In this document: piece after piece, positions 1 to 64,000 of the stretch
Position numbering within the stretch: the first letter of the stretch is position 1
How the letters are laid out: every line of letters begins with the position of its first letter
NCBI RefSeq assembly: GCF_013122565.1
Contig: NZ_CP053258.1
Strand: one strand, 5' to 3'
Length of the DNA: 64,000 nt
From: Escherichia coli
GTDB lineage: Bacteria > Pseudomonadota > Gammaproteobacteria > Enterobacterales > Enterobacteriaceae
Translations under genes and position numbers: made by a program
Notes under the pieces: generated by a model
Databases searched by the model: none
Seen by the model: only the letters and a program-made list of their open reading frames with translations
What the model was told of the DNA's origin: nothing

Positions 1-290
1 TGCTTATCTTTAATCAGGGCTATGATTTCCTGCTCCAGCTCCTCATCTTCGAGCAGCATAATATGCCCTTCAAAGATGGCTTCTTTTTCTTCACCGAACG
101 TTTCACCAGCTTTCGTTTTGATCGTTTCCAGCTGGGCTGATGCCTTGGCACGACCGCTCAGAAAACGTTCAACTTCCTGATCAACCTGGTCGGCAGAAAT
201 TTTTTTCCGGTCAATGACAATTTCGTCTTCTTTCAGAAGCAGAGCTTTACCGAAAGCGATACCCGGGGATGCTAAAATGCCTGAAATCAT
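1..290 (-). CDS. ptsI: PTS enzyme I (phosphoenolpyruvate-protein phosphotransferase), N-terminal part; gene runs off the window start
   Basis: Reverse-complement translation from the ATG at 290-288 reads [30 protein letters not shown]..., the EI N-terminus; sits directly after ptsH on the same strand. Confidence 0.9.
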
Positions 291-334
291 AACCCTACCT
301 TACTTGTGACTGATTTTTAAAAGAACCCGGGAAA

Positions 335-592
335 TTACTCGAGTTCCGCCATCAGTTTAACCAGATGTTCAACCGCTTTCTGCTCGTCTTCGCCTTCTGC
401 GGAGATAGTCACAACGGTACCTTGAGTCAGGCCCAGAGTCTGCAGTTTAAACAGGCTTTTCGCGCTGGCGCTTTTGCCGTTGGAAGTCACAGTAATTTCA
501 GAAGTGAAGCCCTTAGCTTCTTTTACAAACTGGGCAGCAGGGCGGGTGTGCAGACCGTTCGGAGCGGTAATGGTAACTTCTTGCTGGAACAT
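335..592 (-). CDS. ptsH: Phosphocarrier protein HPr
   Basis: 85-aa [32 protein letters not shown]... with active-site His15 context. Confidence 0.97.
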
Positions 593-925
593 TGTATTTC
601 CCCAACTTATAGGTTTAGTGTTGTGGAACTAAAGTCTAGCCTGGCGGTTCGACTTTAGCCTGGATAGTTAGCGCCAGTTTTTAACAGACGCGACGCACGA
701 AGAGCGCAATACAGTCCATTGCTGGCGGGTGTTGACCGCTGACGTTTCGTACGTCATTAAACATTATGCCGCTAAAGGAAGAATTGAACCAAATCATAAA
801 ATCGATTCAGCTTTGGCTTTTCCTGTAACGATTAATTTCGCGCATCAAAATAATTAGTCTGGTTAAATACCAGTTCCGACAGGCTGAATCAATGCCAGGA
901 GGGGCGAAAGTTTGAAGCAGGCCAC

Positions 926-955
926 AAAAAAGCACCTGAAAAGGTGCTTTTTTAC
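926..955 (-). terminator. Rho-independent terminator downstream of cysK
   Basis: Hairpin agcacct/aggtgct flanked by A and T runs just past the cysK stop. Confidence 0.6.
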
Positions 956-975
956 GCATTTTTAACAAGCTGGCA

Positions 976-1947
976 TTACTGTTGCAATTCTTTCTCAGTG
1001 AAGAGATCGGCAAACAATGCGGTGCTTAAATAACGCTCACCCGATGATGGTAGAATAACCACAACATTCTTGTTGGTAAAGCTTTCATCTTCTTGTAGTT
1101 TCAACGCCGCAGCAACAGCTGCTCCAGAAGAGATACCTGCAAGAATACCTTCTTCTTCCATTAGACGACGGGCGGTAGAAATGGCTTCTTCATTGGTGAT
1201 GCCAATGACTTTATCGACCAGCTTGAGATCGAGGTTAGCCGGGATAAAACCAGCGCCAATACCCTGAATTTTATGCGGGCCAGGTTTAATCTCTTCACCT
1301 GCCAGCGCCTGGGCGATAACTGGAGAATCGGTTGGCTCAACGGCGACAGAGATAAGATCGGTCTTGCCTTTAGTGCCTTTAATGTAGCGGCTAACGCCAG
1401 TCAGCGTACCGCCAGTCCCAACGCCAGCAATAAATACATCAACCTGACCGTCGGTATCTTCCCAGATCTCCGGACCGGTGGTTTTTTCGTGAATTTCAGG
1501 GTTTGCCGGATTGCTGAATTGTTGCAGCAGCAGGTATTTATCTGGATTGCTGGCGACAATTTCTTCTGCTTTTTGGATTGCGCCTTTCATGCCTTTAGCA
1601 CCTTCGGTCAGCACCAGGTTTGCACCTAACGCTTTCAGCAGCTTGCGGCGTTCAATACTCATGGTTTCTGGCATGGTCAGGGTAAGTTTGTAACCGCGAG
1701 CGGCAGCGACATAGGCCAGTGCAATCCCGGTATTACCGCTGGTTGGTTCAACCAGTTCAACGCCTGGTTTAAGCACGCCGCGCTTTTCGGCATCCCAAAT
1801 CATGTTGGCACCGATACGGCACTTAACGCTGAAGCTGGGGTTACGAGATTCCACCTTCGCCAGAATGCGTCCGTTACCGATGCGATTCAGGCGAACCAGC
1901 GGCGTGTGACCGATAGTCAGCGAGTTATCTTCAAAAATCTTACTCAT
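976..1947 (-). CDS. cysK: Cysteine synthase A (O-acetylserine sulfhydrylase A)
   Basis: 323-aa [47 protein letters not shown]..., PLP-dependent fold. Confidence 0.97.
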
Positions 1948-2131
1948 GGCCTGTCCTTAACTGTATGAAATTGGGATACAACAGGTAGCATACCCGCTCA
2001 GAGAATATGCGGAAGTAAGGATTTAGCATATCTATATGCAGAAGGGAAATAATGACATGCAAGATGGAATAAGGGGCGGCATAAGCAACCCCTGTTTCAC
2101 ACAAGCGGTTTACAAAATAACCGGTAGATTG

Positions 2132-2893
2132 TTACCGCCACATCGCGTGTTTATCGCGATAGCAATCGACCCACATCGCCGTCGCGCCACAAACGGCAAC
2201 GGGCATGATGAACAGATTAAGCAGAGGGATCATCGTAAACAGGCTGGTTAAAGCACCAAACTGCATATTGGTGATTTTGCGTGTGCGCAGGGCGGTGCGC
2301 ATCTCTTTAAACGGCACTTTGTGGTTATCGAAGGGGTAATCGCAATACTGGATGGCTAACATCCAGGCGCTAAACAGGAACCACAGTACCGGCGCGACGG
2401 TTTGCCCAATACCAGGGATGAAGTAAAGAATTAGCAATACAATTGCGCGCGGCAGATACCAGGCAAATTTTTGCCATTCGCGTTTCATGATTCGCGGCAC
2501 ATCTTTCATGATACCGAAAATCCCGGTATCTGGCGGTGTAGCGCCAGTCAGTCTTGCTTCCAGTTGTTCAGCCAATAAACCGTTAAACGGAGCGGCAATC
2601 CAGTTAGCAATCGTTGAGAAGAAATAGCCAAACACTAACAGCACAGAGATGACAGCCAGAGGCCACAACAGATAGCTCAGCCATTGTAACCAGTCCGGAA
2701 CATAACTCATGAGAGTCGGGATCCAGACATCGAGTTGCGTAAAGAGCCACCAGAATGCGCCCCCCATCAACAAAATATTGACCAGCAGCGGTAAAATAAC
2801 GAAACGCCGAATCCCTGGTTGCGAGACGAGCTTCCAGCCTTGCGCAAAATAGTAAAAACCGCTGCGTGGGGCAGATGTGAATGATGAAACCAT
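2132..2893 (-). CDS. cysZ: Sulfate transporter CysZ
   Basis: 253-aa membrane ORF immediately upstream of cysK on the same strand. Confidence 0.93.
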
Positions 2894-3122
2894 AATCAGG
2901 ATGAGCTCCTTTTGACCAATCCCAGGAAAATTCTGCGTATTTTACCGGGTAATTGCGCAATGGACAGTTAGGATATGTTCGAAAAAACAGCAAAAAGCAC
3001 GATTTCATCTATCTTTGTGCTGTGAAAGTTAATAGTGCACTTGCACTTGAGGTAATCGGCAAATACTCTTAGTGAGTAAATGTTTGCCGTGGTGGCAAGG
3101 TGTTAGAACAACAGAGAATATA

Positions 3123-4121
3123 ATGATGCAGGATTTGCGTCTGATATTAATCATTGTTGGCGCGATCGCCATAATCGCTTTACTGGTACATGGTTTCTGG
3201 ACCAGCCGTAAAGAACGATCTTCTATGTTCCGCGATCGGCCATTAAAACGAATGAAGTCAAAACGTGACGACGATTCTTATGACGAGGATGTCGAAGATG
3301 ATGAGGGCGTTGGTGAGGTTCGAGTTCACCGCGTGAATCATGCCCCGGCTAACGCCCAGGAGCATGAGGCTGCTCGTCCGTCGCCGCAACACCAGTACCA
3401 ACCGCCTTATGCGTCTGCCCAGCCCCGTCAACCGGTCCAGCAGCCGCCTGAAGCGCAGGTACCGCCGCAACATGCTCCGCGTCCAGCGCAGCCGGTGCAG
3501 CAACCCGTGCAGCAGCCTGCCTATCAGCCGCAGCCTGAACAGCCGTTGCAGCAGCCAGTTTCGCCACAGGTCGCATCAGCGCCGCAGCCAGTGCATTCAG
3601 CACCGCAATCGGCACAACAGGCTTTCCAGCCTGCAGAACCCGTAGCGGCACCACAGCCTGAGCCTGTAGTGGAACCGGCTCCAGTTATGGATAAACCGAA
3701 GCGCAAAGAAGCGGTGATTATCATGAACGTCGCGGCGCATCACGGTAGCGAGCTAAACGGTGAACTGCTTCTTAACAGCATTCAACAAGCGGGCTTCATT
3801 TTTGGCGATATGAATATTTACCATCGTCATCTTAGCCCGGATGGCAGCGGCCCGGCGTTATTTAGCCTGGCGAATATGGTGAAACCGGGAACCTTTGATC
3901 CTGAAATGAAGGATTTCACTACTCCGGGTGTCACTATCTTTATGCAGGTACCGTCTTACGGTGACGAGCTGCAGAACTTCAAGCTGATGCTGCAATCTGC
4001 GCAGCATATTGCCGATGAAGTGGGCGGTGTAGTGCTTGACGATCAGCGCCGTATGATGACTCCGCAGAAATTGCGCGAGTACCAGGACATCATCCGCGAA
4101 GTCAAAGACGCCAACGCCTGA
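3123..4121 (+). CDS. zipA: Cell division protein ZipA (FtsZ membrane anchor)
   Basis: ORF 3072-4121; start placed at internal [21 protein letters not shown] (N-terminal TM), P/Q-rich linker, C-terminal FtsZ-binding domain. Confidence 0.93.
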
Positions 4122-4150
4122 TACACTTAAGGCAAATTAACTCCTCTTCG

Positions 4151-4176
4151 AACCCCCGCTTGTCGGGGGTTTTTAG
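4151..4176 (+). terminator. Rho-independent terminator after zipA
   Basis: cccccg-cttgt-cggggg hairpin followed by tttt. Confidence 0.6.
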
Positions 4177-4182
4177 CATTGA

Positions 4183-6207
<2,025 letters not shown>

Positions 6208-6208
6208 G

Positions 6209-6427
6209 ATGGAAAAAGAGCAGCTGATTGAAATAGCCAATACGATAATGCCGTTTGGCAAATACAAAGGGCGTCGCTTAATCGACCTGCCGGAGGAGTA
6301 TCTGCTGTGGTTTGCCCGCAAAGATGAGTTCCCGGCAGGGAAGCTCGGTGAGCTAATGCAAATCACGCTGCTGATTAAAACCGAGGGGCTGACGCAACTG
6401 GTCCAGCCCCTGAAGCGTCCGCTTTAA
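6209..6427 (+). CDS. ypeB: DUF3820-family small protein YpeB
   Basis: ORF 6110-6427 overlaps the ligA 3' end; start placed at MEKEQLIEIANTIMPFGKYKGRRL one base after the ligA stop. Confidence 0.8.
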   Translation: MEKEQLIEIANTIMPFGKYKGRRLIDLPEEYLLWFARKDEFPAGKLGELMQITLLIKTEGLTQLVQPLKRPL

Positions 6428-7422
6428 GCTTTATCGGCGCTGCTTTCCTGCTGCGCCTGTAACTGTTCGGTCTGGCGTTTGTATCGACGCGCCAGCACCG
6501 CACAGACCATCAATTGGATCTGATGGAAAATCATCAGGGGCAGCACCATCATACCGATCACCGATGTGGGGAACAGAATGTTTGCCATCGGGATGCCATT
6601 TGCCAGACTCTTTTTCGAACCACAAAAGACGATAGTAATTTCATCTGCTTTATTGAAGCCCAGTCGGCGTGCCATAAAGACGTTAACTACAATCACGATA
6701 GCCAGAAGAACGCAGCTGGCCACCACGATAAACAGCAATGATCCCCAGCCAACTTTATGCCAGATACCATTAACGACGGCTTCGCTGAACGCTGTATAAA
6801 CCACCAACAGAATGGACGTCTGGTCAGTTTTCGCAATCCATTTTTTATTGCGCGACACCCAGTCACCAATCCACGGCCGGGAAAGATGCCCTAACACAAA
6901 CGGCAGCAACAGTTGCAGCATAATTTTACCGACCTGCTCAAGGCTGCCCCCTGCACCGTGAACATTCATCACCAGGCCAACCAACAATGGTGAAAGGAAA
7001 ATCCCCAGCAGGCTGGATGCCGACGCAGAACAAACCGCCGCCGCGACGTTACCGCCCGCCATTGACGTGAAGGCGATTGCAGACTGCACGGTCGCGGGGA
7101 GAATGCACAAGTAGAGAAAACCGGAGTAGAGCATCGGGTCGACATTTACCGGTTTCCACCAGGCAAACAGCACGCCCAGAATCGGAAACAGCACGAAGGT
7201 GCTGCACATTACCCACAAATGCAGTCGCCAGTGACCACCGCCAGCAATAATCGCCTCACGCGACAACTTCGCGCCGTGCATAAAGAACAGCAGGGCAATC
7301 GCTGCGGTGGTCAGATTTTCAAAGAAGGGGACGAAATCGCCTCTGGCCGGAAAGAAAGAGGCCAACAACACCACCGTGATCAGGGTTAAGGTGAAAGGAT
7401 CGAGGATACGAAAAAGTTTCAT
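6424..7422 (-). CDS. yfeH: Putative bile acid:Na+ symporter-family (BASS) transporter YfeH
   Basis: 332-aa polytopic membrane ORF MKLFRILDPFTLTLITVVLLASFFPARGDF... Confidence 0.88.
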   Translation of the reverse strand: MKLFRILDPFTLTLITVVLLASFFPARGDFVPFFENLTTAAIALLFFMHGAKLSREAIIAGGGHWRLHLWVMCSTFVLFPILGVLFAWWKPVNVDPMLYSGFLYLCILPATVQSAIAFTSMAGGNVAAAVCSASASSLLGIFLSPLLVGLVMNVHGAGGSLEQVGKIMLQLLLPFVLGHLSRPWIGDWVSRNKKWIAKTDQTSILLVVYTAFSEAVVNGIWHKVGWGSLLFIVVASCVLLAIVIVVNVFMARRLGFNKADEITIVFCGSKKSLANGIPMANILFPTSVIGMMVLPLMIFHQIQLMVCAVLARRYKRQTEQLQAQQESSADKA

Positions 7423-7465
7423 AAAGACTCCAGATGATCGATGCTTTCATTGTGCGTTGTTCTGA

Positions 7466-7494
7466 TTGATAAATAAAACTGAATTGCTTATCAA
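7466..7494. promoter_or_regulatory. Inverted repeat TTGATAA-N15-TTATCAA upstream of yfeH; candidate operator
   Basis: Palindromic arms read directly in sequence about 45-70 bp upstream of the yfeH start; function inferred. Confidence 0.25.
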
Positions 7495-8050
7495 TTTGTG
7501 CGCGAGGAGTGTGAGTGAGTTGCTCGCTCGCTTCGACTGGTTGGCAGAGCGGGGGAGGATATCCCGGATGAGACAAATAAGACGTTCGACAAGAGAATCA
7601 GGTGACTACAGAAAAAATCACAGGATGTTATTACTGCTGATGTTCATGTCGGTTTTCGCGTTATCAGAACTGGTTTTAGAACTGCTATTTAATCGATAAT
7701 GCCATTCTGCAGGAAAGCTTTACCTACTTTATTATTTGCGGTGTGGTAAAACCTGGTCACCAGAGGCAGGTTTAATACCAGACGCTGTCTTTTATCAGAT
7801 ATCCCATGTAAATAATAAATGCAATGAATATTAATTCATTATGTATTTATTTTGTGATTGTTTGGTGTTACTAGTTTGTTGGACAAATAACAACTCTAAC
7901 TAATACATAAACCTTGCATAGTGACAGAGTATCGATCTGAATGTTTTCAACATTGATATCAAATTGCAATTGATATCCGTGGTAAAAAGTATTGGTAAAT
8001 TTGATGAATTTCCGGATATTTAAAGGGGCGGCTCAAAGACGAAGGGGAAG

Positions 8051-9307
8051 ATGGTGAATCTAAAACTACAGTTAAAAGTTCTTTCATTTCTGCAATTCTT
8101 TTTGTGGGGAAGTTGGCTCAACACATTCGGTTCTTATATGTTTATCACGCTGCGTTTTAAGGGCGAAGATATAGGCGCAGTCTACAGTACACTGGGTATC
8201 GCAGCATTAATAACATCAACGTTATTTGGTATCGTGGCCGATAAATGGATTAGTGCTAAATGGATATATGCCGCTTGTCATTTATTTGGCGCGATAACAT
8301 TATTTATCGCAGCATCGGTTACCACGCCTTCGGCAATGTTCATTGTCATTTTACTTAACTCTCTTGTGTATATGCCAACACTCGGTTTGAGTAATACAAT
8401 TTCCTATTACCGCCTACAAACAGCGGGGATGGATATTGTGACAGAATTTCCGCCAATCCGTATCTGGGGCACGATTGGATTTATTGTCGCAATGTGGGCG
8501 GTTAGCCTGGCTGGTTTTGAATTAAGTCATATGCAATTATATATCGGTGCGGCGGCTTCATTAGGCTTGAGCCTGTTCACGTTGACTTTACCAACTGTAC
8601 CAGTGGCGAAATCTAACCAGGCGCAAGGAATGATAGATGTTCTCGGATTGCGTGCATTTACACTGTTTAAAAACAGCAAAATGGCGATTTTCTTTATCTT
8701 TGCCATGCTGCTCGGGGCAGAGTTACAAATTACCGGGATGTTTGGTAATACATTTCTCCACAGCTTTGAGAGCGTTCCAGAGTTTACCAATAGTTTTGTT
8801 GTTACCCATGCTTCTATTCTGTTATCAATTTCTCAGATATCCGAAGTCTGTTTCATTCTTGCCATTCCTTTTTTCCTGAAAAAATACGGTATCAAAAATG
8901 TCATGCTGATGAGCATGGTGGCCTGGATGCTGCGTTTTGGTTTATTCGCTTATGGCGATCCTTCATTCGGTGGTACCATTCTGTTAATTCTTTCGATGAT
9001 TGTTTATGGCTGTGCTTTTGACTTCTTCAATATATCTGGCTCGGTATTTGTTGAACAAGAAGTTGATCCATCGATTCGTAACAGCGCTCAGGGCGTTTTC
9101 CTGATGATGGCCAATGGTTTTGGTTGTATTCTGGGCGGTTTTATCAGTGGTAAAGTCGTCGATTATTTAACAACGGATGGCAATCCACAGTGGTCAACCA
9201 TTTGGCTGGTATTTGCCGGATATTCACTGGTTCTGGCTCTCGCATTTATGGTGTTGTTTAAATATAAACACAACGGTAACCCGACAACGTCCGGTCATTT
9301 CGCCTGA
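8051..9307 (+). CDS. Nucleoside:H+ symporter (NHS family), NupG/XapB paralogue
   Basis: 418-aa 12-TM ORF MVNLKLQLKVLSFLQFFLWGSWL...; by recollection closer to NupG than to the XapB encoded 2 kb downstream; AT-rich; GTG at 8054 is an alternative start. Confidence 0.85.
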   Translation: MVNLKLQLKVLSFLQFFLWGSWLNTFGSYMFITLRFKGEDIGAVYSTLGIAALITSTLFGIVADKWISAKWIYAACHLFGAITLFIAASVTTPSAMFIVILLNSLVYMPTLGLSNTISYYRLQTAGMDIVTEFPPIRIWGTIGFIVAMWAVSLAGFELSHMQLYIGAAASLGLSLFTLTLPTVPVAKSNQAQGMIDVLGLRAFTLFKNSKMAIFFIFAMLLGAELQITGMFGNTFLHSFESVPEFTNSFVVTHASILLSISQISEVCFILAIPFFLKKYGIKNVMLMSMVAWMLRFGLFAYGDPSFGGTILLILSMIVYGCAFDFFNISGSVFVEQEVDPSIRNSAQGVFLMMANGFGCILGGFISGKVVDYLTTDGNPQWSTIWLVFAGYSLVLALAFMVLFKYKHNGNPTTSGHFA

Positions 9308-9361
9308 TACGGAGTTTATCAAAATTAATAATGTTTTATAGGATTCGCAAAAGAGGAAGTT

Positions 9362-10273
9362 ATGGCAAATCAATTGTATAACCAGTGTCGGGTTTATTGT
9401 GCACCCTGGCGATTAGATGCTTTAAATTTAAATGATATCATTGATCAATGGATTGACGAGGGGCTGTTGCCGCCCCTGATCCATACTTTTCTTCCATATC
9501 GCGATGATGCCGGTGCCTCCAGTGAAGAAGAGATTTTTGTTAACGATGTCGCGAATATGGATAACAGTGTTGGGGTTATCGGTTATTTCGATGGTGGAAC
9601 CTATGATTCCGGTTATGCATGGGCTTTAGGGATGCCTGTTCACCTGGTAACGACAGACTTTCTTATATGGGCAGCGGGGAATTCTTCAGAGTTTTATCCT
9701 ATAAGTAAGCTGATGAATTATGTGGCAAAAGTGGTTTCTGTGTCAGATTCCGATACCAGTATCAGCAATTATCGTGAACAAACCGACGATATCATCAAGC
9801 GTGCGTTGCAAATTTTTCAACAAAATTTAATCGCCGACTTCGGCACGACGATTAATCCAGCAGTACCGGTTACTCCATTGCCGATTGAGTATGACTACTA
9901 TATTGATCCTAACTTTATGTATACCGAACCCTCTCGGGACTTACTGGTGAAGATCAAAGATGCGATCATTAGTGCAGGTAAGACTTTCATCGTTGGCGAC
10001 AACATGAATGATATTGCGACTGATATTGATAACTTAAGAAAATCCAGACAGGCCATCTTTTATTCCGATACCTTTGAGCCGAATGTTGACACCGGCATTA
10101 TGAATGGTATTGCCTATGCATTAGGACAGCAATCGATTATTTATTGTAGCAAGCAACAAAAATATCAATCTGCGCTCGCGACAGATTATTTAAATTTAAT
10201 GATTACCTGGTCGTCAACGGTGGCGCATTCATTTGCGGAACTTGAAACATTGATTGGTAACACAGAAAAATAA
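9362..10273 (+). CDS. Hypothetical protein with two repeats of a nucleoside 2-deoxyribosyltransferase-like (SLOG-like) motif
   Basis: 303-aa ORF; motif VIGYFDGGTYDSGYAWALGMPVHLV in the first half and AIFYSDTFEPNVDTGIMNGIAYALGQQSIIY in the second; N-terminal VYCAPW resembles the NDT IYFGAGWF motif; family assignment by eye only. Confidence 0.4.
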   Translation: MANQLYNQCRVYCAPWRLDALNLNDIIDQWIDEGLLPPLIHTFLPYRDDAGASSEEEIFVNDVANMDNSVGVIGYFDGGTYDSGYAWALGMPVHLVTTDFLIWAAGNSSEFYPISKLMNYVAKVVSVSDSDTSISNYREQTDDIIKRALQIFQQNLIADFGTTINPAVPVTPLPIEYDYYIDPNFMYTEPSRDLLVKIKDAIISAGKTFIVGDNMNDIATDIDNLRKSRQAIFYSDTFEPNVDTGIMNGIAYALGQQSIIYCSKQQKYQSALATDYLNLMITWSSTVAHSFAELETLIGNTEK

Positions 10274-10285
10274 TAGTTAATTTTA

Positions 10286-10328
10286 CTGATTATCAGGTGA
10301 GTGATTGCCTGATAATCAGCTTTTTGTT
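10286..10328 (+). terminator. Rho-independent terminator after the 303-aa ORF
   Basis: Perfect 12-bp inverted repeat ctgattatcagg / cctgataatcag with 10-nt loop, followed by cttttt. Confidence 0.65.
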
Positions 10329-10501
10329 AGCCACCAAAGAAAAATATACTGCCGTTATATTTCTCTGCCGGGGAACGATATGATCGATTTCAAAATTATA
10401 TTGAATATCTCTGGAAAATGTATTGGTCACTCGCGACTTTTTCTCGCTATAAAAAAATGTGACTCAGATCTAACGCATAATGCTTATTACAAGGACTTGC
10501 C

Positions 10502-11335
10502 ATGACCCAATCTCATTTTTCACAAAACCCGTGGTATTGCGCAGATATCATTCGTCGTCATAAACCAGACTTTACCCCACGCGTTGCGTTTATTTTGGGT
10601 TCGGGACTGGGAGCGCTGGCTGAACAAATAGAAGACGCAGTTGCCATTTCTTATAGCGATTTGCCGGGGTTTCCGGTGAGCACCGTACACGGCCATGCAG
10701 GAGAGTTGGTCCTCGGCGTGCTTTCTGGTGTGCCTGTAGCCTGCATGAAAGGTCGCGGTCATTTTTATGAGGGCCGGGGAATGACTGTCATGACTGATGC
10801 TATTCGCACGTTCAAGTTGCTGGGCTGTGAATTGTTGTTCTGCACTAACGCTGCAGGTTCGCTTCGCCCGGAAGTAGGGGCGGGTAGTCTGGTTGCGCTG
10901 AAAGATCACATTAATACGATGCCAGGCACACCGATGACAGGCCTTAATGATGAGCGTTTTGGTGAACGTTTTTTCTCATTAGCGAATGCTTACGATGCTG
11001 ATTACCGCGCCGTTTTACAAACCGTCGCGCATGAAGAAGGTTTTCCGCTGACAGAAGGGGTTTTTGTTTCTTATCCGGGGCCGAACTTCGAAACGGCGGC
11101 AGAAATTCGCATGATGCAGCTGTTTGGTGGCGACGTAGTAGGTATGTCTGTAGTGCCTGAAGTGATTAGCGCACGTCATTGCGAAATGAAAGTCGTTGCC
11201 GTGTCAGCAATAACCAACATGGCGGAAGGCTTAAGCGATGTGAAATTGTCGCATGCCCAAACCCTGGCTGCAGCAGAGTTATCACGACAAAACTTTATTA
11301 ATTTGATTTGCGGATTCTTACGCAAAATCGCCTGA
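10502..11335 (+). CDS. xapA: Xanthosine phosphorylase (purine nucleoside phosphorylase II)
   Basis: 277-aa ORF MTQSHFSQNPWYCADIIRRHKPDFTPRVAFILGSGLG..., PNP/MTAP fold. Confidence 0.93.
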   Translation: MTQSHFSQNPWYCADIIRRHKPDFTPRVAFILGSGLGALAEQIEDAVAISYSDLPGFPVSTVHGHAGELVLGVLSGVPVACMKGRGHFYEGRGMTVMTDAIRTFKLLGCELLFCTNAAGSLRPEVGAGSLVALKDHINTMPGTPMTGLNDERFGERFFSLANAYDADYRAVLQTVAHEEGFPLTEGVFVSYPGPNFETAAEIRMMQLFGGDVVGMSVVPEVISARHCEMKVVAVSAITNMAEGLSDVKLSHAQTLAAAELSRQNFINLICGFLRKIA

Positions 11336-11392
11336 AAACAATAAAAATGGCCTCGCGGATGGGGCCATCTCTCTGCGATAAGGAAACGAAAA

Positions 11393-12640
11393 ATGAATAT
11401 CGCAACGCGTTTAAAGGTAATGTCTTTCTTACAATATTTTATCTGGGGGAGTTGGTTAGTTACCCTCGGATCTTACATGATAAACACCTTACATTTTACC
11501 GGGGCTGATGTCGGTATGGCATACAGTTCTAAAGGCATTGCGGCCATTATTATGCCAGCCATTATGGGCATTATTGCCGATAAATGGTTACGGGCTGAAC
11601 GTACCTATATGCTGTGTCACTTAATTTGTGCCGGGGTGCTTTTTTATGCCGCCTCCGTAACTGAACCGAATATGATGTTCTGGGTGATGTTGCTTAACGC
11701 GATGGCTTTCATGCCCACGATTGCGTTATCCAACAGTGTTTCCTATTCGTGCCTGGCGCAGGCCGGATTAGACCCAGTCACCAGTTTTCCGCCAATCCGT
11801 GTTTATGGCACCGTGGGATTTATTGTCGCAATGTGGCTGGTGAGTTTATTGCATCTGGAGTTAAGTAGTGTGCAGTTGTATATCGCTTCTGGAGCATCTT
11901 TAGTGTTAGCGATCTATGCATTAACATTACCGAAAATTCCAGTGGCGGAACATAAAGCCAGTACGACGCTTTCCAGTAAATTAGGCCTGGATGCGTTTGT
12001 GTTATTTAAAAATCCGCGTATGGCGATTTTCTTTTTATTTGCTATGTTATTAGGTGCGGTACTGCAAATTACTAACGTTTTTGGTAATCCTTTCCTGCAT
12101 GACTTTGCCCGCAATCTTGAGTTTGCTGATAGCTTCGTGGTGAAATATCCATCCATTTTGCTCTCGGTTTCACAAATGGCGGAAGTCGGCTTCATTCTTA
12201 CCATTCCATTCTTCCTGAAGCGTTTTGGCATCAAAACCGTCATGTTGATGAGTATGGTAGCGTGGACGTTACGCTTTGGCTTCTTTGCCTTTGGCGACCC
12301 ATCGGCAGGTGGCTTTGTATTATTGTTGTTGTCGATGATTGTGTATGGCTGCGCGTTCGACTTTTTCAATATCTCCGGTTCAGTGTTTGTCGAGCAAGAA
12401 GTGGACTCCAGGATCCGCGCCAGCGCTCAGGGTTTATTTATGACTATGGTCAATGGCGTTGGGGCGTGGATTGGTTCTCTTCTGAGTGGCATGGCAGTTG
12501 ACTATTTCACGGTTGATGGCGTGAAAGACTGGCAAACCATCTGGCTAGTATTTGCTGCGTATGCACTGGCCTTAGCGGTGATTTTTGCCCTGTTCTTCCG
12601 TTATAAGCATGAACCTGATAAATGGCGCAGAAATCATTGA
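11393..12640 (+). CDS. xapB: Xanthosine permease (NHS family)
   Basis: 415-aa ORF MNIATRLKVMSFLQYFIWGSWLVTLGSYMINTLHFTG... directly downstream of xapA. Confidence 0.92.
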   Translation: MNIATRLKVMSFLQYFIWGSWLVTLGSYMINTLHFTGADVGMAYSSKGIAAIIMPAIMGIIADKWLRAERTYMLCHLICAGVLFYAASVTEPNMMFWVMLLNAMAFMPTIALSNSVSYSCLAQAGLDPVTSFPPIRVYGTVGFIVAMWLVSLLHLELSSVQLYIASGASLVLAIYALTLPKIPVAEHKASTTLSSKLGLDAFVLFKNPRMAIFFLFAMLLGAVLQITNVFGNPFLHDFARNLEFADSFVVKYPSILLSVSQMAEVGFILTIPFFLKRFGIKTVMLMSMVAWTLRFGFFAFGDPSAGGFVLLLLSMIVYGCAFDFFNISGSVFVEQEVDSRIRASAQGLFMTMVNGVGAWIGSLLSGMAVDYFTVDGVKDWQTIWLVFAAYALALAVIFALFFRYKHEPDKWRRNH

Positions 12641-12716
12641 CTCACTGATGTAAACAGGGTTTTCCTTGATTGCAATGTGCTAAGTTTGCAGCCTTACCCA
12701 TACCGCGTGGAGCGCA

Positions 12717-13607
12717 ATGATTATGGAAGGTACGCATCGTATTGATCTCAAGTTATTGCGCTATTTTCTTGCGGTCGCAGAAGAACTTCACTTTGGGCGG
12801 GCCGCTGCGCGGCTGAATATGTCGCAACCGCCATTAAGTATTCATATTAAAGATCTGGAGCAACAGTTGGGCACGTTGCTGTTCGTTCGTCATTCGCGCA
12901 GTGTGGCGCTCACTCATGCGGGGAAAATTTTACTGGAAGAGTCACGTCGTCTGCTGGCTAATGCCAGTCAGGCGTTGGCACGAGTAGAACAGATCGGTCG
13001 TGGTGAGGCAGGGCGCATTGAGCTGGGCGTGGTGGGAACCGCAATGTGGGGGCGAATGCGTCCGGTAATGCGGCGGTTTTTGAAAGAGTGCCCTAATGTT
13101 CATGTCTCATTTCGTGAAAAATCACCAGGGATGCAAATGGCATTGCTCGAGCGGCGGGAGCTGGACGCGGGTATCTGGCGGATGGCAATTGAACCCACGA
13201 CGGGATTTACCAGTCTGCGATTACACGAATCTTCGTTTTTGGTGGCGATACCGGAAGATCATCATCTGGCTTGCGAAAACGCTATCCCGTTAATGGCATT
13301 ACGCAATGAATACTTTGTGACGCTGCCATCGGTCCATTCCGACTGGGCGTTTTTACAGCGTGTCTGTCAGCAGGCAGGGTTTTCACCGATGATCGTTCGG
13401 GAGGCCGTAGAACCGCAAACCGTACTGGCGATGATCAGTATGGGGCTGGGTGTGACATTAATGGCAGATAGCTATGCCCAAATGAGCTGGCCGGGTGTGG
13501 TATTTCGTCCACTCGAGGAACGTATTCCAGCAGATTTGTATATTGTTTATGAACAGCAACAGGCAACACCAGCGCTGGAGAGATTAGTTAATGCTTTGAT
13601 AGCATGA
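12717..13607 (+). CDS. xapR: LysR-type transcriptional activator of xapAB
   Basis: 296-aa ORF with N-terminal LysR HTH (LKLLRYFLAVAEELHFGRAAARLNMSQPPLS); start could be the second Met at 12723. Confidence 0.9.
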   Translation: MIMEGTHRIDLKLLRYFLAVAEELHFGRAAARLNMSQPPLSIHIKDLEQQLGTLLFVRHSRSVALTHAGKILLEESRRLLANASQALARVEQIGRGEAGRIELGVVGTAMWGRMRPVMRRFLKECPNVHVSFREKSPGMQMALLERRELDAGIWRMAIEPTTGFTSLRLHESSFLVAIPEDHHLACENAIPLMALRNEYFVTLPSVHSDWAFLQRVCQQAGFSPMIVREAVEPQTVLAMISMGLGVTLMADSYAQMSWPGVVFRPLEERIPADLYIVYEQQQATPALERLVNALIA

Positions 13608-13626
13608 AAGAAGATATCGCAGATAG

Positions 13627-13656
13627 CAAAAAAGCGCCTTTAGGGCGCTTTTTTGC
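13627..13656. terminator. Bidirectional rho-independent terminator between xapR and lysV
   Basis: aaagcgcc-ttta-gggcgcttt hairpin with A run upstream and T run downstream. Confidence 0.6.
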
Positions 13657-13658
13657 AT

Positions 13659-13734
13659 TGGTGGGTCGTGCAGGATTCGAACCTGCGACCAATTGATTAA
13701 AAGTCAACTGCTCTACCAACTGAGCTAACGACCC
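13659..13734 (-). tRNA. lysV: tRNA-Lys (anticodon UUU)
   Basis: Reverse complement reads GGGTCGTTAGCTCAGTTGGTAGAGCAGTTGACTTTTAATCAATTGGTCGCAGGTTCGAATCCTGCACGACCCACCA. Confidence 0.95.
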
Positions 13735-13738
13735 GAAG

Positions 13739-13814
13739 TGGTGGGTGATGACGGGATCGAACCGCCGACCCCCTCCTTGTAAGGGAGGTGCTCTCCCAGC
13801 TGAGCTAATCACCC
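13739..13814 (-). tRNA. valY: tRNA-Val (anticodon UAC)
   Basis: Reverse complement reads GGGTGATTAGCTCAGCTGGGAGAGCACCTCCCTTACAAGGAGGGGGTCGGCGGTTCGATCCCGTCATCACCCACCA. Confidence 0.95.
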
Positions 13815-13860
13815 ACTTCGGTACTTCACATTTTTACAAGAAATTTAGCTGGCGAGAAAG

Positions 13861-13936
13861 TGGTGGGTGATGACGGGATCGAACCGCCGACCCCCTCCTT
13901 GTAAGGGAGGTGCTCTCCCAGCTGAGCTAATCACCC
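13861..13936 (-). tRNA. valX: tRNA-Val (anticodon UAC)
   Basis: Identical copy of the tRNA-Val sequence. Confidence 0.95.
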
Positions 13937-13980
13937 ACTTCTCAATTTCTTGCTACACGGCGGAGACTACATAAAGTAGT

Positions 13981-14056
13981 TGGTGGGTGATGACGGGATC
14001 GAACCGCCGACCCCCTCCTTGTAAGGGAGGTGCTCTCCCAGCTGAGCTAATCACCC
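13981..14056 (-). tRNA. valU: tRNA-Val (anticodon UAC)
   Basis: Identical copy of the tRNA-Val sequence. Confidence 0.95.
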
Positions 14057-14314
14057 CCGCTGTGTGGAGTCGCATTATAGGGAGAGTTCAAAATGAGTCA
14101 ACGCATTTTCTAAAGAAATTGTTCGTTCGTCGTAAATTTAAGCAAGATGATCGCAAAACAGACCGTGTTGCGCAATTTGTCAACGAAAACAATAATGCGT
14201 AAGGTTGCAACCCGAACTACATTGAGGAATCAGGCGGGAGTGATAGAATATCGCCCACTCAATTTTTCCAGGATTTGCCGGTTGTCGGCATCTTTCTAAA
14301 CGTAAGGCCATTTC

Positions 14315-15730
14315 ATGAAAATCAAAACTCGCTTCGCGCCAAGCCCAACAGGCTATCTGCACGTTGGCGGCGCGCGTACTGCTCTTTACTCCTGGCTTTT
14401 TGCACGTAATCACGGCGGTGAGTTCGTGCTGCGTATTGAAGACACCGATCTTGAGCGTTCCACGCCGGAAGCTATCGAAGCCATTATGGATGGCATGAAC
14501 TGGCTGAGCCTGGAGTGGGATGAAGGTCCGTACTTCCAGACCAAACGTTTTGATCGCTACAACGCGGTGATCGATCAGATGCTGGAAGAGGGCACAGCTT
14601 ATAAATGCTATTGCTCTAAAGAGCGCCTGGAAGCGCTGCGCGAAGAGCAAATGGCGAAAGGTGAGAAGCCGCGTTATGACGGTCGCTGCCGCCACAGTCA
14701 TGAGCATCACGCTGATGATGAGCCGTGTGTCGTACGTTTTGCTAACCCGCAGGAAGGTTCTGTTGTTTTTGACGATCAGATCCGTGGTCCGATCGAGTTC
14801 AGCAACCAGGAACTGGACGATCTTATTATCCGCCGTACCGATGGTTCCCCAACCTATAACTTCTGTGTGGTTGTCGATGACTGGGATATGGAAATCACCC
14901 ACGTTATCCGTGGCGAAGACCATATCAACAACACGCCACGCCAGATCAACATTCTTAAGGCCCTGAAAGCGCCAGTGCCGGTTTACGCGCACGTTTCTAT
15001 GATCAACGGCGATGACGGTAAAAAACTGTCCAAACGTCACGGGGCGGTCAGCGTAATGCAGTATCGTGATGACGGTTATTTGCCAGAAGCACTGCTGAAC
15101 TATCTGGTGCGTCTGGGCTGGTCCCACGGCGATCAGGAAATCTTCACTCGTGAAGAGATGATCAAATACTTCACCCTGAATGCCGTCAGCAAATCTGCCA
15201 GTGCGTTCAACACCGACAAGCTGCTGTGGCTGAACCATCACTACATTAATGCGCTGCCGCCGGAGTATGTTGCTACTCACTTACAGTGGCACATTGAGCA
15301 GGAAAATATCGATACCCGTAACGGCCCGCAGCTGGCTGAGCTGGTGAAACTGCTGGGCGAACGCTGCAAGACGCTGAAAGAGATGGCACAGAGCTGCCGT
15401 TATTTCTACGAAGATTTTGCTGAGTTCGATGCCGACGCCGCGAAAAAACATCTGCGCCCAGTAGCGCGTCAGCCGCTGGAAGTGGTTCGTGACAAACTGA
15501 CTGCGATTACTGACTGGACCGCTGAAAACGTTCATCACGCTATTCAGGCGACGGCGGATGAGCTGGAAGTGGGTATGGGTAAAGTTGGTATGCCGCTGCG
15601 TGTCGCCGTAACCGGTGCGGGGCAGTCTCCGGCACTGGATGTTACCGTTCACGCAATCGGTAAGACCCGCAGTATCGAGCGTATCAACAAAGCTCTGGCT
15701 TTTATTGCGGAACGTGAAAATCAGCAGTAA
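14315..15730 (+). CDS. gltX: Glutamate--tRNA ligase
   Basis: 471-aa ORF with class I HIGH-type motif ([13 protein letters not shown]) and KLSKR (KMSKS-type) motif. Confidence 0.97.
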
Positions 15731-15747
15731 TTAGCGCATAAAAGATA

Positions 15748-15779
15748 AACGGCAGGAGAAATACCCCTGCCGTTTTTTA
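15748..15779. terminator. Bidirectional terminator between gltX and yfeD
   Basis: ggcagg...cctgcc hairpin followed by tttttt. Confidence 0.55.
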
Positions 15780-15780
15780 T

Positions 15781-16173
15781 TCATGCTGATTCATCTATGT
15801 CGAGACGAGCAAGGAAATTACGAATTCCTTCGCGTGACAAAAATTGCGCAACTTTTTCCTGCTCACTGTGAGTCATGTTGTCTATTGCGCTGATGATTTG
15901 CCGATAAGCAGGAGTGCGAATCCCCGGTGCGTATTCGGCAAGGGGTTCTTCGGCTTCCAGAAGCATCGGTGTGTTATGGAAGGCTGGCGTGTTCTGAATA
16001 AACTCGCAAACTTGCGTATCGACCAGAATAAGTCTGGCACGACCGCCTTTCACGCCGGGAAATTTTTCCGTTTTCCAGCCTTTTTCTCTGATCCAACGGT
16101 TAACAGTTTGTTTAGCCACACCGAGGCATTCAGCCAGTTCTTCGGTGGTCATTTTATTGCGTAATCTTTTCAT
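15781..16173 (-). CDS. yfeD: Putative DNA-binding protein YfeD (HTH)
   Basis: 130-aa ORF; N-terminal MTTEELAECLGVAKQTVNRWIREKGW HTH; paralogue of adjacent yfeC. Confidence 0.85.
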   Translation of the reverse strand: MKRLRNKMTTEELAECLGVAKQTVNRWIREKGWKTEKFPGVKGGRARLILVDTQVCEFIQNTPAFHNTPMLLEAEEPLAEYAPGIRTPAYRQIISAIDNMTHSEQEKVAQFLSREGIRNFLARLDIDESA

Positions 16174-16174
16174 A

Positions 16175-16534
16175 TTATTTGCTATCGCGAATCCCTAAGC
16201 GTTGTAACAATCCGATAATCCCTTCCCGCAGAAGCAAGGATGTAAACTGTTTTTGTTCAACTGGCGTCATCTCTTTCGCCAGTGTCACCAGCAATACTTC
16301 AAGCGGCGCATCACCAGAAAGGGCAGGCGTTTCTCCCTGACTTTCCGGACGTTCAGCATTGCGAATATATTCACGAACCTGTTCATTGACGTGAACCAGT
16401 CGGGCTTTGCCACCCTGGACGCCAGGTTTTGGTGACGTTGTCCAGCCTTCCTTGCGTACCCATTTATTAATGGTCTGGCGGCTATAGCCGGTCAGTCTGG
16501 CAAGTTCATCTGGCGTCATCCTCTCCTTGAACAT
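16175..16534 (-). CDS. yfeC: Putative DNA-binding protein YfeC (HTH)
   Basis: 119-aa ORF; N-terminal MTPDELARLTGYSRQTINKWVRKEGW HTH; tandem paralogue of yfeD. Confidence 0.85.
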   Translation of the reverse strand: MFKERMTPDELARLTGYSRQTINKWVRKEGWTTSPKPGVQGGKARLVHVNEQVREYIRNAERPESQGETPALSGDAPLEVLLVTLAKEMTPVEQKQFTSLLLREGIIGLLQRLGIRDSK

Positions 16535-16754
16535 AACAATTCCCTGAATGTATGTGGGTCTATTAGTAGTTCATTTTATAACACCACTTTACAGGAAACC
16601 GTGACATGAATAACTACTGAATGCGAGCGGTTTTCCAAAATTGTTCATTTGCCTGATTTTTCAGCGATTGAAACTACACGTTGCAATTTGCCGTTGACAC
16701 ATTCGGACGGAATTCATATGATGCCGCCCGTCAACTCGACAAGCTTTACGTGAC

Positions 16755-16830
<76 letters not shown>

Positions 16831-16869
16831 AATTTTGCACCCAGCAAATTTGGTACGTAAACGCATCGT

Positions 16870-16945
<76 letters not shown>

Positions 16946-16951
16946 AATTTC

Positions 16952-16980
16952 AAACCCTCGCTGCAAAGCGGGGGTTTTTT
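16952..16980 (+). terminator. Rho-independent terminator after the alaX-alaW tRNA pair
   Basis: ccctcgc-tgcaaa-gcggggg hairpin followed by ttttttg. Confidence 0.65.
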
Positions 16981-17152
16981 GTCTCTGCTTTTTGCCGCTT
17001 TTGTAATACAGTCTATGTTCGGGTTAGCGCCGCCTGGTGAAAGCATCATTGGATGAAAAATCGGCAACAGGCTGGCCCCTGTTTGCTTCGCGATGCGAAT
17101 AAACTTATTATTTGTGTGCCTGAAAACCCCGATCAGTGAGAGTAGTGTACTC

Positions 17153-19342
17153 ATGTTTGTGGAGCATAACCTGATAAAAAATATCAAGATATTCACACTA
17201 GCGTTTACGCTCACCGTGGTACTTATTCAGCTATCCCGTTTTATTTCGCCACTTGCTATTATCCATTCCAGTTATATCTTTCTGGCGTGGATGCCACTGT
17301 GCGTAATGCTGTCAATCTTGTTTATCTTTGGCTGGCGCGGTGTCGTTCCCGTTTTATGCGGAATGTTTTGCACCAATCTGTGGAACTTTCATCTCTCTTT
17401 TTTACAGACTGCGGTCATGCTCGGCAGCCAGACGTTTGTCGTGTTGTGTGCCTGCGCAATATTACGCTGGCAGCTAGGGACGCGTTGGCGTTATGGATTG
17501 ACCAGCCGATATGTCTGGCAACGTCTGTTCTGGCTTGGTTTGGTGACGCCGATCGGCATCAAATGCAGCATGTATCTTGTGGGGAGCTTCTTTGATTTCC
17601 CGCTAAAGATTTCCACCTTTTTCGGCGATGCGGATGCCATTTTCACGGTCGTTGATTTGCTAAGCCTTTTCACCGCGGTGCTGATTTACAACATGCTTTT
17701 CTACTATCTCACTCGCATGATTGTAAGTCCCCACTTTGCGCAGATATTGTGGCGCAGGGATATCGCTCCGTCGTTGGGCAAAGAGAAACGCGCATTTACC
17801 TTAAGCTGGCTGGCAGCGTTAAGCGTGCTGCTACTTCTGTTGTGCACACCTTATGAAAACGACTTTATTGCCGGTTACCTGGTACCCGTTTTCTTCATCA
17901 TCTTTACCCTCGGGGTCGGTAAGCTTCGCTATCCGTTTTTAAATCTCACCTGGGCTGTTTCAACGCTTTGCCTGCTGAATTACAACCAGAACTTTTTACA
18001 AGGGGTGGAAACCGAATATTCGCTGGCATTTATTCTCGCGGTGCTGATTTCCTTTAGCGTTTGCCTGCTCTATATGGTGCGCATTTATCATCGCAGTGAA
18101 TGGCTTAATCGACGCTGGCATTTGCAGGCGCTGACCGATCCGTTAACGCTCCTACCCAACTTTCGTGCGTTGGAACAAGCACCGGAGCAAGAGGTGGGCA
18201 AGAGTTTTTGCTGCCTGCGCATTGATAATCTTGAGTTTATGAGTCGTCATTACGGGTTAATGATGCGCGTTCACTGTATCCGCTCAATTTACCGTACGCT
18301 GCTGCCGTTGATGCAGGAAAACGAAAAGTTGTATCAATTGCCGGGCAGTGAACTGCTGTTAGTGCTGAGCGGGCCGGAAACGGAAGGGCGACTCCAGCAT
18401 ATGGTTAACATCCTGAATAGTCGGCAAATTCACTGGAACAATACCGGGCTGGATATGGGCTATGGTGCTGCCTGGGGGCGTTTTGATGGAAATCAGGAAA
18501 CCCTGCAACCCTTGTTGGGGCAGTTAAGCTGGCTGGCGGAGCAATCCTGCGCACATCATCATGTGCTGGCGCTGGATAGCAGAGAGGAGATGGTTTCCGG
18601 GCAGACCACTAAACAAGTGCTATTGCTGAATACCATTCGCGCGGCGTTAGATCAGGGGGATTTGCTGCTCTACGCCCAGCCCATTCGCAACAAAGAGGGT
18701 GAAGGTTATGATGAGATCCTCGCGCGACTGAAATATGACGGCGGCATTATGACCCCGGATAAGTTTCTGCCCCTTATTGCTCAGTTTAACCTTAGCGCGC
18801 GTTTTGATTTGCAAGTGCTGGAATCCCTGTTGAAGTGGCTTGCAACACACCCTTGCGACAAAAAAGGTCCACGCTTTTCAGTCAATTTAATGCCGCTCAC
18901 GCTGCTGCAAAAGAATATTGCCGGGCGGATTATTCGTCTGTTTAAGCGTTATCACATCTCCCCGCAGGCGGTCATTCTTGAGATCACCGAGGAGCAGGCG
19001 TTTTCTAACGCAGAAAGCAGCATGTACAACATCGAGCAGCTGCATAAGTTTGGTTTCCGGATTGCGATTGATGACTTTGGCACCGGCTATGCCAACTACG
19101 AACGGTTAAAGCGTTTGCAGGCTGATATCATCAAAATTGATGGCGTCTTTGTGAAAGATATCGTCACGAACACGCTGGATGCGATGATTGTGAGATCAAT
19201 TACCGATCTGGCGAAAGCGAAGTCATTGAGTGTGGTCGCGGAGTTTGTCGAGACGCAACAGCAGCAGGCGCTATTGCATAAGCTCGGGGTGCAATATCTG
19301 CAAGGGTATTTGATTGGTCGCCCGCAGCCATTAGCTGATTAA
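17153..19342 (+). CDS. pdeA: Membrane-anchored EAL-domain c-di-GMP phosphodiesterase (MASE1-type sensor)
   Basis: ORF 17093-19342; start placed at MFVEHNLIKN; multiple N-terminal TM helices and C-terminal EAL domain (EITEEQ...DDFGTGYANYERLK). Confidence 0.9.
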   Translation: MFVEHNLIKNIKIFTLAFTLTVVLIQLSRFISPLAIIHSSYIFLAWMPLCVMLSILFIFGWRGVVPVLCGMFCTNLWNFHLSFLQTAVMLGSQTFVVLCACAILRWQLGTRWRYGLTSRYVWQRLFWLGLVTPIGIKCSMYLVGSFFDFPLKISTFFGDADAIFTVVDLLSLFTAVLIYNMLFYYLTRMIVSPHFAQILWRRDIAPSLGKEKRAFTLSWLAALSVLLLLLCTPYENDFIAGYLVPVFFIIFTLGVGKLRYPFLNLTWAVSTLCLLNYNQNFLQGVETEYSLAFILAVLISFSVCLLYMVRIYHRSEWLNRRWHLQALTDPLTLLPNFRALEQAPEQEVGKSFCCLRIDNLEFMSRHYGLMMRVHCIRSIYRTLLPLMQENEKLYQLPGSELLLVLSGPETEGRLQHMVNILNSRQIHWNNTGLDMGYGAAWGRFDGNQETLQPLLGQLSWLAEQSCAHHHVLALDSREEMVSGQTTKQVLLLNTIRAALDQGDLLLYAQPIRNKEGEGYDEILARLKYDGGIMTPDKFLPLIAQFNLSARFDLQVLESLLKWLATHPCDKKGPRFSVNLMPLTLLQKNIAGRIIRLFKRYHISPQAVILEITEEQAFSNAESSMYNIEQLHKFGFRIAIDDFGTGYANYERLKRLQADIIKIDGVFVKDIVTNTLDAMIVRSITDLAKAKSLSVVAEFVETQQQQALLHKLGVQYLQGYLIGRPQPLAD

Positions 19343-19350
19343 CAGGCGTA

Positions 19351-19382
19351 AAAAAGCCGGGGAATTATCCCCGGCTTTTTTA
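19351..19382. terminator. Bidirectional terminator between pdeA and nupC
   Basis: aaaaaagccgggg-aatta-ccccggctttttt, perfect hairpin with A and T tracts on both sides. Confidence 0.7.
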
Positions 19383-19391
19383 TGTATGGTC

Positions 19392-20594
19392 TTACAGCAC
19401 CAGTGCTGCGATTGACGCCGACAGCACACTCACCAGGGTAGAGCCGTAAACCAGTTTCAGACCGAAGCGAGAAACCACGTTACCTTGCTCTTCATTCAGG
19501 CCTTTAACTGCACCTGCGATAATCCCGATTGATGAGAAGTTAGCGAAGGAAACCAGGAACACAGAGATGATGCCTTCAGCACGCGGAGAGAGCGTGGAAG
19601 CAATTTTCTGCAGATCCATCATCGCAACGAACTCGTTGGAAACCAGTTTGGTCGCCATGATACTGCCCACTTGCAGTGCTTCACTGGAAGGAACACCCAT
19701 CACCCATGCAATCGGATAGAAGATGTAGCCCAGGATGCCCTGGAAGGAGATGCTGTAGCCAAACCAGCCAGTCACGGTGGCAAACAGTGCGTTCAGCGCG
19801 GCGATCAGGGCGATAAAGCCAATCAGCATTGCGGCAACGATAATGGCAACTTTGAAACCTGCCAGAATGTATTCACCCAGCATTTCGAAGAAGCTCTGAC
19901 CTTCGTGCAGGTTGGACATCTGAATGTTTTCTTCACTGGCATCAACACGGTAAGGGTTGATCAGCGACAGCACGATAAAGGTGCTGAACATGTTAAGTAC
20001 CAGCGCCGCAACGACATATTTCGGCTCCAGCATGGTCATGTATGCACCAACGATGGACATAGAAACGGTGGACATCGCCGTTGCTGCCATGGTGTACATA
20101 CGATTGCGGGAGATTTTGCCGAGGATATCTTTATAGGCAATAAAGTTTTCAGACTGACCCAGAATCAGGGAGCTGACGGCGTTAAAGGATTCCAGTTTGC
20201 CCATACCGTTGACTTTGGAGAGCAGGAAACCAATTGCGCGGATAATCACCGGCAACACGCGAATGTGTTGGAGAATACCGATCAGTGCAGAGATAAAGAC
20301 GATTGGGCACAGCACTTTCAGGAAGAAGAATGCCAGGCCTTGATCATTCATGCTACCAAAGACGAAGTTAGTCCCTTCGTTGGCAAATCCGAGCAGTTTT
20401 TCGAACATTTCGGAGAAGCCTTTCACGAAGCCTAAACCAACGTCGGAGTTCAGGAAGAACCACGCCAGTAACACTTCGATAACAAGCAGTTGAATAACAT
20501 AACGGATACGAATTTTTTTGCGGTCGCTGCTTACCAGCAGTGCGAGAATCGCAACAACGGCAAGTGCCAGTACAAAATGAAGGACGCGGTCCAT
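19392..20594 (-). CDS. nupC: Nucleoside permease NupC (CNT family)
   Basis: ORF 19392-20633; start placed at [21 protein letters not shown], giving the 400-aa length I recall for NupC. Confidence 0.93.
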
Positions 20595-20860
20595 ATTTGC
20601 TCCAAATATGAGGCAGGTTAAATTTCCGTGCACATTCTATGTAACATGGTTAAGGAAAACGAGATCTGACACACACTATAATGACGTCCTGTGACAAGCT
20701 TCAAAAATAGTGATCTGCCATACATTTCTGCTATGTTGTGTATGGAAGCTGAAAGTTATGTAAATGTGCTAACATTAAACATAACCATAACATTCGAGTC
20801 ATCAATCTTTTCGTAGTCATAATCCTGGTCTATCAGAGAAATCACCACAACCCATTTAAA

Positions 20861-20880
20861 TGAATTTGATAATCATTCTC
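20861..20880 (+). promoter_or_regulatory. Fur box in the mntH promoter
   Basis: tgaatttgataatcattctc resembles the Fur consensus GATAATGATAATCATTATC. Confidence 0.6.
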
Positions 20881-20895
20881 GTTTGGCATAGCATG

Positions 20896-20917
20896 AAACA
20901 TAGCAAAGGCTATGTTT
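20896..20917 (+). promoter_or_regulatory. MntR operator in the mntH promoter
   Basis: Palindrome aaacatagc-aaag-gctatgttt immediately upstream of the mntH start. Confidence 0.65.
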
Positions 20918-20920
20918 TAG

Positions 20921-22168
<1,248 letters not shown>

Positions 22169-22175
22169 TTGAATG

Positions 22176-22287
<112 letters not shown>

Positions 22288-22308
22288 GTGCTCCATTGGC
22301 AAATGTGT

Positions 22309-22635
22309 TTAATGGCGGTGCCCATGTCCGCGGCCTTTTCCGCGATGATCGTCACGATCGCGCCAGCCTTCACGATAGCCACGCTCATACGCTTTACGCT
22401 TATCCCAGCCACGGTGGTAGCCATTATCATGACGCCACCAGCGGTTTTTACGCCATTCATAATTGCGATGCCAGTAGTCACGGTCGCGCCAGTGACCACC
22501 GTCCCAGTAATTACCGTAATGATCGCGATCGCCAATTTGTAATTTGATTGATGGCAGTAGGGTGATTTCACCTGCGTTTGCCGCAAGCGGGGTAAATGCC
22601 ATCAGGGCGGCCGCCAGAAACAGTGACCTGAACAT
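22309..22635 (-). CDS. ypeC: Secreted DUF2502-family protein YpeC (His/Arg/Trp-rich)
   Basis: 108-aa ORF with signal peptide [21 protein letters not shown] and low-complexity [18 protein letters not shown]...GHGHRH. Confidence 0.85.
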
Positions 22636-22749
22636 TGTTATTCTCCTTCACGATCGAAGCCGTCAGCGGCCTGTTAACGCAATATTACGGGGAGGTAAAG
22701 CCCCGTATCATCGCCATAACTCTTAAATCATAAAGGAGAGCATTTTTTG

Positions 22750-24006
22750 CTAAACGTTATCGTGGGGTGGCTGTTGCTTCGGACGATTGACCATCATCAT
22801 CGGCTTACCTGCTAATAACAGCCATGCCGGAAGCATGACGATACAGAGCAGCGGTAGCAAGGTGGTATTGGGTACAACGACTGCCGCCATAAAAAGACTT
22901 AACCAGCCATCACGTGTTACCACCAGCACGATGCCGAGAATAGCGCAGGAAACGGTTATTGCCGCTGGAACGGCGGGTACGTGCTCATGCAGCATCAACC
23001 CTAATGCCACGCCGACAAACACTGCCGGGAAGATTCGTCCACCGCGAAAGCCACTGGCGGCAGCAACGACCAGGGCGGTAAGTTTAATTACCGCCAGCAA
23101 AAAGTAATCGCTGGTGCTGAAAGCCTGATTTGCCACCATCTGCTGCATCTCATCCAGTCCTTTAAACAGCGAAACCGGCCCACCAATAACCCCCAGAATA
23201 CCGAGAATAAATCCGCCAATACCCAGCACGAGCACCGGATTTTTCATTTGATGCATCATCGCGTGCAATCGTGGTAAGCACCATACGGCGACCATCCCTG
23301 CTGCGATGGCAATCGCCGCGACAATTGCACCGCTGAGAATATCGGTCATTTCCATCTGTCCGTAATGCGCAATGGGCAGTGAAAAATGAGGATGGAAAAA
23401 TAATCCGGTAGTAAGTGCACCAGCTGCTGCCGCCATTAACGGCGCAAAGAGACGATCCCATAGCGGAACTTCACTACTGCCATTTAAGGTTTGCGAAAAT
23501 ATCAACGCCGCCGCAACAGGTGTGCCAAACAGTGCGCCAATGGTTCCGGCAGAGGCTAAAATAGTCCACTCCATTCGGTTGACGCGCGGTAACAGACGAG
23601 CGCCAATGGCGACGGCAAGGGCGATATTGACGGTCATGATCGGATGTTCCGGCCCCAGGCTGACGCCGCCAGCAAGACCGAGAATTAATGCTACGATAAG
23701 TCCAGGTAGCGCAGAGGGCGGAACCGGTGCGCCGATCAGCGGTTCACAGGCGGGGTCTGGTCCGGCATGACCCTGGCTGAAACGGATAACCAACCCCACC
23801 GCAATACCCGTTAGCGTTAATACACCGATGATCCAGAGGGGTGAATCCTGGGCTATCCCCAGAGTTCCCGGCAGTCGTTGCCAGAGCAAATTCTGTAATA
23901 CCGAGGCGATTTTCATCACCACAATCAGAATAAGACTGGACGCAATCCCAATTGCCACGGCGGGGAGCGATAATAACAACATGGTTCTGGCTCGCGGATG
24001 GAGCAT
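22750..24006 (-). CDS. yfeO: ClC-family voltage-gated chloride channel-like transporter
   Basis: 418-aa polytopic membrane ORF, Gly/Ala-rich ClC-type helices. Confidence 0.85.
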
Positions 24007-24209
24007 GTTCTATTCCTTATGCGGGGTCAGATACTTAGTTTGCCCAGCTTGCAAAAAGGCATCGCTGCAATTGGTGCTGAAACGATAAAGTAATTGTGTG
24101 ACCCAGATCGATATTTACAGGGAGCCTGCCTTTCCGGCGTTGTTGTTATGCCCCCAGGTATTTACAGTGTGAGAAAGAATTATTTTGACTTTAGCGGAGC
24201 AGTTGAAGA

Positions 24210-25175
24210 ATGACAAAGTATGCATTAGTCGGTGATGTGGGCGGCACCAACGCACGTCTTGCTCTGTGTGATATTGCCAGTGGTGAAATCTCGCAGGCTA
24301 AGACCTATTCAGGGCTTGATTACCCCAGCCTCGAAGCGGTCATTCGCGTTTATCTTGAAGAACATAAGGTCGAGGTGAAAGACGGCTGTATTGCCATCGC
24401 TTGCCCGATTACCGGAGACTGGGTGGCAATGACCAACCATACCTGGGCGTTCTCAATTGCCGAAATGAAAAAGAATCTCGGTTTTAGCCATCTGGAAATT
24501 ATTAACGATTTTACCGCTGTATCGATGGCGATCCCGATGCTGAAAAAAGAGCATCTGATTCAGTTTGGTGGCGCAGAACCGGTAGAAGGTAAGCCTATTG
24601 CGGTTTACGGTGCCGGAACGGGGCTTGGGGTTGCGCATCTGGTCCATGTCGATAAGCGTTGGGTAAGCTTGCCAGGCGAAGGCGGTCACGTTGATTTTGC
24701 GCCGAATAGTGAAGAAGAGGCCATTATCCTCGAAATATTGCGTGCGGAAATTGGTCATGTTTCGGCGGAACGTGTGCTTTCTGGCCCAGGACTGGTGAAT
24801 TTGTATCGCGCAATTGTTAAAGCCGACAACCGCCTGCCAGAAAATCTCAAGCCAAAAGATATTACCGAACGCGCGCTGGCTGACAGCTGCACCGATTGCC
24901 GCCGTGCGTTGTCGCTGTTTTGCGTCATTATGGGCCGTTTTGGCGGCAATCTGGCGCTCAATCTCGGGACATTTGGCGGCGTGTTTATTGCGGGCGGTAT
25001 CGTGCCGCGCTTCCTTGAGTTCTTCAAAGCCTCTGGTTTCCGTGCCGCATTTGAAGATAAAGGGCGCTTTAAAGAATATGTCCATGATATTCCGGTGTAT
25101 CTCATCGTCCATGACAATCCGGGTCTTCTCGGTTCCGGTGCACATTTACGCCAGACCTTAGGTCACATTCTGTAA
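24210..25175 (+). CDS. glk: Glucokinase
   Basis: 321-aa [24 protein letters not shown]... (ROK/glucokinase ATP-binding motif). Confidence 0.96.
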
Positions 25176-25393
25176 ATCCTTCCTGTTATATCGGGAGATA
25201 ACTCTCCCGATAATCTTTTAAATCATACAGTTAATTCAATTTTTCTTTGTGTCCCCTCACAAGGCCGACCTGCGTCACACTTCCGTACAGCGGGATTAAT
25301 TCTCCAGTAAATGCATTATTTGTCTGGTAACGGCGATTTGTTTTGCACGTTCATAATTTCACTCGTCAACTATCACTGAACGAGGAATTAACG

Positions 25394-25720
25394 ATGAGTA
25401 AGAAACTGATTGCCTTATGTGCCTGCCCGATGGGCCTGGCTCACACTTTTATGGCCGCTCAGGCGCTGGAAGAAGCAGCGGTAGAAGCCGGTTATGAAGT
25501 GAAAATTGAAACCCAGGGCGCGGACGGTATCCAGAATCGCCTGACGGCGCAGGATATCGCCGAAGCGACAATCATCATCCACTCCGTGGCAGTTACCCCG
25601 GAAGATAACGAGCGTTTCGAATCACGCGACGTTTATGAAATCACTTTGCAGGACGCAATTAAAAACGCTGCGGGCATCATCAAAGAAATCGAAGAGATGA
25701 TTGCCTCTGAACAACAGTAA
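25394..25720 (+). CDS. fryB: PTS fructose-like IIB component
   Basis: ORF 25343-25720; start placed at MSKKLIALCACPMGLAHTFMAAQ (IIB Cys phosphorylation site). Confidence 0.88.
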   Translation: MSKKLIALCACPMGLAHTFMAAQALEEAAVEAGYEVKIETQGADGIQNRLTAQDIAEATIIIHSVAVTPEDNERFESRDVYEITLQDAIKNAAGIIKEIEEMIASEQQ

Positions 25721-25741
25721 TATTCGACAGGGATAATTGTT

Positions 25742-26989
25742 ATGGCCATTAAAAAACGCAGTGCAACCGTTGTGCCTGGCGCATCCGGTGCGGCAGCGGC
25801 AGTTAAGAATCCGCAGGCCTCTAAAAGCAGCTTCTGGGGTGAACTCCCGCAGCATGTGATGTCAGGGATTTCACGCATGGTGCCGACCTTAATTATGGGC
25901 GGTGTGATCCTCGCTTTCAGCCAGTTGATTGCTTATAGCTGGCTTAAAATTCCTGCTGATATCGGCATCATGGATGCTCTTAATAGCGGAAAATTCTCCG
26001 GTTTCGACCTCTCCTTACTGAAATTTGCCTGGCTGTCGCAGTCCTTCGGCGGCGTGTTGTTTGGTTTTGCCATTCCGATGTTTGCTGCTTTTGTGGCGAA
26101 CTCTATCGGTGGCAAATTGGCGTTCCCGGCTGGTTTTATCGGCGGGTTGATGTCTACCCAGCCGACGCAACTGCTGAACTTCGATCCCAGCACTATGCAA
26201 TGGGCGACCTCTTCGCCGGTGCCGTCCACCTTCATTGGTGCCCTGATTATTTCTATCGTTGCTGGTTACCTTGTGAAGTGGATGAACCAGAAAATCCAGT
26301 TACCGGATTTCCTGTTAGCGTTCAAAACCACATTTTTGCTACCGATTCTTTCCGCCATTTTTGTCATGCTGGCGATGTACTACGTCATTACCCCATTTGG
26401 TGGCTGGATCAACGGCGGTATCCGTACCGTGCTGACTGCCGCAGGTGAGAAGGGCGCGCTAATGTATGCGATGGGGATCGCCGCGGCGACAGCAATCGAC
26501 CTTGGTGGACCGATCAACAAAGCCGCAGGTTTCGTTGCCTTCAGCTTTACCACTGACCACGTATTACCGGTCACCGCACGTTCTATCGCTATCGTTATTC
26601 CGCCGATTGGTCTGGGGCTGGCGACCATTATTGACCGTCGTTTAACCGGCAAACGCCTGTTCAATGCTCAGCTTTATCCGCAGGGTAAGACCGCGATGTT
26701 CCTGGCGTTTATGGGGATCAGTGAGGGTGCGATTCCGTTTGCGCTGGAAAGCCCCATCACCGCCATTCCGTCGTATATGGTCGGCGCGATTGTCGGCTCA
26801 ACCGCCGCTGTCTGGCTGGGCGCAGTGCAATGGTTCCCGGAGTCCGCTATCTGGGCATGGCCGCTGGTCACTAACCTTGGCGTCTATATGGCGGGGATCG
26901 CGCTGGGGGCAATCATTACAGCGCTGATGGTGGTGTTCCTGCGTCTGATGATGTTCCGCAAAGGCAAATTGTTAATCGATAGCCTGTAA
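25742..26989 (+). CDS. fryC: PTS fructose-like IIC permease component
   Basis: 415-aa polytopic membrane ORF downstream of fryB. Confidence 0.88.
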
Positions 26990-27003
26990 GAAGGAAAATC
27001 CAG

Positions 27004-28089
27004 ATGACATTACTCGCTTCGCTGCGCGACTGGCTTAAGGCGCAACAACTGGATGCGGTGCTTCTCTCATCACGGCAGAACAAACAGCCGCATCTGGGGA
27101 TCTCCACCGGATCAGGCTATGTGCTGATTAGCCGTGAAAGTGCGCACATTCTGGTGGATTCGCGATATTACGCGGATGTGGAAGCCCGCACGCAAGGCTA
27201 CCAGCTGCATTTGCTTGACGCGACGCACACGCTTGCAACCATCGTCAATCAAATCATTGCCGATGAACAGATACAGACGCTCGGTTTTGAAGGTCAGCAG
27301 GTGAGTTGGGAAACCGCGCACCGCTGGCAGTCTGAACTCAATGCGAAACTGGTTAGCGCCACGCCGGATGTGCTGCGGCAAATCAAAACGCCAGAGGAGG
27401 TGGAGAAAATCCGCCTTGCCTGTGGGATTGCCGATCGCGGTGCAGAGCATATTCGCCGCTTTATTCAGGCGGGGATGAGCGAGCGCGAGATAGCCGCTGA
27501 ACTGGAGTGGTTTATGCGCCAGCAGGGCGCAGAAAAAGCCTCTTTTGACACCATTGTCGCCAGCGGCTGGCGTGGGGCGCTACCGCACGGCAAAGCCAGC
27601 GACAAGATTGTTGCAGCGGGCGAGTTTGTCACTCTCGATTTCGGTGCGCTCTATCAGGGCTACTGCTCTGATATGACGCGCACCTTGCTGGTGAATGGCG
27701 AAGGGGTGAGCGCCGAATCTCATCCGCTGTTTAACGTCTATCAGATTGTTTTGCAGGCACAGCTTGCGGCAATCTCTGCAATTCGCCCCGGCGTGCGCTG
27801 CCAGCAGGTTGACGACGCCGCGCGCCGGGTGATTACCGAGGCAGGTTTTAGCGACTATTTTGGTCATAACACCGGTCATGCTATCGGCATTGAAGTCCAT
27901 GAAGATCCGCGTTTTTCACCGCGGGATACCACGACGCTACAGCCAGGCATGTTACTGACCGTGGAGCCGGGGATTTATTTGCCAGGGCAAGGGGGCGTGC
28001 GCATCGAAGATGTTGTGCTGGTCACCCCGCAAGGCGCAGAAGTGCTCTACGCCATGCCGAAAACAGTGTTGCTCACGGGAGAGGCATAA
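27004..28089 (+). CDS. ypdF: Xaa-Pro aminopeptidase (M24 family)
   Basis: 361-aa ORF with M24 metal-ligand motifs ([19 protein letters not shown]). Confidence 0.88.
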
Positions 28090-29126
28090 TGGATTTATCG
28101 CTATTAAAAGCGTTGAGCGAGGCAGATGCGATCGCCTCCTCGGAACAGGAAGTGCGGCAGATCCTGCTGGAAGAAGCGGATCGCCTGCAAAAAGAAGTGC
28201 GATTTGATGGTCTGGGATCGGTGCTGATCCGCCTCAATGAATCGACAGGTCCGAAGGTGATGATCTGTGCGCATATGGACGAAGTGGGATTTATGGTGCG
28301 CAGCATCTCCCGCGAAGGGGCGATTGATGTGCTGCCGGTTGGCAACGTACGCATGGCTGCCCGCCAGCTGCAGCCGGTGCGCATCACCACCCGTGAAGAG
28401 TGCAAAATTCCAGGCCTGCTTGACGGCGACCGGCAGGGGAATGACGTCAGCGCCATGCGCGTGGATATTGGCGCGCGCTCGTATGACGAAGTGATGCAGG
28501 CGGGAATTCGTCCAGGCGATCGCGTCACGTTTGATACTACTTTTCAGGTTCTCCCTCACCAGCGGGTGATGGGGAAAGCCTTTGATGACCGCCTCGGTTG
28601 CTACCTGCTGGTGACGTTACTGCGCGAACTACACAGCGCTGAACTGCCTGCGGAAGTGTGGCTGGTGGCCAGTTCCAGCGAAGAGGTGGGGTTACGCGGC
28701 GGGCAAACTGCCACCCGCGCGGTGTCGCCGGACGTCGCCATTGTGCTTGATACCGCCTGCTGGGCGAAAAACTTTGATTATGGCGCGGCTAACCATCGCC
28801 AGATTGGTAACGGGCCGATGCTGGTGTTAAGCGATAAATCGCTGATTGCGCCGCCAAAACTTACCGCGTGGATTGAAACCGTGGCGGCAGAAATTGGCGT
28901 GCCGTTGCAGGCGGATATGTTCAGCAACGGCGGCACGGACGGCGGGGCGGTGCACTTAACCGGCACCGGCGTGCCCACGGTGGTGATGGGGCCAGCAACC
29001 CGCCACGGACATTGCGCCGCATCGATTGCCGACTGCCGTGACATTTTGCAGATGCAGCAGCTTTTATCTGCCCTTATTCAACGTCTTACGCGTGAGACGG
29101 TTGTTCAACTGACGGATTTCAGATGA
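28089..29126 (+). CDS. ypdE: M42-family aminopeptidase
   Basis: 345-aa ORF, start overlaps the ypdF stop; M42/FrvX-like. Confidence 0.88.
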
Positions 29127-29150
29127 TCTCCTGATTAACCCGGAGCGGTT

Positions 29151-31646
29151 ATGTTAACGATTCAATTTCTCTGTCCTTTGCCTAACGGTCTTCATGCCCG
29201 TCCGGCGTGGGAACTTAAAGAACAGTGCAGCCAGTGGCAAAGCGAAATCACCTTCATCAACCATCGCCAGAACGCAAAGGCAGATGCGAAAAGCTCGCTG
29301 GCGCTGATTGGCACCGGCACCTTATTTAATGACAGTTGCAGCCTGAACATTAGCGGCAGCGATGAAGAGCAGGCGCGGCGCGTGCTGGAAGAGTACATCC
29401 AGGTGCGCTTTATCGACAGCGACAGCATCCAGCCAACGCAGGCAGAACTGACGGCGCATCCGCTGCCGCGTTCATTAAGCCGCCTGAACCCGGATTTACT
29501 GTACGGCAACGTGCTGGCAAGCGGCGTCGGCGTGGGGACGCTGACCCTGTTACAGAGTGACAGCCTCGACAGTTATCGGGCGATCCCCGCCAGTGCGCAA
29601 GATTCCACCCGGCTGGAGCACAGCCTGGCAACGCTTGCCGAGCAACTGAACCAGCAATTGCGTGAGCGTGACGGCGAAAGCAAAACTATCCTCAGCGCCC
29701 ATTTGTCGCTGATTCAGGATGATGAATTTGCAGGCAATATCCGTCGCCTGATGACAGAACAGCATCAGGGGCTGGGGGCGGCGATCATCAGCAATATGGA
29801 GCAGGTTTGTGACAAGCTTTCTGCCTCTGCCAGCGATTATCTGCGCGAGCGGGTTAGCGACATTCGCGATATCAGCGAACAGTTGCTGCATATCACCTGG
29901 CCGGAACTGAAGCCGCGCAACAATCTGGTGCTTGAAAAACCGACCATTCTGGTGGCTGAAGATTTAACCCCAAGCCAGTTTTTGAGCCTGGATTTAAAAA
30001 ATCTTGCGGGCATGATTCTGGAGAAAACCGGGCGCACCTCGCATACACTGATTCTGGCCCGCGCCTCGGCGATCCCGGTACTGAGCGGCCTGCCGCTGGA
30101 TGCGATTGCCCGTTATGCCGGGCAACCGGCGGTGCTTGACGCCCAGTGCGGCGTGCTGGCGATTAACCCGAATGACGCGGTGAGCGGTTATTATCAGGTC
30201 GCGCAGACGCTGGCGGATAAACGCCAAAAACAACAGGCGCAGGCTGCCGCGCAGCTGGCTTATTCCCGTGATAACAAGCGTATTGATATCGCGGCGAATA
30301 TCGGCACCGCTCTGGAAGCGCCAGGCGCGTTTGCCAACGGCGCGGAAGGCGTTGGACTGTTCCGTACTGAAATGCTGTATATGGATCGCGACAGCGCGCC
30401 GGACGAGCAGGAGCAATTTGAAGCCTACCAGCAGGTGCTACTGGCGGCGGGCGACAAGCCGATTATCTTCCGCACAATGGACATCGGCGGCGATAAAAGC
30501 ATTCCTTACCTCAACATTCCCCAGGAAGAGAACCCGTTCCTCGGCTATCGCGCGGTACGTATTTACCCGGAATTTGCTGGCCTGTTCCGCACTCAACTGC
30601 GGGCTATTTTGCGTGCTGCCAGTTTCGGCAACGCCCAGTTGATGATCCCTATGGTTCACAGCCTCGATCAGATCTTATGGGTGAAGGGCGAGATCCAAAA
30701 AGCGATCGTTGAGCTTAAGCGCGATGGCCTGCGTCATGCAGAGACGATTACGCTGGGTATCATGGTGGAAGTGCCGTCGGTGTGCTACATCATCGACCAC
30801 TTCTGCGATGAGGTCGATTTCTTCAGTATCGGCTCCAACGATATGACCCAGTATCTGTATGCGGTCGATCGTAATAACCCGCGCGTATCGCCGCTGTATA
30901 ACCCGATTACGCCATCGTTCCTGCGCATGTTACAGCAGATAGTTACCACTGCGCATCAGCGGGGCAAATGGGTAGGCATTTGCGGTGAACTGGGCGGTGA
31001 AAGCCGTTATCTGCCGCTACTGCTTGGGCTGGGCCTGGATGAGCTGAGTATGAGTAGCCCACGCATTCCGGCGGTGAAAAGCCAGCTTCGTCAACTGGAT
31101 AGCGAGGCGTGTCGGGAACTGGCGCGTCAGGCATGTGAATGCCGCAGCGCGCAGGAAATTGAAGCGTTACTCACCGCCTTTACGCCGGAAGAAGACATTC
31201 GCCCATTACTGGCGCTGGAGAATATCTTTGTTGATCAGTCCTTTAGCAATAAAGAGCAGGCGATTCAGTTCCTGTGCGGTAACCTCGGCGTTAACGGGCG
31301 CACTGAACATCCGTTCGAGCTGGAAGAAGATGTCTGGCAGCGGGAAGAGATAGTCACCACTGGCGTTGGTTTTGGCGTGGCGATCCCGCACACCAAATCG
31401 CAGTGGATCCGTCATTCCAGTATCAGCATTGCCCGGCTGGCGAAACCGGTTGACTGGCAGTCAGAAATGGGCGAAGTCGAACTGGTGATCATGCTGACGC
31501 TGGGTGCTAACGAAGGTATGAATCATGTGAAAGTCTTCTCGCAGCTGGCGCGTAAACTGGTGAATAAAAACTTCCGCCAGTCGTTGTTTGCCGCGCAAGA
31601 TGCACAAAGTATCCTGACGCTGCTGGAAACAGAATTAACCTTCTGA
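29151..31646 (+). CDS. fryA: Multiphosphoryl transfer protein (HPr-like / enzyme I-like / IIA-like fusion) of the fry PTS
   Basis: 831-aa ORF; N-terminal HPr-like LPNGLHARPA, central EI PEP-utilising domain, C-terminal IIA(Fru)-like. Confidence 0.9.
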   Translation: MLTIQFLCPLPNGLHARPAWELKEQCSQWQSEITFINHRQNAKADAKSSLALIGTGTLFNDSCSLNISGSDEEQARRVLEEYIQVRFIDSDSIQPTQAELTAHPLPRSLSRLNPDLLYGNVLASGVGVGTLTLLQSDSLDSYRAIPASAQDSTRLEHSLATLAEQLNQQLRERDGESKTILSAHLSLIQDDEFAGNIRRLMTEQHQGLGAAIISNMEQVCDKLSASASDYLRERVSDIRDISEQLLHITWPELKPRNNLVLEKPTILVAEDLTPSQFLSLDLKNLAGMILEKTGRTSHTLILARASAIPVLSGLPLDAIARYAGQPAVLDAQCGVLAINPNDAVSGYYQVAQTLADKRQKQQAQAAAQLAYSRDNKRIDIAANIGTALEAPGAFANGAEGVGLFRTEMLYMDRDSAPDEQEQFEAYQQVLLAAGDKPIIFRTMDIGGDKSIPYLNIPQEENPFLGYRAVRIYPEFAGLFRTQLRAILRAASFGNAQLMIPMVHSLDQILWVKGEIQKAIVELKRDGLRHAETITLGIMVEVPSVCYIIDHFCDEVDFFSIGSNDMTQYLYAVDRNNPRVSPLYNPITPSFLRMLQQIVTTAHQRGKWVGICGELGGESRYLPLLLGLGLDELSMSSPRIPAVKSQLRQLDSEACRELARQACECRSAQEIEALLTAFTPEEDIRPLLALENIFVDQSFSNKEQAIQFLCGNLGVNGRTEHPFELEEDVWQREEIVTTGVGFGVAIPHTKSQWIRHSSISIARLAKPVDWQSEMGEVELVIMLTLGANEGMNHVKVFSQLARKLVNKNFRQSLFAAQDAQSILTLLETELTF

Positions 31647-31648
31647 CG

Positions 31649-32506
31649 TTAGCCCTGAAAACGGGCGCTGTACTCTCCCGGCGTCAGACCAAACTGACGC
31701 CGGAAAACGCGACAAAAATAGTCGCTATCCGGAAAACCGCAACGCTGTGCCACTTCATGAATTGACAGATGATATTTCTGCAAAATCATCCTCGCCTTCG
31801 CCATTCGCACCCAACGCACATACTCGATAAAACGCATCGTTCCATGCTGAGCAAACAGTTTTGACAGATGATTGGGCGTGATATTAAAAAACTGCGCCAC
31901 GCTCTCGCGGGTGAGCGGCTGGGCATAATTATCCTGAACCCAGTTACAAATGCTGTGATAGAGAAAATCGCCGCGCGGCTGCGAATTGCCCGGCGGCATA
32001 TTCACCACGTTACGGCAAAGATGCAGCAAACTTAACACCAGCGGCTGAATGATATTTTGCTCCAGCGGCGAACGGCTAAGATGGGTGAGGGCGGTAAGCA
32101 TCGCTTCACCTTCACCGCGTTGCAGGCTGGGCAGCTGGATCTGGCGAGCAGGATGCAACAACGACGTGGTGCGGCTATCGTAAAATGATAACCCAAGCCA
32201 GGTCGGTGAGAACACCAGGCTTAACAGCATCACCGGTTTGTTGTTGACCGGTAAATTAGCCGCGCGCGCCGGAATAAACAGCATTTCTCCTTCCACCAAA
32301 CGTTGCTGCTTTGCTTCCAGCAGATTGCCGTATTCGCCGCGCAGCACGATATCCAGACGGGGAAAATCAATACATAAACTGCCCACCGGCAACGAGGCAG
32401 GCTGGCTGGCAAACCAGACGCGCCCCAGTAGTTGCGGGTTAAGCACCAGGCCGCTGAACAGATCGGCGAAAAATTGTTGATCGGCGGGCAAGCCTGGTGC
32501 TTTCAT
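31649..32506 (-). CDS. ypdC: AraC-family transcriptional regulator
   Basis: 285-aa ORF with C-terminal AraC HTH (IHEVAQRCGFPDSDYFCRVFRRQFGLTPGEY). Confidence 0.9.
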   Translation of the reverse strand: MKAPGLPADQQFFADLFSGLVLNPQLLGRVWFASQPASLPVGSLCIDFPRLDIVLRGEYGNLLEAKQQRLVEGEMLFIPARAANLPVNNKPVMLLSLVFSPTWLGLSFYDSRTTSLLHPARQIQLPSLQRGEGEAMLTALTHLSRSPLEQNIIQPLVLSLLHLCRNVVNMPPGNSQPRGDFLYHSICNWVQDNYAQPLTRESVAQFFNITPNHLSKLFAQHGTMRFIEYVRWVRMAKARMILQKYHLSIHEVAQRCGFPDSDYFCRVFRRQFGLTPGEYSARFQG

Positions 32507-32518
32507 GAAAGTTCCCGA

Positions 32519-33271
32519 TTAAAGATGCATTAACTGGCGGAATTCTTTAACTTTGCTGCGGCTGACCGGCACTTCAAAATCCAGATCTTTCAGCCGCAGA
32601 ATGTAGGTGTTATTAAACCACGGTTCGATCTCGCGGATTTTGTTCAGATTGACACAAAATGAGCGATGGCAGCGGAAAAAATGCGACGGCGGCAGTTTGC
32701 TGCAAAATTCGGTAATGTTCATCGGCATTACGTAGGATTCACGCCGCGTATAAACAAAGGTCATTTTCTCGTGCGCTTCGGCGTAATAGATATCGTTAAT
32801 GGGGGTGACGATTATTCGCTCATCTTTCACCAGATTTATGGTGTCATTCTCACGCGTTACCGTCGCGGCAGGCGTGCTGCTGGTCTGCTGTTGTTGCCAG
32901 GCCGCTTCCAGTTTTTGCAGCATCCCGGTAATGCGTGACTCCTGATACGGTTTGAGAATGTAGTCAAACGCCTCCAGTTCAAACGCTTCTACCGCATGTT
33001 CTTTCCACGCGGTGATAAACACAATAAACGGTTTATGGGCGAACTGGCTGATGTTTTGCGCCAGCAACACACCATCCAGCGACGGAATATTGATATCCAG
33101 AAAAATGGCGTCGACGCGGTTATGCTGCAAAAACTTCAACACGTCCAGACCGTCGTCAAAGGTGCCGACAATCTCCATCTGGCTGTGCTCTTTAATTAGC
33201 CAGCTCAGTTCCTGTTGTGCCAGGAATTCGTCTTCAACAATGATGACTTTCACAATATCACTCCGGCTCAA
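32519..33271 (-). CDS. ypdB: LytTR-family response regulator (pyruvate-responsive two-component system)
   Basis: 250-aa ORF with receiver domain then LytTR domain; ATG overlaps the ypdA stop (ATGA); K-12 may be annotated from an internal GTG at 33253. Confidence 0.9.
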
Positions 33272-34965
33272 AGCAATAACGTAGCCTGTGAGGCGACTGG
33301 GGTGCGTTGGTTAGGAATGTAAAACGCAATTTCCGTTCCTGGTTCCAGGCGGCGGATATGCAGCCCCTCGCCATACAATAACTTCACGCGATGATGGACA
33401 TTCAGCAGGCCAATTTTATTGCCCGGCATTTCATTCGCTTCGACCCGCTCAATCACCTTTGGATCGATGCCGTGCCCGGTATCCCGCACCGCAATGCGTA
33501 CCCGATTACCACACTCTGCAACGCTGATGGTGACAACGCCTTTACCTTTGCAAGGCTGAATACCGTGGACAATGGCGTTTTCCACCAACGGCTGGATCAG
33601 CAGGCTGGGAATGCAGCAATTCACCTCTTCATCAATATCATAGATAACCGTCAGCTTGTCGCCAAAGCGGGCCTGCTCAATGGCAATATAGTCTTTAATT
33701 TGATACAGCTCTTTTTTGATATCGATTTGCTCATCGTCTTTTAATTCAATGTTATAGCGCAGATAGCGCGACAAATTAAAGATCAGCTGGCGAGCAGTAT
33801 CCGGATTCAGACGGATCGACGATGAAATAGCGTTCAGAGCGTTAAACAGAAAATGGGGATTAATTTTGCTTTGCAGGGCGCGAAGCTCTGCCTTATTTGC
33901 CATTTCACGTAGCTGCTCGGCGCGTGAAACCTCCAGTTGGGTGGAGATGATTTGCGACAGACCGACCGCCATTTCCTGTAATGACGAGGTGATCTGATGC
34001 GCGTGGCAGTAGTAAATTTTCAGCGTTCCGGTCACAACGCCTTTCTCCCACAATGGGATCACCAGCATGGAATGAATCTCTGGTGTGCGGTGGGCTTCAT
34101 CATTGTTTTTAATGATTATTTTTCCGTAATTCATCGCCTGACGGGTAGTCGGGCTAATGAAGTCATCGCCATTCTGATAGTTATGTTCACCTACGCCAAC
34201 ATAGGCCAGCACATGATCGGTATTAGTAATCGCCACCGCATCGGCGTGAATATCATCGCGGATAATTTCGCAGACCTTGCGTAATGACTCGCTATTGACA
34301 TGGCGAAACAGCGGCAGCGTTTTGTTGGCGATATCCAGCGCCAGCTTGGCCTGCCGCGCGGCGCTGGCCTCTTTTTCGCCCTCAACGCTTTGCACCAGAA
34401 GCACAATAAAGCCGATACAGACGCTGCCGAGGATCATTGGAATGCCGATTTTAGAGACGATATCGATCCCCAACGCGGTAGTTGGTGCCCAGACAATCAC
34501 CAGAATCATGGTCAACGTTTCGCACAACATGCCGCCGAGAATACCGACGCGCCAGCGCTGCGCTTTGGGGATTTTCAGGTTGATCCAGCCCGATATACAA
34601 CCCGCCAGAATGCTGGTGATAAAGCAGGGGATCGCCGTCACGCCGCCGATATCAATTAAATAACGGTGAATACCCGCAATCACGCCGGTAATGATGCCGA
34701 CCCACGGGCCAAACAGAATCCCGCCTGACATCACCGCGATAATACGTACGTTCACCAGCGAGCCTTCTACGGGGACGCCGGACCAGGTGCTGAACAGGGC
34801 GAACAGCGAGAAAATGGCGGTAACAGCAAGCAACTCTTTTGGGGAGTGTGCCGACTTGTGCAACAGCTCGCGAAACAGGCGGATACGGATGAGAAAGAAC
34901 AGGCAGATAAGCATTAACGCTGCCCGATCGAAGACCGCCAGCAGCATGTTGAATATTTCGTGCAC
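33268..34965 (-). CDS. ypdA: LytS-type sensor histidine kinase (5TM receptor-GAF-HisKA-ATPase)
   Basis: 565-aa ORF; N-terminal TM helices, [19 protein letters not shown]-box, ATPase G-boxes. Confidence 0.92.
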
Positions 34966-35341
34966 GGGTGACTCTGAATAAGGATTAAACCTCTATGATA
35001 GGTAACCTGAAGGCTGATGACCAGCAGGCCGTTTTTGAGGAAAAACCACAATTTTAAAAGGGGATTGAAAGATAAATGGTGTATTAGCAATGCATCTCTT
35101 GATAATGCACATCTGGGTGGTAAATTTATTGAAATTATAATGTTAATAAAATGAGTGGTATTTTTCTTGTTAGCGTAGATAAATTTCCTGTTTTTAAAGC
35201 GGAGTTCCTCATTTAAAGCCATTAACAAAAATGTTCTAAAACGCTGGACAGACAGAAATTAATCAGGCTATTTTCAAAACAGCCACCATCGTGGCAGCGT
35301 CGCTCGGACGGTCCGGGCGCTAACGTTAATCTGAGGAAATT

Positions 35342-36580
35342 ATGGCTGACACTCGCCCTGAACGTCGCTTTACGCGCATTGATCGTCTCCCGCCCTACGT
35401 TTTTAACATTACCGCTGAACTGAAAATGGCTGCGCGTCGGCGCGGCGAAGATATTATCGATTTCAGTATGGGTAACCCGGACGGTGCCACTCCACCGCAT
35501 ATCGTCGAAAAATTATGTACGGTGGCCCAGCGCCCGGACACGCATGGTTACTCCACGTCACGCGGCATTCCGCGGTTACGTCGCGCCATTTCTCGCTGGT
35601 ATCAGGATCGATACGACGTTGAGATCGACCCGGAATCAGAAGCCATCGTCACCATTGGTTCGAAAGAGGGGCTGGCACACCTGATGCTGGCGACGCTGGA
35701 TCATGGTGACACGGTGCTGGTGCCGAATCCAAGCTACCCCATTCATATTTACGGCGCGGTGATTGCCGGGGCTCAGGTACGCTCAGTGCCGCTGGTGGAA
35801 GGTGTCGATTTCTTCAACGAACTGGAACGCGCCATTCGTGAAAGTTATCCGAAACCGAAGATGATGATCCTCGGCTTCCCGTCGAACCCCACCGCGCAAT
35901 GCGTGGAGCTGGAGTTCTTCGAAAAGGTTGTGGCGCTGGCGAAACGCTACGATGTGCTGGTGGTCCATGACCTGGCCTATGCAGACATCGTCTACGATGG
36001 CTGGAAAGCGCCGTCAATCATGCAGGTGCCAGGTGCACGCGATGTGGCGGTCGAGTTCTTTACGCTGTCAAAAAGCTACAACATGGCGGGCTGGCGTATC
36101 GGCTTTATGGTTGGCAACAAAACGCTGGTCAGTGCGCTGGCACGTATTAAAAGCTATCACGATTACGGCACCTTTACGCCGTTGCAGGTGGCAGCGATTG
36201 CGGCGCTGGAGGGCGATCAACAGTGCGTGCGCGATATTGCCGAACAGTACAAACGCCGCCGTGATGTACTGGTAAAAGGGCTGCATGAAGCGGGCTGGAT
36301 GGTCGAAATGCCGAAGGCTTCGATGTATGTCTGGGCGAAAATCCCTGAACCTTATGCTGCCATGGGCTCGCTGGAATTTGCCAAAAAGCTGCTTAACGAA
36401 GCGAAGGTCTGTGTCTCTCCGGGGATTGGCTTTGGCGACTACGGCGACACGCATGTTCGCTTTGCACTGATTGAAAACCGCGACCGTATTCGTCAGGCGA
36501 TTCGTGGGATTAAAGCGATGTTCCGTGCCGATGGTTTACTACCCGCCAGCACCAAACATATTCACGAAAACGCGGAATAA
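35342..36580 (+). CDS. alaC: Glutamate-pyruvate aminotransferase (PLP-dependent)
   Basis: 412-aa [31 protein letters not shown]..., class I aminotransferase with [10 protein letters not shown] Lys motif. Confidence 0.93.
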
Positions 36581-36600
36581 ACACCGACCTCAAAAATGCA

Positions 36601-36628
36601 AACAGGAGCCTGATGGCTCCTGTTTTTC
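36601..36628 (+). terminator. Rho-independent terminator after alaC
   Basis: aacaggagcc-tgat-ggctcctgtt hairpin followed by tttt. Confidence 0.7.
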
Positions 36629-36644
36629 ATTGCACAGTTTGCTT

Positions 36645-36716
36645 TTAGATCATCAGGGCAAAAGTACCGGCCCAAACGATGACCATAAAAGAAATGCCCA
36701 TAAAGAAATATTTCAC
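36645..36716 (-). CDS. ypdK: Small membrane protein YpdK (23 aa)
   Basis: Below the ORF-track cutoff; reverse complement reads GTG AAA TAT TTC ... = MKYFFMGISFMVIVWAGTFALMI*. Confidence 0.7.
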   Translation of the reverse strand: MKYFFMGISFMVIVWAGTFALMI

Positions 36717-37071
36717 TTTACATCTCTCCGCGTAATTACTGTTACGCCTGAATGACTTCATTACACCTGATACAGTGAGTTGACACCGGGCAAAACGACC
36801 TTAAAAGTCCTGTATTTTACCGTGGGCATCACCCCAGAATTCTGAGCTAAACTGCTCCAGACGGCGCTAATGTACGCCTAAAATTGAAACGAGACAATAG
36901 GCATTTTCTTATTTACTTTTAGTAACTTACAGGTGTCTCATATCGGCGACAGTTTAATTTCTGACGGTAATAATTAGAGATTCAGCGAAGGAAAAAACCT
37001 TAAGAAAAAAGCCATAAAAACCATGGGGTTATTATGGCTGATTTGAGGAGGGAAAGAGTCAGAGCAGTTTG

Positions 37072-37992
37072 TTAAATGTATAGCGACGATTCTCCCACCG
37101 GGCGCGTTTTAAAGCGACGGTGGATCCAGAGGTACTGCTCCGGTGCGCGCATGATCTCTTTTTCGATAATCTTGTTCATATAGGCAGCGGCTTGATTTTC
37201 ATCTGCCGGGTAGCCTTCCATCTCTGGGGTGATGAACAAACGATATCCGCTGTAATCCGCTTTTCTTACCATCGTTACGGTCAACATGGCTGCGCCAGAG
37301 AGACGGGAAAGGACATACGTACCATTGGTTGTGGCGACATTTTCCACCGCAAAGAACGGTGCGAAGGAGCTGCCTTTACGACCATAATCCTGATCGGGAG
37401 CAAACCATACCGCTTCACCTTTCTTCAGTGCACTGACAATGCCGCGCAGATTATTTCTGCCGATCATCGCTTTGTTAGAACGCATGCGACCACGGGTCTG
37501 CACCCATTCCATCAGCTGATTATTATGTGGACGATAGGTAGCCATCATTGGTTGGCACAGTCCCATCACGCGACCGCCCAGTTCCAGCGACATAAAATGG
37601 ACGCCGACAACCATTACGCCGCGATTTTGCATTTGTGCGCGTTTAAGGTTATCCAACCCTTCAACATCAAACCATTTACGTACGCGACTGTCGGGCCAGA
37701 ACCACGCCATGCCGGTTTCTACCAGCGCCATGCCGAGTGAACGAAAGTTTTCGGCAATCATCTTCTCGCGTTCTTCCGCAGAATGCTGCGGGAAACAAAG
37801 TTCCAGGTTTTTACGGGCGATAGATTCACGACGTTTCAGGAATGGTCGCGCCATTGCGCCAATACGCGTGCCGAGAAAGCAGAGAACAGGGTATGGAAGT
37901 TGTACCCAAAGCCAGAGTACACCAAGCCCAAACCATGTGAGCCAGTAGCGAGGATGTAGAAACTCGCGGGAAAATTTGCAATGTGGAAACAT
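37072..37992 (-). CDS. lpxP: Lipid A biosynthesis palmitoleoyltransferase (cold-induced late acyltransferase)
   Basis: ORF 37072-38058; start placed at MFPHCKFSREFLHPRYW; LpxL/LpxM/LpxP family. Confidence 0.9.
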   Translation of the reverse strand: MFPHCKFSREFLHPRYWLTWFGLGVLWLWVQLPYPVLCFLGTRIGAMARPFLKRRESIARKNLELCFPQHSAEEREKMIAENFRSLGMALVETGMAWFWPDSRVRKWFDVEGLDNLKRAQMQNRGVMVVGVHFMSLELGGRVMGLCQPMMATYRPHNNQLMEWVQTRGRMRSNKAMIGRNNLRGIVSALKKGEAVWFAPDQDYGRKGSSFAPFFAVENVATTNGTYVLSRLSGAAMLTVTMVRKADYSGYRLFITPEMEGYPADENQAAAYMNKIIEKEIMRAPEQYLWIHRRFKTRPVGESSLYI

Positions 37993-38344
37993 AGTTACCT
38001 TCTGTAGATACGAATTGTTGTATCGCAGAAGATTCCATGTCGACAGCGGTACACTCAATTGGTTGGGCCATCATGTACGACAATGGTTCCTGTAAAGAGT
38101 GTAAAGACTAGTCAGGACATAACCACGAGGAGCATGAATGCGGTGGCTCTACTTTATCACTGGCTGACTGCTTTCAGCTACTGATTATTAATCGTGCAAA
38201 GTAAAAAATTTTCCCCACGCAATAGTGTTGCATTTAACATGCTGTTTTAATTGATGCTTAGCAAAAATTGCCAGAGGTTAAGGATTGTCTTACTATTAAA
38301 GTGACTGAAGTTACAGGTTTTTTAGCGCGGCAGGAGGTTGAGCT

Positions 38345-38587
38345 ATGATTTATTTATGGATGTTTCTCGCCCTGTGTATTGTCTGCGTAAGCGGCTACAT
38401 TGGTCAGGTCCTGAACGTGGTATCGGCGGTCTCTTCTTTCTTCGGCATGGTGATCCTCGCTGCACTCATTTATTACTTCACCATGTGGTTAACTGGCGGT
38501 AATGAACTGGTGACGGGGATATTTATGTTTCTTGCCCCGGCTTGTGGCTTGATGATTCGCTTTATGGTGGGGTATGGCAGGCGCTAG
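38345..38587 (+). CDS. yfdY: DUF2545-family inner membrane protein
   Basis: 80-aa ORF with two hydrophobic helices. Confidence 0.8.
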   Translation: MIYLWMFLALCIVCVSGYIGQVLNVVSAVSSFFGMVILAALIYYFTMWLTGGNELVTGIFMFLAPACGLMIRFMVGYGRR

Positions 38588-38663
38588 TGGGTCAGGATGG
38601 TTCATTTGGGCAGGTGTTCACATCAGCATCAGGCATGATTGTTCACCTGCCATGTGACAGACG

Positions 38664-38939
38664 CTATCGCACAGGATGAATAAGATAATTCGCCTTTGTC
38701 GGAAAAGGGGGCGGAATTTCTTCTGTGAGGTTTAATGGTGGCGCATCTTCTCTCATTTTTAACAAAATCGCCTGTGATGGCTGAAATTTTGTAGAGTGAG
38801 TTGTCGTCATCGCTGACGTTTTTTCCGTCTCTTTATAGCTCGCCTCACTACCACCACCAGAAATAGAAAATGCAAAAACATTGCATGCCATAATAGAGAC
38901 CAATAAAAATAAGCTAAAAAGCATTAAGTTTACTTTCAT
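38664..38939 (-). CDS. ypdI: Small secreted protein or lipoprotein YpdI
   Basis: 91-aa ORF with signal peptide MKVNLMLFSLFLLVSIMACNVFA. Confidence 0.8.
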   Translation of the reverse strand: MKVNLMLFSLFLLVSIMACNVFAFSISGGGSEASYKETEKTSAMTTTHSTKFQPSQAILLKMREDAPPLNLTEEIPPPFPTKANYLIHPVR

Positions 38940-39081
38940 AGAAAGTTATCCTGAAAATGGTTCACTGAAAACCTACGATGTTATGGCTGTATTTACATAT
39001 AATTAATCAGTATTTACATCGATATAATAAATGATATCTCTTTGTGGTATATAAGAATAGTTCTCTGTGACAGGAAGCAGA

Positions 39082-39099
39082 TTCCTACAATTGTAAGAC
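39082..39099 (+). promoter_or_regulatory. Candidate EvgA box upstream of yfdX
   Basis: TTCCTACA-AT-TGTAAGAC fits the 18-bp EvgA inverted-repeat consensus TTCPyTACA-N2-TGTAPuGAA. Confidence 0.5.
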
Positions 39100-39234
39100 T
39101 AAAATACTTCTTGCGATAATAACTACAACTGTAAGACAATCCTTTCAAAATGACCGTTGCTCTCTGATTTCTCATTTCATGCTCACCCAATATGATGGCG
39201 GCGTTTTCTAAAACTGTTAAAGAATGAGGTAAGT

Positions 39235-39870
39235 ATGAAACGTTTAATTATGGCCACGATGGTCACAGCAATTCTGGCATCTTCAACTGTATGGGCTGCT
39301 GATAATGCTCCGGTAGCGGCACAACAGCAAACTCAGCAAGTTCAGCAAACCCAGAAAACGGCAGCGGCAGCAGAGCGTATCTCTGAACAAGGTTTATATG
39401 CGATGCGTGACGTGCAGGTAGCGCGCCTGGCTCTGTTTCATGGCGATCCGGAAAAGGCAAAAGAACTGACCAATGAAGCTTCAGCTTTGTTGTCAGATGA
39501 CAGTACCGAATGGGCAAAGTTCGCTAAGCCAGGTAAAAAGACCAATCTCAATGATGACCAATATATTGTCATTAATGCATCTGTCGGAATTTCTGAGAGT
39601 TATGTAGCGACACCCGAAAAAGAAGCCGCGATAAAAATTGCCAATGAAAAAATGGCGAAAGGGGATAAAAAGGGCGCAATGGAAGAGCTTCGCCTGGCCG
39701 GTGTTGGTGTAATGGAAAACCAATATCTGATGCCGCTTAAACAGACTCGTAATGCACTTGCTGATGCGCAGAAACTGCTTGATAAAAAGCAATACTACGA
39801 GGCAAACCTGGCGCTTAAAGGTGCGGAAGATGGAATCATCGTCGATAGCGAAGCACTGTTTGTGAACTAA
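39235..39870 (+). CDS. yfdX: YfdX-family periplasmic protein (EvgA regulon)
   Basis: 211-aa ORF with signal peptide [21 protein letters not shown]. Confidence 0.88.
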
Positions 39871-40112
39871 TGCTGACAGGCAGTATATTGATGTAAAGGA
39901 TTTAACTCCCTCCAGCCGACAATTTTTTATGACCACAATACGACAGGTTGTGGTCATAAAATTATTTGGCGCTCGCGGTTCTATAAACTCGCATTTTATC
40001 TTCCTCAAAGTAAACCGCAATAACCCGTGTCATCACAAATCATTTATTATGTTATGTTTTATGGTACGCTTTAAAAAGCGTAATCATACCCTTACTTGTA
40101 AATCACCGGCGC

Positions 40113-40130
40113 TTCTTACAGTTGTAAGAA
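40113..40130 (+). promoter_or_regulatory. Candidate EvgA box upstream of frc
   Basis: TTCTTACA-GT-TGTAAGAA, near-perfect 18-bp inverted repeat matching the EvgA consensus. Confidence 0.55.
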
Positions 40131-40380
40131 TAACATCACAAATGTCGCGGCTCTCTCTGATTACCGCGAACCAATATTTATCATATTCTTCTTTTCGTCC
40201 TCACTACTTACCATGCAGAAAGGAATTGGAAGTAGCGATGAAATGATTTTCAGTACTTGATACAGGAATTTAAAAATATCGAGTGCAGCTACGACGATAT
40301 TTTGCGGATTATTTATAGAGGCGTTATGTCTTAAATAAACGCTAAATTAACACATATTTAATTAACTAATAGGTATTGCT

Positions 40381-41631
40381 ATGTCAACTCCACTTCAAGG
40401 AATTAAAGTTCTCGATTTCACCGGTGTGCAATCTGGCCCATCTTGTACTCAAATGCTGGCCTGGTTTGGCGCTGACGTCATTAAAATTGAACGTCCCGGC
40501 GTTGGTGACGTAACGCGTCACCAGCTGCGAGATATTCCTGATATCGATGCGCTTTACTTCACCATGCTTAACAGTAACAAACGTTCTATTGAATTAAATA
40601 CCAAAACAGCGGAAGGCAAAGAGGTAATGGAAAAGCTGATCCGCGAAGCTGATATCTTAGTCGAGAACTTTCATCCTGGGGCCATTGATCACATGGGCTT
40701 CACCTGGGAGCATATTCAAGAAATCAATCCACGTCTGATTTTTGGTTCGATCAAAGGGTTTGATGAGTGTTCGCCTTATGTGAATGTAAAAGCCTATGAA
40801 AACGTTGCTCAGGCAGCGGGTGGCGCGGCATCCACTACGGGTTTTTGGGACGGTCCGCCGCTGGTAAGCGCTGCAGCGTTGGGTGACAGCAACACCGGAA
40901 TGCATTTACTGATCGGTTTACTTGCTGCTTTGCTGCATCGCGAAAAAACGGGGCGTGGGCAACGAGTCACCATGTCAATGCAGGATGCCGTATTGAACCT
41001 TTGCCGCGTGAAATTACGCGACCAGCAGCGTCTCGATAAATTGGGTTATCTGGAAGAATACCCGCAGTATCCGAATGGCACATTTGGTGATGCAGTTCCC
41101 CGCGGCGGTAATGCGGGTGGTGGCGGTCAGCCTGGCTGGATCCTGAAATGTAAAGGTTGGGAAACCGATCCTAACGCCTATATTTATTTCACTATTCAGG
41201 AGCAAAACTGGGAAAACACCTGTAAAGCCATTGGCAAACCAGAATGGATTACCGATCCGGCATACAGTACAGCCCATGCCCGACAGCCACATATTTTCGA
41301 TATTTTTGCTGAAATCGAAAAATACACTGTCACTATTGATAAACATGAAGCGGTGGCCTATTTGACTCAATTTGATATTCCTTGTGCACCGGTTTTAAGT
41401 ATGAAAGAAATTTCACTTGATCCCTCTTTGCGCCAAAGTGGCAGTGTTGTCGAAGTGGAACAACCATTGCGTGGAAAATATCTGACAGTTGGTTGTCCAA
41501 TGAAATTCTCTGCCTTTACGCCGGATATTAAAGCTGCACCGCTATTAGGTGAACATACCGCTGCGGTATTGCGGGAGCTGGGTTATAGCGACGATGAAAT
41601 TGCTGCAATGAAGCAAAACCACGCCATCTGA
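40381..41631 (+). CDS. frc: Formyl-CoA:oxalate CoA-transferase
   Basis: 416-aa [46 protein letters not shown]..., family III CoA-transferase. Confidence 0.95.
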
Positions 41632-41684
41632 TATTAACGGGAGCTTCTGGCTCCCAATTTATAAAAATTTCGAGGTTATTAATC

Positions 41685-43379
41685 ATGTCAGATCAACTTC
41701 AAATGACAGATGGTATGCATATCATCGTTGAAGCATTAAAACAGAATAATATTGACACTATTTATGGTGTTGTAGGTATTCCTGTGACGGATATGGCACG
41801 CCATGCCCAGGCGGAAGGCATTCGTTATATTGGTTTTCGTCATGAGCAGTCGGCAGGCTATGCCGCTGCGGCAAGCGGTTTTCTTACCCAAAAACCGGGG
41901 ATCTGCCTGACAGTGTCTGCGCCAGGATTCCTCAATGGTTTGACCGCATTGGCCAACGCAACGGTAAATGGTTTTCCGATGATCATGATTAGCGGCTCCA
42001 GCGACCGCGCGATCGTCGACCTACAGCAAGGTGATTATGAAGAGCTGGACCAAATGAATGCGGCAAAACCGTATGCCAAAGCAGCATTTCGCGTTAATCA
42101 GCCGCAGGATCTTGGCATTGCATTGGCACGCGCTATCCGGGTCTCAGTATCGGGTCGCCCTGGCGGAGTTTATCTTGATTTGCCTGCAAATGTCCTGGCC
42201 GCGACGATGGAAAAAGACGAAGCGTTAACCACGATTGTAAAAGTTGAAAATCCGTCGCCAGCATTATTGCCATGCCCGAAGTCAGTCACTAGCGCAATTT
42301 CGCTTTTAGCAAAAGCTGAACGACCATTAGTTATCCTTGGCAAAGGCGCGGCGTATTCACAAGCTGATGAACAGCTTCGTGAATTTATTGAAAGTGCCCA
42401 GATTCCATTCCTGCCAATGTCTATGGCGAAAGGGATCCTCGAAGATACGCATCCACTTTCTGCGGCAGCTGCGCGTTCGTTTGCCCTGGCAAATGCTGAC
42501 GTTGTCATGCTTGTTGGTGCACGATTGAATTGGTTACTGGCACACGGTAAAAAAGGATGGGCGGCAGATACACAGTTTATTCAACTGGATATTGAACCGC
42601 AGGAAATTGACAGCAACCGCCCCATTGCTGTGCCAGTCGTTGGCGATATTGCATCCAGTATGCAAGGTATGCTGGCAGAACTGAAACAAAACACATTTAC
42701 GACTCCACTGGTATGGCGCGATATTTTAAATATCCACAAGCAGCAAAATGCACAAAAAATGCATGAAAAATTAAGTACAGATACCCAACCATTAAATTAC
42801 TTTAATGCATTAAGTGCTGTGCGCGATGTATTGCGCGAGAACCAGGATATTTATTTAGTTAATGAAGGTGCAAATACCCTGGATAATGCACGAAATATTA
42901 TTGATATGTATAAACCACGTCGTCGTCTGGATTGTGGTACCTGGGGTGTCATGGGTATCGGTATGGGCTATGCCATCGGTGCTAGCGTGACCTCTGGTTC
43001 TCCGGTTGTCGCTATTGAAGGTGATAGTGCTTTTGGTTTCAGTGGGATGGAGATTGAAACGATTTGTCGATATAACCTGCCGGTGACGATCGTTATTTTT
43101 AATAATGGCGGCATCTACAGAGGAGACGGTGTTGACCTCAGCGGCGCTGGTGCACCATCGCCAACGGATCTGTTGCACCATGCAAGGTATGACAAATTAA
43201 TGGATGCGTTTCGTGGCGTTGGCTATAACGTCACCACGACAGATGAACTTCGTCATGCTTTAACCACCGGAATTCAGTCGCGCAAACCGACCATTATTAA
43301 TGTGGTCATCGACCCAGCAGCAGGAACTGAAAGTGGCCATATTACCAAACTTAACCCAAAACAAGTCGCTGGTAATTAA
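41685..43379 (+). CDS. oxc: Oxalyl-CoA decarboxylase (ThDP-dependent)
   Basis: 564-aa ORF with ThDP-binding motif (GDSAFGFSGMEIETICRYNLPVTIVIFNNGG). Confidence 0.95.
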   Translation: MSDQLQMTDGMHIIVEALKQNNIDTIYGVVGIPVTDMARHAQAEGIRYIGFRHEQSAGYAAAASGFLTQKPGICLTVSAPGFLNGLTALANATVNGFPMIMISGSSDRAIVDLQQGDYEELDQMNAAKPYAKAAFRVNQPQDLGIALARAIRVSVSGRPGGVYLDLPANVLAATMEKDEALTTIVKVENPSPALLPCPKSVTSAISLLAKAERPLVILGKGAAYSQADEQLREFIESAQIPFLPMSMAKGILEDTHPLSAAAARSFALANADVVMLVGARLNWLLAHGKKGWAADTQFIQLDIEPQEIDSNRPIAVPVVGDIASSMQGMLAELKQNTFTTPLVWRDILNIHKQQNAQKMHEKLSTDTQPLNYFNALSAVRDVLRENQDIYLVNEGANTLDNARNIIDMYKPRRRLDCGTWGVMGIGMGYAIGASVTSGSPVVAIEGDSAFGFSGMEIETICRYNLPVTIVIFNNGGIYRGDGVDLSGAGAPSPTDLLHHARYDKLMDAFRGVGYNVTTTDELRHALTTGIQSRKPTIINVVIDPAAGTESGHITKLNPKQVAGN

Positions 43380-43448
43380 ATACTGACATCGTCTCCTCTT
43401 GCCAACTTATTATGCGATGGTGAGGGGACCCTTATCGGAAATACTATT

Positions 43449-44393
43449 ATGCTAACATTTTTTATTGGCGATTTATTGCCTATTATCGTAATCATGCTGT
43501 TGGGTTATTTTAGCGGCAGACGAGAAACTTTTTCAGAAGATCAAGCCCGGGCATTTAATAAACTGGTATTAAACTACGCTCTTCCTGCGGCTCTATTTGT
43601 TTCTATTACCAGGGCAAACAGGGAAATGATTTTTGCGGACACTCGTCTGACCCTTGTATCACTTGTGGTTATTGTCGGATGTTTCTTTTTCTCCTGGTTC
43701 GGTTGCTACAAATTTTTTAAACGTACTCATGCAGAAGCAGCTGTATGTGCATTAATTGCGGGTTCACCTACCATTGGATTCCTGGGGTTTGCAGTTCTCG
43801 ATCCTATTTATGGTGATTCCGTATCAACAGGTTTAGTGGTAGCAATTATTTCTATTATTGTTAACGCAATTACTATTCCTATTGGTCTGTATTTGCTGAA
43901 TCCTTCCTCAGGAGCGGATGGTAAGAAGAATAGTAATCTGAGCGCATTAATTTCTGCGGCAAAGGAGCCAGTAGTATGGGCACCTGTTCTGGCAACGATC
44001 CTGGTGTTGGTTGGGGTAAAAATTCCGGCAGCATGGGACCCAACCTTTAATCTGATTGCGAAGGCTAACTCAGGGGTAGCGGTATTCGCTGCGGGGTTGA
44101 CTCTGGCTGCACATAAATTCGAGTTCAGTGCCGAAATTGCTTATAACACCTTCCTGAAGCTGATTCTGATGCCACTGGCGCTGCTTCTCGTTGGTATGGC
44201 ATGTCATTTGAACAGCGAACATTTGCAGATGATGGTACTGGCAGGCGCATTACCGCCGGCATTCTCCGGAATCATTATTGCCAGCCGGTTTAATGTCTAC
44301 ACCCGCACTGGTACAGCGTCATTGGCTGTGAGCGTACTGGGCTTTGTCGTCACGGCTCCCTTGTGGATTTATGTCAGTCGACTGGTTTCATAA
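43449..44393 (+). CDS. yfdV: AEC-family (auxin efflux carrier-like) transporter
   Basis: 314-aa polytopic membrane ORF. Confidence 0.85.
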
Positions 44394-44420
44394 TTAATCA
44401 TGTTATTGATTTTACATAAA

Positions 44421-44454
44421 TGCCGAAGTGTCTTTTCACCTTCGGCTTTTTTCA
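44421..44454 (+). terminator. Hairpin plus T tract between yfdV and yfdE
   Basis: gccgaag-(loop)-cttcggc followed by ttttttc, 13 bp before the yfdE start. Confidence 0.45.
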
Positions 44455-44466
44455 AGGCATAAGAAA

Positions 44467-45612
44467 ATGACAAATAATGAATGTAAAGGGCCGTTTGAAG
44501 GCTTATTAGTTATCGATATGACACATGTCCTTAATGGACCTTTCGGAACTCAACTTCTTTGTAATATGGGCGCAAGGGTAATTAAAGTTGAGCCGCCGGG
44601 TCATGGTGATGATACCCGCACATTTGGTCCCTATGTGGATGGACAGTCACTCTATTACAGTTTTATTAATCATGGCAAAGAGAGTGTGGTTCTTGATTTA
44701 AAGAATGATCACGATAAAAGTATATTTATAAATATGCTTAAACAAGCTGATGTATTAGCTGAGAATTTTCGCCCAGGTACAATGGAAAAACTGGGGTTTT
44801 CATGGGAAAGGTTACAAGAAATCAACCCGCGCCTCATATATGCTTCATCGTCGGGTTTCGGGCATACCGGTCCGTTAAAAGATGCTCCTGCCTACGATAC
44901 CATTATTCAGGCAATGAGCGGGATAATGATGGAAACAGGGTACCCTGATGCTCCTCCAGTGCGTGTTGGTACCTCTCTTGCGGATCTATGCGGCGGTGTC
45001 TACTTATTCAGCGGAATCGTGAGTGCACTTTATGGCCGCGAAAAGAGCCAGAGAGGGGCGCATGTCGATATAGCGATGTTTGATGCCACGCTGAGTTTTC
45101 TGGAGCATGGTCTGATGGCATATATTGCGACAGGGAAGTCACCACAACGTCTGGGAAATCGCCATCCCTACATGGCACCTTTTGATGTTTTCGATACTCA
45201 GGATAAGCCGATTACGATTTGTTGTGGTAATGACAAGCTTTTTTCTGCGTTATGCCAGGCACTGGAGCTTACGGAACTGGTTAATGATCCCCGATTTAGC
45301 AGCAATATTTTACGTGTACAAAACCAGGCTATTCTTAAACAATATATTGAGCGGACGTTAAAAACGCAGGCAGCTGAAGTTTGGTTAGCCAAAATACATG
45401 AAGTTGGTGTGCCTGTCGCGCCGTTATTAAGTGTGGCTGAGGCCATTAATTTGCCACAAACTCAGGCGAGAAATATGTTGATTGAAGCCGGAGGAATAAT
45501 GATGCCGGGTAATCCGATAAAAATCAGCGGCTGCGCGGACCCGCATGTTATGCCGGGAGCGGCAACGCTCGACCAGCATGGGGAACAAATTCGCCAGGAG
45601 TTCTCATCATAA
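44467..45612 (+). CDS. yfdE: Acetyl-CoA:oxalate CoA-transferase (family III)
   Basis: ORF 44428-45612; start placed at MTNNECKGPFEGLLVIDMTHV; paralogous to Frc. Confidence 0.9.
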   Translation: MTNNECKGPFEGLLVIDMTHVLNGPFGTQLLCNMGARVIKVEPPGHGDDTRTFGPYVDGQSLYYSFINHGKESVVLDLKNDHDKSIFINMLKQADVLAENFRPGTMEKLGFSWERLQEINPRLIYASSSGFGHTGPLKDAPAYDTIIQAMSGIMMETGYPDAPPVRVGTSLADLCGGVYLFSGIVSALYGREKSQRGAHVDIAMFDATLSFLEHGLMAYIATGKSPQRLGNRHPYMAPFDVFDTQDKPITICCGNDKLFSALCQALELTELVNDPRFSSNILRVQNQAILKQYIERTLKTQAAEVWLAKIHEVGVPVAPLLSVAEAINLPQTQARNMLIEAGGIMMPGNPIKISGCADPHVMPGAATLDQHGEQIRQEFSS

Positions 45613-45629
45613 ATGTAAGATGTGCTGGT

Positions 45630-45670
45630 AAATAGCTCCCACATTTGAACATTGTGGGAGCCGCTATTTA
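45630..45670. terminator. Bidirectional terminator between convergent yfdE and evgS
   Basis: aaatagctcccaca...tgtgggagccgctattt extended inverted repeat. Confidence 0.55.
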
Positions 45671-48600
45671 GTCTTTTTGTTGACAGAAAACAGAAATCTC
45701 CTGGTCCAGCTCTGCAATGTGTTCTTTTACAGAGTTCAGCAACTGAAGAATTTCAGGCTTACTGTCATCTGAAACAGGTGTTATTTCTAACTGATGGCTA
45801 ATATTAATCAACTTTTGCAAATTCAGGATGTTAGCCGCACCGTGGATGCGATGAATACACTGATGGAAAGTTCTGTTATCGCCAGCTTCTAGTGCATGAA
45901 ACGCAGCGGGTAGATCTTTATGCGTTTCATGCTGGAAAGTCATGAGAATCTCCTGCATCAGTTGTAGATCGTTCGCCGTATTATTTTTCAGGGCTTCGAT
46001 ATCAAGGTGGCGATACTGAGGTGCAATATGCGCAACCTGGTGTAACTGACTTAAATGTGTTTTCAGTACATCCAGGGTCAACGGTTTGAACAAACATAAG
46101 TTCATGCCGCAATTTAACCCTTTTTCACGTTCGTTAGCCTGTGCGTTGGCAGTAAGCCCCCAGATGGGTAAGGAAGAATTTTGCTCACGGAGTTTGCGAG
46201 TCAACTCAAAACCATCCATATTCGGCATATTAACGTCAGTAATAAGCAGATCATAATGTTGCATACTGACTTTGTGTAGCGCTTGCACACCATCAGTGGC
46301 TTCATCAACATCATATCCTAATAGATTTAGCTGGCGTTTGAGTAATAGCCTGTTGGTTGGATGATCATCCGCGATTAATATGCTCAACTTTTCAGGCAGT
46401 GTGATGGGTTGTTCTGCCTTTGCCTCGACAGTCGCCACTTGTTGGATAATTTCTACCGGGATTGTGATCGTAAATGTTGTTCCTATGCCTGGATGACTTT
46501 CTAATGACAAATCGCCCTGCATGTTTTTAATTAATTCTTTGCAGATCATTAAGCCTAAACCAGAACCTGTTTGCTGACGACCTGCACTTGTTTGGCTATA
46601 ACGTTTAAACAGTTGTTGTTGTTCTTCCTGTGATAATCCACTTCCAGAATCCATAATCGTCATTTTGATTACAGCGTGGTTGTCATCAATGTGAACCAGG
46701 GAGGTCGTAATTTTTACTGCCCCCTCGGTGGTAAATTTGAGAGCATTGCTCAGTAAATTAGATAAGACCTGCTTAAACGCCTGAGGGTCGATCTTAACCA
46801 GGTAATGTTCAGGAAACGTACTGCTGCAACTTAATGCGATCGATTTGCTTGCAGCAATCGCACCGAAAGAGTGACAAGTGTTCTGGACTAAAGTAGGGAT
46901 ATCGACCCATTGTGGTTGAAGTTGATAGTTACCCGATTCAATTTTGTCGACATCAAGGATTTCACCAATTAAGCCGAGGAGTGATTGTCCGGTGGCGTAG
47001 GCAAGTGAAATCGCCTCCACCCGTTGCTCCTTGCTAAGACCAGAACCCGACAGAAGTTCCAGGAAGCCCATAATGGAGCTTATTGGTGTTCTTATTTCGT
47101 GACTCATTGTTGCCAGAAACTGGCTTTTTGCGACAGTTGCATTGATCGCTTTATTTCTCTCTACTTCGAGTGCATGAATTAAATCACGCGTCTCGGTAAT
47201 ATCTTGCCAACCACAAATATAAACAGCATGATCGCTGGCTGGCAGATTGCATAATGTATGCCAGTGATTAATGCATCTTTTCTCGATGCCATTATCAATT
47301 TCAAATACCTGTGTGTATATTGTTCGATTTTCTTTCGTTTCTGCTGTGACTTCATGCGCATTAGAAAAAACATCTTTAAAGGGGGAGTCACTGTTTTCTA
47401 ATGGTAACATTGCATTTTTGTAGTAATCCGCAGTGAAATAATGTTCAAAAGCACTATTATGACTAATGACATTACCTTGCCAGTTTACAACATAAGTTGG
47501 ATTCGGTAAGGAATCCGAGAGTGCTTTCCGGAATGATATTTGGTTTTCTAAATCACCCTGAATGACTTTACGACGACGAACTGAGCGTAACAGGTAGAAT
47601 CCCCATAAAAGGCTACTGCCAACTAATAAAACGGATAATGTCGTAACAATATAAAATTGCTCGCTATAGAGGTCCCATGTGTCAATGGTCACATTGGGCA
47701 TTTTAATCCATTTTTCCGTCAGGCGCAGAACTTCGCTTGGGGGAATTGCATTCAGTGCTTTATTAATAATATCCTTAAGTTCTGGTTCTCCACGAGGAAA
47801 AGCGAACGAAAGCGATGCATTCGGAACGCCAGGAATAAGAAAATGATAAAGCTCATTAGGATAGTAATGGTCGATCATATAACGCGAATTTAGCTGTGTC
47901 GCGACCAGAGCATCAAGTTCACCTTCCTTAACCTTGTGAAATGCAGCGCTGGCATTATCGACTTGTATCCACTCAACCTCCGGATACATCTCTTTTAATT
48001 GCGAATGCAGCTCATAATAATATGGAATGGCAACTTTCATTCCTTTTTTTAATGTTTGTTCACTGTCAGGCGCTTTTTGCATGACAAAAACGTATGGTGT
48101 TGTTATGAAAGCTTCTGCAAATGAAACATTATTTTCTCGATCTTCACTATAAATAGCGCCAGGTATTATATCCCATCCACCGGGGCTAAGCTGTGTTCCG
48201 GCATGGATATTGTGTGAAACGGTGATCGGAGAAAAATTTAAACCTGTTTGCAAGGTAATAATATTAAGAATATCCCCCATAACGCCCCGAACCGAGCCAT
48301 TTTCATCCGTCATAGAATAGGGAGGAGAGTAAGGATTTTCCAGCACCTTTAAATCGGGATGTTGTTTAATCCACTGTTTTTCATGTTCAGTGAGTTCTAA
48401 TGGTTTGTTCAGAAAGGCCAGGTTTCCTGTATCAAGCCAATTTTGTGATACTTCATAGCGAACTTCATTTGTTAAAGCATCAACAAATCTATTGAGTACT
48501 TCATTAAGAATGACAGATTCTTTTCTGGTCAAGAAAAAATTATATTGACGCGGCGAGTTATAATATTTCACTACATTTAAGGAGTGAGTGAAATAGCGGG

Positions 48601-49261
48601 AAATCATACTGCTGGTAATGATGTTACTACCAATAAAGTAATCATTCTGTCCGGCTGATACGGATGCTAATGCCTGATATAAATTTGTAAAAGAGATAAT
48701 TGTTGCTTTTGGAAATGATTGATGAATTACCTCGTCTGGGGGGTAATTTGCTACCCGAGCAATATTTACTGGTTTTGGTGAGGTAAGCGGTCGCATTGAG
48801 TCGTGAAGGGTGGTTACCAGCGCCGGAAAGGTAATTATCAATGGTTTGGTTGCAGCAATGTCATTATTAAGAGGCGGCGAAGTAACTAAATGTGATAACA
48901 CTATATCGACTTCACCTTCTGTAAGCGCGTCCATTGCTTTTTGATGATCTGCGTATTCCCGGAGTGTTAATTTGATATTTAACGCTCTTTTTAAAAGATT
49001 TAAATAATCAGCATTAATACCACGAACCTGTTGCTGCGAATCGGTATGCAACAACGTAGCCGTTTGGGACTTGTGTACTGCAATCACAAGATTTTTTTTG
49101 CTCGCTAACCAACGTAATTCCTTGTTGCTCAGACGTACTGGATCAAGTGTGACACGGTTGTTACTACTGATGCCACGATATTCGATGTAATCTTCGTCTG
49201 CGAAACTTATGGTCGACCAAAGACTACAACAGAGAAGAAAAAAATAGGGTAAAAACTTCAT
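45668..49261 (-). CDS. evgS: Hybrid sensor histidine kinase EvgS (tandem periplasmic binding domains, PAS, HisKA, receiver, HPt)
   Basis: 1197-aa ORF with signal peptide, H-box SHEIRTPISSIMGFLELL, receiver ILIADDHPTNRLL and C-terminal HPt. Confidence 0.96.
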   Translation of the reverse strand: MKFLPYFFLLCCSLWSTISFADEDYIEYRGISSNNRVTLDPVRLSNKELRWLASKKNLVIAVHKSQTATLLHTDSQQQVRGINADYLNLLKRALNIKLTLREYADHQKAMDALTEGEVDIVLSHLVTSPPLNNDIAATKPLIITFPALVTTLHDSMRPLTSPKPVNIARVANYPPDEVIHQSFPKATIISFTNLYQALASVSAGQNDYFIGSNIITSSMISRYFTHSLNVVKYYNSPRQYNFFLTRKESVILNEVLNRFVDALTNEVRYEVSQNWLDTGNLAFLNKPLELTEHEKQWIKQHPDLKVLENPYSPPYSMTDENGSVRGVMGDILNIITLQTGLNFSPITVSHNIHAGTQLSPGGWDIIPGAIYSEDRENNVSFAEAFITTPYVFVMQKAPDSEQTLKKGMKVAIPYYYELHSQLKEMYPEVEWIQVDNASAAFHKVKEGELDALVATQLNSRYMIDHYYPNELYHFLIPGVPNASLSFAFPRGEPELKDIINKALNAIPPSEVLRLTEKWIKMPNVTIDTWDLYSEQFYIVTTLSVLLVGSSLLWGFYLLRSVRRRKVIQGDLENQISFRKALSDSLPNPTYVVNWQGNVISHNSAFEHYFTADYYKNAMLPLENSDSPFKDVFSNAHEVTAETKENRTIYTQVFEIDNGIEKRCINHWHTLCNLPASDHAVYICGWQDITETRDLIHALEVERNKAINATVAKSQFLATMSHEIRTPISSIMGFLELLSGSGLSKEQRVEAISLAYATGQSLLGLIGEILDVDKIESGNYQLQPQWVDIPTLVQNTCHSFGAIAASKSIALSCSSTFPEHYLVKIDPQAFKQVLSNLLSNALKFTTEGAVKITTSLVHIDDNHAVIKMTIMDSGSGLSQEEQQQLFKRYSQTSAGRQQTGSGLGLMICKELIKNMQGDLSLESHPGIGTTFTITIPVEIIQQVATVEAKAEQPITLPEKLSILIADDHPTNRLLLKRQLNLLGYDVDEATDGVQALHKVSMQHYDLLITDVNMPNMDGFELTRKLREQNSSLPIWGLTANAQANEREKGLNCGMNLCLFKPLTLDVLKTHLSQLHQVAHIAPQYRHLDIEALKNNTANDLQLMQEILMTFQHETHKDLPAAFHALEAGDNRTFHQCIHRIHGAANILNLQKLINISHQLEITPVSDDSKPEILQLLNSVKEHIAELDQEISVFCQQKD

Positions 49262-49265
49262 GTGA

Positions 49266-49880
49266 TTAGCCGATTTTGTTACGTTGCGCGAATGTGTAAA
49301 GATCCATCAGTGATTTACATTCTAATTTTTCCATCAGGCGACTTTTATACGTGCTGACAGTTTTGTTGCTGATGAACATTTTTTCCGCAATGTCATTATT
49401 ATCCTTGCCATCAAGAATATACCTCATGACACTAATTTCTTGTTTCGATAAGGAGTCGAGTTTTTGCTGGTCGGACGTTAAACTTCCAACAAACCGGTTG
49501 AGAGAGAAGGGGAAATAGCAGTAGCCATTTTTTGCAGCTTCAATAGCCGCAATGATATTGTTCATGCCTTCTTTTTTACTCACGAATCCATTAGCGCCAG
49601 CATCAGCACAATGTTTCCCGTAAAAATGGTCATTTTTAGCGGAGACAATAATAATAATTCCGCTATATTGGCGCTTCCTCAGCGTTTCTAACACCTGGAT
49701 ACCGTTAACTCCGGGGATATCGACATCAATGATGACGATATCAGGCTTAAGTGTTTCCACCCGCTGAACGGCGCTTCCCCCTTCAGTCAACTCCGCTAAG
49801 ATTTCAATATCGTTTTTGATCAATAGATTACGAATTGCTGCGATAGCAAGAGGATGGTCATCAATAATTATTGCGTTCAT
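49266..49880 (-). CDS. evgA: Response regulator EvgA (NarL/FixJ family)
   Basis: 204-aa ORF MNAIIIDDHPLAIAAIRNLL... with LuxR-type HTH. Confidence 0.96.
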   Translation of the reverse strand: MNAIIIDDHPLAIAAIRNLLIKNDIEILAELTEGGSAVQRVETLKPDIVIIDVDIPGVNGIQVLETLRKRQYSGIIIIVSAKNDHFYGKHCADAGANGFVSKKEGMNNIIAAIEAAKNGYCYFPFSLNRFVGSLTSDQQKLDSLSKQEISVMRYILDGKDNNDIAEKMFISNKTVSTYKSRLMEKLECKSLMDLYTFAQRNKIG

Positions 49881-50104
49881 AGATTATTCCCTTTGCAATG
49901 AAGCATCTCCCTTCTCCCTGTAGTAATACAGACATAAGGCGTCATCTCATTTTCTCAATAAAAATAAGAAAATCCGAGCTTCCTTTAAGATAATTCGAAA
50001 AGTATACCATATAAATAGTCGGCATAAATGAAATGTCAACAATAAAATTAGGGATTATACCGATGATTTATAGTTTCAAGTTAGCACTATAAGTCTTCTC
50101 ACTA

Positions 50105-50122
50105 ATCCTACAGGCGTAAGAA
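50105..50122 (+). promoter_or_regulatory. Candidate EvgA box in the evgA-emrK divergent region
   Basis: ATCCTACA-GG-CGTAAGAA, imperfect match to TTCPyTACA-N2-TGTAPuGAA, about 175 bp upstream of emrK. Confidence 0.4.
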
Positions 50123-50295
50123 TTGTATTGCAAAGGCCACGGTTTAGTCCTCTGTTGTTTTTTTTGCACCTCATTTAAATTAGGCCTCCAACGTTCCTGG
50201 GATAATGTGCAACACATGCACTGTGTTTGATATGAAGAATGAATATTCTTTTCATTCAATTCATAAATTTCATCTACGCGAAATGAGAGATAATA

Positions 50296-51459
50296 GTGGA
50301 ACAGATTAATTCAAATAAAAAACATTCTAACAGAAGAAAATACTTTTCTTTATTGGCGATAGTTTTATTTATTGCGTTTTCAGGTGCTTATGCCTATTGG
50401 TCAATGGAATTAGAAGACATGATTAGTACAGATGACGCCTATGTCACGGGGAATGCAGATCCAATTTCTGCGCAAGTCTCAGGTAGTGTCACTGTCGTTA
50501 ATCATAAAGATACGAACTACGTTCGACAGGGTGACATTTTAGTTTCACTGGATAAAACTGATGCCACTATCGCACTCAATAAAGCTAAAAATAATCTGGC
50601 AAATATTGTTCGGCAAACGAATAAACTGTACTTACAGGATAAACAATACAGTGCCGAAGTCGCTTCAGCACGTATTCAGTATCAACAATCTTTAGAAGAT
50701 TATAACCGTCGTGTGCCTTTAGCGAAGCAGGGGGTTATTTCAAAAGAAACGCTGGAGCATACCAAAGATACGTTAATAAGTAGCAAAGCGGCATTGAATG
50801 CCGCTATCCAGGCTTATAAAGCGAATAAAGCTTTAGTAATGAACACACCATTAAACCGTCAGCCACAAGTCGTTGAAGCGGCGGATGCAACCAAAGAAGC
50901 CTGGTTGGCGCTTAAACGTACGGATATTAAGAGTCCGGTTACCGGCTATATTGCCCAGAGAAGTGTTCAGGTCGGCGAAACAGTGAGTCCCGGACAATCG
51001 TTAATGGCTGTCGTACCGGCACGTCAAATGTGGGTTAATGCCAACTTTAAAGAAACACAACTCACGGATGTACGGATTGGTCAATCGGTCAATATTATCA
51101 GCGATCTTTATGGTGAGAATGTTGTGTTTCATGGTCGGGTGACAGGGATCAATATGGGAACCGGTAATGCGTTCTCCTTATTACCTGCACAAAATGCGAC
51201 AGGGAACTGGATCAAAATCGTTCAGCGTGTACCGGTTGAAGTTTCTCTTGATCCAAAAGAACTCATGGAACACCCCTTGCGCATTGGTTTATCGATGACT
51301 GCAACTATTGATACGAAGAACGAAGACATTGCTGAGATGCCTGAGCTGGCTTCAACCGTGACGTCCATGCCGGCTTATACCAGTAAGGCTTTAGTTATCG
51401 ATACCAGTCCGATAGAAAAAGAAATTAGCAACATTATTTCGCATAATGGACAACTTTAA
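50296..51459 (+). CDS. emrK: Multidrug efflux membrane fusion protein (EmrA paralogue)
   Basis: 387-aa ORF with single N-terminal TM and HlyD-type coiled-coil / biotinyl-like regions. Confidence 0.93.
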   Translation: MEQINSNKKHSNRRKYFSLLAIVLFIAFSGAYAYWSMELEDMISTDDAYVTGNADPISAQVSGSVTVVNHKDTNYVRQGDILVSLDKTDATIALNKAKNNLANIVRQTNKLYLQDKQYSAEVASARIQYQQSLEDYNRRVPLAKQGVISKETLEHTKDTLISSKAALNAAIQAYKANKALVMNTPLNRQPQVVEAADATKEAWLALKRTDIKSPVTGYIAQRSVQVGETVSPGQSLMAVVPARQMWVNANFKETQLTDVRIGQSVNIISDLYGENVVFHGRVTGINMGTGNAFSLLPAQNATGNWIKIVQRVPVEVSLDPKELMEHPLRIGLSMTATIDTKNEDIAEMPELASTVTSMPAYTSKALVIDTSPIEKEISNIISHNGQL

Positions 51460-52997
51460 TGGCAATTACTAAATCAACTCCGGCACCATTAACCGGTGGG
51501 ACGTTATGGTGCGTCACTATTGCATTATCATTAGCGACGTTTATGCAAATGTTGGATTCCACTATTTCTAACGTCGCAATACCGACAATATCTGGCTTTC
51601 TGGGAGCATCAACAGACGAAGGCACCTGGGTTATCACCTCGTTTGGCGTAGCAAATGCTATTGCGATCCCTGTTACCGGCAGGCTGGCACAAAGAATAGG
51701 CGAATTAAGGTTATTTTTACTTTCAGTCACTTTTTTTTCGCTGTCTTCATTAATGTGTAGTTTATCGACCAATCTTGATGTGCTGATATTTTTTAGAGTC
51801 GTTCAGGGATTAATGGCGGGGCCGTTAATTCCACTGTCACAGAGTTTATTATTAAGGAATTATCCACCAGAAAAAAGAACATTTGCTCTGGCATTATGGT
51901 CTATGACCGTGATTATCGCTCCGATATGTGGGCCGATATTGGGCGGTTATATTTGTGATAACTTTAGCTGGGGTTGGATATTTTTAATCAATGTCCCTAT
52001 GGGGATTATCGTCCTGACATTATGCTTAACCTTACTTAAAGGAAGAGAAACTGAGACTTCACCGGTCAAAATGAATCTACCAGGACTGACCCTGTTAGTG
52101 CTCGGTGTTGGTGGCTTGCAAATTATGCTTGATAAAGGGCGGGATCTGGATTGGTTCAACTCGAGTACAATAATAATATTAACAGTAGTATCAGTTATTT
52201 CTCTGATCTCTTTAGTCATTTGGGAGTCGACCTCAGAGAACCCGATTCTTGACCTCAGTTTGTTTAAGTCCCGTAACTTCACCATTGGTATTGTGAGTAT
52301 CACCTGCGCGTATTTATTTTACTCTGGAGCGATAGTCCTTATGCCGCAGTTACTCCAGGAAACGATGGGGTATAATGCGATATGGGCCGGGCTTGCTTAT
52401 GCGCCCATCGGCATCATGCCACTATTAATTTCACCTTTGATAGGACGTTATGGCAACAAAATTGACATGCGGGTGTTGGTGACATTTAGTTTTTTGATGT
52501 ATGCGGTTTGCTATTACTGGCGTTCTGTGACATTTATGCCAACGATTGATTTTACAGGTATCATTTTGCCGCAGTTTTTTCAGGGATTCGCCGTTGCCTG
52601 TTTCTTTTTACCCTTAACAACAATTTCGTTTTCAGGCTTGCCAGATAATAAATTTGCCAATGCCTCGAGTATGAGTAATTTTTTTCGTACCTTGTCAGGA
52701 TCAGTTGGTACGTCGTTGACAATGACGCTGTGGGGACGACGCGAATCGTTACACCATAGTCAGTTAACAGCAACCATCGATCAATTTAACCCGGTGTTTA
52801 ATTCATCGTCACAAATTATGGATAAATACTATGGTTCGCTTTCAGGAGTTCTTAATGAAATTAATAATGAAATAACCCAGCAGTCACTTTCTATTTCTGC
52901 AAATGAGATTTTCCGTATGGCGGCTATTGCTTTTATCTTACTTACGGTTTTGGTTTGGTTTGCGAAACCGCCGTTTACAGCGAAAGGCGTTGGGTGA
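51459..52997 (+). CDS. emrY: MFS multidrug efflux pump (EmrB paralogue, 14-TM DHA2)
   Basis: 512-aa polytopic ORF whose start overlaps the emrK stop. Confidence 0.93.
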   Translation: MAITKSTPAPLTGGTLWCVTIALSLATFMQMLDSTISNVAIPTISGFLGASTDEGTWVITSFGVANAIAIPVTGRLAQRIGELRLFLLSVTFFSLSSLMCSLSTNLDVLIFFRVVQGLMAGPLIPLSQSLLLRNYPPEKRTFALALWSMTVIIAPICGPILGGYICDNFSWGWIFLINVPMGIIVLTLCLTLLKGRETETSPVKMNLPGLTLLVLGVGGLQIMLDKGRDLDWFNSSTIIILTVVSVISLISLVIWESTSENPILDLSLFKSRNFTIGIVSITCAYLFYSGAIVLMPQLLQETMGYNAIWAGLAYAPIGIMPLLISPLIGRYGNKIDMRVLVTFSFLMYAVCYYWRSVTFMPTIDFTGIILPQFFQGFAVACFFLPLTTISFSGLPDNKFANASSMSNFFRTLSGSVGTSLTMTLWGRRESLHHSQLTATIDQFNPVFNSSSQIMDKYYGSLSGVLNEINNEITQQSLSISANEIFRMAAIAFILLTVLVWFAKPPFTAKGVG

Positions 52998-53104
52998 TGG
53001 TAAAAGGAGGGGGTTATAGCAGGTAAGACCGGGGATCTTAAGTCTGCGCCATTGGCAGCATCGCTCACCCAAGGAAAGGATGGCGATGCTGAATTGAAAA
53101 TTAA

Positions 53105-54433
53105 TTAGTGGCCTTTTGCCAGATATTGCTCCATCTCTTCTTCCGGCACCATTCCACCTCCCGTCGCCCACACCAGATGAGTGGCATTATGCAGTTGTTC
53201 TGCGCTGAAACCGTGCATCTGTTGGTAACTTACTGATGCGCACACGCGCTGAGGCCCGGCCATACCCGCCAGTGCCGAAGGTTCAAGACGAATACCTTCT
53301 TCCTGCGCCAGCCAGCCAAGCATGTCATACATGGTTTGATCGCTAAGGGTGTAGAAGCCATCCAGTAGACGCTCCATTGCCCGCCCGACAAAGCCTGATG
53401 CGCGACCAACTGCAAGGCCATCCGCTGCGGTAAGGTTGTCGATACCAATATCCTGAACAGAAATCTGATCGTGTAATCCTGTATGGACGCCTAACAGCAT
53501 ACAAGGGGAGTGCGTTGGTTCGGCAAAAAAGCAGTGAACATGATCGCCAAATGCCAGTTTAAGCCCGAATGCGACGCCACCAGGACCACCGCCAACACCA
53601 CACGGCAGATAGACAAACAGAGGGTTATCAGCATCGACAATACGACCTTGCTCGGCAAATTGCGCTTTAAGACGCTGGCCTGCGACGGAATACCCAAGGA
53701 ACAACGTGCGGGAATTCTCGTCATCAATAAAGAAACAGTTCGGGTCAGACTGCGCTGCTTTACGTCCTTCCTCGACTGCAACACCATAATCTTGCTCATA
53801 TTCCACGACCGTAACGCCATGGCTGCGCAGTTTCGCTTTTTTCCATGCCCGGGCATCAGCAGACATATGTACTGTCACCTTAAAGCCAATGCGGGCGCTC
53901 ATAATGCCGATTGATAACCCCAGATTTCCGGTTGAGCCCACAGCAATGCTGTATTGGCTAAAGAACTGTTTAAACTCCGGAGAAAGCAGTTTGCTGTAGT
54001 CATCTTCAAGCGTCAGCAACCCCGCTTCCAGAGCCAGTTTTTCTGCATGTGCCAGGACTTCATAAATCCCGCCGCGTGCTTTTATGGAGCCGGAAATGGG
54101 CAAATGGCTATCTTTTTTCAGTAGCAGTTGCCCGCTGATCGGTTGTTGATATTCCTTTTCCAGCCGTTTTTGCATAGCCGGAATGGCAACCAGTTCTGAT
54201 TCAATAATCCCCCCAGTAGCAGCAGTTTCAGGAAATGCTTTTGCCAGATAGGGTGCAAAACGAGATAAGCGCGCATGGGCGTCCTGAACATCCTGTTCGG
54301 TCAGGCCAACATAAGGTAAACCTTCAGCCAATGAGGTCGTGTCAGGATTAAACCAGGTGGTTTCTTTAAGAGCAACCAGATCCTTTACCAACGGATACTG
54401 GGCGATGAGCGAGTTCATTTTAGCGTTTTCCAT
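53105..54433 (-). CDS. dsdA: D-serine dehydratase (ammonia-lyase), PLP-dependent
   Basis: 442-aa [33 protein letters not shown]... with PLP-Lys SGSIKARGG. Confidence 0.96.
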
Positions 54434-54450
54434 AGTACGTCTCTTTGCGC

Positions 54451-55788
54451 TTAGATGATAAATGACAGCAGGAATGTGCCCGCCAGAGCGACGACTGAAG
54501 CGATAAATGTCGCGGTCGTATAGTATTTAAATGTTTCATTGAGCGTAGCGCCGCAATATTGCTTCACCAGCCAGAAAAGCGAGTCCGTAACGATCGTGCA
54601 GCCAATTGCGCCTGAACCGATAGCAATCGCAATAATTTCCGGGCTGATGTCGGGATACAGCGGCAGCATGGGTGCAACAATTGCCGTTGCCCCCATCATT
54701 GCCACGGTAGCGGAGCCCACTGCCGCATGCAGAATAAGAGCCACTAACCAGGCCAGAAGAATCGGGTGCATATGCATATTGGAGAGAATAACTGCCAGCG
54801 TATCAGCGAGACTGCTGCTTTTTAAAATGGCGTTAAATGCGCCTCCGGCCCCGATAATCAGCAAAATATTAGCAATAGAACCGAAGCCATTTTCCGTATG
54901 TGTGAGCATCGTCCCCATGCTCATATGCTGGCGTATACCCAACACATAATAGGCGACAAACACGGCGATAAACATGGCAGTGATAGGGTTGCCAATAAAC
55001 TCAAGCAAGGTATACAAACCACTCTCACGCGCCATATTCAATTCGGCAATCGTTTTAACCAACATCAGCGCAATGGGTAGCAGTATGGTGAATAACGTTG
55101 CGCCTAATGACGGTAGTGTTTTTTCATCGCGAACTTTGAGATCGGCAAACTCTGTTGGTACAGGTTTAAAGGGCAGTCGTTGACCCAGAATTTTAAGGAA
55201 AAGTGGGCCACCGATCAGTGATGCCATCAGCCCAACCAGCAAACCGTAGACGATCACCGAACCGATATCTGCGCCCAGCTTATTGGCAACATATAAAGCA
55301 GCCGGATGTGGAGGAACCACGCAGTGCACTGCCATCAATGCGGTACACAGCGGAATGGCCAGCTTTAACAATGAGGTATTGGTTTTTTTGGCAATTGAAA
55401 AAGCCAGAGGAATCAATAGCACGACGCCCACTTCAACAAACAGCGTGATGCCACAAATCAGGCCAACCAGTACCATAATGACATCAGCTGAAAGCCAGCG
55501 ACAGCGCTGAAGTGTCAGACCAATTCTTTCTGCGGCCCCGGATACTTCCATCATTTTTCCCAGTATCGTGCCAAGGCCGATAACCGCAGCGAGGAAACCC
55601 AGCGTTCCGCCAATTCCACTTTCAATAGCATTTACCATATCCAGTGGCCCCATGCCCATCATCGTTCCCACGAAGAAGCTGGCCAGCAACAGCGCCAGAA
55701 ACGGGTGGAATTTGAACTTCACGATGGTCAGTACAATTAACACGATGCTGATAAGCAGCGTGCTCACAACCCAGATTTGAGAGTGCAT
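54451..55788 (-). CDS. dsdX: D-serine permease (GntP family)
   Basis: 445-aa polytopic ORF directly upstream of dsdA. Confidence 0.93.
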
Positions 55789-56005
55789 ATCTCACCTTCC
55801 CCTGTGATTAACCTGATGATATTGGACAAAAAAACAACGCAGGCTGACAAACGATAAAATTTGCCTTTCACATGAGATAAATTGCATCAAGGGAGTGATT
55901 TACATCTAAAAATGAAGGTGAATTGCGATATGGTTCACTTTAGCTCACCTTACAGCTGAAATTTTGCCGCTATTTTTTTACACTTAAGAGAAAAATGAGG
56001 TGAGT

Positions 56006-56941
56006 ATGGAACCCCTTCGTGAAATAAGAAATCGACTGCTTAACGGCTGGCAACTATCAAAAATGCATACTTTTGAAGTGGCTGCCAGGCATCAGTCCTT
56101 CGCCCTGGCGGCAGAGGAATTGTCGCTGAGCCCCAGTGCGGTAAGTCACCGTATCAATCAGCTGGAAGAAGAATTGGGTATTCAGTTGTTTGTTCGTTCC
56201 CATCGCAAAGTGGAATTAACGCACGAGGGGAAACGCGTTTATTGGGCGCTAAAATCGTCGCTGGATACCCTGAACCAGGAAATTCTTGATATCAAAAATC
56301 AGGAGTTATCGGGAACGTTAACTCTGTATTCCCGGCCCTCTATCGCTCAATGCTGGTTGGTGCCCGCATTAGGTGACTTTACACGCCGCTATCCGTCTAT
56401 TTCGCTCACCGTGCTCACTGGTAATGACAATGTCAATCTGCAACGTGCCGGAATCGATTTGGCAATCTACTTTGATGACGCGCCGTCAGCGCAACTGACT
56501 CATCACTTTCTGATGGATGAAGAAATCCTGCCTGTATGTAGCCCGGAATACGCTCAAAGACATGCTTTAACCAACACGATAATTAACCTGCGCCACTGTA
56601 CGTTGCTCCATGACAGACAGGCATGGAGCAACGACTCCGGAACGGATGAATGGCATAGTTGGGCGCAACATTATGAGGTTAATTTGCCGACATCTTCTGG
56701 AATTGGCTTTGATCGCTCTGATTTAGCCGTTATCGCCGCAATGAATCATGTTGGGGTGGCGATGGGAAGAAAACGCCTGGTACAAAAAAGGCTTGCCAGT
56801 GGTGAGCTCGTCGCGCCGTTTGGCGATATGACGGTGAAATGCCATCAGCATTATTACATCACCACATTACCGGGCAGGCAGTGGCCAAAAATTGAAGCGT
56901 TTATTACCTGGTTAAGAGAACAGGTAAAAACCACTTCATAA
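56006..56941 (+). CDS. dsdC: LysR-type activator of dsdXA
   Basis: ORF 56000-56941; start placed at MEPLREIRN (MSMEPL at 56000 also possible); LysR HTH FEVAARHQSFALAAEELSLSPSAVSHRI. Confidence 0.92.
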   Translation: MEPLREIRNRLLNGWQLSKMHTFEVAARHQSFALAAEELSLSPSAVSHRINQLEEELGIQLFVRSHRKVELTHEGKRVYWALKSSLDTLNQEILDIKNQELSGTLTLYSRPSIAQCWLVPALGDFTRRYPSISLTVLTGNDNVNLQRAGIDLAIYFDDAPSAQLTHHFLMDEEILPVCSPEYAQRHALTNTIINLRHCTLLHDRQAWSNDSGTDEWHSWAQHYEVNLPTSSGIGFDRSDLAVIAAMNHVGVAMGRKRLVQKRLASGELVAPFGDMTVKCHQHYYITTLPGRQWPKIEAFITWLREQVKTTS

Positions 56942-57035
56942 TGAATAAAACTACGAGTTCCGGGTGTGCCTTATTCGGCCTGCTAGTTCGAATTTAATTT
57001 ACGGTTTTTTGTGGTTTTAGGGATAAATACAAGGA

Positions 57036-57110
57036 TGGTGTCCCCTGCAGGAATCGAACCTGCAATTAGCCCTTAGGAGGGGCTCGTTATATCCATTTAA
57101 CTAAGAGGAC
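57036..57110 (-). tRNA. argW: tRNA-Arg (anticodon CCU)
   Basis: Reverse complement reads GTCCTCTTAGTTAAATGGATATAACGAGCCCCTCCTAAGGGCTAATTGCAGGTTCGATTCCTGCAGGGGACACCA. Confidence 0.93.
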
Positions 57111-57185
57111 AATGCGGCATGAGTATACCCGCTAATGGACTGCGGGGTAAGTACGCTGCCGCTCGATTGCTTAAACCCTCGCCAT

Positions 57186-64000: not shown

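Follow-up and report, generated by a model that had tools for sequence, protein, structure and literature searches.

The nucleoside 2'-deoxyribosyltransferases (NDTs) of family PF05014, comprising NDT type II and PDT type I, are represented by DpNDT of Desulfotalea psychrophila (7o62), EfPDT of Enterococcus faecalis (7m5h), CtNDT of Chroococcidiopsis thermalis (8pqt), Lactobacillus helveticus PDT (1s2d) and L. leichmannii NDT (1f8x). Their subunits are 140-170 amino acids long and assemble into homodimers, tetramers or hexamers, each dimer having two equivalent active sites; to our knowledge, all characterised NDTs are symmetric homo-oligomers. The classic role of NDTs in lactobacilli is salvage. 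A second point of reference is the xap region of Escherichia coli K-12, where yfeR and yfeN lie between yfeH and xapA; this arrangement had been cited in a preliminary description of the locus, and it was borne out at the K-12 locus itself. Below we describe an E. coli variant of this region in which a nucleoside permease gene and a gene for a fused, tandem NDT precede xapA.

The yfeH-xapR interval: layout, putative expression signals and probable ancestry

The window is a 64,000-nucleotide stretch of E. coli DNA (contig NZ_CP053258.1). Its homology to K-12 stops at position 7485 (97.6% before this point) and restarts at 13615 (96.9% after it), and inside this segment only xapAB (77.5%) and xapR (72.5%) align to K-12. 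Every ORF position given in the preliminary description was recovered, and the main features are as follows.

6424-7422, minus strand: yfeH (ORF check)
7486-13614, no strand assigned: segment variant relative to K-12, holding the yfeN remnant, the permease, the fused NDT and divergent xapA-xapB-xapR
7675-7793, minus strand: remnant of yfeN, a Tsx/OmpK-type outer-membrane channel gene (alignment to the IAI39 locus)
8051-9307, plus strand: permease, an NHS-family nucleoside:H+ symporter and NupG paralogue, 418 aa (TIGR00889)
9362-10273, plus strand: fused NDT ORF, 303 aa
10502-11335, plus strand: xapA, xanthosine phosphorylase, divergent allele (TIGR01699 and identity to K-12)
11393-12640, plus strand: xapB, xanthosine permease, divergent allele (identity to K-12 XapB)
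12717-13607, plus strand: xapR, LysR-type activator, divergent allele (identity to K-12 XapR)

The proposed grouping of the permease, the tandem NDT-like gene and xapABR into a five-gene nucleoside cluster is upheld by these assignments. The permease scores 633 bits against the NCBIfam model TIGR00889 (cut-off 446.1) over residues 3-412, which confirms its earlier placement among NHS nucleoside permeases, and it is 74% identical to K-12 NupG, 61% to XapB and 98% to the copy in strain IAI39. Its dN/dS is 0.02-0.05, and it appears intact; PGAP annotations of its relatives use a GTG start at 8054, which gives a protein of 417 aa. For the xap genes, nucleotide identity to K-12 is 76-79% across the genes of xapAB and 72% in xapR, dS being saturated, and the proteins are 89.5% (XapA, dS likewise saturated), 89.4% (XapB) and 79.5% (XapR) identical in amino acid sequence. 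XapA scores 511 bits against the XAPA equivalog model TIGR01699, for which the cut-off is 371.

The features that may govern expression of the permease-NDT unit are these.

7951-8022, plus strand: putative promoter of the permease-NDT operon (likeness to the xapA promoter)
7951-7998, plus strand: xapA-promoter-like block, candidate XapR-binding region (local alignment)
7992-7997, plus strand: -35-like TTGGTA of the putative promoter
8017-8022, plus strand: -10-like TATTTA, separated from the -35-like element by a 19-nt spacer
10286-10319, plus strand: intrinsic-terminator-like hairpin ending the permease-NDT unit (15-pair stem, 4-nt loop, CTTTTTGTTA tail)

The hairpin agrees with the terminator that had been proposed ahead of xapA. 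The promoter call relies on likeness to the xapA promoter, given that a sigma-70 pattern scan returned 11 sites versus 13.4 in shuffled sequences and thus no excess. Aligned locally with the promoter of K-12 xapA, the sequence matches over some 48 nt that take in the -35 region and scores 44, whereas 1000 dinucleotide shuffles score 19.2 +/- 2.6 and none of them reaches 44 (z = 9.5). One XapR site at xapA overlaps the -35 element and a second lies farther upstream (PMC7205307). The proximal 110 nt or so upstream of the permease are conserved in the window, IAI39 and E. albertii, and the sequence farther upstream is variable. In the DNA ahead of the permease, CRP-like sites and LysR T-N11-A motifs were matched only weakly in simple scans, and these matches were set aside. 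On the strength of the promoter resemblance, we give roughly even odds to control of the permease-NDT operon by XapR. No riboswitches or sRNAs were found in the intergenic regions by an Rfam search in E-value mode over positions 7000-14300, which returned four tRNAs only.

The preliminary description held that neither yfeR nor yfeN is recognisable here. For yfeR this is correct, but yfeN persists as two remnants of about 60 and 40 nt, from its 3' end (approximately 7675-7735) and its 5' end (approximately 7754-7793). About 100 nt therefore remain of a gene that has lost its start codon and some 650 bp to deletion. In IAI39, yfeN is intact and encodes a 255-aa protein that is 86% identical to K-12 YfeN.

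The region 7423-10501 had also been noted as AT-rich, and GC over 7500-10500 is indeed 0.36-0.43 versus about 0.52; windowed GC ranges over 0.49-0.57 across zipA-ligA-yfeH and is close to 0.50 for xapA. The interpretation of this region as a two-gene accessory insertion in place of yfeR and yfeN was not sustained. The variant segment is about 6.1 kb long and includes the divergent xapABR genes, a cryptic-clade Escherichia genome carries yfeR-yfeN-permease-NDT-xapABR together in one locus, and the dS of the block to E. albertii (0.65-0.72) matches that of ligA (0.56). Because of this complete set and this matching divergence, the block is probably the ancestral Escherichia arrangement, common to E. 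albertii and the cryptic-clade genome and lost by most E. coli. The complete yfeH-lysV interval was probably composed of yfeR, yfeN (encoding a nucleoside-type channel of the outer membrane), the nupG-like permease, the fused NDT, xapA, xapB and xapR, with the block forming its left half, and yfeR and yfeN were lost by separate deletion in the lineage of the window. We rejected recent horizontal insertion as the main cause of the low GC, since divergence from E. albertii is in line with that of housekeeping genes. An older acquisition that predates the split of E. coli and E. albertii is possible; the nearest non-enterobacterial relatives, in a search that used a 15-sequence alignment, are from gut Lachnospiraceae.

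As anticipated, the pair is missing from almost all E. coli, being carried by 15 of the 5426 complete genomes. In strain VE-T9 the permease, NDT and xapA genes have been removed by an IS1 deletion, and some E. albertii alleles are truncated. The permease-NDT unit in the window is most likely decaying and in the course of being lost. The yfeH-xapR interval is a deep structural polymorphism of E. coli in which several stages of loss are visible (the yfeN deletion, a catalytic micro-deletion in the window and the IS1 deletion in VE-T9). When E. albertii and the cryptic-clade genome examined here are taken as the reference, it is the familiar K-12 xap operon that carries the divergent allele.

An internally duplicated NDT and its catalytic deletion

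The tandem NDT-like reading of the 303-aa protein proved sound. Pfam model PF05014 matches it twice, at residues 41-99 and 219-280, with E values of 0.0059 and 0.024 that are both sub-threshold, and no NCBIfam model matches it. Profile-profile comparison of domain 1 with domain 2 by hhalign indicates that the halves are homologous (96.7% probability, E 3.9e-10). When the family profile was compared with PDB sequences, DpNDT (7o62) and EfPDT (7m5h) matched at E 2.7e-18 and 7.9e-17, respectively. An AlphaFold2 model of an intact allele 97% identical to that of the window, built from a 59-sequence alignment, has a pLDDT of 95.6, and its best Foldseek matches in the PDB are all single-domain NDTs (7o62, 1s2l, 8pqt) with probability 1.00 and TM scores of 0.6-0.75 when normalised to the target. 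No fused NDT was found among solved structures, where all of the matches are single-domain. The dN/dS of the gene across species (0.03-0.09) reflects purifying selection.

9362-9859, plus strand: domain 1 of the fused NDT, catalytic half (alignments and PDB profile matches)
9613-9614, plus strand: junction of an 18-bp in-frame deletion (from DNA comparison with LHM10-1 and IAI39)
9860-10273, plus strand: domain 2 of the fused NDT, degenerate half (hhalign and column counts)

The catalytic residues of EfPDT and DpNDT are Tyr, Asp, Asp and Glu, together with an NLM motif contributed in trans (PMC12372993). Column counts over 59 diverse fused proteins reveal that domain 1 retains the equivalents of the first set, with Y6 present in 56 of 59 proteins and D62, D82, E88 and G90 in all 59. 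An HMM alignment read with the same source identifies Tyr16, Asp74 and Asp94 of DpNDT as the counterparts of Y6, D62 and D82. In domain 2 the Glu position is invariably glycine (G255, 59/59), and N284 and M286 are each conserved in 58 of 59. Given that the Glu88 site lies in domain 1 and the NLM motif in domain 2, where Gly replaces Glu, each chain is predicted to form one complete active site from Tyr6, Asp62, Asp82 and Glu88 of domain 1 and NLM of domain 2. Judging from these alignments, the motif that ordinary NDTs borrow from a second subunit would be supplied in cis.

An alternative family assignment would make the protein a DNPH1/Rcl-like or LOG-like N-glycosidase with (deoxy)nucleoside 5'-monophosphates as substrates, delivering deoxyribose-5-phosphate to DeoC. 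DNPH1 shares both the fold and the Glu nucleophile, DNPH1 chains do match weakly in the PDB profile search (E about 0.1), and DeoC is often encoded nearby. However, NDTs match some 17 orders of magnitude better (E 1e-17 to 1e-18), the trans motif, N-L-M, is that of NDTs, and the nucleoside importers and phosphopentomutase found with this family would be needless if deoxyribose-5-phosphate were made directly. We therefore judge this assignment very unlikely and regard the fused NDT as an uncharacterised family of internally duplicated nucleoside 2'-deoxyribosyltransferase proteins.

The copy in the window departs from the family at the critical position. The 18-bp deletion is flanked by imperfect direct repeats, GGTTGTGCATGGG and GGTTATGCATGGG, and has taken six residues, GCAWEV, out of domain 1, among them the Glu nucleophile that is kept in 14 of 14 close relatives; Y6, D62 and D82 are all retained. 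The deletion would have arisen by slippage, removing Glu88 and Gly90. Two NCBI records carry this 303-aa allele, and the intact allele, for example that of IAI39 (WP_000013329.1), is 309 aa long. Since the invariant Glu is missing, the window allele is most likely inactive. The AlphaFold model of the deletion allele has a pLDDT of 75, with domain 1 weakest, but this value was set aside as a sign of misfolding because it is confounded by a shallower alignment (15 versus 59 sequences).

The pair had been singled out as a likely site of an undescribed nucleoside function, and this view holds in one respect and not in another. The enzyme family does appear to be undescribed, as had been supposed: we found no characterised member in the literature, and nothing relevant on fused or tandem NDTs or on NDTs in deoxynucleoside catabolism. 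In contrast, a gene without the catalytic Glu is a poor place to seek the activity, for which an intact allele like the one in IAI39 is the right material. The direct value of the window copy, which is probably dead, is as a natural loss-of-function control. Our confidence is high that the genes are correctly identified, that the fused protein has a single active site, that the deletion takes out the catalytic residue and that the evolutionary history is as read here.

Gene neighbourhoods and a proposed catabolic role

To consider what an intact fused NDT might do, we compared the surroundings of relatives with at least 41% identity. Genes for xapA lie directly downstream of the NDT in E. albertii and cryptic Escherichia. 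In Lachnospiraceae, Enterocloster and metagenome contigs, one co-oriented cluster encodes a PunA/XapA-type purine nucleoside phosphorylase (PNP) that passes TIGR01700 and is 41-45% identical to XapA, together with DeoB (558 bits), DeoC (257 bits) and an ABC transporter, and one genome has a DeoD-type PNP and DeoC beside the NDT relative. Two of the eight close-clade contexts, those of Citrobacter (permease-NDT-adenine deaminase) and one Clostridiales MAG, have no phosphorylase nearby. No pyrimidine nucleoside phosphorylase (DeoA/Pdp) was seen in the clusters of the relatives. The fused NDT occupies the slot that DeoA/Pdp would take, which suggests that base exchange may replace a second phosphorylase.

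In the mechanism we propose, deoxynucleosides would enter through YfeN and the NupG-like symporter where these alleles are intact, and intact fused NDT would form a deoxyribosyl-Glu88 intermediate from which the sugar would pass to a purine acceptor (hypoxanthine, guanine or xanthine, for example). The neighbouring PNP (XapA in Escherichia) would then cleave the purine deoxynucleoside to deoxyribose-1-phosphate and the regenerated base, and DeoB and DeoC would complete catabolism. XapR would probably co-induce the permease-NDT operon, as proposed because the operon promoter resembles that of xapA.

The same active site could instead serve an N-glycoside hydrolase of deoxynucleosides or of a modified nucleoside that frees base and deoxyribose for separate use. 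NDTs hydrolyse their substrates when an acceptor base is absent, the adenine deaminase gene that comes next in Citrobacter would process released adenine, and a distant fused relative (about 30% identity) adjoins genes for a PfkB sugar kinase, an HD phosphohydrolase and an NCS1 nucleobase transporter, a context that fits free deoxyribose better than transfer. Yet the DeoB and phosphorylase of the close clade handle deoxyribose-1-phosphate rather than free deoxyribose, no deoxyribokinase-like gene is present in the close-clade clusters, and the full NDT active-site set is kept, including the NLM motif. Hydrolysis in place of transfer thus seems to us unlikely.

More remote fused-NDT relatives (about 20-23% identity) sit in mobile or defence islands, where their partners include a deoxynucleoside kinase, UDG, a kinase and a methyltransferase, near restriction-modification, CBASS-like and recombinase genes. 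These settings raise the prospect that the pair is a phage-defence or DNA-modification system that depletes or alters nucleosides during infection. We dropped a defence role for the close clade when PADLOC, run on both the permease and the NDT protein, matched neither to any model. The Escherichia locus, moreover, lacks mobility genes and has a fixed chromosomal position in common with E. albertii, and the close-clade neighbours are catabolic (PNP, DeoB, DeoC and transporters). A defence function is extremely unlikely here.

The best overall explanation, to which we assign a probability of roughly 0.6, is an ancestral permease-NDT unit with a single-site fused NDT whose base swap feeds a phosphorylase, and which is decaying in the window. 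The predicted base-swap-to-phosphorylase role of the intact enzyme, taken by itself, is tentative and falls a little short of an even chance. It is more doubtful that fused single-site NDTs define an undescribed deoxynucleoside catabolic route, represented in Escherichia by an ancestral module that extended the xanthosine regulon under XapR control and was later lost by most E. coli. In E. coli the pathway would be redundant with DeoA, DeoD, Add and Cdd, and this redundancy may be the reason for its loss. If the proposal is true, the deoxyribose of any imported deoxynucleoside would be funnelled onto a recycled purine base, such that one PNP (XapA/PunA or DeoD) with DeoB and DeoC would suffice for all deoxynucleosides. 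The conserved association of the family with importers and with PNP, DeoB and DeoC points to catabolism as a role for NDTs. NDTs are widely used for making nucleoside analogues, and the asymmetric single-chain form, if correctly read, would offer a natural scaffold for engineering such biocatalysts one active site at a time.

Comparison with described systems

[quoted passage not shown] The permease differs from them as a third paralogue, present in about 0.3% of complete E. coli genomes and placed in an operon with a fused NDT downstream of a xapA-like promoter. The xapABR regulon of K-12 shares with the window its chromosomal position, its gene order xapA-xapB-xapR, its promoter architecture and a XapA that passes the equivalog model, whereas the window alleles are deeply divergent and have an extra permease-NDT operon ahead of them.

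Similarly, the Firmicute clusters are like deoCABD-type operons in joining a nucleoside phosphorylase, phosphopentomutase, deoxyribose-phosphate aldolase and transporter, but differ in that no DeoA/Pdp is seen and a fused NDT is found in that logical position. Finally, the fused NDT resembles known NDTs in fold, in the Tyr/Asp/Asp/Glu set, in the D-x-G-x-x-x-E-x-G-Y-A motif and in the use of NLM from a partner unit to complete the site. Unlike them, it is one chain of 300-390 aa with two diverged copies and a single intact site, in which Gly always occupies the Glu position of domain 2 and the NLM motif has been lost from domain 1. A natural single-chain pseudo-dimer of this kind, with one active site and halves that can mutate independently, would be a new NDT architecture.

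The permease-NDT locus and the extent of the variant segment

Two co-oriented genes, encoding a NupG-like nucleoside permease and a 303-aa protein with two domains resembling nucleoside 2'-deoxyribosyltransferase (NDT), occupy the interval between yfeH and xapA, which in K-12 carries yfeR and yfeN. The ORF map of the region, which also includes ypeB, is given below.

Features of the locus (window positions; strand where assigned)
3072-4121, zipA
4192-6207, ligA
6424-7422, minus strand, yfeH, followed by a 628-nt gap
8051-9307, plus strand, permease ORF, 418 aa
9362-10273, plus strand, NDT-like ORF, 303 aa
10286-10319, terminator-like hairpin (15-pair stem and T run)
10502-11335, xapA
11393-12640, xapB
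12717-13607, xapR, with tRNA genes and gltX beyond

Windowed GC content is 0.36-0.43 over 7500-10500, versus 0.49-0.57 in the zipA-yfeH flank. Given this composition, the ORF map, the hairpin and the K-12 gene order, the preliminary description of two ORFs in an AT-rich block, closed by a terminator and standing where K-12 has yfeR and yfeN, is confirmed as written. The permease was also correctly named as an NHS-type protein, scoring 633 bits against the curated nucleoside-permease model TIGR00889 (cut-off 446). It is full length, shares 74% identity with K-12 NupG, 61% with XapB and 98% with the copy in E. coli strain IAI39, and its dN/dS of 0.02-0.05 between species indicates strong purifying selection.

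The same description had called the pair a two-gene accessory unit, and a simple insertion it is not. The sequence is 97.6% identical to K-12 as far as position 7485 and 96.9% identical from 13615 onwards, and within 7486-13614 identity falls to 77.5% for xapAB and 72.5% for xapR at the nucleotide level (xapA 76%, xapB 79%, xapR 72% gene by gene), with synonymous divergence of xapA saturated. The corresponding proteins are 89.5% (XapA), 89.4% (XapB) and 79.5% (XapR) identical to those of K-12, versus 99.4% for YfeH. The variant segment thus includes xapABR, and the block is shared with E. albertii, whose arrangement is that of the window, and with a cryptic-clade Escherichia species representative. 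Several smaller features were noted at the edges of this segment. The stretch at 7486-7675, which lies where K-12 homology has stopped and before a yfeN remnant, shares approximately 65-70% identity with IAI39 and matches nothing in K-12; an unsupported 77-aa ORF (7466-7699) overlaps it. The tRNA cluster past xapR (13662-14056) holds a single Lys gene and three Val genes, as in K-12 and E. coli LHM10-1, and IAI39 has four Val genes.

The pair occurs in only 15 of 5426 complete E. coli genomes. Seven of these are window-like and lack yfeN, of which only about 100 nt of gene ends are left in the window. The other eight, including IAI39 and strain CE10, carry an intact gene, transcribed divergently and annotated OmpK/Tsx, which is the YfeN orthologue (86% identity). 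In the cryptic-clade representative all seven genes stand together, in the order yfeR-yfeN-permease-NDT-xapA-xapB-xapR; the first two are collinear with K-12 and the rest with the window, everything being at background divergence. Likewise, dS of the block between E. coli and E. albertii (0.56-0.72) matches that of ligA (0.56). These comparisons are read most simply if the genus inherited the seven-gene arrangement from its ancestor, most E. coli swapped permease-NDT-xapABR for an xapABR allele that is foreign or very old, and yfeR and yfeN were deleted separately in the window's lineage. Given that the window's xapABR (10502-13607) is at background divergence from both E. albertii and the cryptic-clade genome, the textbook K-12 xap operon is the odd allele in the genus.

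Fused-NDT proteins of the close clade outside Escherichia and Citrobacter come from a handful of 100,044 species representatives, mostly gut Lachnospiraceae and Enterocloster. Their distribution gives a hint that gut Firmicutes and enterobacteria exchanged the gene long ago, and such a transfer would agree with the low GC content of the block.

Regulation, gene neighbourhoods and proposed role

The 110 nt 5' of the permease are kept in the window, IAI39 and E. albertii, and the DNA beyond is variable. Within the conserved 110 nt, positions 7951-7998 align with the xapA promoters found in K-12, in E. albertii and in the window itself. All have an upstream block centred on GATATC and AAAAGTATTGGTAA across the -35 region, followed after a 19-nt spacer by a TATwwA -10 element (alignment score 44, versus 19.2 +/- 2.6 in shuffles; none of 1000 shuffles reached 44). 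Two XapR sites are described at the xapA promoter, one overlapping the -35 region and one upstream (PMC7205307), and this likeness therefore makes co-regulation of the pair by XapR plausible. Citrobacter has a 587-nt region upstream of its permease (L004, 5992-6577) with a near-exact K-12 xapA promoter core (TATTGAATGCG..AAAGTGTATTGGTA-N19-TATAAA) approximately 290 nt before the start codon, which implies a long leader and an XapR-like regulator encoded elsewhere. No Rfam RNA family was found in the intergenic regions of the locus.

We compared the neighbourhoods of fused-NDT relatives with at least 41% identity, which agree with one another. In Escherichia, xapA lies directly downstream of the NDT gene. 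The Citrobacter cluster, at a different chromosomal locus from that of Escherichia, comprises a NupG-like permease, the NDT and an adenine deaminase (1075 bits). Lachnospiraceae, Enterocloster and related metagenome contigs have co-oriented clusters in which a purine nucleoside phosphorylase of the PunA/XapA type, sharing 41-45% identity with XapA and passing TIGR01700 (the inosine/guanosine-specific model), is joined by phosphopentomutase (558 bits), deoxyribose-phosphate aldolase (257 bits), a regulator and an ABC importer of the sugar type; one genome has a DeoD-type phosphorylase together with DeoC. By our count, a purine nucleoside phosphorylase occurs in six of eight distinct fused-NDT contexts, and a pyrimidine nucleoside phosphorylase in none of the eight.

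These neighbourhoods suggest a coherent role for the intact unit, which may swap bases to feed the phosphorylase. The NDT would move the deoxyribose of any imported deoxynucleoside to a purine base accepted by the cluster's phosphorylase, and phosphorolysis would then give the base back together with deoxyribose-1-phosphate for DeoB and DeoC. The Citrobacter adenine deaminase fits this model, as it would turn adenine from deoxyadenosine into the acceptor hypoxanthine. A serious rival is that the fused NDT is a hydrolase rather than a transferase. A more distant fused relative (approximately 30% identity; L022, 4259-11462) adjoins a PfkB sugar kinase, an HD hydrolase resembling the 5'-deoxynucleotidase YfbR and an NCS1 nucleobase transporter, a context that speaks more for hydrolysis yielding free deoxyribose. 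That cluster also holds a thymidylate-kinase-like protein, an Fe-alcohol dehydrogenase and a dCTP deaminase.

Remote fused-NDT clades (approximately 20-23% identity) reside in islands of a mobile or defence type, accompanied by dNK, UDG, kinase and methyltransferase genes. Two such operons (L018, 7001-10111; L024, 124-3484) combine the NDT with UDG, deoxynucleoside kinase, thymidylate-kinase-like or AAA kinases, and dCMP deaminase or methyltransferase, and may represent a nucleotide- or DNA-modification module; serine recombinase, restriction-modification and SMODS/SLATT genes surround them. We rejected a defence function for the permease-NDT pair, given that neither protein matches any PADLOC model and that these island relatives are so distant and differ in context.

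A catalytic deletion in the window allele

All 14 close relatives carry DSGCAWEVGYAWALG where the window protein reads DSGYAWALG. At the DNA level, this corresponds to an 18-bp in-frame deletion at 9613/9614, whose junction is flanked by the imperfect repeats GGTTGTGCATGGG and GGTTATGCATGGG, an arrangement typical of replication slippage. Both invariant residues Glu88 and Gly90 (numbered as in the 309-aa intact alleles, such as WP_000013329.1 of IAI39 and WP_089601685.1 of LHM10-1) are lost. An assembly artefact is improbable, given that two NCBI records contain the identical 303-aa protein, and the deletion is recent, as judged from a dS of 0.03 to the nearest intact allele. The canonical covalent NDT mechanism requires the nucleophile Glu, and thus the enzyme of the window strain is most probably inactive.

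Decay of the module is not confined to this allele. Truncated NDT alleles occur in E. albertii too, and in E. coli VE-T9 (NZ_AP027963.1) an IS1A element at 7124-8860 of the compared locus (L021) stands in place of the permease and NDT genes, xapA and the 5' half of xapB, leaving a truncated xapB pseudogene and xapR. We interpret this IS1-associated deletion as an independent loss of the same module, at a further stage.

Regarding the undescribed function proposed in the preliminary description, the idea survives for the family, which is uncharacterised and has a coherent candidate role, but the window's copy lacks the catalytic residue. Activity is best sought in the intact alleles, which IAI39-type E. 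coli, E. albertii and Citrobacter provide.

Family, fold and active site of the fused NDT

The 303-aa protein has two weak matches to the Pfam family PF05014 (residues 41-99 and 219-280). A word-indexed search of 5.8 billion proteins gave few close homologues (26), those from Escherichia, E. albertii and Citrobacter being 80-100% identical and metagenome proteins 43-50%. A profile search of 1.84 billion representatives gave 718 matches below 1e-3 (112 below 1e-10). The best 150 of these are mostly 300-390 aa and align over their full length, and therefore the two-domain architecture is a family trait. Full-length structural matches in AFDB (TM 0.8-0.96) come from Deinococcus-Thermus, Streptomyces, Thermomicrobiales and CPR bacteria, and have automatic names only.

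An AlphaFold2 model of an intact allele 97% identical to the window's (pLDDT 95.6, pTM 0.94) finds single-domain NDTs as its best PDB matches. The family profile likewise recovers DpNDT (7o62, 2.7e-18) and EfPDT (7m5h, 7.9e-17) among PDB sequences, versus only approximately 0.1 for DNPH1. These matches bear out the NDT-like assignment, and its tandem nature is upheld by the homology of the two halves (profile-profile probability 96.7%, E 3.9e-10). No fused single-chain NDT was present among the PDB matches as a solved structure or in the literature searched as a publication, and we consider the fused single-site architecture to be new.

Conservation among 59 diverse fused proteins (309-aa numbering)
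Domain 1, substrate binding: Tyr6 (56/59), Asp62 (59/59), Asp82 (59/59)
Domain 1, nucleophile: Glu88 (59/59)
Domain 1, catalytic motif: Gly90 (59/59)
Domain 2, counterpart of Glu88: Gly255 (59/59)
Domain 2, NLM motif: Asn284 (58/59), Met286 (58/59)

The NLM position of domain 1 itself has degenerated to S-x-L. Domain 1 thus keeps the Glu set and has lost its own NLM motif, whereas domain 2 keeps NLM and has Gly for Glu, a pattern by which we judge each chain of the family to be a pseudo-dimer that forms one complete active site. The active site described for NDTs consists of Tyr, Asp, Asp and Glu together with two residues from the NLM motif, Asn and Met (or Tyr) (PMC12372993), and we read the latter two as contributed by the partner subunit. 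The residues conserved in the fused proteins are exactly this set.

Follow-up and report, generated by a model that had tools for sequence, protein, structure and literature searches.

The stretch of DNA analysed here, referred to as the window, comprises 64,000 nt of the Escherichia coli contig NZ_CP053258.1. Over zipA-ligA-ypeB-yfeH the window is 97.8% identical to K-12, and it is 99% identical to strain XJ5.2. The gene order in K-12 is yfeH (minus strand), an 89-bp spacer, yfeR (plus strand), yfeN/ompK (minus strand), xapA, xapB and xapR. Next to yfeH (minus strand), the window has 628 bp of non-coding DNA and then a nucleoside permease gene, a nucleoside 2-deoxyribosyltransferase gene and a divergent xapA-xapB-xapR group. 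At the DNA level, xapA, xapB and xapR of the window match their K-12 counterparts with only 72-77% identity, and the identity is back to 99.6% at the tRNA-Lys/Val cluster. The segment from the yfeH promoter to tRNA-Lys (7486-13614) constitutes an alternative haplotype set between these flanks of 97.8% and 99.6% identity. The features of the locus are listed in Table 1.

Table 1. Features at and downstream of the yfeH promoter region in the window (strand "." where none is assigned).
Feature	Position	Strand	Remarks
yfeH	6424-7422	-	332-aa ORF; bile acid:sodium symporter family; so annotated in the 99%-identical E. coli XJ5.2
Surviving yfeH-side portion of the ancestral divergent yfeH/yfeR control region	7423-7485	.	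blastn homology
Candidate yfeH -10 element, CACAAT	7449-7454	-	ATTGTG conserved between genera, always equally far from the dyad; predicted
Left arm of the inverted repeat, ATTGATAA	7465-7472	+	Ancestral counterpart TTTGAGAA; overlaps the predicted yfeH -35 position
Decayed LysR-type dyad remnant, AATAAAACTGAATTGCT	7472-7488	.	Ancestral AATAAAATTGATTTATT; 4/17 positions changed, including T to C at 7479
Right arm of the inverted repeat, TTATCAAT	7488-7495	+	Past the end of clear homology; best ancestral alignment GCATCCAT, 5/8 positions
Non-coding filler in place of yfeR	7496-7675	.	Single-copy; only in the 16 yfeR-less E. coli genomes
OmpK/Tsx-family (yfeN-like) gene remnant	7676-7800	-	Alignment to the intact IAI39 gene
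XapR-type composite operator	7950-7977	+	ATTGATATC present twice, at a distance of 17 bp; precedes the nucleoside permease gene; separate from the palindrome
Nucleoside:H+ symporter gene	8051-9307	+	PF03825, E = 2e-165; RefSeq annotation of XJ5.2 and IAI39; absent from K-12
Nucleoside 2-deoxyribosyltransferase-like gene	9362-10273	+	PF05014, E = 2e-8; RefSeq annotation of XJ5.2 and IAI39; absent from K-12

YfeR is reportedly an osmoregulated LysR-type regulator in Salmonella Typhimurium. The earlier note on this DNA had pointed out that its gene is missing beside yfeH, and both the list of open reading frames and a tblastn search of the window bear this out. No LysR-like ORF is listed in the interval that separates yfeH from its next neighbour at 8051, and K-12 YfeR, searched against the whole 64-kb window, found no yfeR orthologue. 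The only match of YfeR in the window is a LysR-family paralogue at 56048-56539, with 28% identity over 169 residues. Among 5426 complete E. coli genomes, yfeR was detected in 5409, the haplotype of the window was found in 16, and one has no match to yfeH and hence lacks the locus. The three counts were made separately and sum as a clean partition would (5409 + 16 + 1 = 5426). Judging from these counts, yfeR seems to have been lost from the window lineage altogether. The haplotype is carried by those 16 E. coli genomes and also by E. albertii, so it would represent either an old polymorphism or a horizontal replacement.

Related genomes show the arrangement in successive grades. The Escherichia genome L008, deposited under the name E. 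coli and sharing only 92% identity with the window, has the order yfeH-yfeR-ompK-permease-transferase-xapA. IAI39, CE10 and their relatives have the L008 arrangement without yfeR, and the window, XJ5.2, LHM10-1, CP52E and the Z1323 group lack yfeR and carry in addition a ~640-bp internal deletion of the ompK-like gene. The yfeR-less junction of E. albertii is the same as that of the window.

A search for a remnant of yfeR in 7486-7675 gave no tblastn match, and the local alignment of this segment to the yfeR region of L008 scored no better than shuffled controls. A mobile or repeated element was likewise rejected, as the filler is single-copy and a distant blastn search finds only the 16 carriers of the haplotype; the filler has no Rfam match. 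The 77-aa ORF at 7466-7699 was rejected as a coding sequence, having no Pfam match and lying in a region with indels among relatives. The ompK-like remnant that follows has lost its start codon and about 640 bp of its interior (junction 7740/7742), and OmpK residues 231-248 are still recognisable at 7695-7748 (tblastn, E = 1.5e-5). Further downstream, the deoxyribosyltransferase-like gene encodes a product of 303 aa, in which the PF05014 match is weak and partial (residues 41-99) and most of the protein is left unassigned by Pfam. Directly 3' of this gene, at 10286-10319, lies a terminator-like hairpin of 15 pairs followed by CTTTTTGTT, which separates the deoxyribosyltransferase-like operon from the xapA promoter.

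The earlier note had also described an inverted repeat, TTGATAA-N15-TTATCAA, in the yfeH promoter region. A pattern search located it at 7466-7494 as a single copy within the 64-kb window, and a repeat search extended each arm by 1 nt beyond the original description, to perfect 8-nt arms (ATTGATAA at 7465-7472 and TTATCAAT at 7488-7495) with 15 nt between them. The inverted repeat sits 43-73 nt 5' of the yfeH start codon. Perfect inverted repeats with 7-bp arms and spacers of 0-20 nt number 215 in the window, compared with 85-131 in Markov simulations, and the 110 bp upstream of yfeH would contain one or more of them with a probability of about 0.1. The expected count of zero for TTGATAA-N15-TTATCAA holds for that exact word only. 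Three further inverted repeats of comparable quality were found by the repeat search in the 628-bp spacer. The palindrome is statistically unremarkable, no more than chance gives.

Several known types of site were compared with the palindrome and rejected. For a site of the FNR/CRP family, with the consensus TTGAT-N4-ATCAA, the half-site words stand 19 nt apart, and the best candidate at the correct spacing has mismatches at 3 of 10 positions. Consensus strings for Fur, FNR, CRP, IHF, ArcA, CytR, DeoR, PurR, ArgR, OmpR, NAC and DnaA gave no acceptable match.

A different element emerges from the comparison of yfeH loci in 80 species-representative genomes of Enterobacteriaceae and Erwinia, in which the neighbours of yfeH were typed. 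The divergent yfeR-yfeH pair, with a spacer of usually 89 bp, is the ancestral and almost universal state; in K-12 the start of yfeR lies on the opposite strand, 89 bp from yfeH. The centre of this spacer, TTTGAGAAATAAAATTGATTTATTGCATCC, is strongly conserved, and the 17-mer dyad within it, AATAAAATTGATTTATT, hardly varies over the range from Erwinia to Escherichia. Of the 69 species with full-length yfeR, 65 have it without a mismatch and the other four (4/69) with a single one, and its K-12 copy (positions 6170-6186 of locus L002) corresponds to window positions 7472-7488. The core AATAAA-N5-TTTATT was found in all yfeR-containing species sampled (71/71). This core has the T-N11-A form that is typical for sites of LysR-type regulators.

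The 17-mer carries 2-5 mismatches in every one of five independent lineages that lack yfeR, namely the window clade with E. albertii, Enterobacter sp. kpr-6, the Pseudescherichia vulneris group, Trabulsiella guamensis and an uncultured Enterobacteriaceae genome. The losses are independent, as the junction sequences differ between the lineages. This co-variation is the main evidence and argues that the dyad, rather than the palindrome, is the element tied to yfeR. From the co-variation and the precedent of the LysR family, we infer that YfeR binds the conserved dyad. The dyad overlaps the predicted -35 region of yfeH and probably also the -10 element of yfeR.

One position of the dyad stands out. 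Position 8, the last T of TAAAAT (7479 in the window), differs from the intact dyad in each of the five independent lineages without yfeR (the window and loci L052, L057/L065/L070, L072 and L081), four times from T to C and once from T to G, and is never changed in yfeR-containing genomes. A hand calculation from the mismatch counts of each lineage, corrected for 17 positions, puts the chance of one position being changed in all five lineages at ~0.008. We speculate that TAAAAT could be the -10 element of a yfeR promoter (TTGTGC-18-TAAAAT), silenced after the gene was lost.

Two further observations concern the relation of YfeR to this spacer. In a published electrophoretic mobility shift assay, E. 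coli YfeR bound the fnr promoter and did not shift a 150-bp fragment with the K-12 yfeR promoter, which served as the negative control (PMC11227560). The negative result with the yfeR promoter fits awkwardly with a near-invariant dyad in the spacer. In Salmonella enterica subsp. arizonae (L010, 5319-5911), yfeR is apparently internally deleted, with residues ~43-151 missing in tblastn; the spacer dyad is still intact, and the inactivation is possibly recent.

The part of the ancestral control region nearest to yfeH is retained in the window. In blastn, the homology with K-12 and with over 50 yfeR-containing species stops at 7485 every time, inside the dyad, and the left arm of the inverted repeat and most of its 15-nt spacer fall within this homologous DNA. 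A constitutive K-12 yfeH promoter, TTCTCA-17-TAGAAC, has been predicted in the yfeR/yfeH spacer (Shimada et al. 2014, PMC3946193). Its TTCTCA element, read as the reverse complement, is the K-12 counterpart of the left arm, and the window reads TTATCA there (7467-7472, minus strand). An equally plausible candidate for the yfeH promoter is TTTATT-17-CACAAT (7472-7477 and 7449-7454, minus strand), both elements of which are unchanged in the window relative to the spacer conserved across genera. These assignments draw on conservation and on the one published prediction (PMC3946193), and scans with the sigma-70 consensus called no promoter in the spacer of the window or in that of K-12. Under either assignment the left arm would lie at or against the -35 element of yfeH, which would explain why this part of the spacer was retained after the loss of yfeR.

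The arms themselves vary among the genomes that lack yfeR. The left arm of the window differs from the ancestral TTTGAGAA by two substitutions. In IAI39 and EC42405 the right arm reads TTAACAAT and pairs with the left at 7/8 positions, and in E. albertii the arms are GACGATAA and TTAACAAT, with pairing at 4/8. Perfect pairing is common to the window, XJ5.2, LHM10-1, VE-T9 and Z1323, and on this comparison only some members of the yfeR-less clade have the perfect symmetry. In E. coli VE-T9 (L004, 5265-6650), an IS1 insertion has removed the permease and transferase genes, xapA and part of xapB, and the palindrome is intact.

The origin of the right arm depends on where the deletion is taken to end, which is 7485 according to blastn and near 7500 according to MAFFT (14/22 matches, one gap). 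The MAFFT alignment pairs TTATCAAT with the conserved GCATCCAT and TTTGTG with TTCATG, and the ancestral spacer may persist, in decayed form, to ~7500; a decayed spacer visibly persists in the yfeR losses of Pseudescherichia and of locus L081. The ancestral dyad is destroyed under either endpoint and the conclusion is therefore the same. Taken at face value, the MAFFT alignment derives both arms from the ancestral spacer by five substitutions, all of them toward complementarity (from 3/8 to 8/8 paired positions). Such a set of changes could point to selection in favour of a new dyad, and we rate this as weak evidence because only three states were sampled and no compensatory pattern is seen.

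The word TTGATA, contained in both arms of the palindrome, is enriched in the 628-bp spacer (five copies, where 0.78 would be expected; P = 0.002), and the source of the enrichment is the XapR-type operator upstream of the permease gene. Three of the copies fall in ATTGATATCAAATTGCAATTGATATC (7952-7977), a sequence that L008 and IAI39 have unchanged and that is, by alignment, homologous to the region upstream of xapA. A second, paralogous composite operator of the XapR type lies before xapA at 10381-10408, and both consist of ATYGATA repeats 17 bp apart located 37 nt upstream of GTATTGG. The K-12 promoter PxapA is reported to have two XapR sites, one overlapping the -35 element and the other upstream (PMC7205307). 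A weight matrix for XapR-type sites, built from 25 unique sites with training scores of 18-35 bits, gives +26.3 bits at 7950-7977 and the same at 10381-10408, which suggests that both operons of the haplotype may respond to its XapR-like regulator (12717-13607).

We consider it likely, and hold with some confidence, that the palindrome is a mutated relic of the yfeR/yfeH control region at the scar of a gene loss and not a working operator. In the ancestor, yfeH and yfeR would have been transcribed divergently from an 89-bp spacer with AATAAA-N5-TTTATT at its centre. The deletion of yfeR would have arisen in a minority E. coli haplotype that also occurs in E. albertii. The proximal 63 bp would have survived because they carry the ribosome-binding site and the core promoter of yfeH, and the distal half of the dyad would have been lost or mutated beyond function. 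The left arm would then be the old TTTGAGAA beside the dyad and the right arm junction or decayed DNA, their complementarity being coincidental and complete (8/8) in one sub-clade only. Most likely, yfeH is transcribed from the retained core promoter without input from YfeR, and we infer that nothing specific binds the palindrome.

The proposal of the earlier note, that the palindrome may be a retained operator whose cognate regulator has been lost or replaced, survives in part. The regulator gene is indeed gone, and the left arm and the spacer of the palindrome do lie in the old control region. The window shares with the yfeR-yfeH pair of other Enterobacteriaceae the same locus, the same yfeH and the homologous proximal 63 bp including half of the dyad. 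The differences lie in the elements that would make an operator, as the window has no adjacent divergent gene for a cognate regulator and its dyad AATAAA-N5-TTTATT is broken, with AATAAAACTGAATTGCT differing from AATAAAATTGATTTATT at 4 of 17 positions compared with 0-1 in yfeR-containing genomes. The palindrome, with 8-nt arms and N15, has other arms and another spacing than the dyad. It is missing from all 71 yfeR-containing spacers, where the best match has 3-6 mismatches in 14 positions (mostly 5-6); its absence from the yfeH promoters of yfeR-containing strains is an observation that the earlier note had itself named as speaking against its proposal. The palindrome resembles classical LysR-type sites in its AT-rich dyad symmetry, its position in what was a divergent promoter and its overlap with the -35 region, but its arm centres are 23 bp apart whereas those of a T-N11-A box are ~12 bp apart, and classical sites adjoin the gene of their regulator whereas the palindrome has no adjacent regulator gene and its symmetry is not conserved. 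That an intact YfeR operator was kept after its regulator was lost or moved, and still controls yfeH, is very improbable, even though the palindrome stands where an operator would be expected and its left arm and spacer overlap the dyad remnant; the window contains no YfeR that could act on it, and the genome counts indicate that yfeR is absent from the carriers of the haplotype.

Mutations after the loss might instead have created two ATTGATA half-sites for an XapR-like or other dimeric factor, bringing yfeH under new control, and this we regard as unlikely. The five substitutions that all raise the complementarity of the arms would fit such a development, as would the enrichment of TTGATA in the spacer and the fact that the XapR-type sites at 7950-7977 and 10381-10408 repeat ATYGATA as their core. 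The palindrome shares a word, a spacer and a gene module with XapR-dependent promoters, but in the real sites two direct repeats stand 17 bp apart, with GTATTGG after them, whereas its own arms are inverted, 23 bp apart and without GTATTGG, and the best score of the XapR-type matrix over the palindrome (7440-7500) is -2.0 bits, against the strongly positive scores at both real promoters. Moreover, IAI39 and EC42405 have imperfect arms, E. albertii has little of them, and the consensus strings from Fur to NAC gave no acceptable match. We would give a slightly smaller chance still to the possibility that a dyad built up stepwise (4/8 in E. albertii, 7/8 in IAI39, 8/8 in the window clade) recruits some other dimeric regulator, possibly one linked to the adjacent nucleoside-salvage module; if true, a single species would show the regulation of a transporter gene in the course of being rewired. 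It appears extremely improbable that the palindrome acts at the RNA level, as a terminator or stabiliser hairpin located either within the 3' region of what was the ompK-like transcript (minus strand) or in a leader. In IAI39 the palindrome does lie ~190 nt downstream of the stop codon of the ompK-like gene, on the transcribed strand. However, its stem is A/U-rich with a 15-nt loop, the folding energies of -9.7 and -4.8 kcal/mol correspond to z = -1.6 and -1.0 relative to shuffled controls, the palindrome has no T-tract, no terminator call and no Rfam match, and the ompK-like gene of the window is a dead remnant.

Under the preferred reading of the palindrome as a relic, it is of little importance as a candidate for a regulatory element, and the event behind it is ordinary variation in gene content, already visible in public yfeR-less genomes such as IAI39 and CE10. 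What the comparison provides is a definition of the probable yfeR/yfeH control dyad, AATAAAATTGATTTATT, which decays whenever yfeR is lost. The naturally yfeR-null E. coli types IAI39, CE10, XJ5.2 and Z1323 could be used to test what part YfeR plays in yfeH expression, in the osmotic response and in the reported fnr/biofilm circuit.

Follow-up and report, generated by a model that had tools for sequence, protein, structure and literature searches.

The 64-kb stretch of DNA analysed here (64,000 nucleotides; the window) is an Escherichia chromosomal segment in which zipA, ligA, ypeB and yfeH are followed by a gap, a permease gene, a gene resembling nucleoside 2-deoxyribosyltransferases (NDT-like), xapA, xapB and xapR (Table 1). 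An initial inspection made without database searches (the sequence-only reading) had labelled the permease NupG-like, and the label is apt: the protein is 74% identical to K-12 NupG and 61% identical to the XapB encoded in the window. Its translation may begin at an ATG at 8051 or at a GTG at 8054, and the latter is favoured by the alignment with NupG and by RefSeq, which annotates the permease of related strains (L001, L002) at 417 aa. The xapR gene is intact and is the sole LysR gene at this locus. Over 292 residues its product shares 79% identity with K-12 XapR, the N-terminal DNA-binding regions being almost the same. The permease and NDT-like genes form a rare pair that 15 of the 5426 complete E. 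coli genomes possess; the pair is also found in E. albertii and, at an unrelated locus, in Citrobacter. A blastn search ('distant' setting) of 7809-8050 against 5426 E. coli genomes, which is too insensitive to detect the K-12 xapA promoter, returned the 15 island-bearing genomes and a short AT-rich chance match.

Table 1. Genes and predicted control elements around the permease gene (window coordinates)
Feature	Position	Strand	Basis or remark
ligA	4192-6207
yfeH	6424-7422	-
Gap between yfeH and permease			628 bp
yfeN (Tsx/OmpK-family porin) gene remnants, C-terminal and N-terminal ends	7676-7797	-	alignment to IAI39, tblastn
AT-rich, poorly conserved spacer	7798-7951		27.9% GC; contains the TGTGA at 7853-7857 and, at 7877-7892, a weak palindrome of DeoR type
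Putative distal (regulatory) site, two ATTGAT hexamers (7952-7957, 7969-7974)	7952-7975	+	in register with ATYRATA-N9-TATYRAT of 57 xapA promoters
Putative proximal box AAAAAGTATTGGT	7984-7996	+	starts 15 nt after the second hexamer (20 nt start-to-start, as in xapA promoters)
Predicted -10: GATATT (8015-8020) or TATTTA (8017-8022, aligned with family TATAA)	8015-8022	+	ungapped alignment to xapA promoters
Shine-Dalgarno-like AAGGGG before the permease start	8042-8047	+	read from the sequence
NupG-paralogue nucleoside:H+ symporter, first gene of the putatively controlled operon	8051-9307	+	Pfam Nuc_H_symport, E = 2e-165
NDT-like gene, second of the operon	9362-10273	+	Pfam PF05014
Promoter of the window's own xapA, second module copy	10383-10454	+	47.2 bits, top score in the window; aligns to the permease module
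xapA	10502-11335
xapB	11393-12640
xapR, LysR-type activator gene, presumed trans-acting factor	12717-13607	+	identity to K-12 XapR

The left part of the gap was once coding DNA. Strain IAI39 carries an intact yfeN of 255 aa at L002:4262-5029, divergent to the permease gene and matching Pfam Channel_Tsx; this porin is the orthologue of K-12 YfeN (86% amino-acid identity). On alignment to the IAI39 locus, window positions 7423-7740 correspond to L002 4024-4331 and positions 7742-8050 to L002 4974-5282. In the window yfeN has suffered a 642-bp internal deletion, its two ends being joined at about 7740-7750. The complement of its stop codon is found at 7676-7678, a tblastn match to yfeN covers 7695-7748, and the start codon is lost by a change from CAT to TAT. 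Because 642 bp of the gene and its start codon are missing, 7676-7797 is a pseudogene remnant, and the actual control region extends from approximately 7798 to 8050. The sequence-only reading had described the whole of 7700-8050 as an AT-rich upstream region. The AT-richness is real, with 34.5% GC in 7700-8050, 27.9% in 7798-7951 and 26.4% in 7952-8023 against 47.9% in the window as a whole, but the first ~100 bp of that span (7700-7797) are dead yfeN ends and not promoter DNA.

The two strings to which attention had been drawn are both present, tgttttcaacattgatatcaaattgcaattgatatc from 7942 (7942-7978) and tttgtgattgtttggtgtta from 7851 (7851-7870). The repeat is a 9-mer, ATTGATATC, at 7952-7960 and 7969-7977, with a start-to-start distance of 17 bp. 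It overlaps two perfect palindromes, TTGATATCAA (7953-7962) and AATTGCAATT (7962-7971), as well as a 19-nt imperfect dyad (7944-7962 / 7970-7988). Set against chance, the repeat by itself is a marginal signal, only weakly unusual. When the region was shuffled 2000 times with dinucleotides preserved, 81 shuffles (4%) gave a direct repeat of 9 nt within 30 nt, and 651 (33%) gave a 10-bp palindrome. The shorter TTGATATC occurs 13 times in the window, where 2.5 copies are expected; GAT-ATC codon usage is a possible source of this excess, and the one other copy that was checked, at 56286, lies inside an ORF. As regards known elements of other kinds, a search of 7400-8150 at E <= 1 matched zero Rfam families, hence no known leader or sRNA, and a generic scan for sigma-70 promoters and terminators yielded neither a promoter on the + strand nor a terminator.

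The TGTGA at 7853-7857, proposed earlier as a CRP-like half-site, is not supported as such. It has no second half-site and is not within three mismatches of TGTGA-N6-TCACA, conservation of the region is lowest where it lies (66-70% identity), and relatives do not retain it, IAI39 reading TGTAA at this position. Matches within that mismatch limit number 209 in the window, compared with 234 expected from shuffles.

Control of the nupG type, in which CRP would activate while CytR and/or DeoR repress through TTGCAA or TTGATATC together with TGTGA, is the scheme that corresponds to the idea of the sequence-only reading, and the resemblance of the gene product to NupG (74% identity) speaks in its favour. 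Scans for the three regulators, performed by counting mismatches to consensus sequences and not with curated weight matrices, gave matches at background level throughout. The best CRP core in 7809-8050 has three mismatches in ten positions, a result equalled by 51% of the 242-bp tiles of the window; CytR octamers are matched equally well in 19% of tiles and the DeoR palindrome in 6%. The DeoR operator consensus is a 16-bp palindrome, TGTTAGAA.TTCTAACA, and its best match, at 7877-7892, agrees in 11 of 16 positions. The CytR search found an octamer with one mismatch at 7818-7825, but the near-matches are isolated (one at 7963-7970 that contains TTGCAA and three scattered ones) and have no partner at N2-3 or N10-13. 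One published form of the CytR core is indeed the TTGCAA palindrome; CytR half-sites are nevertheless paired, either as TGCAA-N2-3-TTGCA or as octamer repeats with N10-13 spacing, and CytR cassettes require flanking CRP sites (PMC3454398). No CRP sites flanking CytR-like elements were detected by the consensus scan of the permease control region. Furthermore, the TTGCAA at 7964-7969 falls in the variable spacer of the putative XapR-type site described below and is absent from E. albertii and from xapA modules, and none of the three elements, TGTGA, TTGCAA and the DeoR-like palindrome, has been kept in either E. albertii or IAI39.

The K-12 nupG control region served as a positive control and was found to contain a CRP core with a single mismatch, as well as two TTTGCAA repeats discernible by eye in the printed sequence. 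The K-12 nupG promoter, with DeoR and a CRP-CytR-CRP arrangement of the kind also known from deoP2, udp, cdd and tsx, in which at least one and usually two CRP sites flank the CytR site, is comparable to the region studied here in that it controls a homologous permease, and differs from it in that the permease region has no CRP site, no paired CytR half-sites and no sequence similarity to it (z = 0.5). The suggestion that this paralogue possesses an operator set distinct from that of nupG is supported; nupG-like control of the permease is very unlikely.

A closer counterpart was encountered at xapA. Eighty xapA loci from different species were fetched. In 55 of them the sequences upstream of xapA line up without gaps on a common architecture, all told 57 modules from Enterobacterales when those of K-12 and of the window's own xapA are included. 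It consists of ATYRATA-N9-TATYRAT, 20 nt, the box AAAnn(G/A)TATTGG (AAAnnGTATTGG), another 20 nt and a -10 element TATAA (G.TATAA). The first block comprises two ATYRAT hexamers 17 bp apart that carry the T-N11-A signature of LysR-type sites, and the columns AAA..GTATTGG of the box are at least 90% conserved among the 57 modules. A weight matrix of 72 columns (61 bits) was trained exclusively on 52 non-Escherichia xapA promoters, which fall into 22 clusters. When both strands of the 64-kb window (128,000 positions) were scanned, exactly two outliers were found: the promoter of the window's own xapA and, at 31.4 bits, the stretch 7952-8023 upstream of the permease. The third-best position scored -19.8 bits. 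The permease module remains below every true xapA promoter (38-79 bits, with K-12 xapA at 71), and the K-12 nupG control region scores -41 with the same matrix. Across 952 kb of fetched loci, matches of at least 0 bits fell exclusively on xapA promoters, on promoters of the permease and NDT-like operon and on a mirrored module in front of yfeN. Pairwise comparisons are in keeping with the matrix: the permease upstream region aligns locally to the K-12 yfeN-xapA intergenic region with z = 9.5 and to the upstream region of the window's own xapA with z = 5.2, and in neither case did any of 1000 shuffles reach the observed score.

The mirrored module is a feature of K-12-type genomes, where it immediately precedes yfeN, with 2 bp separating it from the module of xapA; in K-12 it occupies NC_000913.3 2524989-2525060. 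A search of the window and of IAI39 for such a yfeN-side module revealed none, the best scores being -32 and -30 bits, respectively. Identities between modules, compared with regard to an origin of the K-12 arrangement by recombination between two module copies, range from 58 to 67%.

The 72-bp module upstream of the permease opens with the two copies of ATTGATATC and matches the xapA promoter architecture without gaps, agreeing at 21 of the 24 columns that are conserved at 90% or more in the 57 xapA modules. The ATTGAT hexamers of the putative distal site are the cores of the TTGATATC repeats; given the ungapped match and the matrix score, these two repeats would thus be the half-sites of that site. 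The sequence-only reading of the repeats is supported in part: the element is conserved and operator-like, but it belongs to a xapA-type module and not to CRP, CytR or DeoR. The distal site preserves the T-N11-A pair (T7957, A7969) and has a sub-score of 19.0 bits, a value reached by 1.6e-5 of window positions; its identity to IAI39 and to the third E. coli lineage, L013, is 100%, and to E. albertii 83%. Column 17, one position of the dyad, is A and not the T of the family. The spacing from hexamer to box is the one seen in all 57 xapA modules. The proximal box has a sub-score of 15.6 bits, again a value reached by 1.6e-5 of window positions, and it overlaps GGTAAA (7994-7999), the predicted -35 position. 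The -10 region, GGATATTTAA (8014-8023), is a weak portion of the module, matching four of six conserved columns with -1.5 bits, in the top 1% of window positions. GATATT would be a usable -10 element, 2 nt off the aligned hexamer and 1 nt off the conserved -10 columns of the family. From the aligned -10, transcription is predicted to start at about 8027-8029; with a start at ~8028, the distal site would be centred at about -64 and the box would extend from about -44 to -32, to be compared with the LysR-type 'sliding dimer' geometry of a regulatory site near -65 and an activation site that overlaps -35.

At xapA loci the module accompanies XapR. It was present in each of the 52 xapA loci with a XapR orthologue (at least 62% identity) and in none of the 25 xapA loci whose closest LysR relative is 36-43% identical, a set that includes one locus with no LysR match in the available sequence. 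Three further module-bearing xapA loci have no XapR match, and their sequence ends soon after xapB. In K-12, xanthosine-induced XapR is reported to activate xapAB from a pair of sites, of which one partly overlaps the -35 and the other is further upstream; when the upstream site is removed, the response nearly disappears (PMC7205307). LysR-type regulators in general employ a T-N11-A regulatory site together with activation sites near -35 (PMC11495319). The two conserved blocks fit both the pair of XapR sites at xapAB and this general scheme. We infer from position and co-occurrence that the blocks are XapR sites. On these grounds, 7952-8023 is probably a xapA-type, XapR-dependent promoter of the permease and NDT-like operon, and xanthosine is its presumptive inducer. 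Together with the module before xapA, the permease module would thus provide two tandem XapR-type promoters, one for the permease/NDT-like pair and the next for xapA-xapB.

By analogy with LysR-type regulators and with K-12 xapAB, a XapR tetramer would bind the distal site through its two ATTGAT hexamers and would also occupy the proximal box, overlapping the poor -35. Xanthosine-bound XapR would then recruit RNA polymerase to the weak -10, GATATT/TATTTA, and the transcript would begin ~25 nt before the start codon of the permease. The poor -35 hexamer is consistent with activator dependence. Among the observations that weigh against this scheme are the poor -10 (TATTT in place of TATAA), a total score below that of every true xapA promoter, the departure at column 17 and the silence of the generic sigma-70 scan on the + strand.

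The promoter architecture itself is already known from K-12 xapAB and from LysR-type promoters. The permease module resembles the K-12 xapAB promoter in its two ATYRAT hexamers 17 bp apart with T-N11-A, in the AAAnnGTATTGG box 20 nt on and the predicted -10 element 20 nt further, and in its orientation, the local alignment spanning 49 nt. It differs in the genes it would drive, those of the NupG paralogue and the NDT-like protein where K-12 has xapA-xapB, in its weaker -10 and lower score (31 bits against 71), and in its second half-site, AATTGAT, which turns the hexamers into a direct and not an inverted repeat. The distance from box to ATG is again similar, 62 nt at the permease and 64-133 nt in xapA promoters. 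With LysR-type promoters such as those of BenM/CatM (ATAC-N7-GTAT; PMC11495319) the module would share an upstream high-affinity T-N11-A site of partial dyad symmetry and a site of lower symmetry that reaches the -35, the positions at the permease being relative to the predicted transcription start. In contrast to that arrangement, xapR is not divergent from the permease promoter and is placed ~4.7 kb downstream on the same strand.

The same type of promoter could in principle answer to a different LysR-type regulator, either a XapR paralogue or a protein such as HusR/YnfL, with a ligand other than xanthosine. The distant xapA loci with LysR relatives of 36-43% identity have a related distal site and another proximal box, which indicates that specificity drifts within the family; HusR also binds the K-12 xapA-yfeN spacer (PMC12844172), and the Citrobacter operon is unlinked to xapR. 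However, the GTATTGG box, which tracks XapR orthologues, is present at the permease, and the window locus offers xapR as its only LysR gene. Two candidate HusR sequences in K-12 fall outside the conserved XapR blocks, one of them in the -35/-10 spacer, which differs at the permease. The LysR gene adjoining the Citrobacter island was considered as a possible XapR and rejected, being 27% identical to it, a value that also counts against this alternative. Taken together, these data render a regulator other than XapR improbable.

Conservation bears on whether the XapR-type promoter is in use. The module is 97% identical to its counterpart in IAI39, 82% to that of E. albertii and 96% to that of L013, while the adjoining AT-rich spacer reaches 69%, 66% and 70%, respectively. 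The E. albertii module has undergone 13 substitutions and has lost the second exact TTGATATC, yet scores 32.9 bits. In Citrobacter, the permease and NDT-like operon lies between unrelated genes and is preceded by a module of its own, which scores 32.7 bits and matches 24 of 24 conserved columns although it is only 51% identical overall to that of the window and the surrounding DNA is unrelated (z = -0.8). Here 235 nt separate module and start codon, and, as a point against the proposed promoter, the geometry varies between loci. A correspondence between the 235-nt Citrobacter leader and window positions 7809-7950, considered on the basis of a MAFFT alignment, was rejected (z = -0.8).

These patterns are difficult to reconcile with an unlikely reading that makes the module a relic, a xapA promoter copy that arrived with the rearrangement by which the permease operon came to lie between yfeN and xapA and that is now unused, with the operon transcribed from elsewhere or silent, for instance in AT-rich DNA bound by H-NS. 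The weak -10, a score lower than that of any xapA promoter, a GC content of 26-28% that is typical of acquired DNA, the confinement of the island to 15 of 5426 complete E. coli genomes and the damage to yfeN and the NDT-like gene in this strain would all agree with disuse. Conversely, an unused copy should not be so much better conserved than its flanks (97% against 69% in IAI39), nor maintain its score through 13 changes in E. albertii, nor recur as an independent, divergent module with all 24 conserved columns before the same operon at another locus. Moreover, the start codon follows the end of the module by only 27 nt, and that interval holds no alternative promoter. A XapR-dependent promoter thus accords better with the conservation, although the operon is decaying in this strain, with its dead yfeN and deleted NDT motif, and for that reason the promoter may no longer matter here.

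The analysis replaces a guess at CRP, CytR and DeoR with a specific assignment, in which an accessory NupG paralogue would be wired into the xanthosine (XapR) circuit and not into that of general nucleoside catabolism. It also supplies a cross-species definition of the XapR-type promoter, with 24 near-invariant columns over 72 bp, that may be used to annotate XapR targets. By this definition the permease and NDT-like operon becomes an unreported candidate target, as does the yfeN of K-12-type genomes; a literature search found no paper that places either of them under XapR. Tentatively, the XapR regulon may extend beyond xapAB to the permease and a two-half NDT-like enzyme in some Escherichia and Citrobacter, and, through the mirrored module, to the Tsx-like porin YfeN in K-12-type genomes. 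If this were true, porin, permease and enzyme would constitute a route for xanthosine or a related (deoxy)nucleoside, and a function would be assigned to yfeN and to a new enzyme family. The consequences are modest and amount to the annotation of a regulon and a clue to what a rare NDT-like enzyme acts on, with no new kind of mechanism.

The NDT-like gene displays several features of its own. In the window it bears an 18-bp in-frame deletion between GGTTnTGCATGGG repeats, evident in both protein and DNA alignments, which removes GCAWEV and with it a Gly and a Glu that are invariant in the family; WP_089601685 is an example of an intact protein. The predicted model of an intact homologue (pLDDT 80, pTM 0.86) is built of two repeated alpha/beta halves. 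Foldseek matches of this model to nucleoside 2'-deoxyribosyltransferases cover ~135-170 of 309 residues with a TM-score of ~0.6 relative to the target. The family is small, with only 26 clusters among 5.8 billion proteins, and its distant members adjoin genes for a DeoR-family regulator, deoC, a purine nucleoside phosphorylase and an ABC transporter.

The genomes of K-12 type carry a mirrored XapR-type module directly 5' of yfeN, which encodes a porin of the Tsx/OmpK family. Against the XapR matrix, built from 52 non-Escherichia xapA promoters, this element scores 18–27.5 bits and, in these genomes, lies 2 bp from the xapA module. With such a module in front of its gene, YfeN, an uncharacterised Tsx-like porin, may be a XapR target; no report of YfeN in this role was found in the literature. 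The island-type loci, which pair the permease with the NDT (nucleoside 2-deoxyribosyltransferase)-like gene and include the window, are devoid of a mirrored module on the yfeN side, the best score there being approximately −30 bits.

In the window yfeN is a pseudogene, having undergone a 642-bp internal deletion and lost its start codon. The gene is intact in E. coli IAI39, CE10 and a third E. coli lineage. By alignment, E. coli LHM10-1 harbours the same deletion as the window; E. albertii displays the same short gap (about 620 bp) and no porin gene is called there.

Coordinates of the features discussed
Feature	Sequence	Position	Strand	Basis
Mirrored module	K-12 NC_000913.3, locus L012	5990-6061	+ in locus (yfeN direction)	XapR matrix
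Mirrored module	locus L015	4819-4890		XapR matrix
Mirrored module	locus L030	1256-1327		XapR matrix
Mirrored module	locus L037	4671-4742		XapR matrix
yfeN pseudogene	window	7676-7797	minus
NDT-like gene	window	9362-10273
18-bp deletion point	window	about 9613
Region with inverted repeat	window	10274-10330
xapA	window	10502-11335
TTGATATC copy	window	56286-56295
ORF around this copy	window	56000-56941
XapR-type module	Citrobacter, locus L003	4266-4337
Permease ATG	Citrobacter, locus L003	4578

The xapA N-terminus and 5' leader of the window also differ from those of K-12 (MTQSHFSQNPWY versus MSQVQFSHNPLF), and the XapR proteins of the two are only 79% identical. As XapA of the window shares 98% identity with that of E. 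coli SCPM-O-B-8794 and 96% with that of E. albertii, the whole xap locus appears, from these sequences, to be a divergent allele common to E. albertii-like lineages. Further afield, where xapA homologues are 67–70% identical and the closest XapR relatives just 39–42%, the upstream regions contain a related distal site, ATCAATAC-N7-ATATCAAT, followed by a different proximal box (..AATTGGATTGGCAATC). Judged by sequence, this element, found in Kluyvera, Hafnia, Pluralibacter and others (loci L070, L078, L080, L086, L088, L091 and L092), is a diverged sister operator.

Very few NDT-like proteins are known: the family comprises 26 clusters among 5.8 billion proteins, and a sequence search found no relative in the PDB. 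The predicted structure consists of two repeated alpha/beta halves, and NDT structures cover about half of the model; in the alignment, inspected by eye, the motif Glu of the first half is replaced by Asn/Gln in the second. Members at 43–50% identity (L010 and L011) neighbour genes for a DeoR-family regulator, deoC, a purine nucleoside phosphorylase and an ABC sugar transporter. The window gene has lost 18 bp, in frame, between direct repeats of GGTTnTGCATGGG, and with them the residues GCAWEV; the Gly and Glu of this stretch do not vary among the 12 full-length homologues in the alignment. In the intact protein the catalytic nucleophile is, by analogy with NDTs, probably Glu88. This strain's version of the enzyme has probably lost its activity.

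Directly 3' of the NDT-like stop codon and 5' of the xapA module, the sequence ctgattatcaggtgagtgattgcctgataatcag forms a perfect inverted repeat of 14 nt. It may act as a terminator or an insulator, separating the two XapR-type transcription units that stand here in tandem.

The window contains 13 copies of the motif TTGATATC, compared with 2.5 in shuffled sequence. None of the copies outside the module scores with the XapR matrix, and the single one examined there falls within coding DNA; GAT-ATC codon usage may account for the excess.

In Citrobacter, the 235 nt between the XapR-type module and the permease start contain no ORF and bear no similarity to Escherichia upstream DNA; the permease operon there is preceded by a long leader.

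Follow-up and report, generated by a model that had tools for sequence, protein, structure and literature searches.

Analysis of a 64,000-nt stretch of Escherichia coli DNA (GCF_013122565.1, NZ_CP053258.1), hereafter the window, points to a family of nucleoside 2-deoxyribosyltransferases (NDTs) in which two diverged copies of the NDT domain are fused on one chain and the residues of a single composite active site would be divided between them. Taking the explanation as a whole, we consider it probable that this two-domain family has such a site and a role in nucleoside metabolism and that the copy in the window is catalytically dead. The gene in question is an intact open reading frame of 303 codons (positions 9362-10273, plus strand), and its translation is the protein quoted in the first-pass annotation of this DNA, where it was described as an internal duplication of an NDT-like motif with the nucleophile position not conserved. 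That observation is partly confirmed by the present work and its interpretation is partly supported. The features of the locus are collected in Table 1.

Table 1. Features of the xap-proximal module and its surroundings in the window
Feature	Coordinates	Strand	Evidence
Low-GC intergenic region upstream of the permease gene, presumed promoter region of the two-gene module	7423..8050	.	GC 0.34-0.42
NupG/XapB-type nucleoside:H+ permease, first gene of the module	8051..9307	+	TIGR00889, 633 bits, full length
Tandem two-domain NDT-family gene, deletion allele, 303 aa	9362..10273	+	Homologues of 307-320 aa, annotated nucleoside 2-deoxyribosyltransferase
N-terminal NDT domain, residues 1-125	9362..9736	+	PF05014 at residues 41-99; catalytic-motif profile alignment
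Deletion junction, surviving copy (GGTTATGCATGGG) of an imperfect 13-bp direct repeat	9611..9623	+	DNA alignment with LHM10-1 and IAI39
Interdomain linker, residues ~126-176, including a long helix	9737..9889	+	AF2 model of intact homologue
C-terminal degenerate NDT domain, residues 177-303	9890..10270	+	C-domain profile matches to PDB NDTs
Terminator-like hairpin, 15-bp stem followed by CTTTTTGTTA, 13 nt past the stop codon	10286..10319	+	Consensus scan
xapA, xanthosine (purine nucleoside) phosphorylase, immediately downstream	10502..11335	+	TIGR01699 XAPA, 511 bits
xapB, nucleoside permease	11393..12640	+	TIGR00889, 708 bits; annotated xapB in syntenic genomes
xapR-type LysR regulator	12717..13607	+	NF007439, 515 bits; syntenic with K-12 xapR

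The 303-Residue Protein Is a Member of the NDT Superfamily

By fold and motifs the protein is a member of the NDT superfamily, and public records already annotate it as a nucleoside 2-deoxyribosyltransferase. It is identical to QJU27528.1/WP_171460539.1 (P0177 in our set) from a 4.82-Mb E. coli genome, and HBE6261494.1 is a one-residue variant of it (T296A). The N-terminal motif VYCAPWRLD begins at residue 11, and the two motif copies that the first-pass annotation placed about 165 residues apart are real, with FDGGTYDSGYAWALGMPV at residue 76 and DTGIMNGIAYALGQQSII at residue 243, a spacing of 167 residues. The sugar-pocket tyrosine and two aspartates of NDTs (Tyr16, Asp74 and Asp94 in DpNDT) are retained in the N-domain as Y6 (9377-9379), D62 (9545-9547) and D82 (9605-9607), an equivalence taken from profile alignment to 7m5h and 7o62 together with the residue list in PMC12372993. 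The C-domain harbors the conserved N278-L-M280 motif (10193-10201). In Pfam searches the window protein matches PF05014 marginally, at residues 41-99 (E 0.0059) and 219-280 (E 0.024), and no NCBIfam model matches the 303-aa protein.

The Missing Glutamate Maps to an 18-bp Deletion

The catalytic glutamate of the D-x-G-x-x-x-E-x-G motif is absent from both halves of the window protein, being deleted from the N-domain and replaced in the C-domain by Met247 (10100-10102). Two residues ahead of the G-[YI]-A glycine, repeat 1 has Asp and repeat 2 has Met, and the first-pass reading of these positions is borne out for the window sequence. The repeat-1 aspartate, however, is D82, which has been shifted into register by an 18-bp deletion. 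Alignment with 13 full-length homologues of 307-320 aa leaves a six-residue gap in the window protein; all 13 contain D-[SPA]-G-[CS]-x-[FW]-E-[VI]-G-[YCF], with D-S-G-C-A-W-E-V-G-Y-A-W as the intact form of the motif, where the window protein has D-S-G-Y. At the DNA level the 18 bp encoding GCAWEV, catalytic glutamate included, are missing after position 9613, between GGTTGTGCATGGG and GGTTATGCATGGG. In intact alleles the segment is bounded by GGTTGTGCATGGG and GGTT/CATGCATGGG, which form an imperfect direct repeat (12/13 in LHM10-1) that can be written GGTT[G/A]TGCATGGG. As read from these alignments, a repeat-flanked 18-bp gap is the classical footprint of slipped-strand deletion, in which slippage between the imperfect 13-bp direct repeats would have caused the in-frame loss of 18 bp and, with it, of GCAWEV and the nucleophile. 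The deletion costs 26 bits against PF05014, the intact allele scoring 43.5 bits (E 4.1e-11) and the window allele 17.2 bits.

The same deletion allele is found in SRR11451197, SRR11451224, GCA_018578885.1 and a 4.82-Mb E. coli genome. An assembly artefact was considered for the gap and rejected, as the allele recurs in four independent assemblies or read sets. The carrier data sets bear neighboring SRA run numbers and differ little in sequence, as would fit a single clone of recent origin. Among complete RefSeq genomes, the nearest share 98.7% DNA identity with the query, in alignments that are 18 bp longer on the genome side. More broadly, 15 of 5426 complete RefSeq E. coli genomes (~0.3%), IAI39 and CE10 among them, contain the permease-NDT module, and the matches in these 15 are ~16-18 bp longer than the query, or ~650 bp longer where a porin gene is present. 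In LHM10-1 and IAI39, the two whose annotation was inspected, the gene is intact, with 930 bp encoding 309 aa; the proteins are WP_089601685.1 and WP_000013329.1, respectively.

These comparisons separate two senses in which the nucleophile could be said not to be conserved. The statement is correct for the window protein but does not extend to the family, in which the N-domain glutamate is invariant, in 111 of 111 full-length two-domain representatives (described below) and in 13 of 13 close homologues. Judged from the alignments, the missing glutamate is a lineage-specific deletion and no property of the family. This bears on the reading, also raised in the first-pass annotation, that the family naturally lacks the nucleophile and comprises binding proteins or SLOG/LOG-like hydrolases and not NDT-type enzymes. 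Taken by itself the window protein invites such a view, with glutamate at the nucleophile position in neither repeat and only marginal Pfam matches. Yet the deletion explains the absence in the window, and Pfam searches with the window protein and the 13 homologues gave only PF05014 and a weak match to PF15891, with none to LOG or SLOG models; genuine NDTs head both the sequence and the fold matches. We regard the SLOG/LOG-like identity as highly improbable.

Profiles and Structure Models Confirm an Internal Duplication

The repeat is not recovered from one sequence. Smith-Waterman alignment of the N-half with the C-half of the window protein gave a score of 32 (z 0.54). Shuffled sequences averaged 29.5 (sd 4.7), and 273 of the 1000 reached the observed score. 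The formal self-alignment by which the duplication could be checked is therefore at chance level for single sequences, and the intact homologue P0003 behaved likewise (z 0.43). When the halves were compared as profiles, hhalign with only the 13 close homologues gave a weak signal (P 0.0017, 41 columns), whereas a 32-sequence family alignment, comprising diverse members with identity down to 18%, gave a probability of 96.7% and an E value of 3.6e-10 over 72 columns; the signal was clear only with ~30 diverse family members in the alignment.

Each half can also be tied to solved enzymes. The family profile, used at full length, matches solved NDTs via the N-domain (query positions 38-115) and in register with their catalytic D-x-G-x-x-x-E-x-G, with 7m5h at E 5e-8 and its glutamate aligned. 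The C-half profile alone matches 7o62 (E 4.7e-8) and 1s2d (E 1.2e-4), the C-domain NLM aligning with the NPM of 7o62 and the NLM of 1s2d; among 25 C-domains, 7 have a PF05014 match at E ≤ 1e-3.

Structure models were built on the 309-aa intact allele and not on the window allele. The AF2 model of the C-domain has a pLDDT of 92.6, and in a Foldseek search of the PDB its best 29 matches, which are all of its matches at E ≤ 0.001, are NDTs (TMq 0.64-0.72). The full-length model has a moderate pLDDT of 78 and a pTM of 0.85, and NDTs are again the top Foldseek matches. In P0003 numbering the model places a helix at residues 148-166, followed by coil as far as a strand at 183-187. In these models both domains of the 309-aa protein are shown with the predicted flavodoxin-like alpha/beta fold of NDTs, the fold of the single-domain enzymes DpNDT (7o62, Desulfotalea psychrophila), EfPDT (7m5h, Enterococcus faecalis), CtNDT (8pqt, Chroococcidiopsis thermalis) and PDT (1s2d, Lactobacillus helveticus). 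The internal duplication of an NDT domain, proposed from an alignment by eye that would have been insufficient alone, is confirmed by profiles and structure, and the relationship to NDTs emerges both from the profile search and from AF2 modeling followed by Foldseek.

Residue Conservation Points to One Composite Active Site

A homologue search returned only 26 clusters, from E. coli, E. albertii, Citrobacter and metagenomes. In an exhaustive profile search 704 proteins reached E ≤ 1e-3, and 114 of them E ≤ 1e-10. Some 100 of these are 300-390-aa proteins aligned end to end, and they outline a wider two-domain family of ~100 clusters at 50% identity that ranges from Escherichia to Clostridia, Flavobacteriales and CPR bacteria. 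Residues were counted in 111 full-length two-domain representatives, using P0003 numbering.

In the catalytic dimer of classical NDTs, the tyrosine, the two aspartates and the glutamate nucleophile come from one subunit, and the site is completed by the Asn and the Met (or Tyr) of the NLM motif of the other subunit (PMC12372993). Known NDTs are single-domain proteins of 130-170 aa in which this homodimer, built further into tetramers or hexamers, contains two equivalent sites; the family described here differs in having two diverged copies fused on one chain, the window allele additionally lacking the glutamate. The Tyr / Asp / Asp-x-G-x-x-x-Glu-x-G set of bacterial NDTs, the enzymes of PF05014 and EC 2.4.2.6, recurs in the N-domain, and their NLM motif in the C-domain. 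In the N-domain, Tyr6 is present in 104 of the 111 representatives, Asp62 in 110, and Asp82 and Glu88 in all; the spacing of D62, D82 and E88, 20 and 6 residues, is that of Asp74/Asp94/Glu100 in DpNDT and Asp60/Asp80/Glu86 in EfPDT. The N-domain position equivalent to the Asn of NLM is Asp or Ser and never Asn (0/111). The C-domain is the converse, with Leu, Ile, Met or Val and never Glu (0/111) at the Glu-equivalent position, and with Asn284 (109/111) and Met286 (108/111) conserved.

Read at the level of conservation, this pattern suggests that a single chain forms a pseudo-dimer in which one composite active site is present. After fusion of the two protomers, motifs would have degenerated in complementary fashion in the two halves, the N-domain keeping Tyr6, Asp62, Asp82 and Glu88 and losing NLM, and the C-domain losing the glutamate and keeping Asn284-x-Met286. 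With complementary losses on a fused chain only one site can be complete, and each chain would constitute one pseudo-dimer with one composite site. From homology to the NDT dimer and the pTM of 0.85, we infer that the C-domain NLM completes the N-domain site in space and that the fused chain replaces the homodimer in an intramolecular pseudo-dimer geometry. The earlier suggestion that the protein is a single pseudo-dimeric chain having one active site at most is in this respect supported by the hhalign comparison, by the C-domain profile and fold matches, and by the residue counts. A full-text literature search for tandem, pseudo-dimeric or xap-linked NDTs found nothing relevant and, as far as such a search could show, the fused two-domain architecture with complementary motif loss is undescribed so far.

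The Gene Is Paired with a Nucleoside Permease beside xapA

In the window the gene order is ligA, ypeB, yfeH (minus strand), permease, 303-aa ORF, xapA, xapB, XapR-type LysR regulator, tRNAs and gltX. The permease gene, whose product is 61% identical to XapB of the window, directly adjoins the tandem-NDT gene in E. coli, E. albertii and Citrobacter. In the first two the order is (OmpK/Tsx-like porin)-permease-NDT-xapA-xapB-xapR, the porin gene being in parentheses; in the window, positions 7541-7747 stand in place of an 838-bp stretch of IAI39 that contains this gene (3762-4529 in locus L002). Citrobacter has the same permease-NDT pair beside an adenine deaminase gene. The K-12 xap locus differs, with yfeN and yfeR between xapA and yfeH and no NDT gene. 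The module coincides with a low-GC stretch at ~7500-10500 (GC 0.34-0.43, compared with ~0.50-0.57 in the flanks), and the nearest relatives outside this group are from Clostridiales, the closest non-enterobacterial protein being one from a Clostridiales MAG at 54% identity; both observations are consistent with horizontal acquisition.

The hairpin beyond the stop codon suggests, as a sequence feature, that permease and NDT form a transcription unit of their own, separate from xapA. A promoter scan was at background level, with 10 sites compared with 10.6 expected. Rfam searches found no riboswitch or other RNA in window positions 7300-10600 (E ≤ 1) and none in nine homologous loci at the gathering threshold.

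Gene Neighborhoods Indicate a Role in (Deoxy)nucleoside Uptake and Catabolism

Across seven gene arrangements the neighbors of the NDT gene encode nucleoside transporters, purine nucleoside phosphorylases (PNPs), DeoC and DeoB. Metagenomic relatives with 43-50% identity lie with a DeoR or Crp regulator, a PunA/XapA-sized PNP, DeoC, DeoB and a CUT1 ABC transporter. The order is PNP-ABC transporter-NDT in Enterocloster, and in Lachnospiraceae M18-1 it is DeoR | NDT-DeoD-DeoC-Bmp/PnrA nucleoside-binding protein-ABC ATPase. A Clostridiales MAG has an Rbs-type ABC transporter, NDT, a RihC-like hydrolase and a LacI-type regulator, a betaproteobacterium has Tsx-NDT, and Lachnoclostridium has a dTMP-kinase-like gene, a ribokinase-like gene, NDT and an NCS1 nucleobase transporter. 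PNPs of the PunA/XapA or DeoD type flank distant family members too, and those members sit with PNP, DeoC and DeoB much as in the classical deo operon. Pfam gave no match for a 513-aa neighbor in locus L012.

These neighborhoods indicate (deoxy)nucleoside uptake and catabolism, and (deoxy)nucleosides are the likely substrate class. In Escherichia the NDT gene and the NupG/XapB-like permease would act as a two-gene module beside xapA-xapB-xapR, and elsewhere the family would serve deo-like operons with PNP, DeoC, DeoB and nucleoside ABC transporters. The intracellular enzyme would remove or exchange the base of imported (deoxy)nucleosides; with a PNP adjacent, deoxynucleosides could be converted to purine deoxynucleosides, whose phosphorolysis by PNP would yield dRib-1-P for DeoB and DeoC. 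We lean toward the view that intact members constitute an undescribed class of single-chain, asymmetric NDTs with one composite site, feeding DeoB/DeoC via a dedicated nucleoside transporter and PNP. The family may lack one uniform role, because its neighborhoods vary, including a ribokinase-like gene in locus L017 and a RihC-like hydrolase in L012.

The same variation enters the question of chemistry. Intact enzymes with the architecture described could be N-glycoside hydrolases, like DNPH1, BcmB and MilB, and not base-exchanging transferases. NDT-fold hydrolases do appear among the fold matches of the C-domain (4jen BcmB at ranks 30, 35 and 40; 8rps DNPH1 at rank 50), NDTs themselves hydrolyse their substrates when no acceptor base is present (PMC10913048), the ribokinase-family gene beside NDT in L017 could phosphorylate free deoxyribose, and in L012 the NDT is paired with another nucleoside hydrolase. 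True NDTs, however, outrank NDT-fold hydrolases in every search, and the family retains the full NDT residue set, NLM included. The neighbor in most contexts is a PNP and not a sugar kinase, which fits a route from purine deoxynucleosides to dRib-1-P, and an NCS1 nucleobase transporter and adenine deaminase as neighbors fit base exchange. DNPH1/Rcl, BcmB and MilB, which are CMP/dNMP N-glycosidases, share the superfamily fold and the glutamate nucleophile with the family but are single-domain proteins acting on nucleotides, and they rank below true NDTs as matches; the transporters next to the genes studied here are, together with PNP, of the nucleoside and not the nucleotide kind. A purely hydrolytic family is on this evidence unlikely, though a serious contender, and either transfer or hydrolysis may dominate in the intact enzymes.

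NDT-like domains occur in some defence systems, and the locus is a low-GC island, so the protein could be conceived as an NDT/TIR-like anti-phage effector, an NADase or a nucleotide-depleting enzyme; TIR and SARM1 domains are in fact weak fold matches. PADLOC, however, gave no match for any of four family members (P0003, P0027, P0044 and the window protein), and for the distant member P0072 only a sub-threshold ThsB match (E 0.0019, 15 bits). Neighbors are metabolic nucleoside genes in every context examined, with no defence neighborhood, and PHROGs searches gave generic NDT families only. We find a defence function barely credible.

The Window Allele Is Most Likely Inactive

Where the catalytic helix begins (the helix spans residues 83-94 in the AF2 model) the deletion takes out six residues, the glutamate nucleophile among them, so the window allele is most likely catalytically dead. 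In CtNDT the E88A variant is inactive and E88Q is ~50-fold less efficient, with D62 proposed as a possible back-up for the residual activity (PMC10913048). That residual activity and the D62 proposal mean that an enzyme without the glutamate need not be wholly dead, and one may picture the 303-aa allele as still functional and kept by selection, either as a weaker or altered-specificity hydrolase acting through Asp62 or Asp82 or as a nucleoside-binding protein. The open reading frame is otherwise intact, as is the remainder of the module in the window, full-length permease included; the allele is found in several isolates; and the ~2% efficiency retained by CtNDT E88Q, with D62 suggested as compensating residue, offers a precedent (PMC10913048). 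Against this, the window allele has lost six residues of the catalytic helix and not one side chain, its carriers fit one recent clone, and the 15 island-bearing genomes match beyond the query, with a gene of 309 aa in LHM10-1 and IAI39. Retained function is improbable; most likely the window copy lost its function recently, within a single small lineage of E. coli.

Discussion

The window copy is labeled nucleoside 2-deoxyribosyltransferase although it lacks the nucleophile; without the catalytic glutamate it should not be listed among active NDTs, and we suggest that its annotation treat it as a probable loss-of-function allele.

NDTs are widely used as biocatalysts for the synthesis of nucleoside analogues. 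Their sites always span the homodimer interface, so any mutation affects both sites, and both halves of each. If intact members of the two-domain family are indeed fused pseudo-dimers with one composite site, the two halves could be engineered independently, and the family would provide a clear case of subfunctionalisation after domain duplication. For physiology, the module of permease and NDT directly upstream of xapA suggests an accessory system for deoxynucleoside utilisation beside the xap locus, one that is rare in E. coli but is found in E. albertii, Citrobacter and gut Clostridia as well.

Genomic context of the permease–NDT module

In K-12, yfeN and the gene for the LysR regulator YfeR lie between xapA and yfeH. 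In contrast, the window lacks both genes and carries the NupG/XapB-type permease gene and the two-domain nucleoside 2′-deoxyribosyltransferase-family (NDT) gene in their place, an arrangement found in only 15 of 5,426 complete E. coli genomes. The E. coli chromosome is variable in this segment between xapA and yfeH. The window holds two NupG/XapB-type nucleoside permease paralogues, the island gene and xapB, which lie 2 kb apart and share 61% identity. The same permease–NDT pair is present in Citrobacter, at another chromosomal site that does not adjoin xapA, and is followed there by a gene for a 590-aa adenine deaminase. The different location of the pair in Citrobacter indicates that the two genes travel as a unit.

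In IAI39-type E. coli, a gene for an OmpK/Tsx-like (YfeN-like) outer-membrane nucleoside channel is located between yfeH and the permease gene. In the window lineage, as in LHM10-1-type strains, 207 bp of unrelated DNA with low GC content occupy the place of the 838-bp stretch containing this porin gene. Thus, the module of the window lineage has lost both its porin and the NDT nucleophile.

Coordinates of the loci and features compared
Locus	Feature	Coordinates
Window	Permease–NDT version of the xapA/yfeH segment	6424-10501
K-12 (L029)	yfeN–yfeR version of the segment	5046-8945
Window	Low-GC replacement	7541-7747
IAI39 (L002)	Porin stretch	3641-4478
Window	Island permease	8051-9307
Window	xapB	11393-12640
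Citrobacter (L030/L031)	Permease–NDT pair and adenine deaminase gene	4578-9044
Lachnoclostridium (L017)	Distant family member and flanking genes	5240-9406

Distant family members

The C-domain of P0044, a metagenomic representative of 328 aa, contains the pseudo-motif D-S-S-I-I-E-G-L-A-Y, in which a Glu, the only one noticed near this site among the C-domains, precedes the conserved Gly by one residue and lies one position off the catalytic register.

Another distant member (30% identity) comes from a Lachnoclostridium MAG, where its flanking genes encode a dTMP-kinase-like protein, a ribokinase/nucleoside-kinase-like protein, and an NCS1 nucleobase transporter. This context is of the salvage type rather than catabolic, which suggests that the role of the family may differ between subfamilies.

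Follow-up and report, generated by a model that had tools for sequence, protein, structure and literature searches.

The window analyzed here is a 64-kb stretch of Escherichia coli DNA (64,000 nucleotides, given as one strand), and the element under study is a hairpin in the spacer upstream of xapA. The hairpin follows a permease gene and a gene related to nucleoside 2-deoxyribosyltransferases (NDT-like), which are referred to below as the pair. The genes on either side of it are as follows:

8051–9307, plus strand: NupG/XapB-like nucleoside:H+ symporter (permease), first gene of its unit (PF03825, E = 2e-165)
9362–10273, plus strand: NDT-like open reading frame (ORF) of 303 aa (weak PF05014 match; 'nucleoside 2-deoxyribosyltransferase' in the annotation of relatives)
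10502–11335, plus strand: xapA (xanthosine phosphorylase), first gene of the next unit (ATG at 10502)

The gene order downstream is xapA, xapB and a LysR regulator gene in the xapR position, and yfeH, on the opposite strand, precedes the pair. These gene calls match the RefSeq annotations of near-identical E. coli genomes. The NDT-like ORF ends with a TAA codon (10271–10273) that is followed immediately by an in-frame TAG (10274–10276).

The NDT-like proteins form a narrow family (P0001–P0026; 303–320 aa) that is found in Escherichia, in Citrobacter and, at 43–50% identity, in a few Clostridiales and metagenomic sequences. PF05014 covers only the N-terminal part of the protein, and the conserved C-terminal half has no family match. 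The ORF of the window carries an 18-bp in-frame deletion at 9613/9614, between direct repeats GGTT(G/A)TGCATGGG, that removes the residues GCAWEV, including the glutamate of the D-x-G-x-x-x-E motif as aligned with solved NDT structures. The NDT-like relatives are all 309 aa in length and have this motif intact. Since the motif glutamate is deleted here and intact in all relatives, the NDT-like enzyme of this strain is probably inactive.

The end of xapB (12600–12640) reads ...KHEPDKWRRNH* in the window and ...KHEPEKMAQKSLAH* in E. coli IAI39 (415 vs 418 aa), a difference that points to a small frameshift close to the end of the gene, also present in LHM10-1. A short G+C-rich inverted repeat (ATGGCC...GGCCAT) in the xapA–xapB spacer (11345–11370) is conserved in IAI39. 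The gene for a yfeN/Tsx-like outer-membrane channel, located between yfeH and the permease gene in IAI39 and in the Escherichia lineages L021 and L022, is missing here (~642 bp), and its remnants at ~7671–7797 consist of short ends with 72–78% identity, with the junction at 7740/7742. The yfeR gene is likewise absent from the window. The stretch between 7750 and 10500, comprising the pair and its flanking spacers, has a G+C content of 32–44%, well below the ~51% that is usual for E. coli.

The hairpin and its tail consist of four segments:

10286–10297, plus strand: 5′ arm of the predicted terminator stem, CTGATTATCAGG (= ctgattatcagg), the exact reverse complement of 10308–10319
10298–10307, plus strand: spacer between the arms, tgagtgattg (10 nt), forming three more pairs in RNA
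10308–10319, plus strand: 3′ arm of the predicted terminator stem, CCTGATAATCAG (= cctgataatcag), the perfect reverse complement of the 5′ arm
10320–10328, plus strand: T-rich tail CTTTTTGTT (ctttttgtt), seven T in nine bases, adjoining the 3′ arm

Direct reading and an inverted-repeat search agree on arms of 12 bp with 100% complementarity. An earlier reading of this DNA, made from the sequence alone (hereafter the sequence-only reading), had described a perfect 12-bp inverted repeat at 10286–10328, and its arms, 10-nt spacer and T-rich tail are confirmed as claimed. In the plus-strand RNA, the spacer contributes U-G, G-U and A-U pairs to the 12 Watson-Crick pairs of the arms, resulting in a 15-bp stem with a 4-nt GUGA loop (10301–10304). 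Five of the 15 pairs are G-C (41% GC); at the bottom of the stem, G-C accounts for two of three pairs in E. coli, and the bottom pair is U-G in other lineages. The folding energy of the hairpin alone (10286–10319, plus strand) is −20.0 kcal/mol. Within a 66-nt plus-strand context it is −23.9 kcal/mol, compared with −9.0 ± 2.5 kcal/mol for shuffled sequences (z = −6.0), and none of 200 shuffles was as stable. The RNA tail, CUUUUUGUU, contains seven U in nine bases; its first base is a C, such that the U-tract begins 1 nt past the stem.

The hairpin starts 12 nt past the TAA of the NDT-like ORF. On its 3′ side, 54 nt separate it from the stretch with homology to the K-12 XapR sites, and the xapA ATG follows at a distance of 173 nt. 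In a scan of 7300–13800, it was the strongest terminator-like site. A search of the same interval with Rfam covariance models (E ≤ 1) returned tRNAs only, with no match to the hairpin.

Perfect inverted repeats of at least 12 bp with a loop of 3–12 nt are found at eight loci in the window (926–953, 10286, 13626–13656, 19349–19382, 39926–39960, 56601–56633, 59178–59209 and 60962–60990). Dinucleotide-shuffled 64-kb windows contain 0.03 such repeats per shuffle (three of 100 shuffles had one), and the repeat at 10286 is therefore far beyond chance. It had also been called unusually perfect, a description that does not apply within the window, where it is one of eight such hairpins. The other seven resemble terminators too, and the main difference is that the hairpin at 10286, having no upstream A-tract, is one-directional. 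The hairpins at 926, 13626, 19349 and 59178 are flanked on both sides by A- and T-tracts, as in two-directional terminators, and the one at 13626 lies between xapR and a tRNA-Lys gene.

NDT-to-xapA spacers were collected from every lineage and the hairpin region was aligned. E. coli sub-lineages, E. albertii and three further Escherichia lineages (L004, L021 and L022) together contributed nine distinct versions. The 12-bp core is fully paired in all nine versions, pairing being kept over ~10–15% sequence divergence, and the flanks and loop are far more variable than the stem. The loop is GUGA or GCGA, matching the GNRA pattern, in eight versions. The changes within the stem are C-G to U-G at two positions, U-A to U-G, and A-U to G-U, as well as one double change of A-U to G-C in L022 and L004. 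Each of the four pairs that vary on a single side shows a transition that gives G-U on the plus-strand RNA and an A-C mismatch on the minus strand; by our own estimate, based on about five independent events, the chance of such a one-strand bias without constraint is at most ~0.03. The folding energies of the nine versions range from −14.1 to −20.0 kcal/mol on the plus strand and from −3.4 to −15.5 kcal/mol on the minus strand. A formal covariation shuffle test on the nine sequences was not significant (54 of 500 shuffles reached the observed score), and the conservation argument is therefore built on the direction of the wobbles and the strand asymmetry.

All nine versions have a T-rich tail, of uneven quality (CTTTTTGTT in the window, CTTGTTGTT in LHM10-1, CTTTTGGTT in IAI39, CTTTTAATT in L022, TCTTTGTTTTTTT in E. 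albertii and TTTTTGTTTTTTT in L021). The T-tract is interrupted in LHM10-1, IAI39 and L022, and is long in E. albertii and L021. With a 51-nt hairpin query (E ≤ 10), one place per genome was found in 15 of 5426 complete E. coli genomes. BLAST searches of the 5426 genomes with the 331-nt spacer and the 51-nt hairpin gave no hairpin copies outside the 15 genomes that carry the pair. According to the sequence-only reading, the same palindrome upstream of xapA in genomes without the pair would have spoken against it; the palindrome is absent from them, an outcome in favor of that reading. In K-12, a divergent yfeN precedes xapA and there is no hairpin, which counts as a further point for a terminator.

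Two promoter regions flank the unit that ends at the hairpin:

7952–8022, plus strand: predicted promoter of the pair, a copy of the xapA promoter by alignment with it; XapR-site-like region 7952–7996, TTGGTA 7992–7997, 19-nt spacer, TATTTA 8017–8022
10383–10453, plus strand: xapA promoter region, homologous to the K-12 xapA promoter by alignments to K-12 and starting 54 nt past the T-tract; distal and proximal XapR-site regions 10383–10427, TTGGTC 10423–10428, 19-nt spacer, TATAAA 10448–10453

The K-12 xapA promoter contains two XapR sites, one overlapping the −35 element and one upstream (PMC7205307). Local alignment of 7952–7996 with 10383–10427 gave a score of 33, compared with 16 ± 2.5 for shuffled sequences (0 of 2000 reached 33), and was the best among 3174 window segments. 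Both promoter copies follow the pattern TTGGT(A/C), 19 nt, TAT(T/A)(T/A)A. Each E. coli or other non-albertii Escherichia locus spanning both promoters contains two exact copies of the box AAANGTATTGGT, one preceding the permease gene and the other preceding xapA. In E. albertii it is exact before xapA only, and the copy before the permease gene is one base off (AAAAAATATTGGT). The same promoter type is found 5′ of the pair in Citrobacter (L011, ~3262–3350) and in L018 (~283–372), and an alignment of six promoters needs no internal gaps. Between the hairpin and the XapR-site region there is a second, imperfect inverted repeat (10338–10348 and 10356–10366, AGAAAAATATA and TATATTTCTCT, 91% complementary), which overlaps the sequence aligned to the K-12 'GCCAATACAG' box.

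Given that a copy of the xapA promoter, including both XapR-site-like regions, precedes the pair, the two units are probably co-regulated, and XapR, or a close equivalent, would activate the pair as it does xapAB. The expectation of a separate promoter for the pair within the AT-rich region at 7700–8050 agrees with this placement, the predicted promoter being located at the 3′ end of that region. The same promoter copy runs counter to the proposal that the hairpin insulates the pair from XapR control. The hairpin would separate two co-regulated units rather than shield a XapR promoter from foreign transcription.

The hairpin is read here as a Rho-independent (intrinsic) terminator, on the plus strand, of the two-gene unit formed by the permease and NDT-like genes, with a probability of roughly 0.8. 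A stable stem-loop is followed on its 3′ side by a U-rich tract, the element is located 3′ of a co-oriented gene and before the next promoter, and pairing rather than sequence is conserved, in the transcribed sense only. The identification of this element as an intrinsic terminator in the sequence-only reading is thus supported by the plus-strand hairpin, the T-rich tail, the position 12 nt after the stop codon, and the strand-specific wobble and compensatory changes. On leaving the NDT-like ORF, RNA polymerase would transcribe 10286–10319, and the transcript would fold into the 15-bp stem closed by the GUGA tetraloop. The tail would then form a weak RNA-DNA hybrid, leading to release of the transcript near 10325–10330, about 54 nt 5′ of the distal XapR-site region and ~120 nt 5′ of the xapA −10 element. 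The hairpin would in this way split the locus into two units, each with its own xapA-type promoter. Both termination itself and its efficiency are predictions from sequence.

The element resembles canonical E. coli Rho-independent terminators in having a stable hairpin with a T-rich tract at once 3′ of it, a position a few nucleotides after a stop codon, an orientation that agrees with the upstream gene, and a structure that is conserved while the sequence drifts; its tetraloop fits GNRA. In contrast to canonical terminators, the stem is longer and more AT-rich (15 pairs, five of them G-C), and the T-tract begins after a C and is interrupted in some lineages.

The AT-rich stem, the C as first tail base and the interrupted T-tracts of relatives are points against the terminator reading. 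Because the T-tract is interrupted in close relatives, termination may be only moderately efficient, and some transcription may continue into xapA. The same three features favor a leaky terminator with much read-through, or an element that is mainly a 3′-end stabilizer guarding the permease–NDT mRNA from 3′ exonucleases. The permease gene, the NDT-like gene, xapA and xapB would then also share a single long transcript, with the hairpin serving for tuning and not for insulation. Additionally, both units appear to share a promoter type, and strict insulation may therefore not be needed. However, a T-rich tail is present in every lineage and is long in E. albertii and L021, whereas a pure stabilizer needs none, and xapA retains a full promoter of its own, homologous to the characterized one of K-12. 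We consider this explanation unlikely, but, given the AT-rich stem and the interrupted T-tracts, more probable than the other alternatives to the terminator reading. Also unlikely is a deliberately leaky terminator between two XapR-type promoters that sets the ratio of the upstream unit (a second nucleoside permease and an uncharacterized NDT-like enzyme with two domains) to xapAB. If the leaky-terminator reading were true, the ancestral Escherichia xap locus would be a nucleoside-salvage module of four genes and two promoters, and K-12 would have kept only one half of it, in divergent form.

It had also been suggested that the palindrome might be a protein-binding site or a recombination scar. 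In a DNA operator, each arm would serve as a dyad site bound by a regulator such as a Fur-like protein. Each arm is itself palindromic (CTGAT-N-ATCAG) and contains a GATAAT-like hexamer, the arm centers are 23 bp apart, and the pattern CTGATNATCAG has eight matches in the window with at most one mismatch, compared with 1.7 expected; the exact matches, however, are the two arms only. In L022 and L004, the arms are changed to TTGGTTATCAG and CTGATAGCCAG, such that the half-site and the palindromy within each arm are lost while pairing is kept by a compensatory G-C. Half-sites are altered in L021 as well as in L022 and L004 while the pairing stays. Moreover, wobbles that keep pairing on one strand only would be meaningless for the recognition of double-stranded DNA, and the site does not coincide with a promoter, since it follows a stop codon and the XapR-site region begins more than 50 nt further downstream. 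An operator is thus very improbable, and a Fur box or similar dyad operator was rejected, since the arm motif is neither conserved nor exactly recurring.

The history of the locus bears on the second suggestion. The flanks of the window are 97.7% identical to K-12, whereas the 6.1-kb region 7486–13614, which includes the pair and xapA, xapB and xapR, is only 70–78% identical to K-12 xapABR. The pair-carrying form in the 15 complete E. coli genomes (including IAI39 and CE10) has the same arrangement in E. albertii and in the Escherichia lineages L004, L021 and L022; in L022, yfeR, yfeN, the pair and xapABR are present all together. The permease gene, the NDT-like gene, xapA, xapB and xapR are 85–96% identical among pair-carrying lineages, in step with yfeH (87–91% between the same lineages), and K-12 xapABR is at a roughly equal distance from all of them. 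Since the divergence tracks that of yfeH, the simplest reading is that the genus has long carried the pair haplotype and passed it on vertically, and the K-12-type xapABR looks like a derived or replaced form. The pair had been described as inserted, a view that is at odds with its presence in E. albertii and other Escherichia, with the parallel divergence of yfeH and with K-12 xapABR as the outlier. Repeated transfer of xapR together with xapA among gamma-proteobacteria has been reported (PMC2395238). A literature search found no paper on the pair-carrying variant of the xap locus, and none linking a deoxyribosyltransferase with xapA or E. albertii.

The pair is also found in other genera. 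A scan of genome contigs gave seven loci, of which the Clostridiales and betaproteobacterial ones (36–53% identity) were left out of the hairpin comparison. The permease gene always precedes the NDT-like gene, including in Citrobacter and several metagenomic contigs, where the neighboring genes differ, and the Escherichia hairpin is absent beside the pair in Citrobacter and the metagenomic contigs. The NDT stop codon is followed by an unrelated hairpin in L011, L015, L018 and L020. The hairpins of Citrobacter L011 and metagenomic L015 and L020 are terminator-like with a T-rich tail, and that of L018 has no T-tract. Those in L011, L015 and L020 are similar to the Escherichia hairpin in their position directly past the NDT-like stop and in their presumed role, but are unrelated to it in sequence. 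Recurrence of the role without the sequence argues against a cassette end or a recombination site; on this comparison, the Escherichia hairpin arose or was recruited locally and does not belong to a transferable cassette. The LysR gene neighboring the pair in Citrobacter was rejected as a XapR orthologue (27% identity over 120 aa).

A recombination scar or mobile-element end marking insertion (or deletion) of the pair beside xapA would be expected at a boundary, and homology to the K-12 yfeN–xapA spacer does restart right 3′ of the T-tract (~10326–10335), making the hairpin the last element of the segment that is absent from K-12. Comparison of this junction with pair-less K-12, as proposed in the sequence-only reading, therefore places the hairpin at the edge of that segment but does not indicate an origin by recombination, since gain or loss of any promoter-to-terminator unit gives the same boundary position. 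No partner repeat is found at the other boundary, and no integrase, transposase or recombinase in the locus; the repeats that truly flank the pair are the two promoter copies. The hairpin has no further copy in the 5426 genomes and does not travel with the pair to Citrobacter and other contexts, a tblastn search for the NDT-like protein on plasmids gave no match, and the pair is not a recent insertion. Finally, a passive scar would not hold strand-specific pairing across the genus. This explanation is accordingly given very little credence. A REP/BIME or other dispersed repeat was rejected, as REP elements, which share with this hairpin an intergenic location after the 3′ end of a gene and an imperfect-to-perfect palindrome, occur in hundreds of dispersed copies with a shared consensus, whereas this hairpin is single-copy and restricted to the 15 pair-carrying genomes of 5426.

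Taken by itself, the terminator hairpin has little weight, being one more unannotated intrinsic terminator, and it is useful mainly for defining operon boundaries in a rare form of the E. coli and E. albertii xap locus. The promoter copy upstream of the pair predicts that the XapR (xanthosine) regulon includes an uncharacterized NDT-like enzyme as well as a second transporter of the NupG/XapB type. The context of the hairpin also suggests that the textbook K-12 xapABR is a divergent, reduced version of the locus.

Follow-up and report, generated by a model that had tools for sequence, protein, structure and literature searches.

In Escherichia coli K-12 MG1655 the convergent genes pdeA (yfeA) and nupC are parted by a copy of IS186, whereas in the 64,000-nucleotide stretch of E. 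coli DNA analysed here (contig NZ_CP053258.1 of assembly GCF_013122565.1, hereafter the window) they lie 49 bp apart. The locus raises the question of which arrangement is the native one, what the short gap consists of, and whether it ever held the element.

A hairpin shared by pdeA and nupC

On the + strand, pdeA extends over positions 17153–19342 of the window, with a TAA stop at 19340–19342, and encodes a c-di-GMP phosphodiesterase with MASE1 and EAL domains. The nupC gene lies on the − strand at 19392–20594 (stop codon at 19392–19394 in + strand coordinates) and encodes a nucleoside:H+ symporter of 400 amino acids. NupC matches TIGR00804 with 486.7 bits, over the cut-off, and both gene names are also used in the RefSeq annotation of matching genomes. 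The differences from K-12 within the two genes are mostly synonymous, the DNA being ~98% identical while the proteins are identical in 726 of 729 residues (PdeA, 99.6%) and in all 400 (NupC, 100%) relative to MG1655. The mechanically delimited pdeA reading frame begins at 17093, ahead of the annotated MG1655 start by 20 codons, and includes 17093–17152 as extra sequence (749 vs 729 amino acids).

The convergent intergenic gap spans 19343–19391. The initial annotation had described it as 49 bp taken up essentially by one perfect bidirectional terminator. The length is exact, as the pdeA stop ends at 19342 and the nupC stop begins at 19392, and the gap holds a single 15-nt inverted repeat that is 100% complementary. 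Apart from this hairpin there is only spacer, ~6 nt on the pdeA side and ~9 nt on the nupC side, and no REP sequence was found within the 49 bp. The inverted repeat covers 19349–19382, with arms of 15 nt each at 19349–19363 (TAAAAAAGCCGGGGA) and 19368–19382 (TCCCCGGCTTTTTTA) that are separated by the 4-nt loop ATTA (19364–19367). Its G+C-rich core is an 8-bp stem in which GCCGGGGA (19356–19363) pairs with TCCCCGGC (19368–19375). Directly 3′ of the core stem, on the + strand, is a T6 tract (19376–19381) constituting a putative U-tract at the end of the pdeA transcript, and the A6 tract at 19350–19355, which reads as T6 on the − strand, is the corresponding putative U-tract for nupC. The stem core (19356–19375) begins 13 nt past the pdeA stop and 16 nt past that of nupC, giving predicted 3′ untranslated regions of ~38 and ~41 nt, respectively. 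RNA folding energies are −30.8 kcal/mol for the + strand and −25.0 kcal/mol for the − strand, with z ≈ −7.5 on both strands and none of 200 dinucleotide-preserving shuffles folding as well. The hairpin structure is real, and well beyond chance.

Rho-independent terminators that work in both directions are a general class at the junctions of convergent bacterial genes, and the hairpin is most likely one of them. For pdeA (+ strand), the stem and the U6 behind it would mark the end of the transcript, and for nupC (− strand) the stem would serve equally, again with U6 behind it. The sequence features expected of an intrinsic terminator are all present, i.e. a G+C stem, a short loop, a U run on both strands and proximity to both stops. 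In common with bidirectional terminators in general, the window has an A-tract upstream and a T-tract downstream of its short-looped G+C stem, and the hairpin falls within ~40 nt of both stop codons, although termination is here deduced from sequence. Structural upkeep is likewise indicated by covariation over eight taxa, a small sample in a hand-trimmed alignment: of the 12 stem pairs, 4 show compensatory double changes, every pair of the G+C core stays intact, and non-pairing cells are confined to the four outer A–U pairs.

The hairpin might instead serve mainly something other than termination, acting as a 3′ stem that stabilizes the message against exonucleases, as a protein-binding palindrome or as a small-RNA segment. 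The weak matches to Rfam families, present on either strand, could be taken in this direction, as could the fact that 3′ hairpins in general also stabilize mRNA. However, the six Rfam matches centred on the hairpin all lie far under the gathering score (≤29 bits against 45–90; for the best match 29.1 bits against a threshold of 48) and show only a resemblance to the terminator ends of various RNAs. Family membership was rejected, sub-threshold matches of this kind being typical of terminator ends in unrelated RNA models. Furthermore, in most taxa the A and T runs are conserved alongside the stem, a pattern that marks intrinsic terminators and not simple stabilizers, and stabilization of mRNA is in any case compatible with the terminator reading and no true alternative to it. 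A mainly non-terminating role is consequently considered highly unlikely.

A simple terminator scan flagged only a shortened site on the − strand (19372–19360), apparently missed the + strand site, and gave a regional total not above that of shuffled sequence. The + strand site was probably missed because the A and T tracts pair with one another and lengthen the stem. A promoter-like match at 19339–19368 (9/12) was rejected, as the region holds 6 such matches where 5.7 are expected by chance.

The site of IS186C in K-12

The initial annotation placed an IS186 copy between nupC and yfeA in MG1655, and this is borne out by NC_000913.3, where 'insertion sequence:IS186C' is annotated at 2514273–2515617, with insL3 (b2394), between nupC (b2393) and pdeA (b2395). 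Alignment around nupC, which had been proposed as the check, was carried out with BLAST, using 80 kb of MG1655 as the subject sequence. It returned two collinear alignments, both at ~98.07% identity, in which window 13615–19371 corresponds to MG1655 2521372–2515614 and window 19360–33635 to MG1655 2514276–2500001, with IS186 absent from the window. Over 13615–33635 the missing element is the sole break in collinearity. The two alignments share 12 bp of the window, 19360–19371 (GGGAATTATCCC), and this is the empty insertion point: the same 12 bp flank IS186 as a duplication in MG1655 and in further E. coli that carry the element. In MG1655 the direct repeats enclose 1337 bp, with perfect terminal inverted repeats of 22 bp. 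No match to the IS186 terminal repeat (ATAAGCGCTAACTTAAGGGTTG) was found in the 64-kb window with up to 3 mismatches allowed, nor was an IS186 (IS4 family) element identified there.

Because the duplicated 12 bp are window positions 19360–19371, IS186C in K-12 lies inside the hairpin and is not merely intergenic. The element parts the hairpin arms, and each gene keeps a 3-bp remnant stem and no U-tract. The junction and the flanking genes are the same in both strains, and removal of the element and of one 12-bp copy from the K-12 flanks yields the hairpin of the window; the window differs in having no IS186, a G instead of an A at 19356 and ~2% DNA divergence. In other words, the intact shared terminator is the K-12 IS186C site in its unoccupied form, which is unexceptional and in essence already known. 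The K-12 reference thereby represents a derived state at this junction, and since IS186 splits the hairpin in K-12, terminator maps made in that strain cannot show the native terminator shared by pdeA and nupC.

SaiSree et al. in 2001 reportedly described a hot spot for IS186 at the lon promoter. The window contains a vacant target of the form GGGG(AATTAT)CCCC (GGGGAATTATCCCC, 19359–19372), the only GGGG-N6/N7-CCCC sequence in its 64 kb. This count is unremarkable, as one GGGG-N6-CCCC in 64 kb compares with 0.58 expected, and at least one was obtained in 41 of 100 shuffles. According to Lee et al. 2016, the target of IS186 is the highly specific sequence 5′-GGGG(N6/N7)CCCC-3′, of which K-12 has just 19 N6 and 35 N7 loci, and owing to the palindromic flanks of the target the element inserts in either orientation (PMC5009759). 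Insertions in both orientations have been reported at other hot spots as well (PMC3045373). At the lon hot spot, re-sequencing revealed an IS186 insertion with a 12-bp ('+12 bp') duplication, and the element was reported to be unstable at that position, excising precisely (PMC3861542).

As stem and loop together spell GGGG-N6-CCCC, the presumed terminator is at the same time a target of the IS186 transposase. The element has gone into the loop and stem in K-12 and in many other E. coli, with a 12-bp duplication and a divided hairpin as the result. The orthologous target is indeed occupied, with duplication, in MG1655, JNQH497 and Z0117EC0005, each carrying a 1337-bp IS186 flanked by GGGAATTATCCC. 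The window thus resembles the known IS186 hot spots in its exact N6 motif, and its relatives were likewise hit in both orientations with a 12-bp duplication. However, the motif here sits in a conserved stem-loop, the presumed terminator, rather than in a promoter or coding region, and use of the pdeA/nupC site is known from natural genomes, that of the window being vacant. None of the papers searched mentions IS186 and nupC together.

Junction states in E. coli and related taxa

The distribution of the two arrangements was determined with a 1049-bp query centred on the gap, run against 5426 complete RefSeq E. coli genomes, 5424 of which gave a match. The resulting counts describe a biased collection rich in K-12 derivatives and are not population frequencies. 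The junction is uninterrupted in 4460 of the 5424. Junctions of the K-12 type, with IS186 in place, were found in 474 genomes on the pdeA side and 472 on the nupC side, including many non-laboratory isolates, and a flipped IS186 occupies the identical position in 467 more. These flipped copies (e.g. JNQH497, ATCC 8739, ML35) are 100% identical IS186 elements with the same 12-bp duplication. By subtraction, ~18 genomes show other states. IS186 is accordingly present in the hairpin in ~17% of the complete E. coli genomes, in both orientations, and is not specific to K-12. Among the remaining arrangements, strain Stbl4 has an IS2 at or beside the IS186 site. In E. coli ST2747 (L006, ~4430–4760) nupC and the end of pdeA are missing; the alignment breaks off at position 431 of the 1049-bp query (window ~19273), ~70 nt before the pdeA stop, and a short unrelated A+T-rich stretch links pdeA to the mntH promoter region.

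In a second haplotype the hairpin is doubled. Among E. coli, 13 genomes (e.g. EC42405, L005 801–930; also L010) have one REP between the two copies, and the haplotype differs from the common one on both flanks; in five genomes IS186 is present in its right-hand copy. Given that the single-hairpin and two-hairpin haplotypes are different, at least two independent IS186 insertions must have occurred, and if the flipped copies arose by new insertion rather than by inversion in place there would be a third. The conserved pdeA/nupC hairpin is thus a natural and recurrently hit landing site for IS186. In Z0117EC0005 (L009, 2637–3997) the element sits in the right-hand copy, which keeps GGGG-N6-CCCC, while the left-hand copy reads AGGG and was not hit. 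Such a pattern agrees with targeting that depends on the motif. The pdeA end, the hairpin and the REP also occur on a 50-kb plasmid record from that strain.

The outermost pair of the stem core, at 19356, is polymorphic: it is G–C in the window, an A·C mismatch in many E. coli including the K-12 flanks, and a compensated A–T in Salmonella. Since the A·C mismatch is found in many E. coli, a perfect stem is not required. That the mismatch in K-12 (AAAAAAACCGGGG) reflects decay following the insertion was considered and rejected. Of 60 evenly spaced rows inspected, 13 matched the reconstructed K-12 empty site, with A at the outermost stem position, from end to end at 100% identity, so that about one-fifth of E. 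coli genomes carry this allele uninterrupted. The mismatch is consequently older than the insertion, and the pre-insertion allele survives.

Outgroup loci, fetched via PdeA homologues, were drawn from taxa outside Escherichia. In every one of them pdeA and nupC are convergent and separated by one hairpin with flanking A and T runs, C. rodentium being without the A run. The gap measures 53 bp in Salmonella enterica, 66 bp in Citrobacter rodentium, 52 bp in Citrobacter amalonaticus, 45 bp in Enterobacter hormaechei, 53 bp in Leclercia adecarboxylata, 43 bp in Kosakonia radicincitans and 45 bp in one further relative. Escherichia, Salmonella and C. rodentium retain the GGGG-N6-CCCC sequence, and the other taxa differ in spacing or stem. 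Two further PdeA homologues at 87–90% identity (P0002 and P0008) were rejected as outgroups to Escherichia, as their loci are E. coli-like with ~98% DNA identity; in both, pdeA is truncated or frameshifted and the gap is the same 49 bp.

The suggestion in the initial annotation that the window preserves the ancestral junction is supported by these data, i.e. by the uninterrupted state of 4460 of 5424 genomes, the single hairpin of six outgroup taxa and the surviving empty-site allele of K-12. From this predominance in E. coli, the surviving allele and the outgroup hairpins it follows that an IS-free single hairpin is the ancestral form. The gap is thus very probably the native, vacant pdeA/nupC junction, likely combining a bidirectional terminator with an IS186 target and keeping the ancestral state. 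Judging from the aligned loci, the window retains the ancestral hairpin in its perfect G–C form.

A vacant site could also arise secondarily, if IS186 had once been present and was then lost by precise excision. Excision of this kind, as reported at lon (PMC3861542), would leave exactly the sequence of the window. However, the window is ~2% diverged from K-12 and has the G–C outermost pair, whereas the three single-hairpin IS186-bearing junctions that were read (from MG1655 and JNQH497) carry the A variant. In VE-T9 and XJ5.2, the complete genomes closest to the window, the junction is uninterrupted; empty sites dominate in E. coli and the outgroup genera share the single hairpin, so that no past insertion is required. 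Excision is therefore regarded as exceedingly improbable.

The two-hairpin haplotype suggests another possibility, namely that the single hairpin was itself derived by deletion from an ancestor with two hairpins, one for each gene, and a REP/BIME between them. The exact 24-nt hairpin core was found, among GTDB species representatives, only in Escherichia whittamii Sa2BVA5 (L007, 9200–9480), in which two hairpin copies surround two REP-like palindromes in DNA just 90–93% identical to the window. The spacer between the hairpins is homologous in E. whittamii and in the 13 E. coli genomes with their one REP, and direct repeats of 24 bp lend themselves readily to deletion. Against this, each of the six non-Escherichia outgroup taxa has just one hairpin, within a gap of 43–66 bp, and the two-hairpin form is rare, with 13 genomes plus five with IS186 out of 5424. 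By parsimony with these single-hairpin outgroups, in a comparison that within Escherichia covered E. coli and E. whittamii, the two-hairpin form would be the derived one, and descent of the window's hairpin by deletion is very unlikely. The ancestral single hairpin remains the preferred reading, and the resemblance to REP/BIME convergent junctions is limited to rare alleles of the locus, in which a REP lies between hairpin copies, while the window has none. An 83% match to the hairpin and REP between trpS and yhfZ was examined as a possible paralogue and rejected, the match deriving from the REP and a generic terminator shape.

The modest addition made here is that a putative terminator conserved across genera doubles as a recurrent natural target of IS186. 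The occupied hairpin is handy as a natural marker and might be used to test whether IS186 hot spots affect fitness. It is conceivable, albeit unlikely, that occupied alleles are kept at appreciable levels in phylogroup-A-like E. coli because the split terminator selectably alters expression of pdeA or nupC, with c-di-GMP turnover (pdeA) and nucleoside uptake (nupC) as the routes through which it might act. If true, such an effect would be relevant to a problem posed by Lee et al. 2016, namely whether selection acts on the target sites of IS186 themselves (PMC5009759).

The window and K-12

The initial annotation also took the missing element to argue that the window is not from an MG1655-like K-12. 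The claim holds, although the missing IS alone is weak evidence for it, given that IS186 is reported to excise precisely (PMC3861542). On the sequence comparison, the window is evidently not K-12, and decisive in this respect is the ~2% nucleotide divergence over the collinear parts (~98.07% identity to MG1655). Of the markers expected of an MG1655-like K-12, IS186C was not found at its site, CPS-53 was not found at argW (57035–57050), and the xap region is very different, at 70–77% identity. The window is E. coli-like but has no close match among complete RefSeq genomes, the best identity being 99.2% across the 1-kb junction and, with XJ5.2 and VE-T9, 98.6% across 21 kb.

Window 7486–13614 gave no megablast match to MG1655, which has xapR-xapB-xapA-yfeN-yfeR at this position, and because of this divergent block most E. 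coli match the 21-kb query at only ~95%. The block contains xapA, xapB and xapR alleles with 70–77% DNA identity to K-12, an additional nucleoside permease of the NupG/XapB family (8051–9307) and a 303-residue open reading frame with no NCBIfam match (9362–10273); yfeN and yfeR are absent. Also absent is CPS-53 (KpLE1), a cryptic prophage of 10.2 kb that follows argW in MG1655 (2466369–2476583). At window 57035–57110, around the tRNA-Arg (CCU) gene argW, the dsdC-side sequence runs straight into argW. Near yfdF/fadL (60111–63652), 60112–60272 is unaligned to MG1655 and identity falls to 85.7% over 60273–61705 and 94.1% over 61800–63652, compared with ~98% elsewhere.

Follow-up and report, generated by a model that had tools for sequence, protein, structure and literature searches.

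The divergent nupC/mntH intergenic region of Escherichia coli was analyzed within a contiguous stretch of 64,000 nucleotides (hereafter the window, to which coordinates refer unless indicated otherwise); pdeA, nupC, mntH and ypeC lie around the locus. It is shared by 5424 of the 5426 complete E. coli genomes, and in the same number the regulated gene, mntH (412 codons, plus strand, 20930..22168, ATG at 20930), bears the annotation of an Nramp family divalent metal transporter. Immediately 5′ of this gene, the 57 nt at 20861-20917 comprise, by direct reading, a Fur-box-like string, a 15-nt gap gtttggcatagcatg (20881-20895) and the perfect palindrome aaacatagcaaaggctatgttt (20896..20917), which is separated from the mntH ATG by the 12 nt tagaggcacaag (20918-20929). 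All of these distances are exactly those given in the preliminary description of this DNA, which had interpreted the segment as adjacent Fur and MntR operators that form a dual switch for iron and manganese. A Shine-Dalgarno sequence, GAGG (20920..20923, plus strand), lies 6 nt 5′ of the ATG and is kept among the orthologues as either AGAGG or GAGG. The 57 nt are identical to those of K-12 MG1655 (NC_000913.3, 2512719-2512775, complement strand, with the Fur segment at 2512755-2512775 and the palindrome at 2512719-2512740), the strain background used to characterize the mntH promoter. The mntH promoter analyzed here and that of K-12 represent the same locus, with operators that do not differ at any position; over the 146 nt that were compared, there is a single C/T difference, which falls in the OxyR-like region discussed below.

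The remainder of the intergenic DNA and the far side of nupC show several further features. The genes pdeA and nupC are convergent and lie 49 nt apart (19343-19391), and the gap between them contains a perfect GC-rich palindrome (19352-19379) that is flanked by A and T runs and resembles a bidirectional terminator. In MG1655, nupC is followed by a copy of IS186 (IS186C) that the window strain lacks, which shows that the two strains are not the same. The predicted nupC promoter (TTGAAG, 18 nt, TATAGT; minus strand, 20675-20704) is overlapped at its -35 element by a CRP-like site with one mismatch, TGTGAcaagctTCAaA (20690-20705), and two imperfect inverted repeats (20715-20748 and 20751-20795) are located between the nupC and mntH promoters.

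With respect to the Fur box, the string tgaatttgataatcattctc occupies 20861-20880, precisely where the preliminary description had placed it, but the best registers are slightly different, namely 20862-20880 for the 19-bp consensus GATAATGATAATCATTATC, which is matched at 15 of the 19 positions, and 20867-20881 for the 7-1-7 form TGATAATnATTATCA, to which the core TGATAATCATTCTCG shows 12 of 14 matches; the operator as a whole is delimited here at 20861..20881. Shuffled versions of the window yield on average 0.3 matches at the 15/19 level, compared to two observed in the 64 kb, and 0.75 matches per window at the 12/14 level. A motif derived by Fur ChIP-exo in nine E. coli strains, TGAnAATnATTcTCA (PMC10164565), is matched by the window sequence TGATAATCATTCTCg at 12 of 13 positions, and mntH belongs to the core Fur regulon that the same study defined from ChIP-exo and expression data in the nine strains (PMC10164565). 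Furthermore, the information-theory model of Chen et al. (2007) predicts a two-site, 25-bp Fur cluster at mntH, the strongest site of which is 56 nt 5′ of the start codon (PMC2189734); this position maps to 20874, the exact center of the 15-mer at 20867-20881. In the table of that study mntH carries neither a footprint nor a gel-shift flag (PMC2189734), and lacZ fusions reported in the literature also bear on the control of mntH by Fur. The Fur-like character of the string that had been read from the sequence is thus borne out by the classic box, the ChIP-exo motif and the published model site alike.

The palindrome, as delineated by a repeat finder, is a perfect 9-4-9 inverted repeat, AAACATAGC-AAAG-GCTATGTTT, with fully complementary arms of 9 nt at 20896-20904 and 20909-20917 and 4 nt between them. 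Perfect palindromes with arms of at least 9 nt are not rare in the window, where approximately 14 distinct ones were detected, nearly all GC-rich and terminator-like (33 hits with nested registers counted, against 3.7 expected from shuffles), so that the palindrome as such is weak evidence of MntR binding. The specific sequence is a different matter. A search for AAACATAGC-N4-GCTATGTTT allowing up to four mismatches returned no second site in the 64-kb window, and elsewhere, mntS and sitA each have one motif of the MntR type and mntP has two. When a matrix was built from these four sites, with the mntH site excluded, the mntH palindrome ranked first in the 64-kb window with 28.8 bits (z = 6.7), compared to 13.8 bits for the runner-up, which upholds its earlier assignment to MntR. 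Chance origin of the two boxes is rejected by the combination of the shuffle controls, the mismatch scan and the leave-out matrix. The half-site string itself, when searched for in the full-text literature, matched unrelated primers only.

A promoter scan identified only one sigma-70-like promoter on the plus strand of the intergenic region, with a predicted -35 element TTGATA (20866..20871) and a predicted -10 element TAGCAT (20889..20894) that are 17 nt apart. The Fur box of this gene, which encodes an Nramp Mn/Fe importer, takes in the -35 hexamer together with most of the spacer, and the palindrome starts 1 nt past the -10 element, such that the two boxes would bracket the predicted promoter. 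On this predicted geometry, transcription should start at approximately 20900-20902, that is, inside the palindrome. Further upstream, and ending 10 nt before the -35 element, is an OxyR-like site, ATAa-n7-CTAT-n7-ATcA-n7-CcAT (20819..20855, plus strand), which matches 13 of the 20 specified positions of ATAGnTnnnAnCTAT-n7-ATAGnTnnnAnCTAT; this is the best score in the window but is shared by 19 other sites, and the match is not significant alone. Most orthologous loci contain 14-16 matches of the 20 in this block. Given that OxyR directly activates mntH according to the literature, the candidate site is in agreement both with the reported activation and with a position adjoining the -35 element.

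Comparative analysis of 80 MntH orthologue loci fetched from approximately 25 genera of Enterobacteriaceae, with the alignment and statistics computed over 81 sequences, reveals a steep gradient of conservation. The mean information content per column, for which 2 bits is the maximum, is 0.34 in the far-upstream intergenic DNA, 1.09 in the OxyR-like block, 1.78 in the Fur box, 1.68 in the -10 hexamer and 1.92 in the MntR palindrome. The left arm of the palindrome, AAACATAGC, is invariant in all 81 sequences and the AAAG spacer is found in 80 of them; the right arm GCTATGTTT is confined to Escherichia, Citrobacter, Salmonella and Kluyvera, with GCTATATTT or GCTATATCT elsewhere. The Fur core TGATAATCATTCTCA is shared by 55 of the 81 sequences. 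The -35 hexamer TTGATA is likewise invariant (81/81), and the -10 element conforms to TAnnnT in every orthologue, with variable inner bases (TAGCAT, TAGCTT, TAATAT, TAACAT, TAGTTT, TAGCCT) and a spacer of 16 or 17 nt. This combination of an invariant -35, a -10 reduced to T-A-n-n-n-T and a 16/17-nt spacer is the pattern that would be expected of a real promoter, in line with the sequence-based prediction. Depending on the genus, 14 or 13 nt separate the Fur core from the palindrome, and such a change of 1 nt argues against obligatory helical phasing of the two boxes, in keeping with reports that the two repressors act independently. Within E. coli, the 57 nt are identical in 3346 of 5233 matching records. 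In three variant alleles that were fetched, the changes are found mainly in the 15-nt gap, along with individual substitutions in the Fur box, one of which, C to A, brings the box closer to the consensus; the palindrome is unchanged.

Comparison with related promoters extends this picture. In the Salmonella enterica mntH promoter (Kehres et al., 2002), the order of elements is the same (OxyR-like block, Fur box, -10, MntR palindrome) and the palindrome is identical, but the Fur core is the perfect 7-1-7 sequence TGATAATCATTATCA and the half-site AAACATAGC is present in the -10 region as a complete third copy. Among plasmids, a blastn search yielded the sitA promoter of pAPEC-O2-ColV (minus strand, 1258-1201 of the fetched segment; for the sitABCD promoter, see Ikeda et al., 2005), in which the Fur 15-mer TGATAATTATTTTCA is followed after 21 nt by AAACATAGC-cgtt-GCTATGTTT. 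Thus, upstream of another manganese importer, a Fur box again precedes a palindrome with identical 9-nt arms. The details differ, with CGTT in place of AAAG between the arms, 21 rather than 14 nt from the Fur core to the palindrome, and 32 rather than 12 nt from the end of the palindrome to the ATG; no sigma-70-like promoter was detected at sitA at the thresholds of the promoter scan. In fetched segments of K-12, MntR-type sites were found across the mntS/rybA start (AGATATAGCACAGGCTATATTA, 1255-1276 of the segment) and in two copies 5′ of mntP (GAATTTAGCCAAAGCTATGTTT and AGACATAGCTTAGGCTATATTA; 766-787 and 806-827 of the segment); for the MntR sites of these genes, see Waters et al. (2011). 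Each of these sites has 3-4 mismatches to the mntH palindrome, where approximately 0.008 matches per 2.2 kb are expected by chance; the mismatches fall in the outer arm positions, and the core ATAGC-N4-GCTAT is common to all, with A/T-rich flanks. The two mntP sites are 40 nt apart (start to start) and lie at least 135 nt 5′ of the yybP-ykoY aptamer, far 5′ of the leader, and this pair has been reported to activate rather than repress.

An element resembling a third MntR half-site overlaps the -10 hexamer in the window as well (20887-20892). It reads CATAGC in E. coli, AAACATAAC in some Citrobacter and ATAGC in most genera, and the Salmonella copy, with all nine bases, is located 12 nt 5′ of the left arm. 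A requirement for ATAGC at this position as an MntR half-site in all genera is rejected by the -10 variants TAATAT, TAACAT and TAGTTT, which break ATAGC and keep TAnnnT, and the element may be nothing other than the -10 itself.

Taken together, these observations indicate with high confidence that the region is the regulatory region of E. coli mntH, a promoter with three inputs, Fur, MntR and OxyR. MntR and Fur are both stated in reviews to repress E. coli mntH through separate promoter sites (PMC8632737), and reviews also assign MntR, Fur and OxyR sites of their own in the promoter and describe the two repressors as independent in action; in one study, a plasmid-borne PmntH-gfp reporter was unresponsive to manganese (PMC9806134). 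Comparison with the characterized promoter, made through secondary sources together with the identity to K-12 and the regulon and footprint evidence, is in agreement with the assignments that had been made from the bare sequence. Both the iron and the manganese part of the proposed switch stand, and it is the restriction to two inputs that appears incomplete, given the OxyR-like third input; the predicted promoter bracketed by the boxes and a leader riboswitch reported in the literature (see below) are further elements absent from that reading. The mntH operators are real, strongly conserved and already known, and as such they are a valid positive control for the window, as had been proposed: two characterized operators were located to the base, which implies that motif reading from raw sequence in this window is trustworthy at the level of operators.

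The regulation of mntH by Fur, MntR and OxyR is taken from the literature, and from it and the layout of the sites we infer a steric mechanism. Fur loaded with Fe2+ would occupy the 19-bp box over the -35 element and most of the spacer and thereby exclude RNA polymerase from the promoter. MntR loaded with Mn2+, a dimer of the DtxR family, would occupy the inverted repeat of 22 bp, which starts 1 nt past the -10 element and covers the predicted +1, and would prevent the open complex from forming or the polymerase from escaping the promoter. Either repressor alone would suffice for repression, and the two boxes would not have to lie on one side of the helix; OxyR, bound at the site adjoining the -35 element, would mediate induction by peroxide. 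Occlusion by Fur at -35 and by MntR at -10/+1, with activation by OxyR from upstream, is the best-supported mechanism, and under it manganese import would be allowed only if iron and manganese are both scarce, or under peroxide stress.

The principal alternative concerns the level at which the palindrome operates. Reviews describe, with reference to Shi, Zhao and Kong (2014), a terminator-like, Mn2+-responsive OFF riboswitch in the mntH leader, and the palindrome, followed by UUUU, could, if transcribed from an upstream start, form a 9-bp hairpin that would be the terminator-like structure of this riboswitch instead of, or in addition to, serving as the MntR operator. Published transcription start data bear directly on this possibility. 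In K-12, two weak mntH starts map to 20744 and 20783 (plus strand; 5′UTRs of 186 and 147 nt, with 11 and 5 reads, respectively; PMC3415461), and the flanking 51-mer maps to 20733-20783. No start near 20901 is listed in the MG1655 TSS-seq table, which was obtained from cells grown with manganese, MnCl2 being part of the trace-element mix of the medium (PMC3415461); therefore, the proximal mntH promoter should have been repressed under these conditions. A start for Klebsiella mntH is absent from the TSS supplement that was examined, and the region around the upstream starts lacks conservation between genera (0.34 bits per column).

Transcripts from the two weak starts would include the whole palindrome, the only terminator-like hairpin between the promoter and the ATG, and the fully transcribed hairpin has a predicted energy of -14 kcal/mol (z = -5.2); moreover, the copy at sitA passes a scan for terminator-like structures. 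The mntH palindrome itself, however, fails that scan, and initiation at the predicted +1 of 20900-20902, within the left arm, would leave a stem of only 5 bp in transcripts from the proximal promoter. The pattern of substitutions also gives no support to a conserved RNA structure: in the 26 distinct sequences, three of the nine pairs are lost (in 3, 6 and 18 sequences, respectively), and compensatory changes, which would restore pairing, are absent. The leader matches no Rfam family, so that a known RNA family at this position is rejected; in particular, the yybP-ykoY model (RF00080) had no match in 20500-21100 at E <= 1 in the same E-value search that recovers the mntP aptamer with 41.6 bits, a control that is missed at the gathering threshold (45). 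Finally, the same arms occur at mntP, at least 135 nt 5′ of the riboswitch aptamer, and at sitA, reportedly devoid of a riboswitch, and both occurrences fit a sequence that is read by a protein. We consider it unlikely, therefore, that the palindrome functions as RNA, although a layer of control at the RNA level is a live, secondary possibility. In its dual-use form, which we likewise regard as doubtful, the palindrome would be the MntR operator as DNA and a manganese-responsive leader hairpin in the transcripts that start at 20744 or 20783, and the half-site-like copy over the -10 element might extend MntR occupancy across the -10. If so, manganese would act through a single sequence on initiation as well as on elongation.

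Apart from the operator function that we favor, conservation of the segment could be sought in a protein. According to the RefSeq annotation, a small ORF of 29 codons, ypeD (20860..20949, plus strand), extends over the Fur box, the -10 element, the MntR operator, the Shine-Dalgarno sequence, as well as the first 20 nt of mntH, and it has been reported from ribosome profiling, with homologues claimed in Salmonella and Citrobacter (bioRxiv 10.1101/2021.07.02.450978). Annotation, reported translation and claimed homologues would all be compatible with 20860-20949 being conserved through selection on the YpeD protein rather than on the operators, but we find this explanation highly improbable. Of 84 loci, only 12 maintain the frame over 29 codons; it spans 8-11 codons in most genera as well as in some E. 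coli alleles, with a different frame in Enterobacter, and in three orthologues ACG naturally replaces the ATG. Inside both boxes, all three codon positions are equally invariant, and the conserved peptide blocks, MNLIIIL and KHSKGYV, result simply from translating the Fur box and the MntR operator in this frame. Furthermore, the ATG at 20860 is located 6 nt 5′ of the predicted -35 element, and therefore a transcript from an upstream start would be required for its translation; transcripts from the weak starts at 20744 and 20783 would also include this start codon. Coding constraint on ypeD as the cause of conservation is thus rejected, the frame not being kept across the loci, and the apparent conservation of ypeD is, judging from the alignment, probably that of the operators. 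Translation of ypeD may nevertheless be real; given that the ORF sits on the operators, its sequence conservation is unusable as evidence of peptide function.

The notion that the Fur-box string is no more than an AT-rich -35 element and spacer with a fortuitous match to the consensus and no bound repressor could draw on the double role of TTGATA as the -35 hexamer and on the other 15/19 match in the window, but is scarcely credible in view of the conservation of 15-20 nt that include the spacer, a part of the promoter that is not ordinarily conserved, of variants that shift towards the Fur consensus (ATTATC in Salmonella and in E. coli AH21E028), and of the membership of mntH in the core Fur regulon as defined by ChIP-exo (PMC10164565).

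Two additional observations pertain to the surroundings of the operators. A start with 13 reads that has been assigned to nupC (K-12 version 2 coordinate 2510716; PMC3415461) maps to 20942 on the minus strand, which is 12 nt inside mntH and on the opposite strand, and a transcript initiated there would run antisense through both mntH operators. The other matches to the Fur consensus in the window are GATAAAGATATTCATGATG (15/19, 4240-4258) and TGATAAAAAATATCA (12/14, 17172-17186), the latter inside the start of the pdeA ORF.
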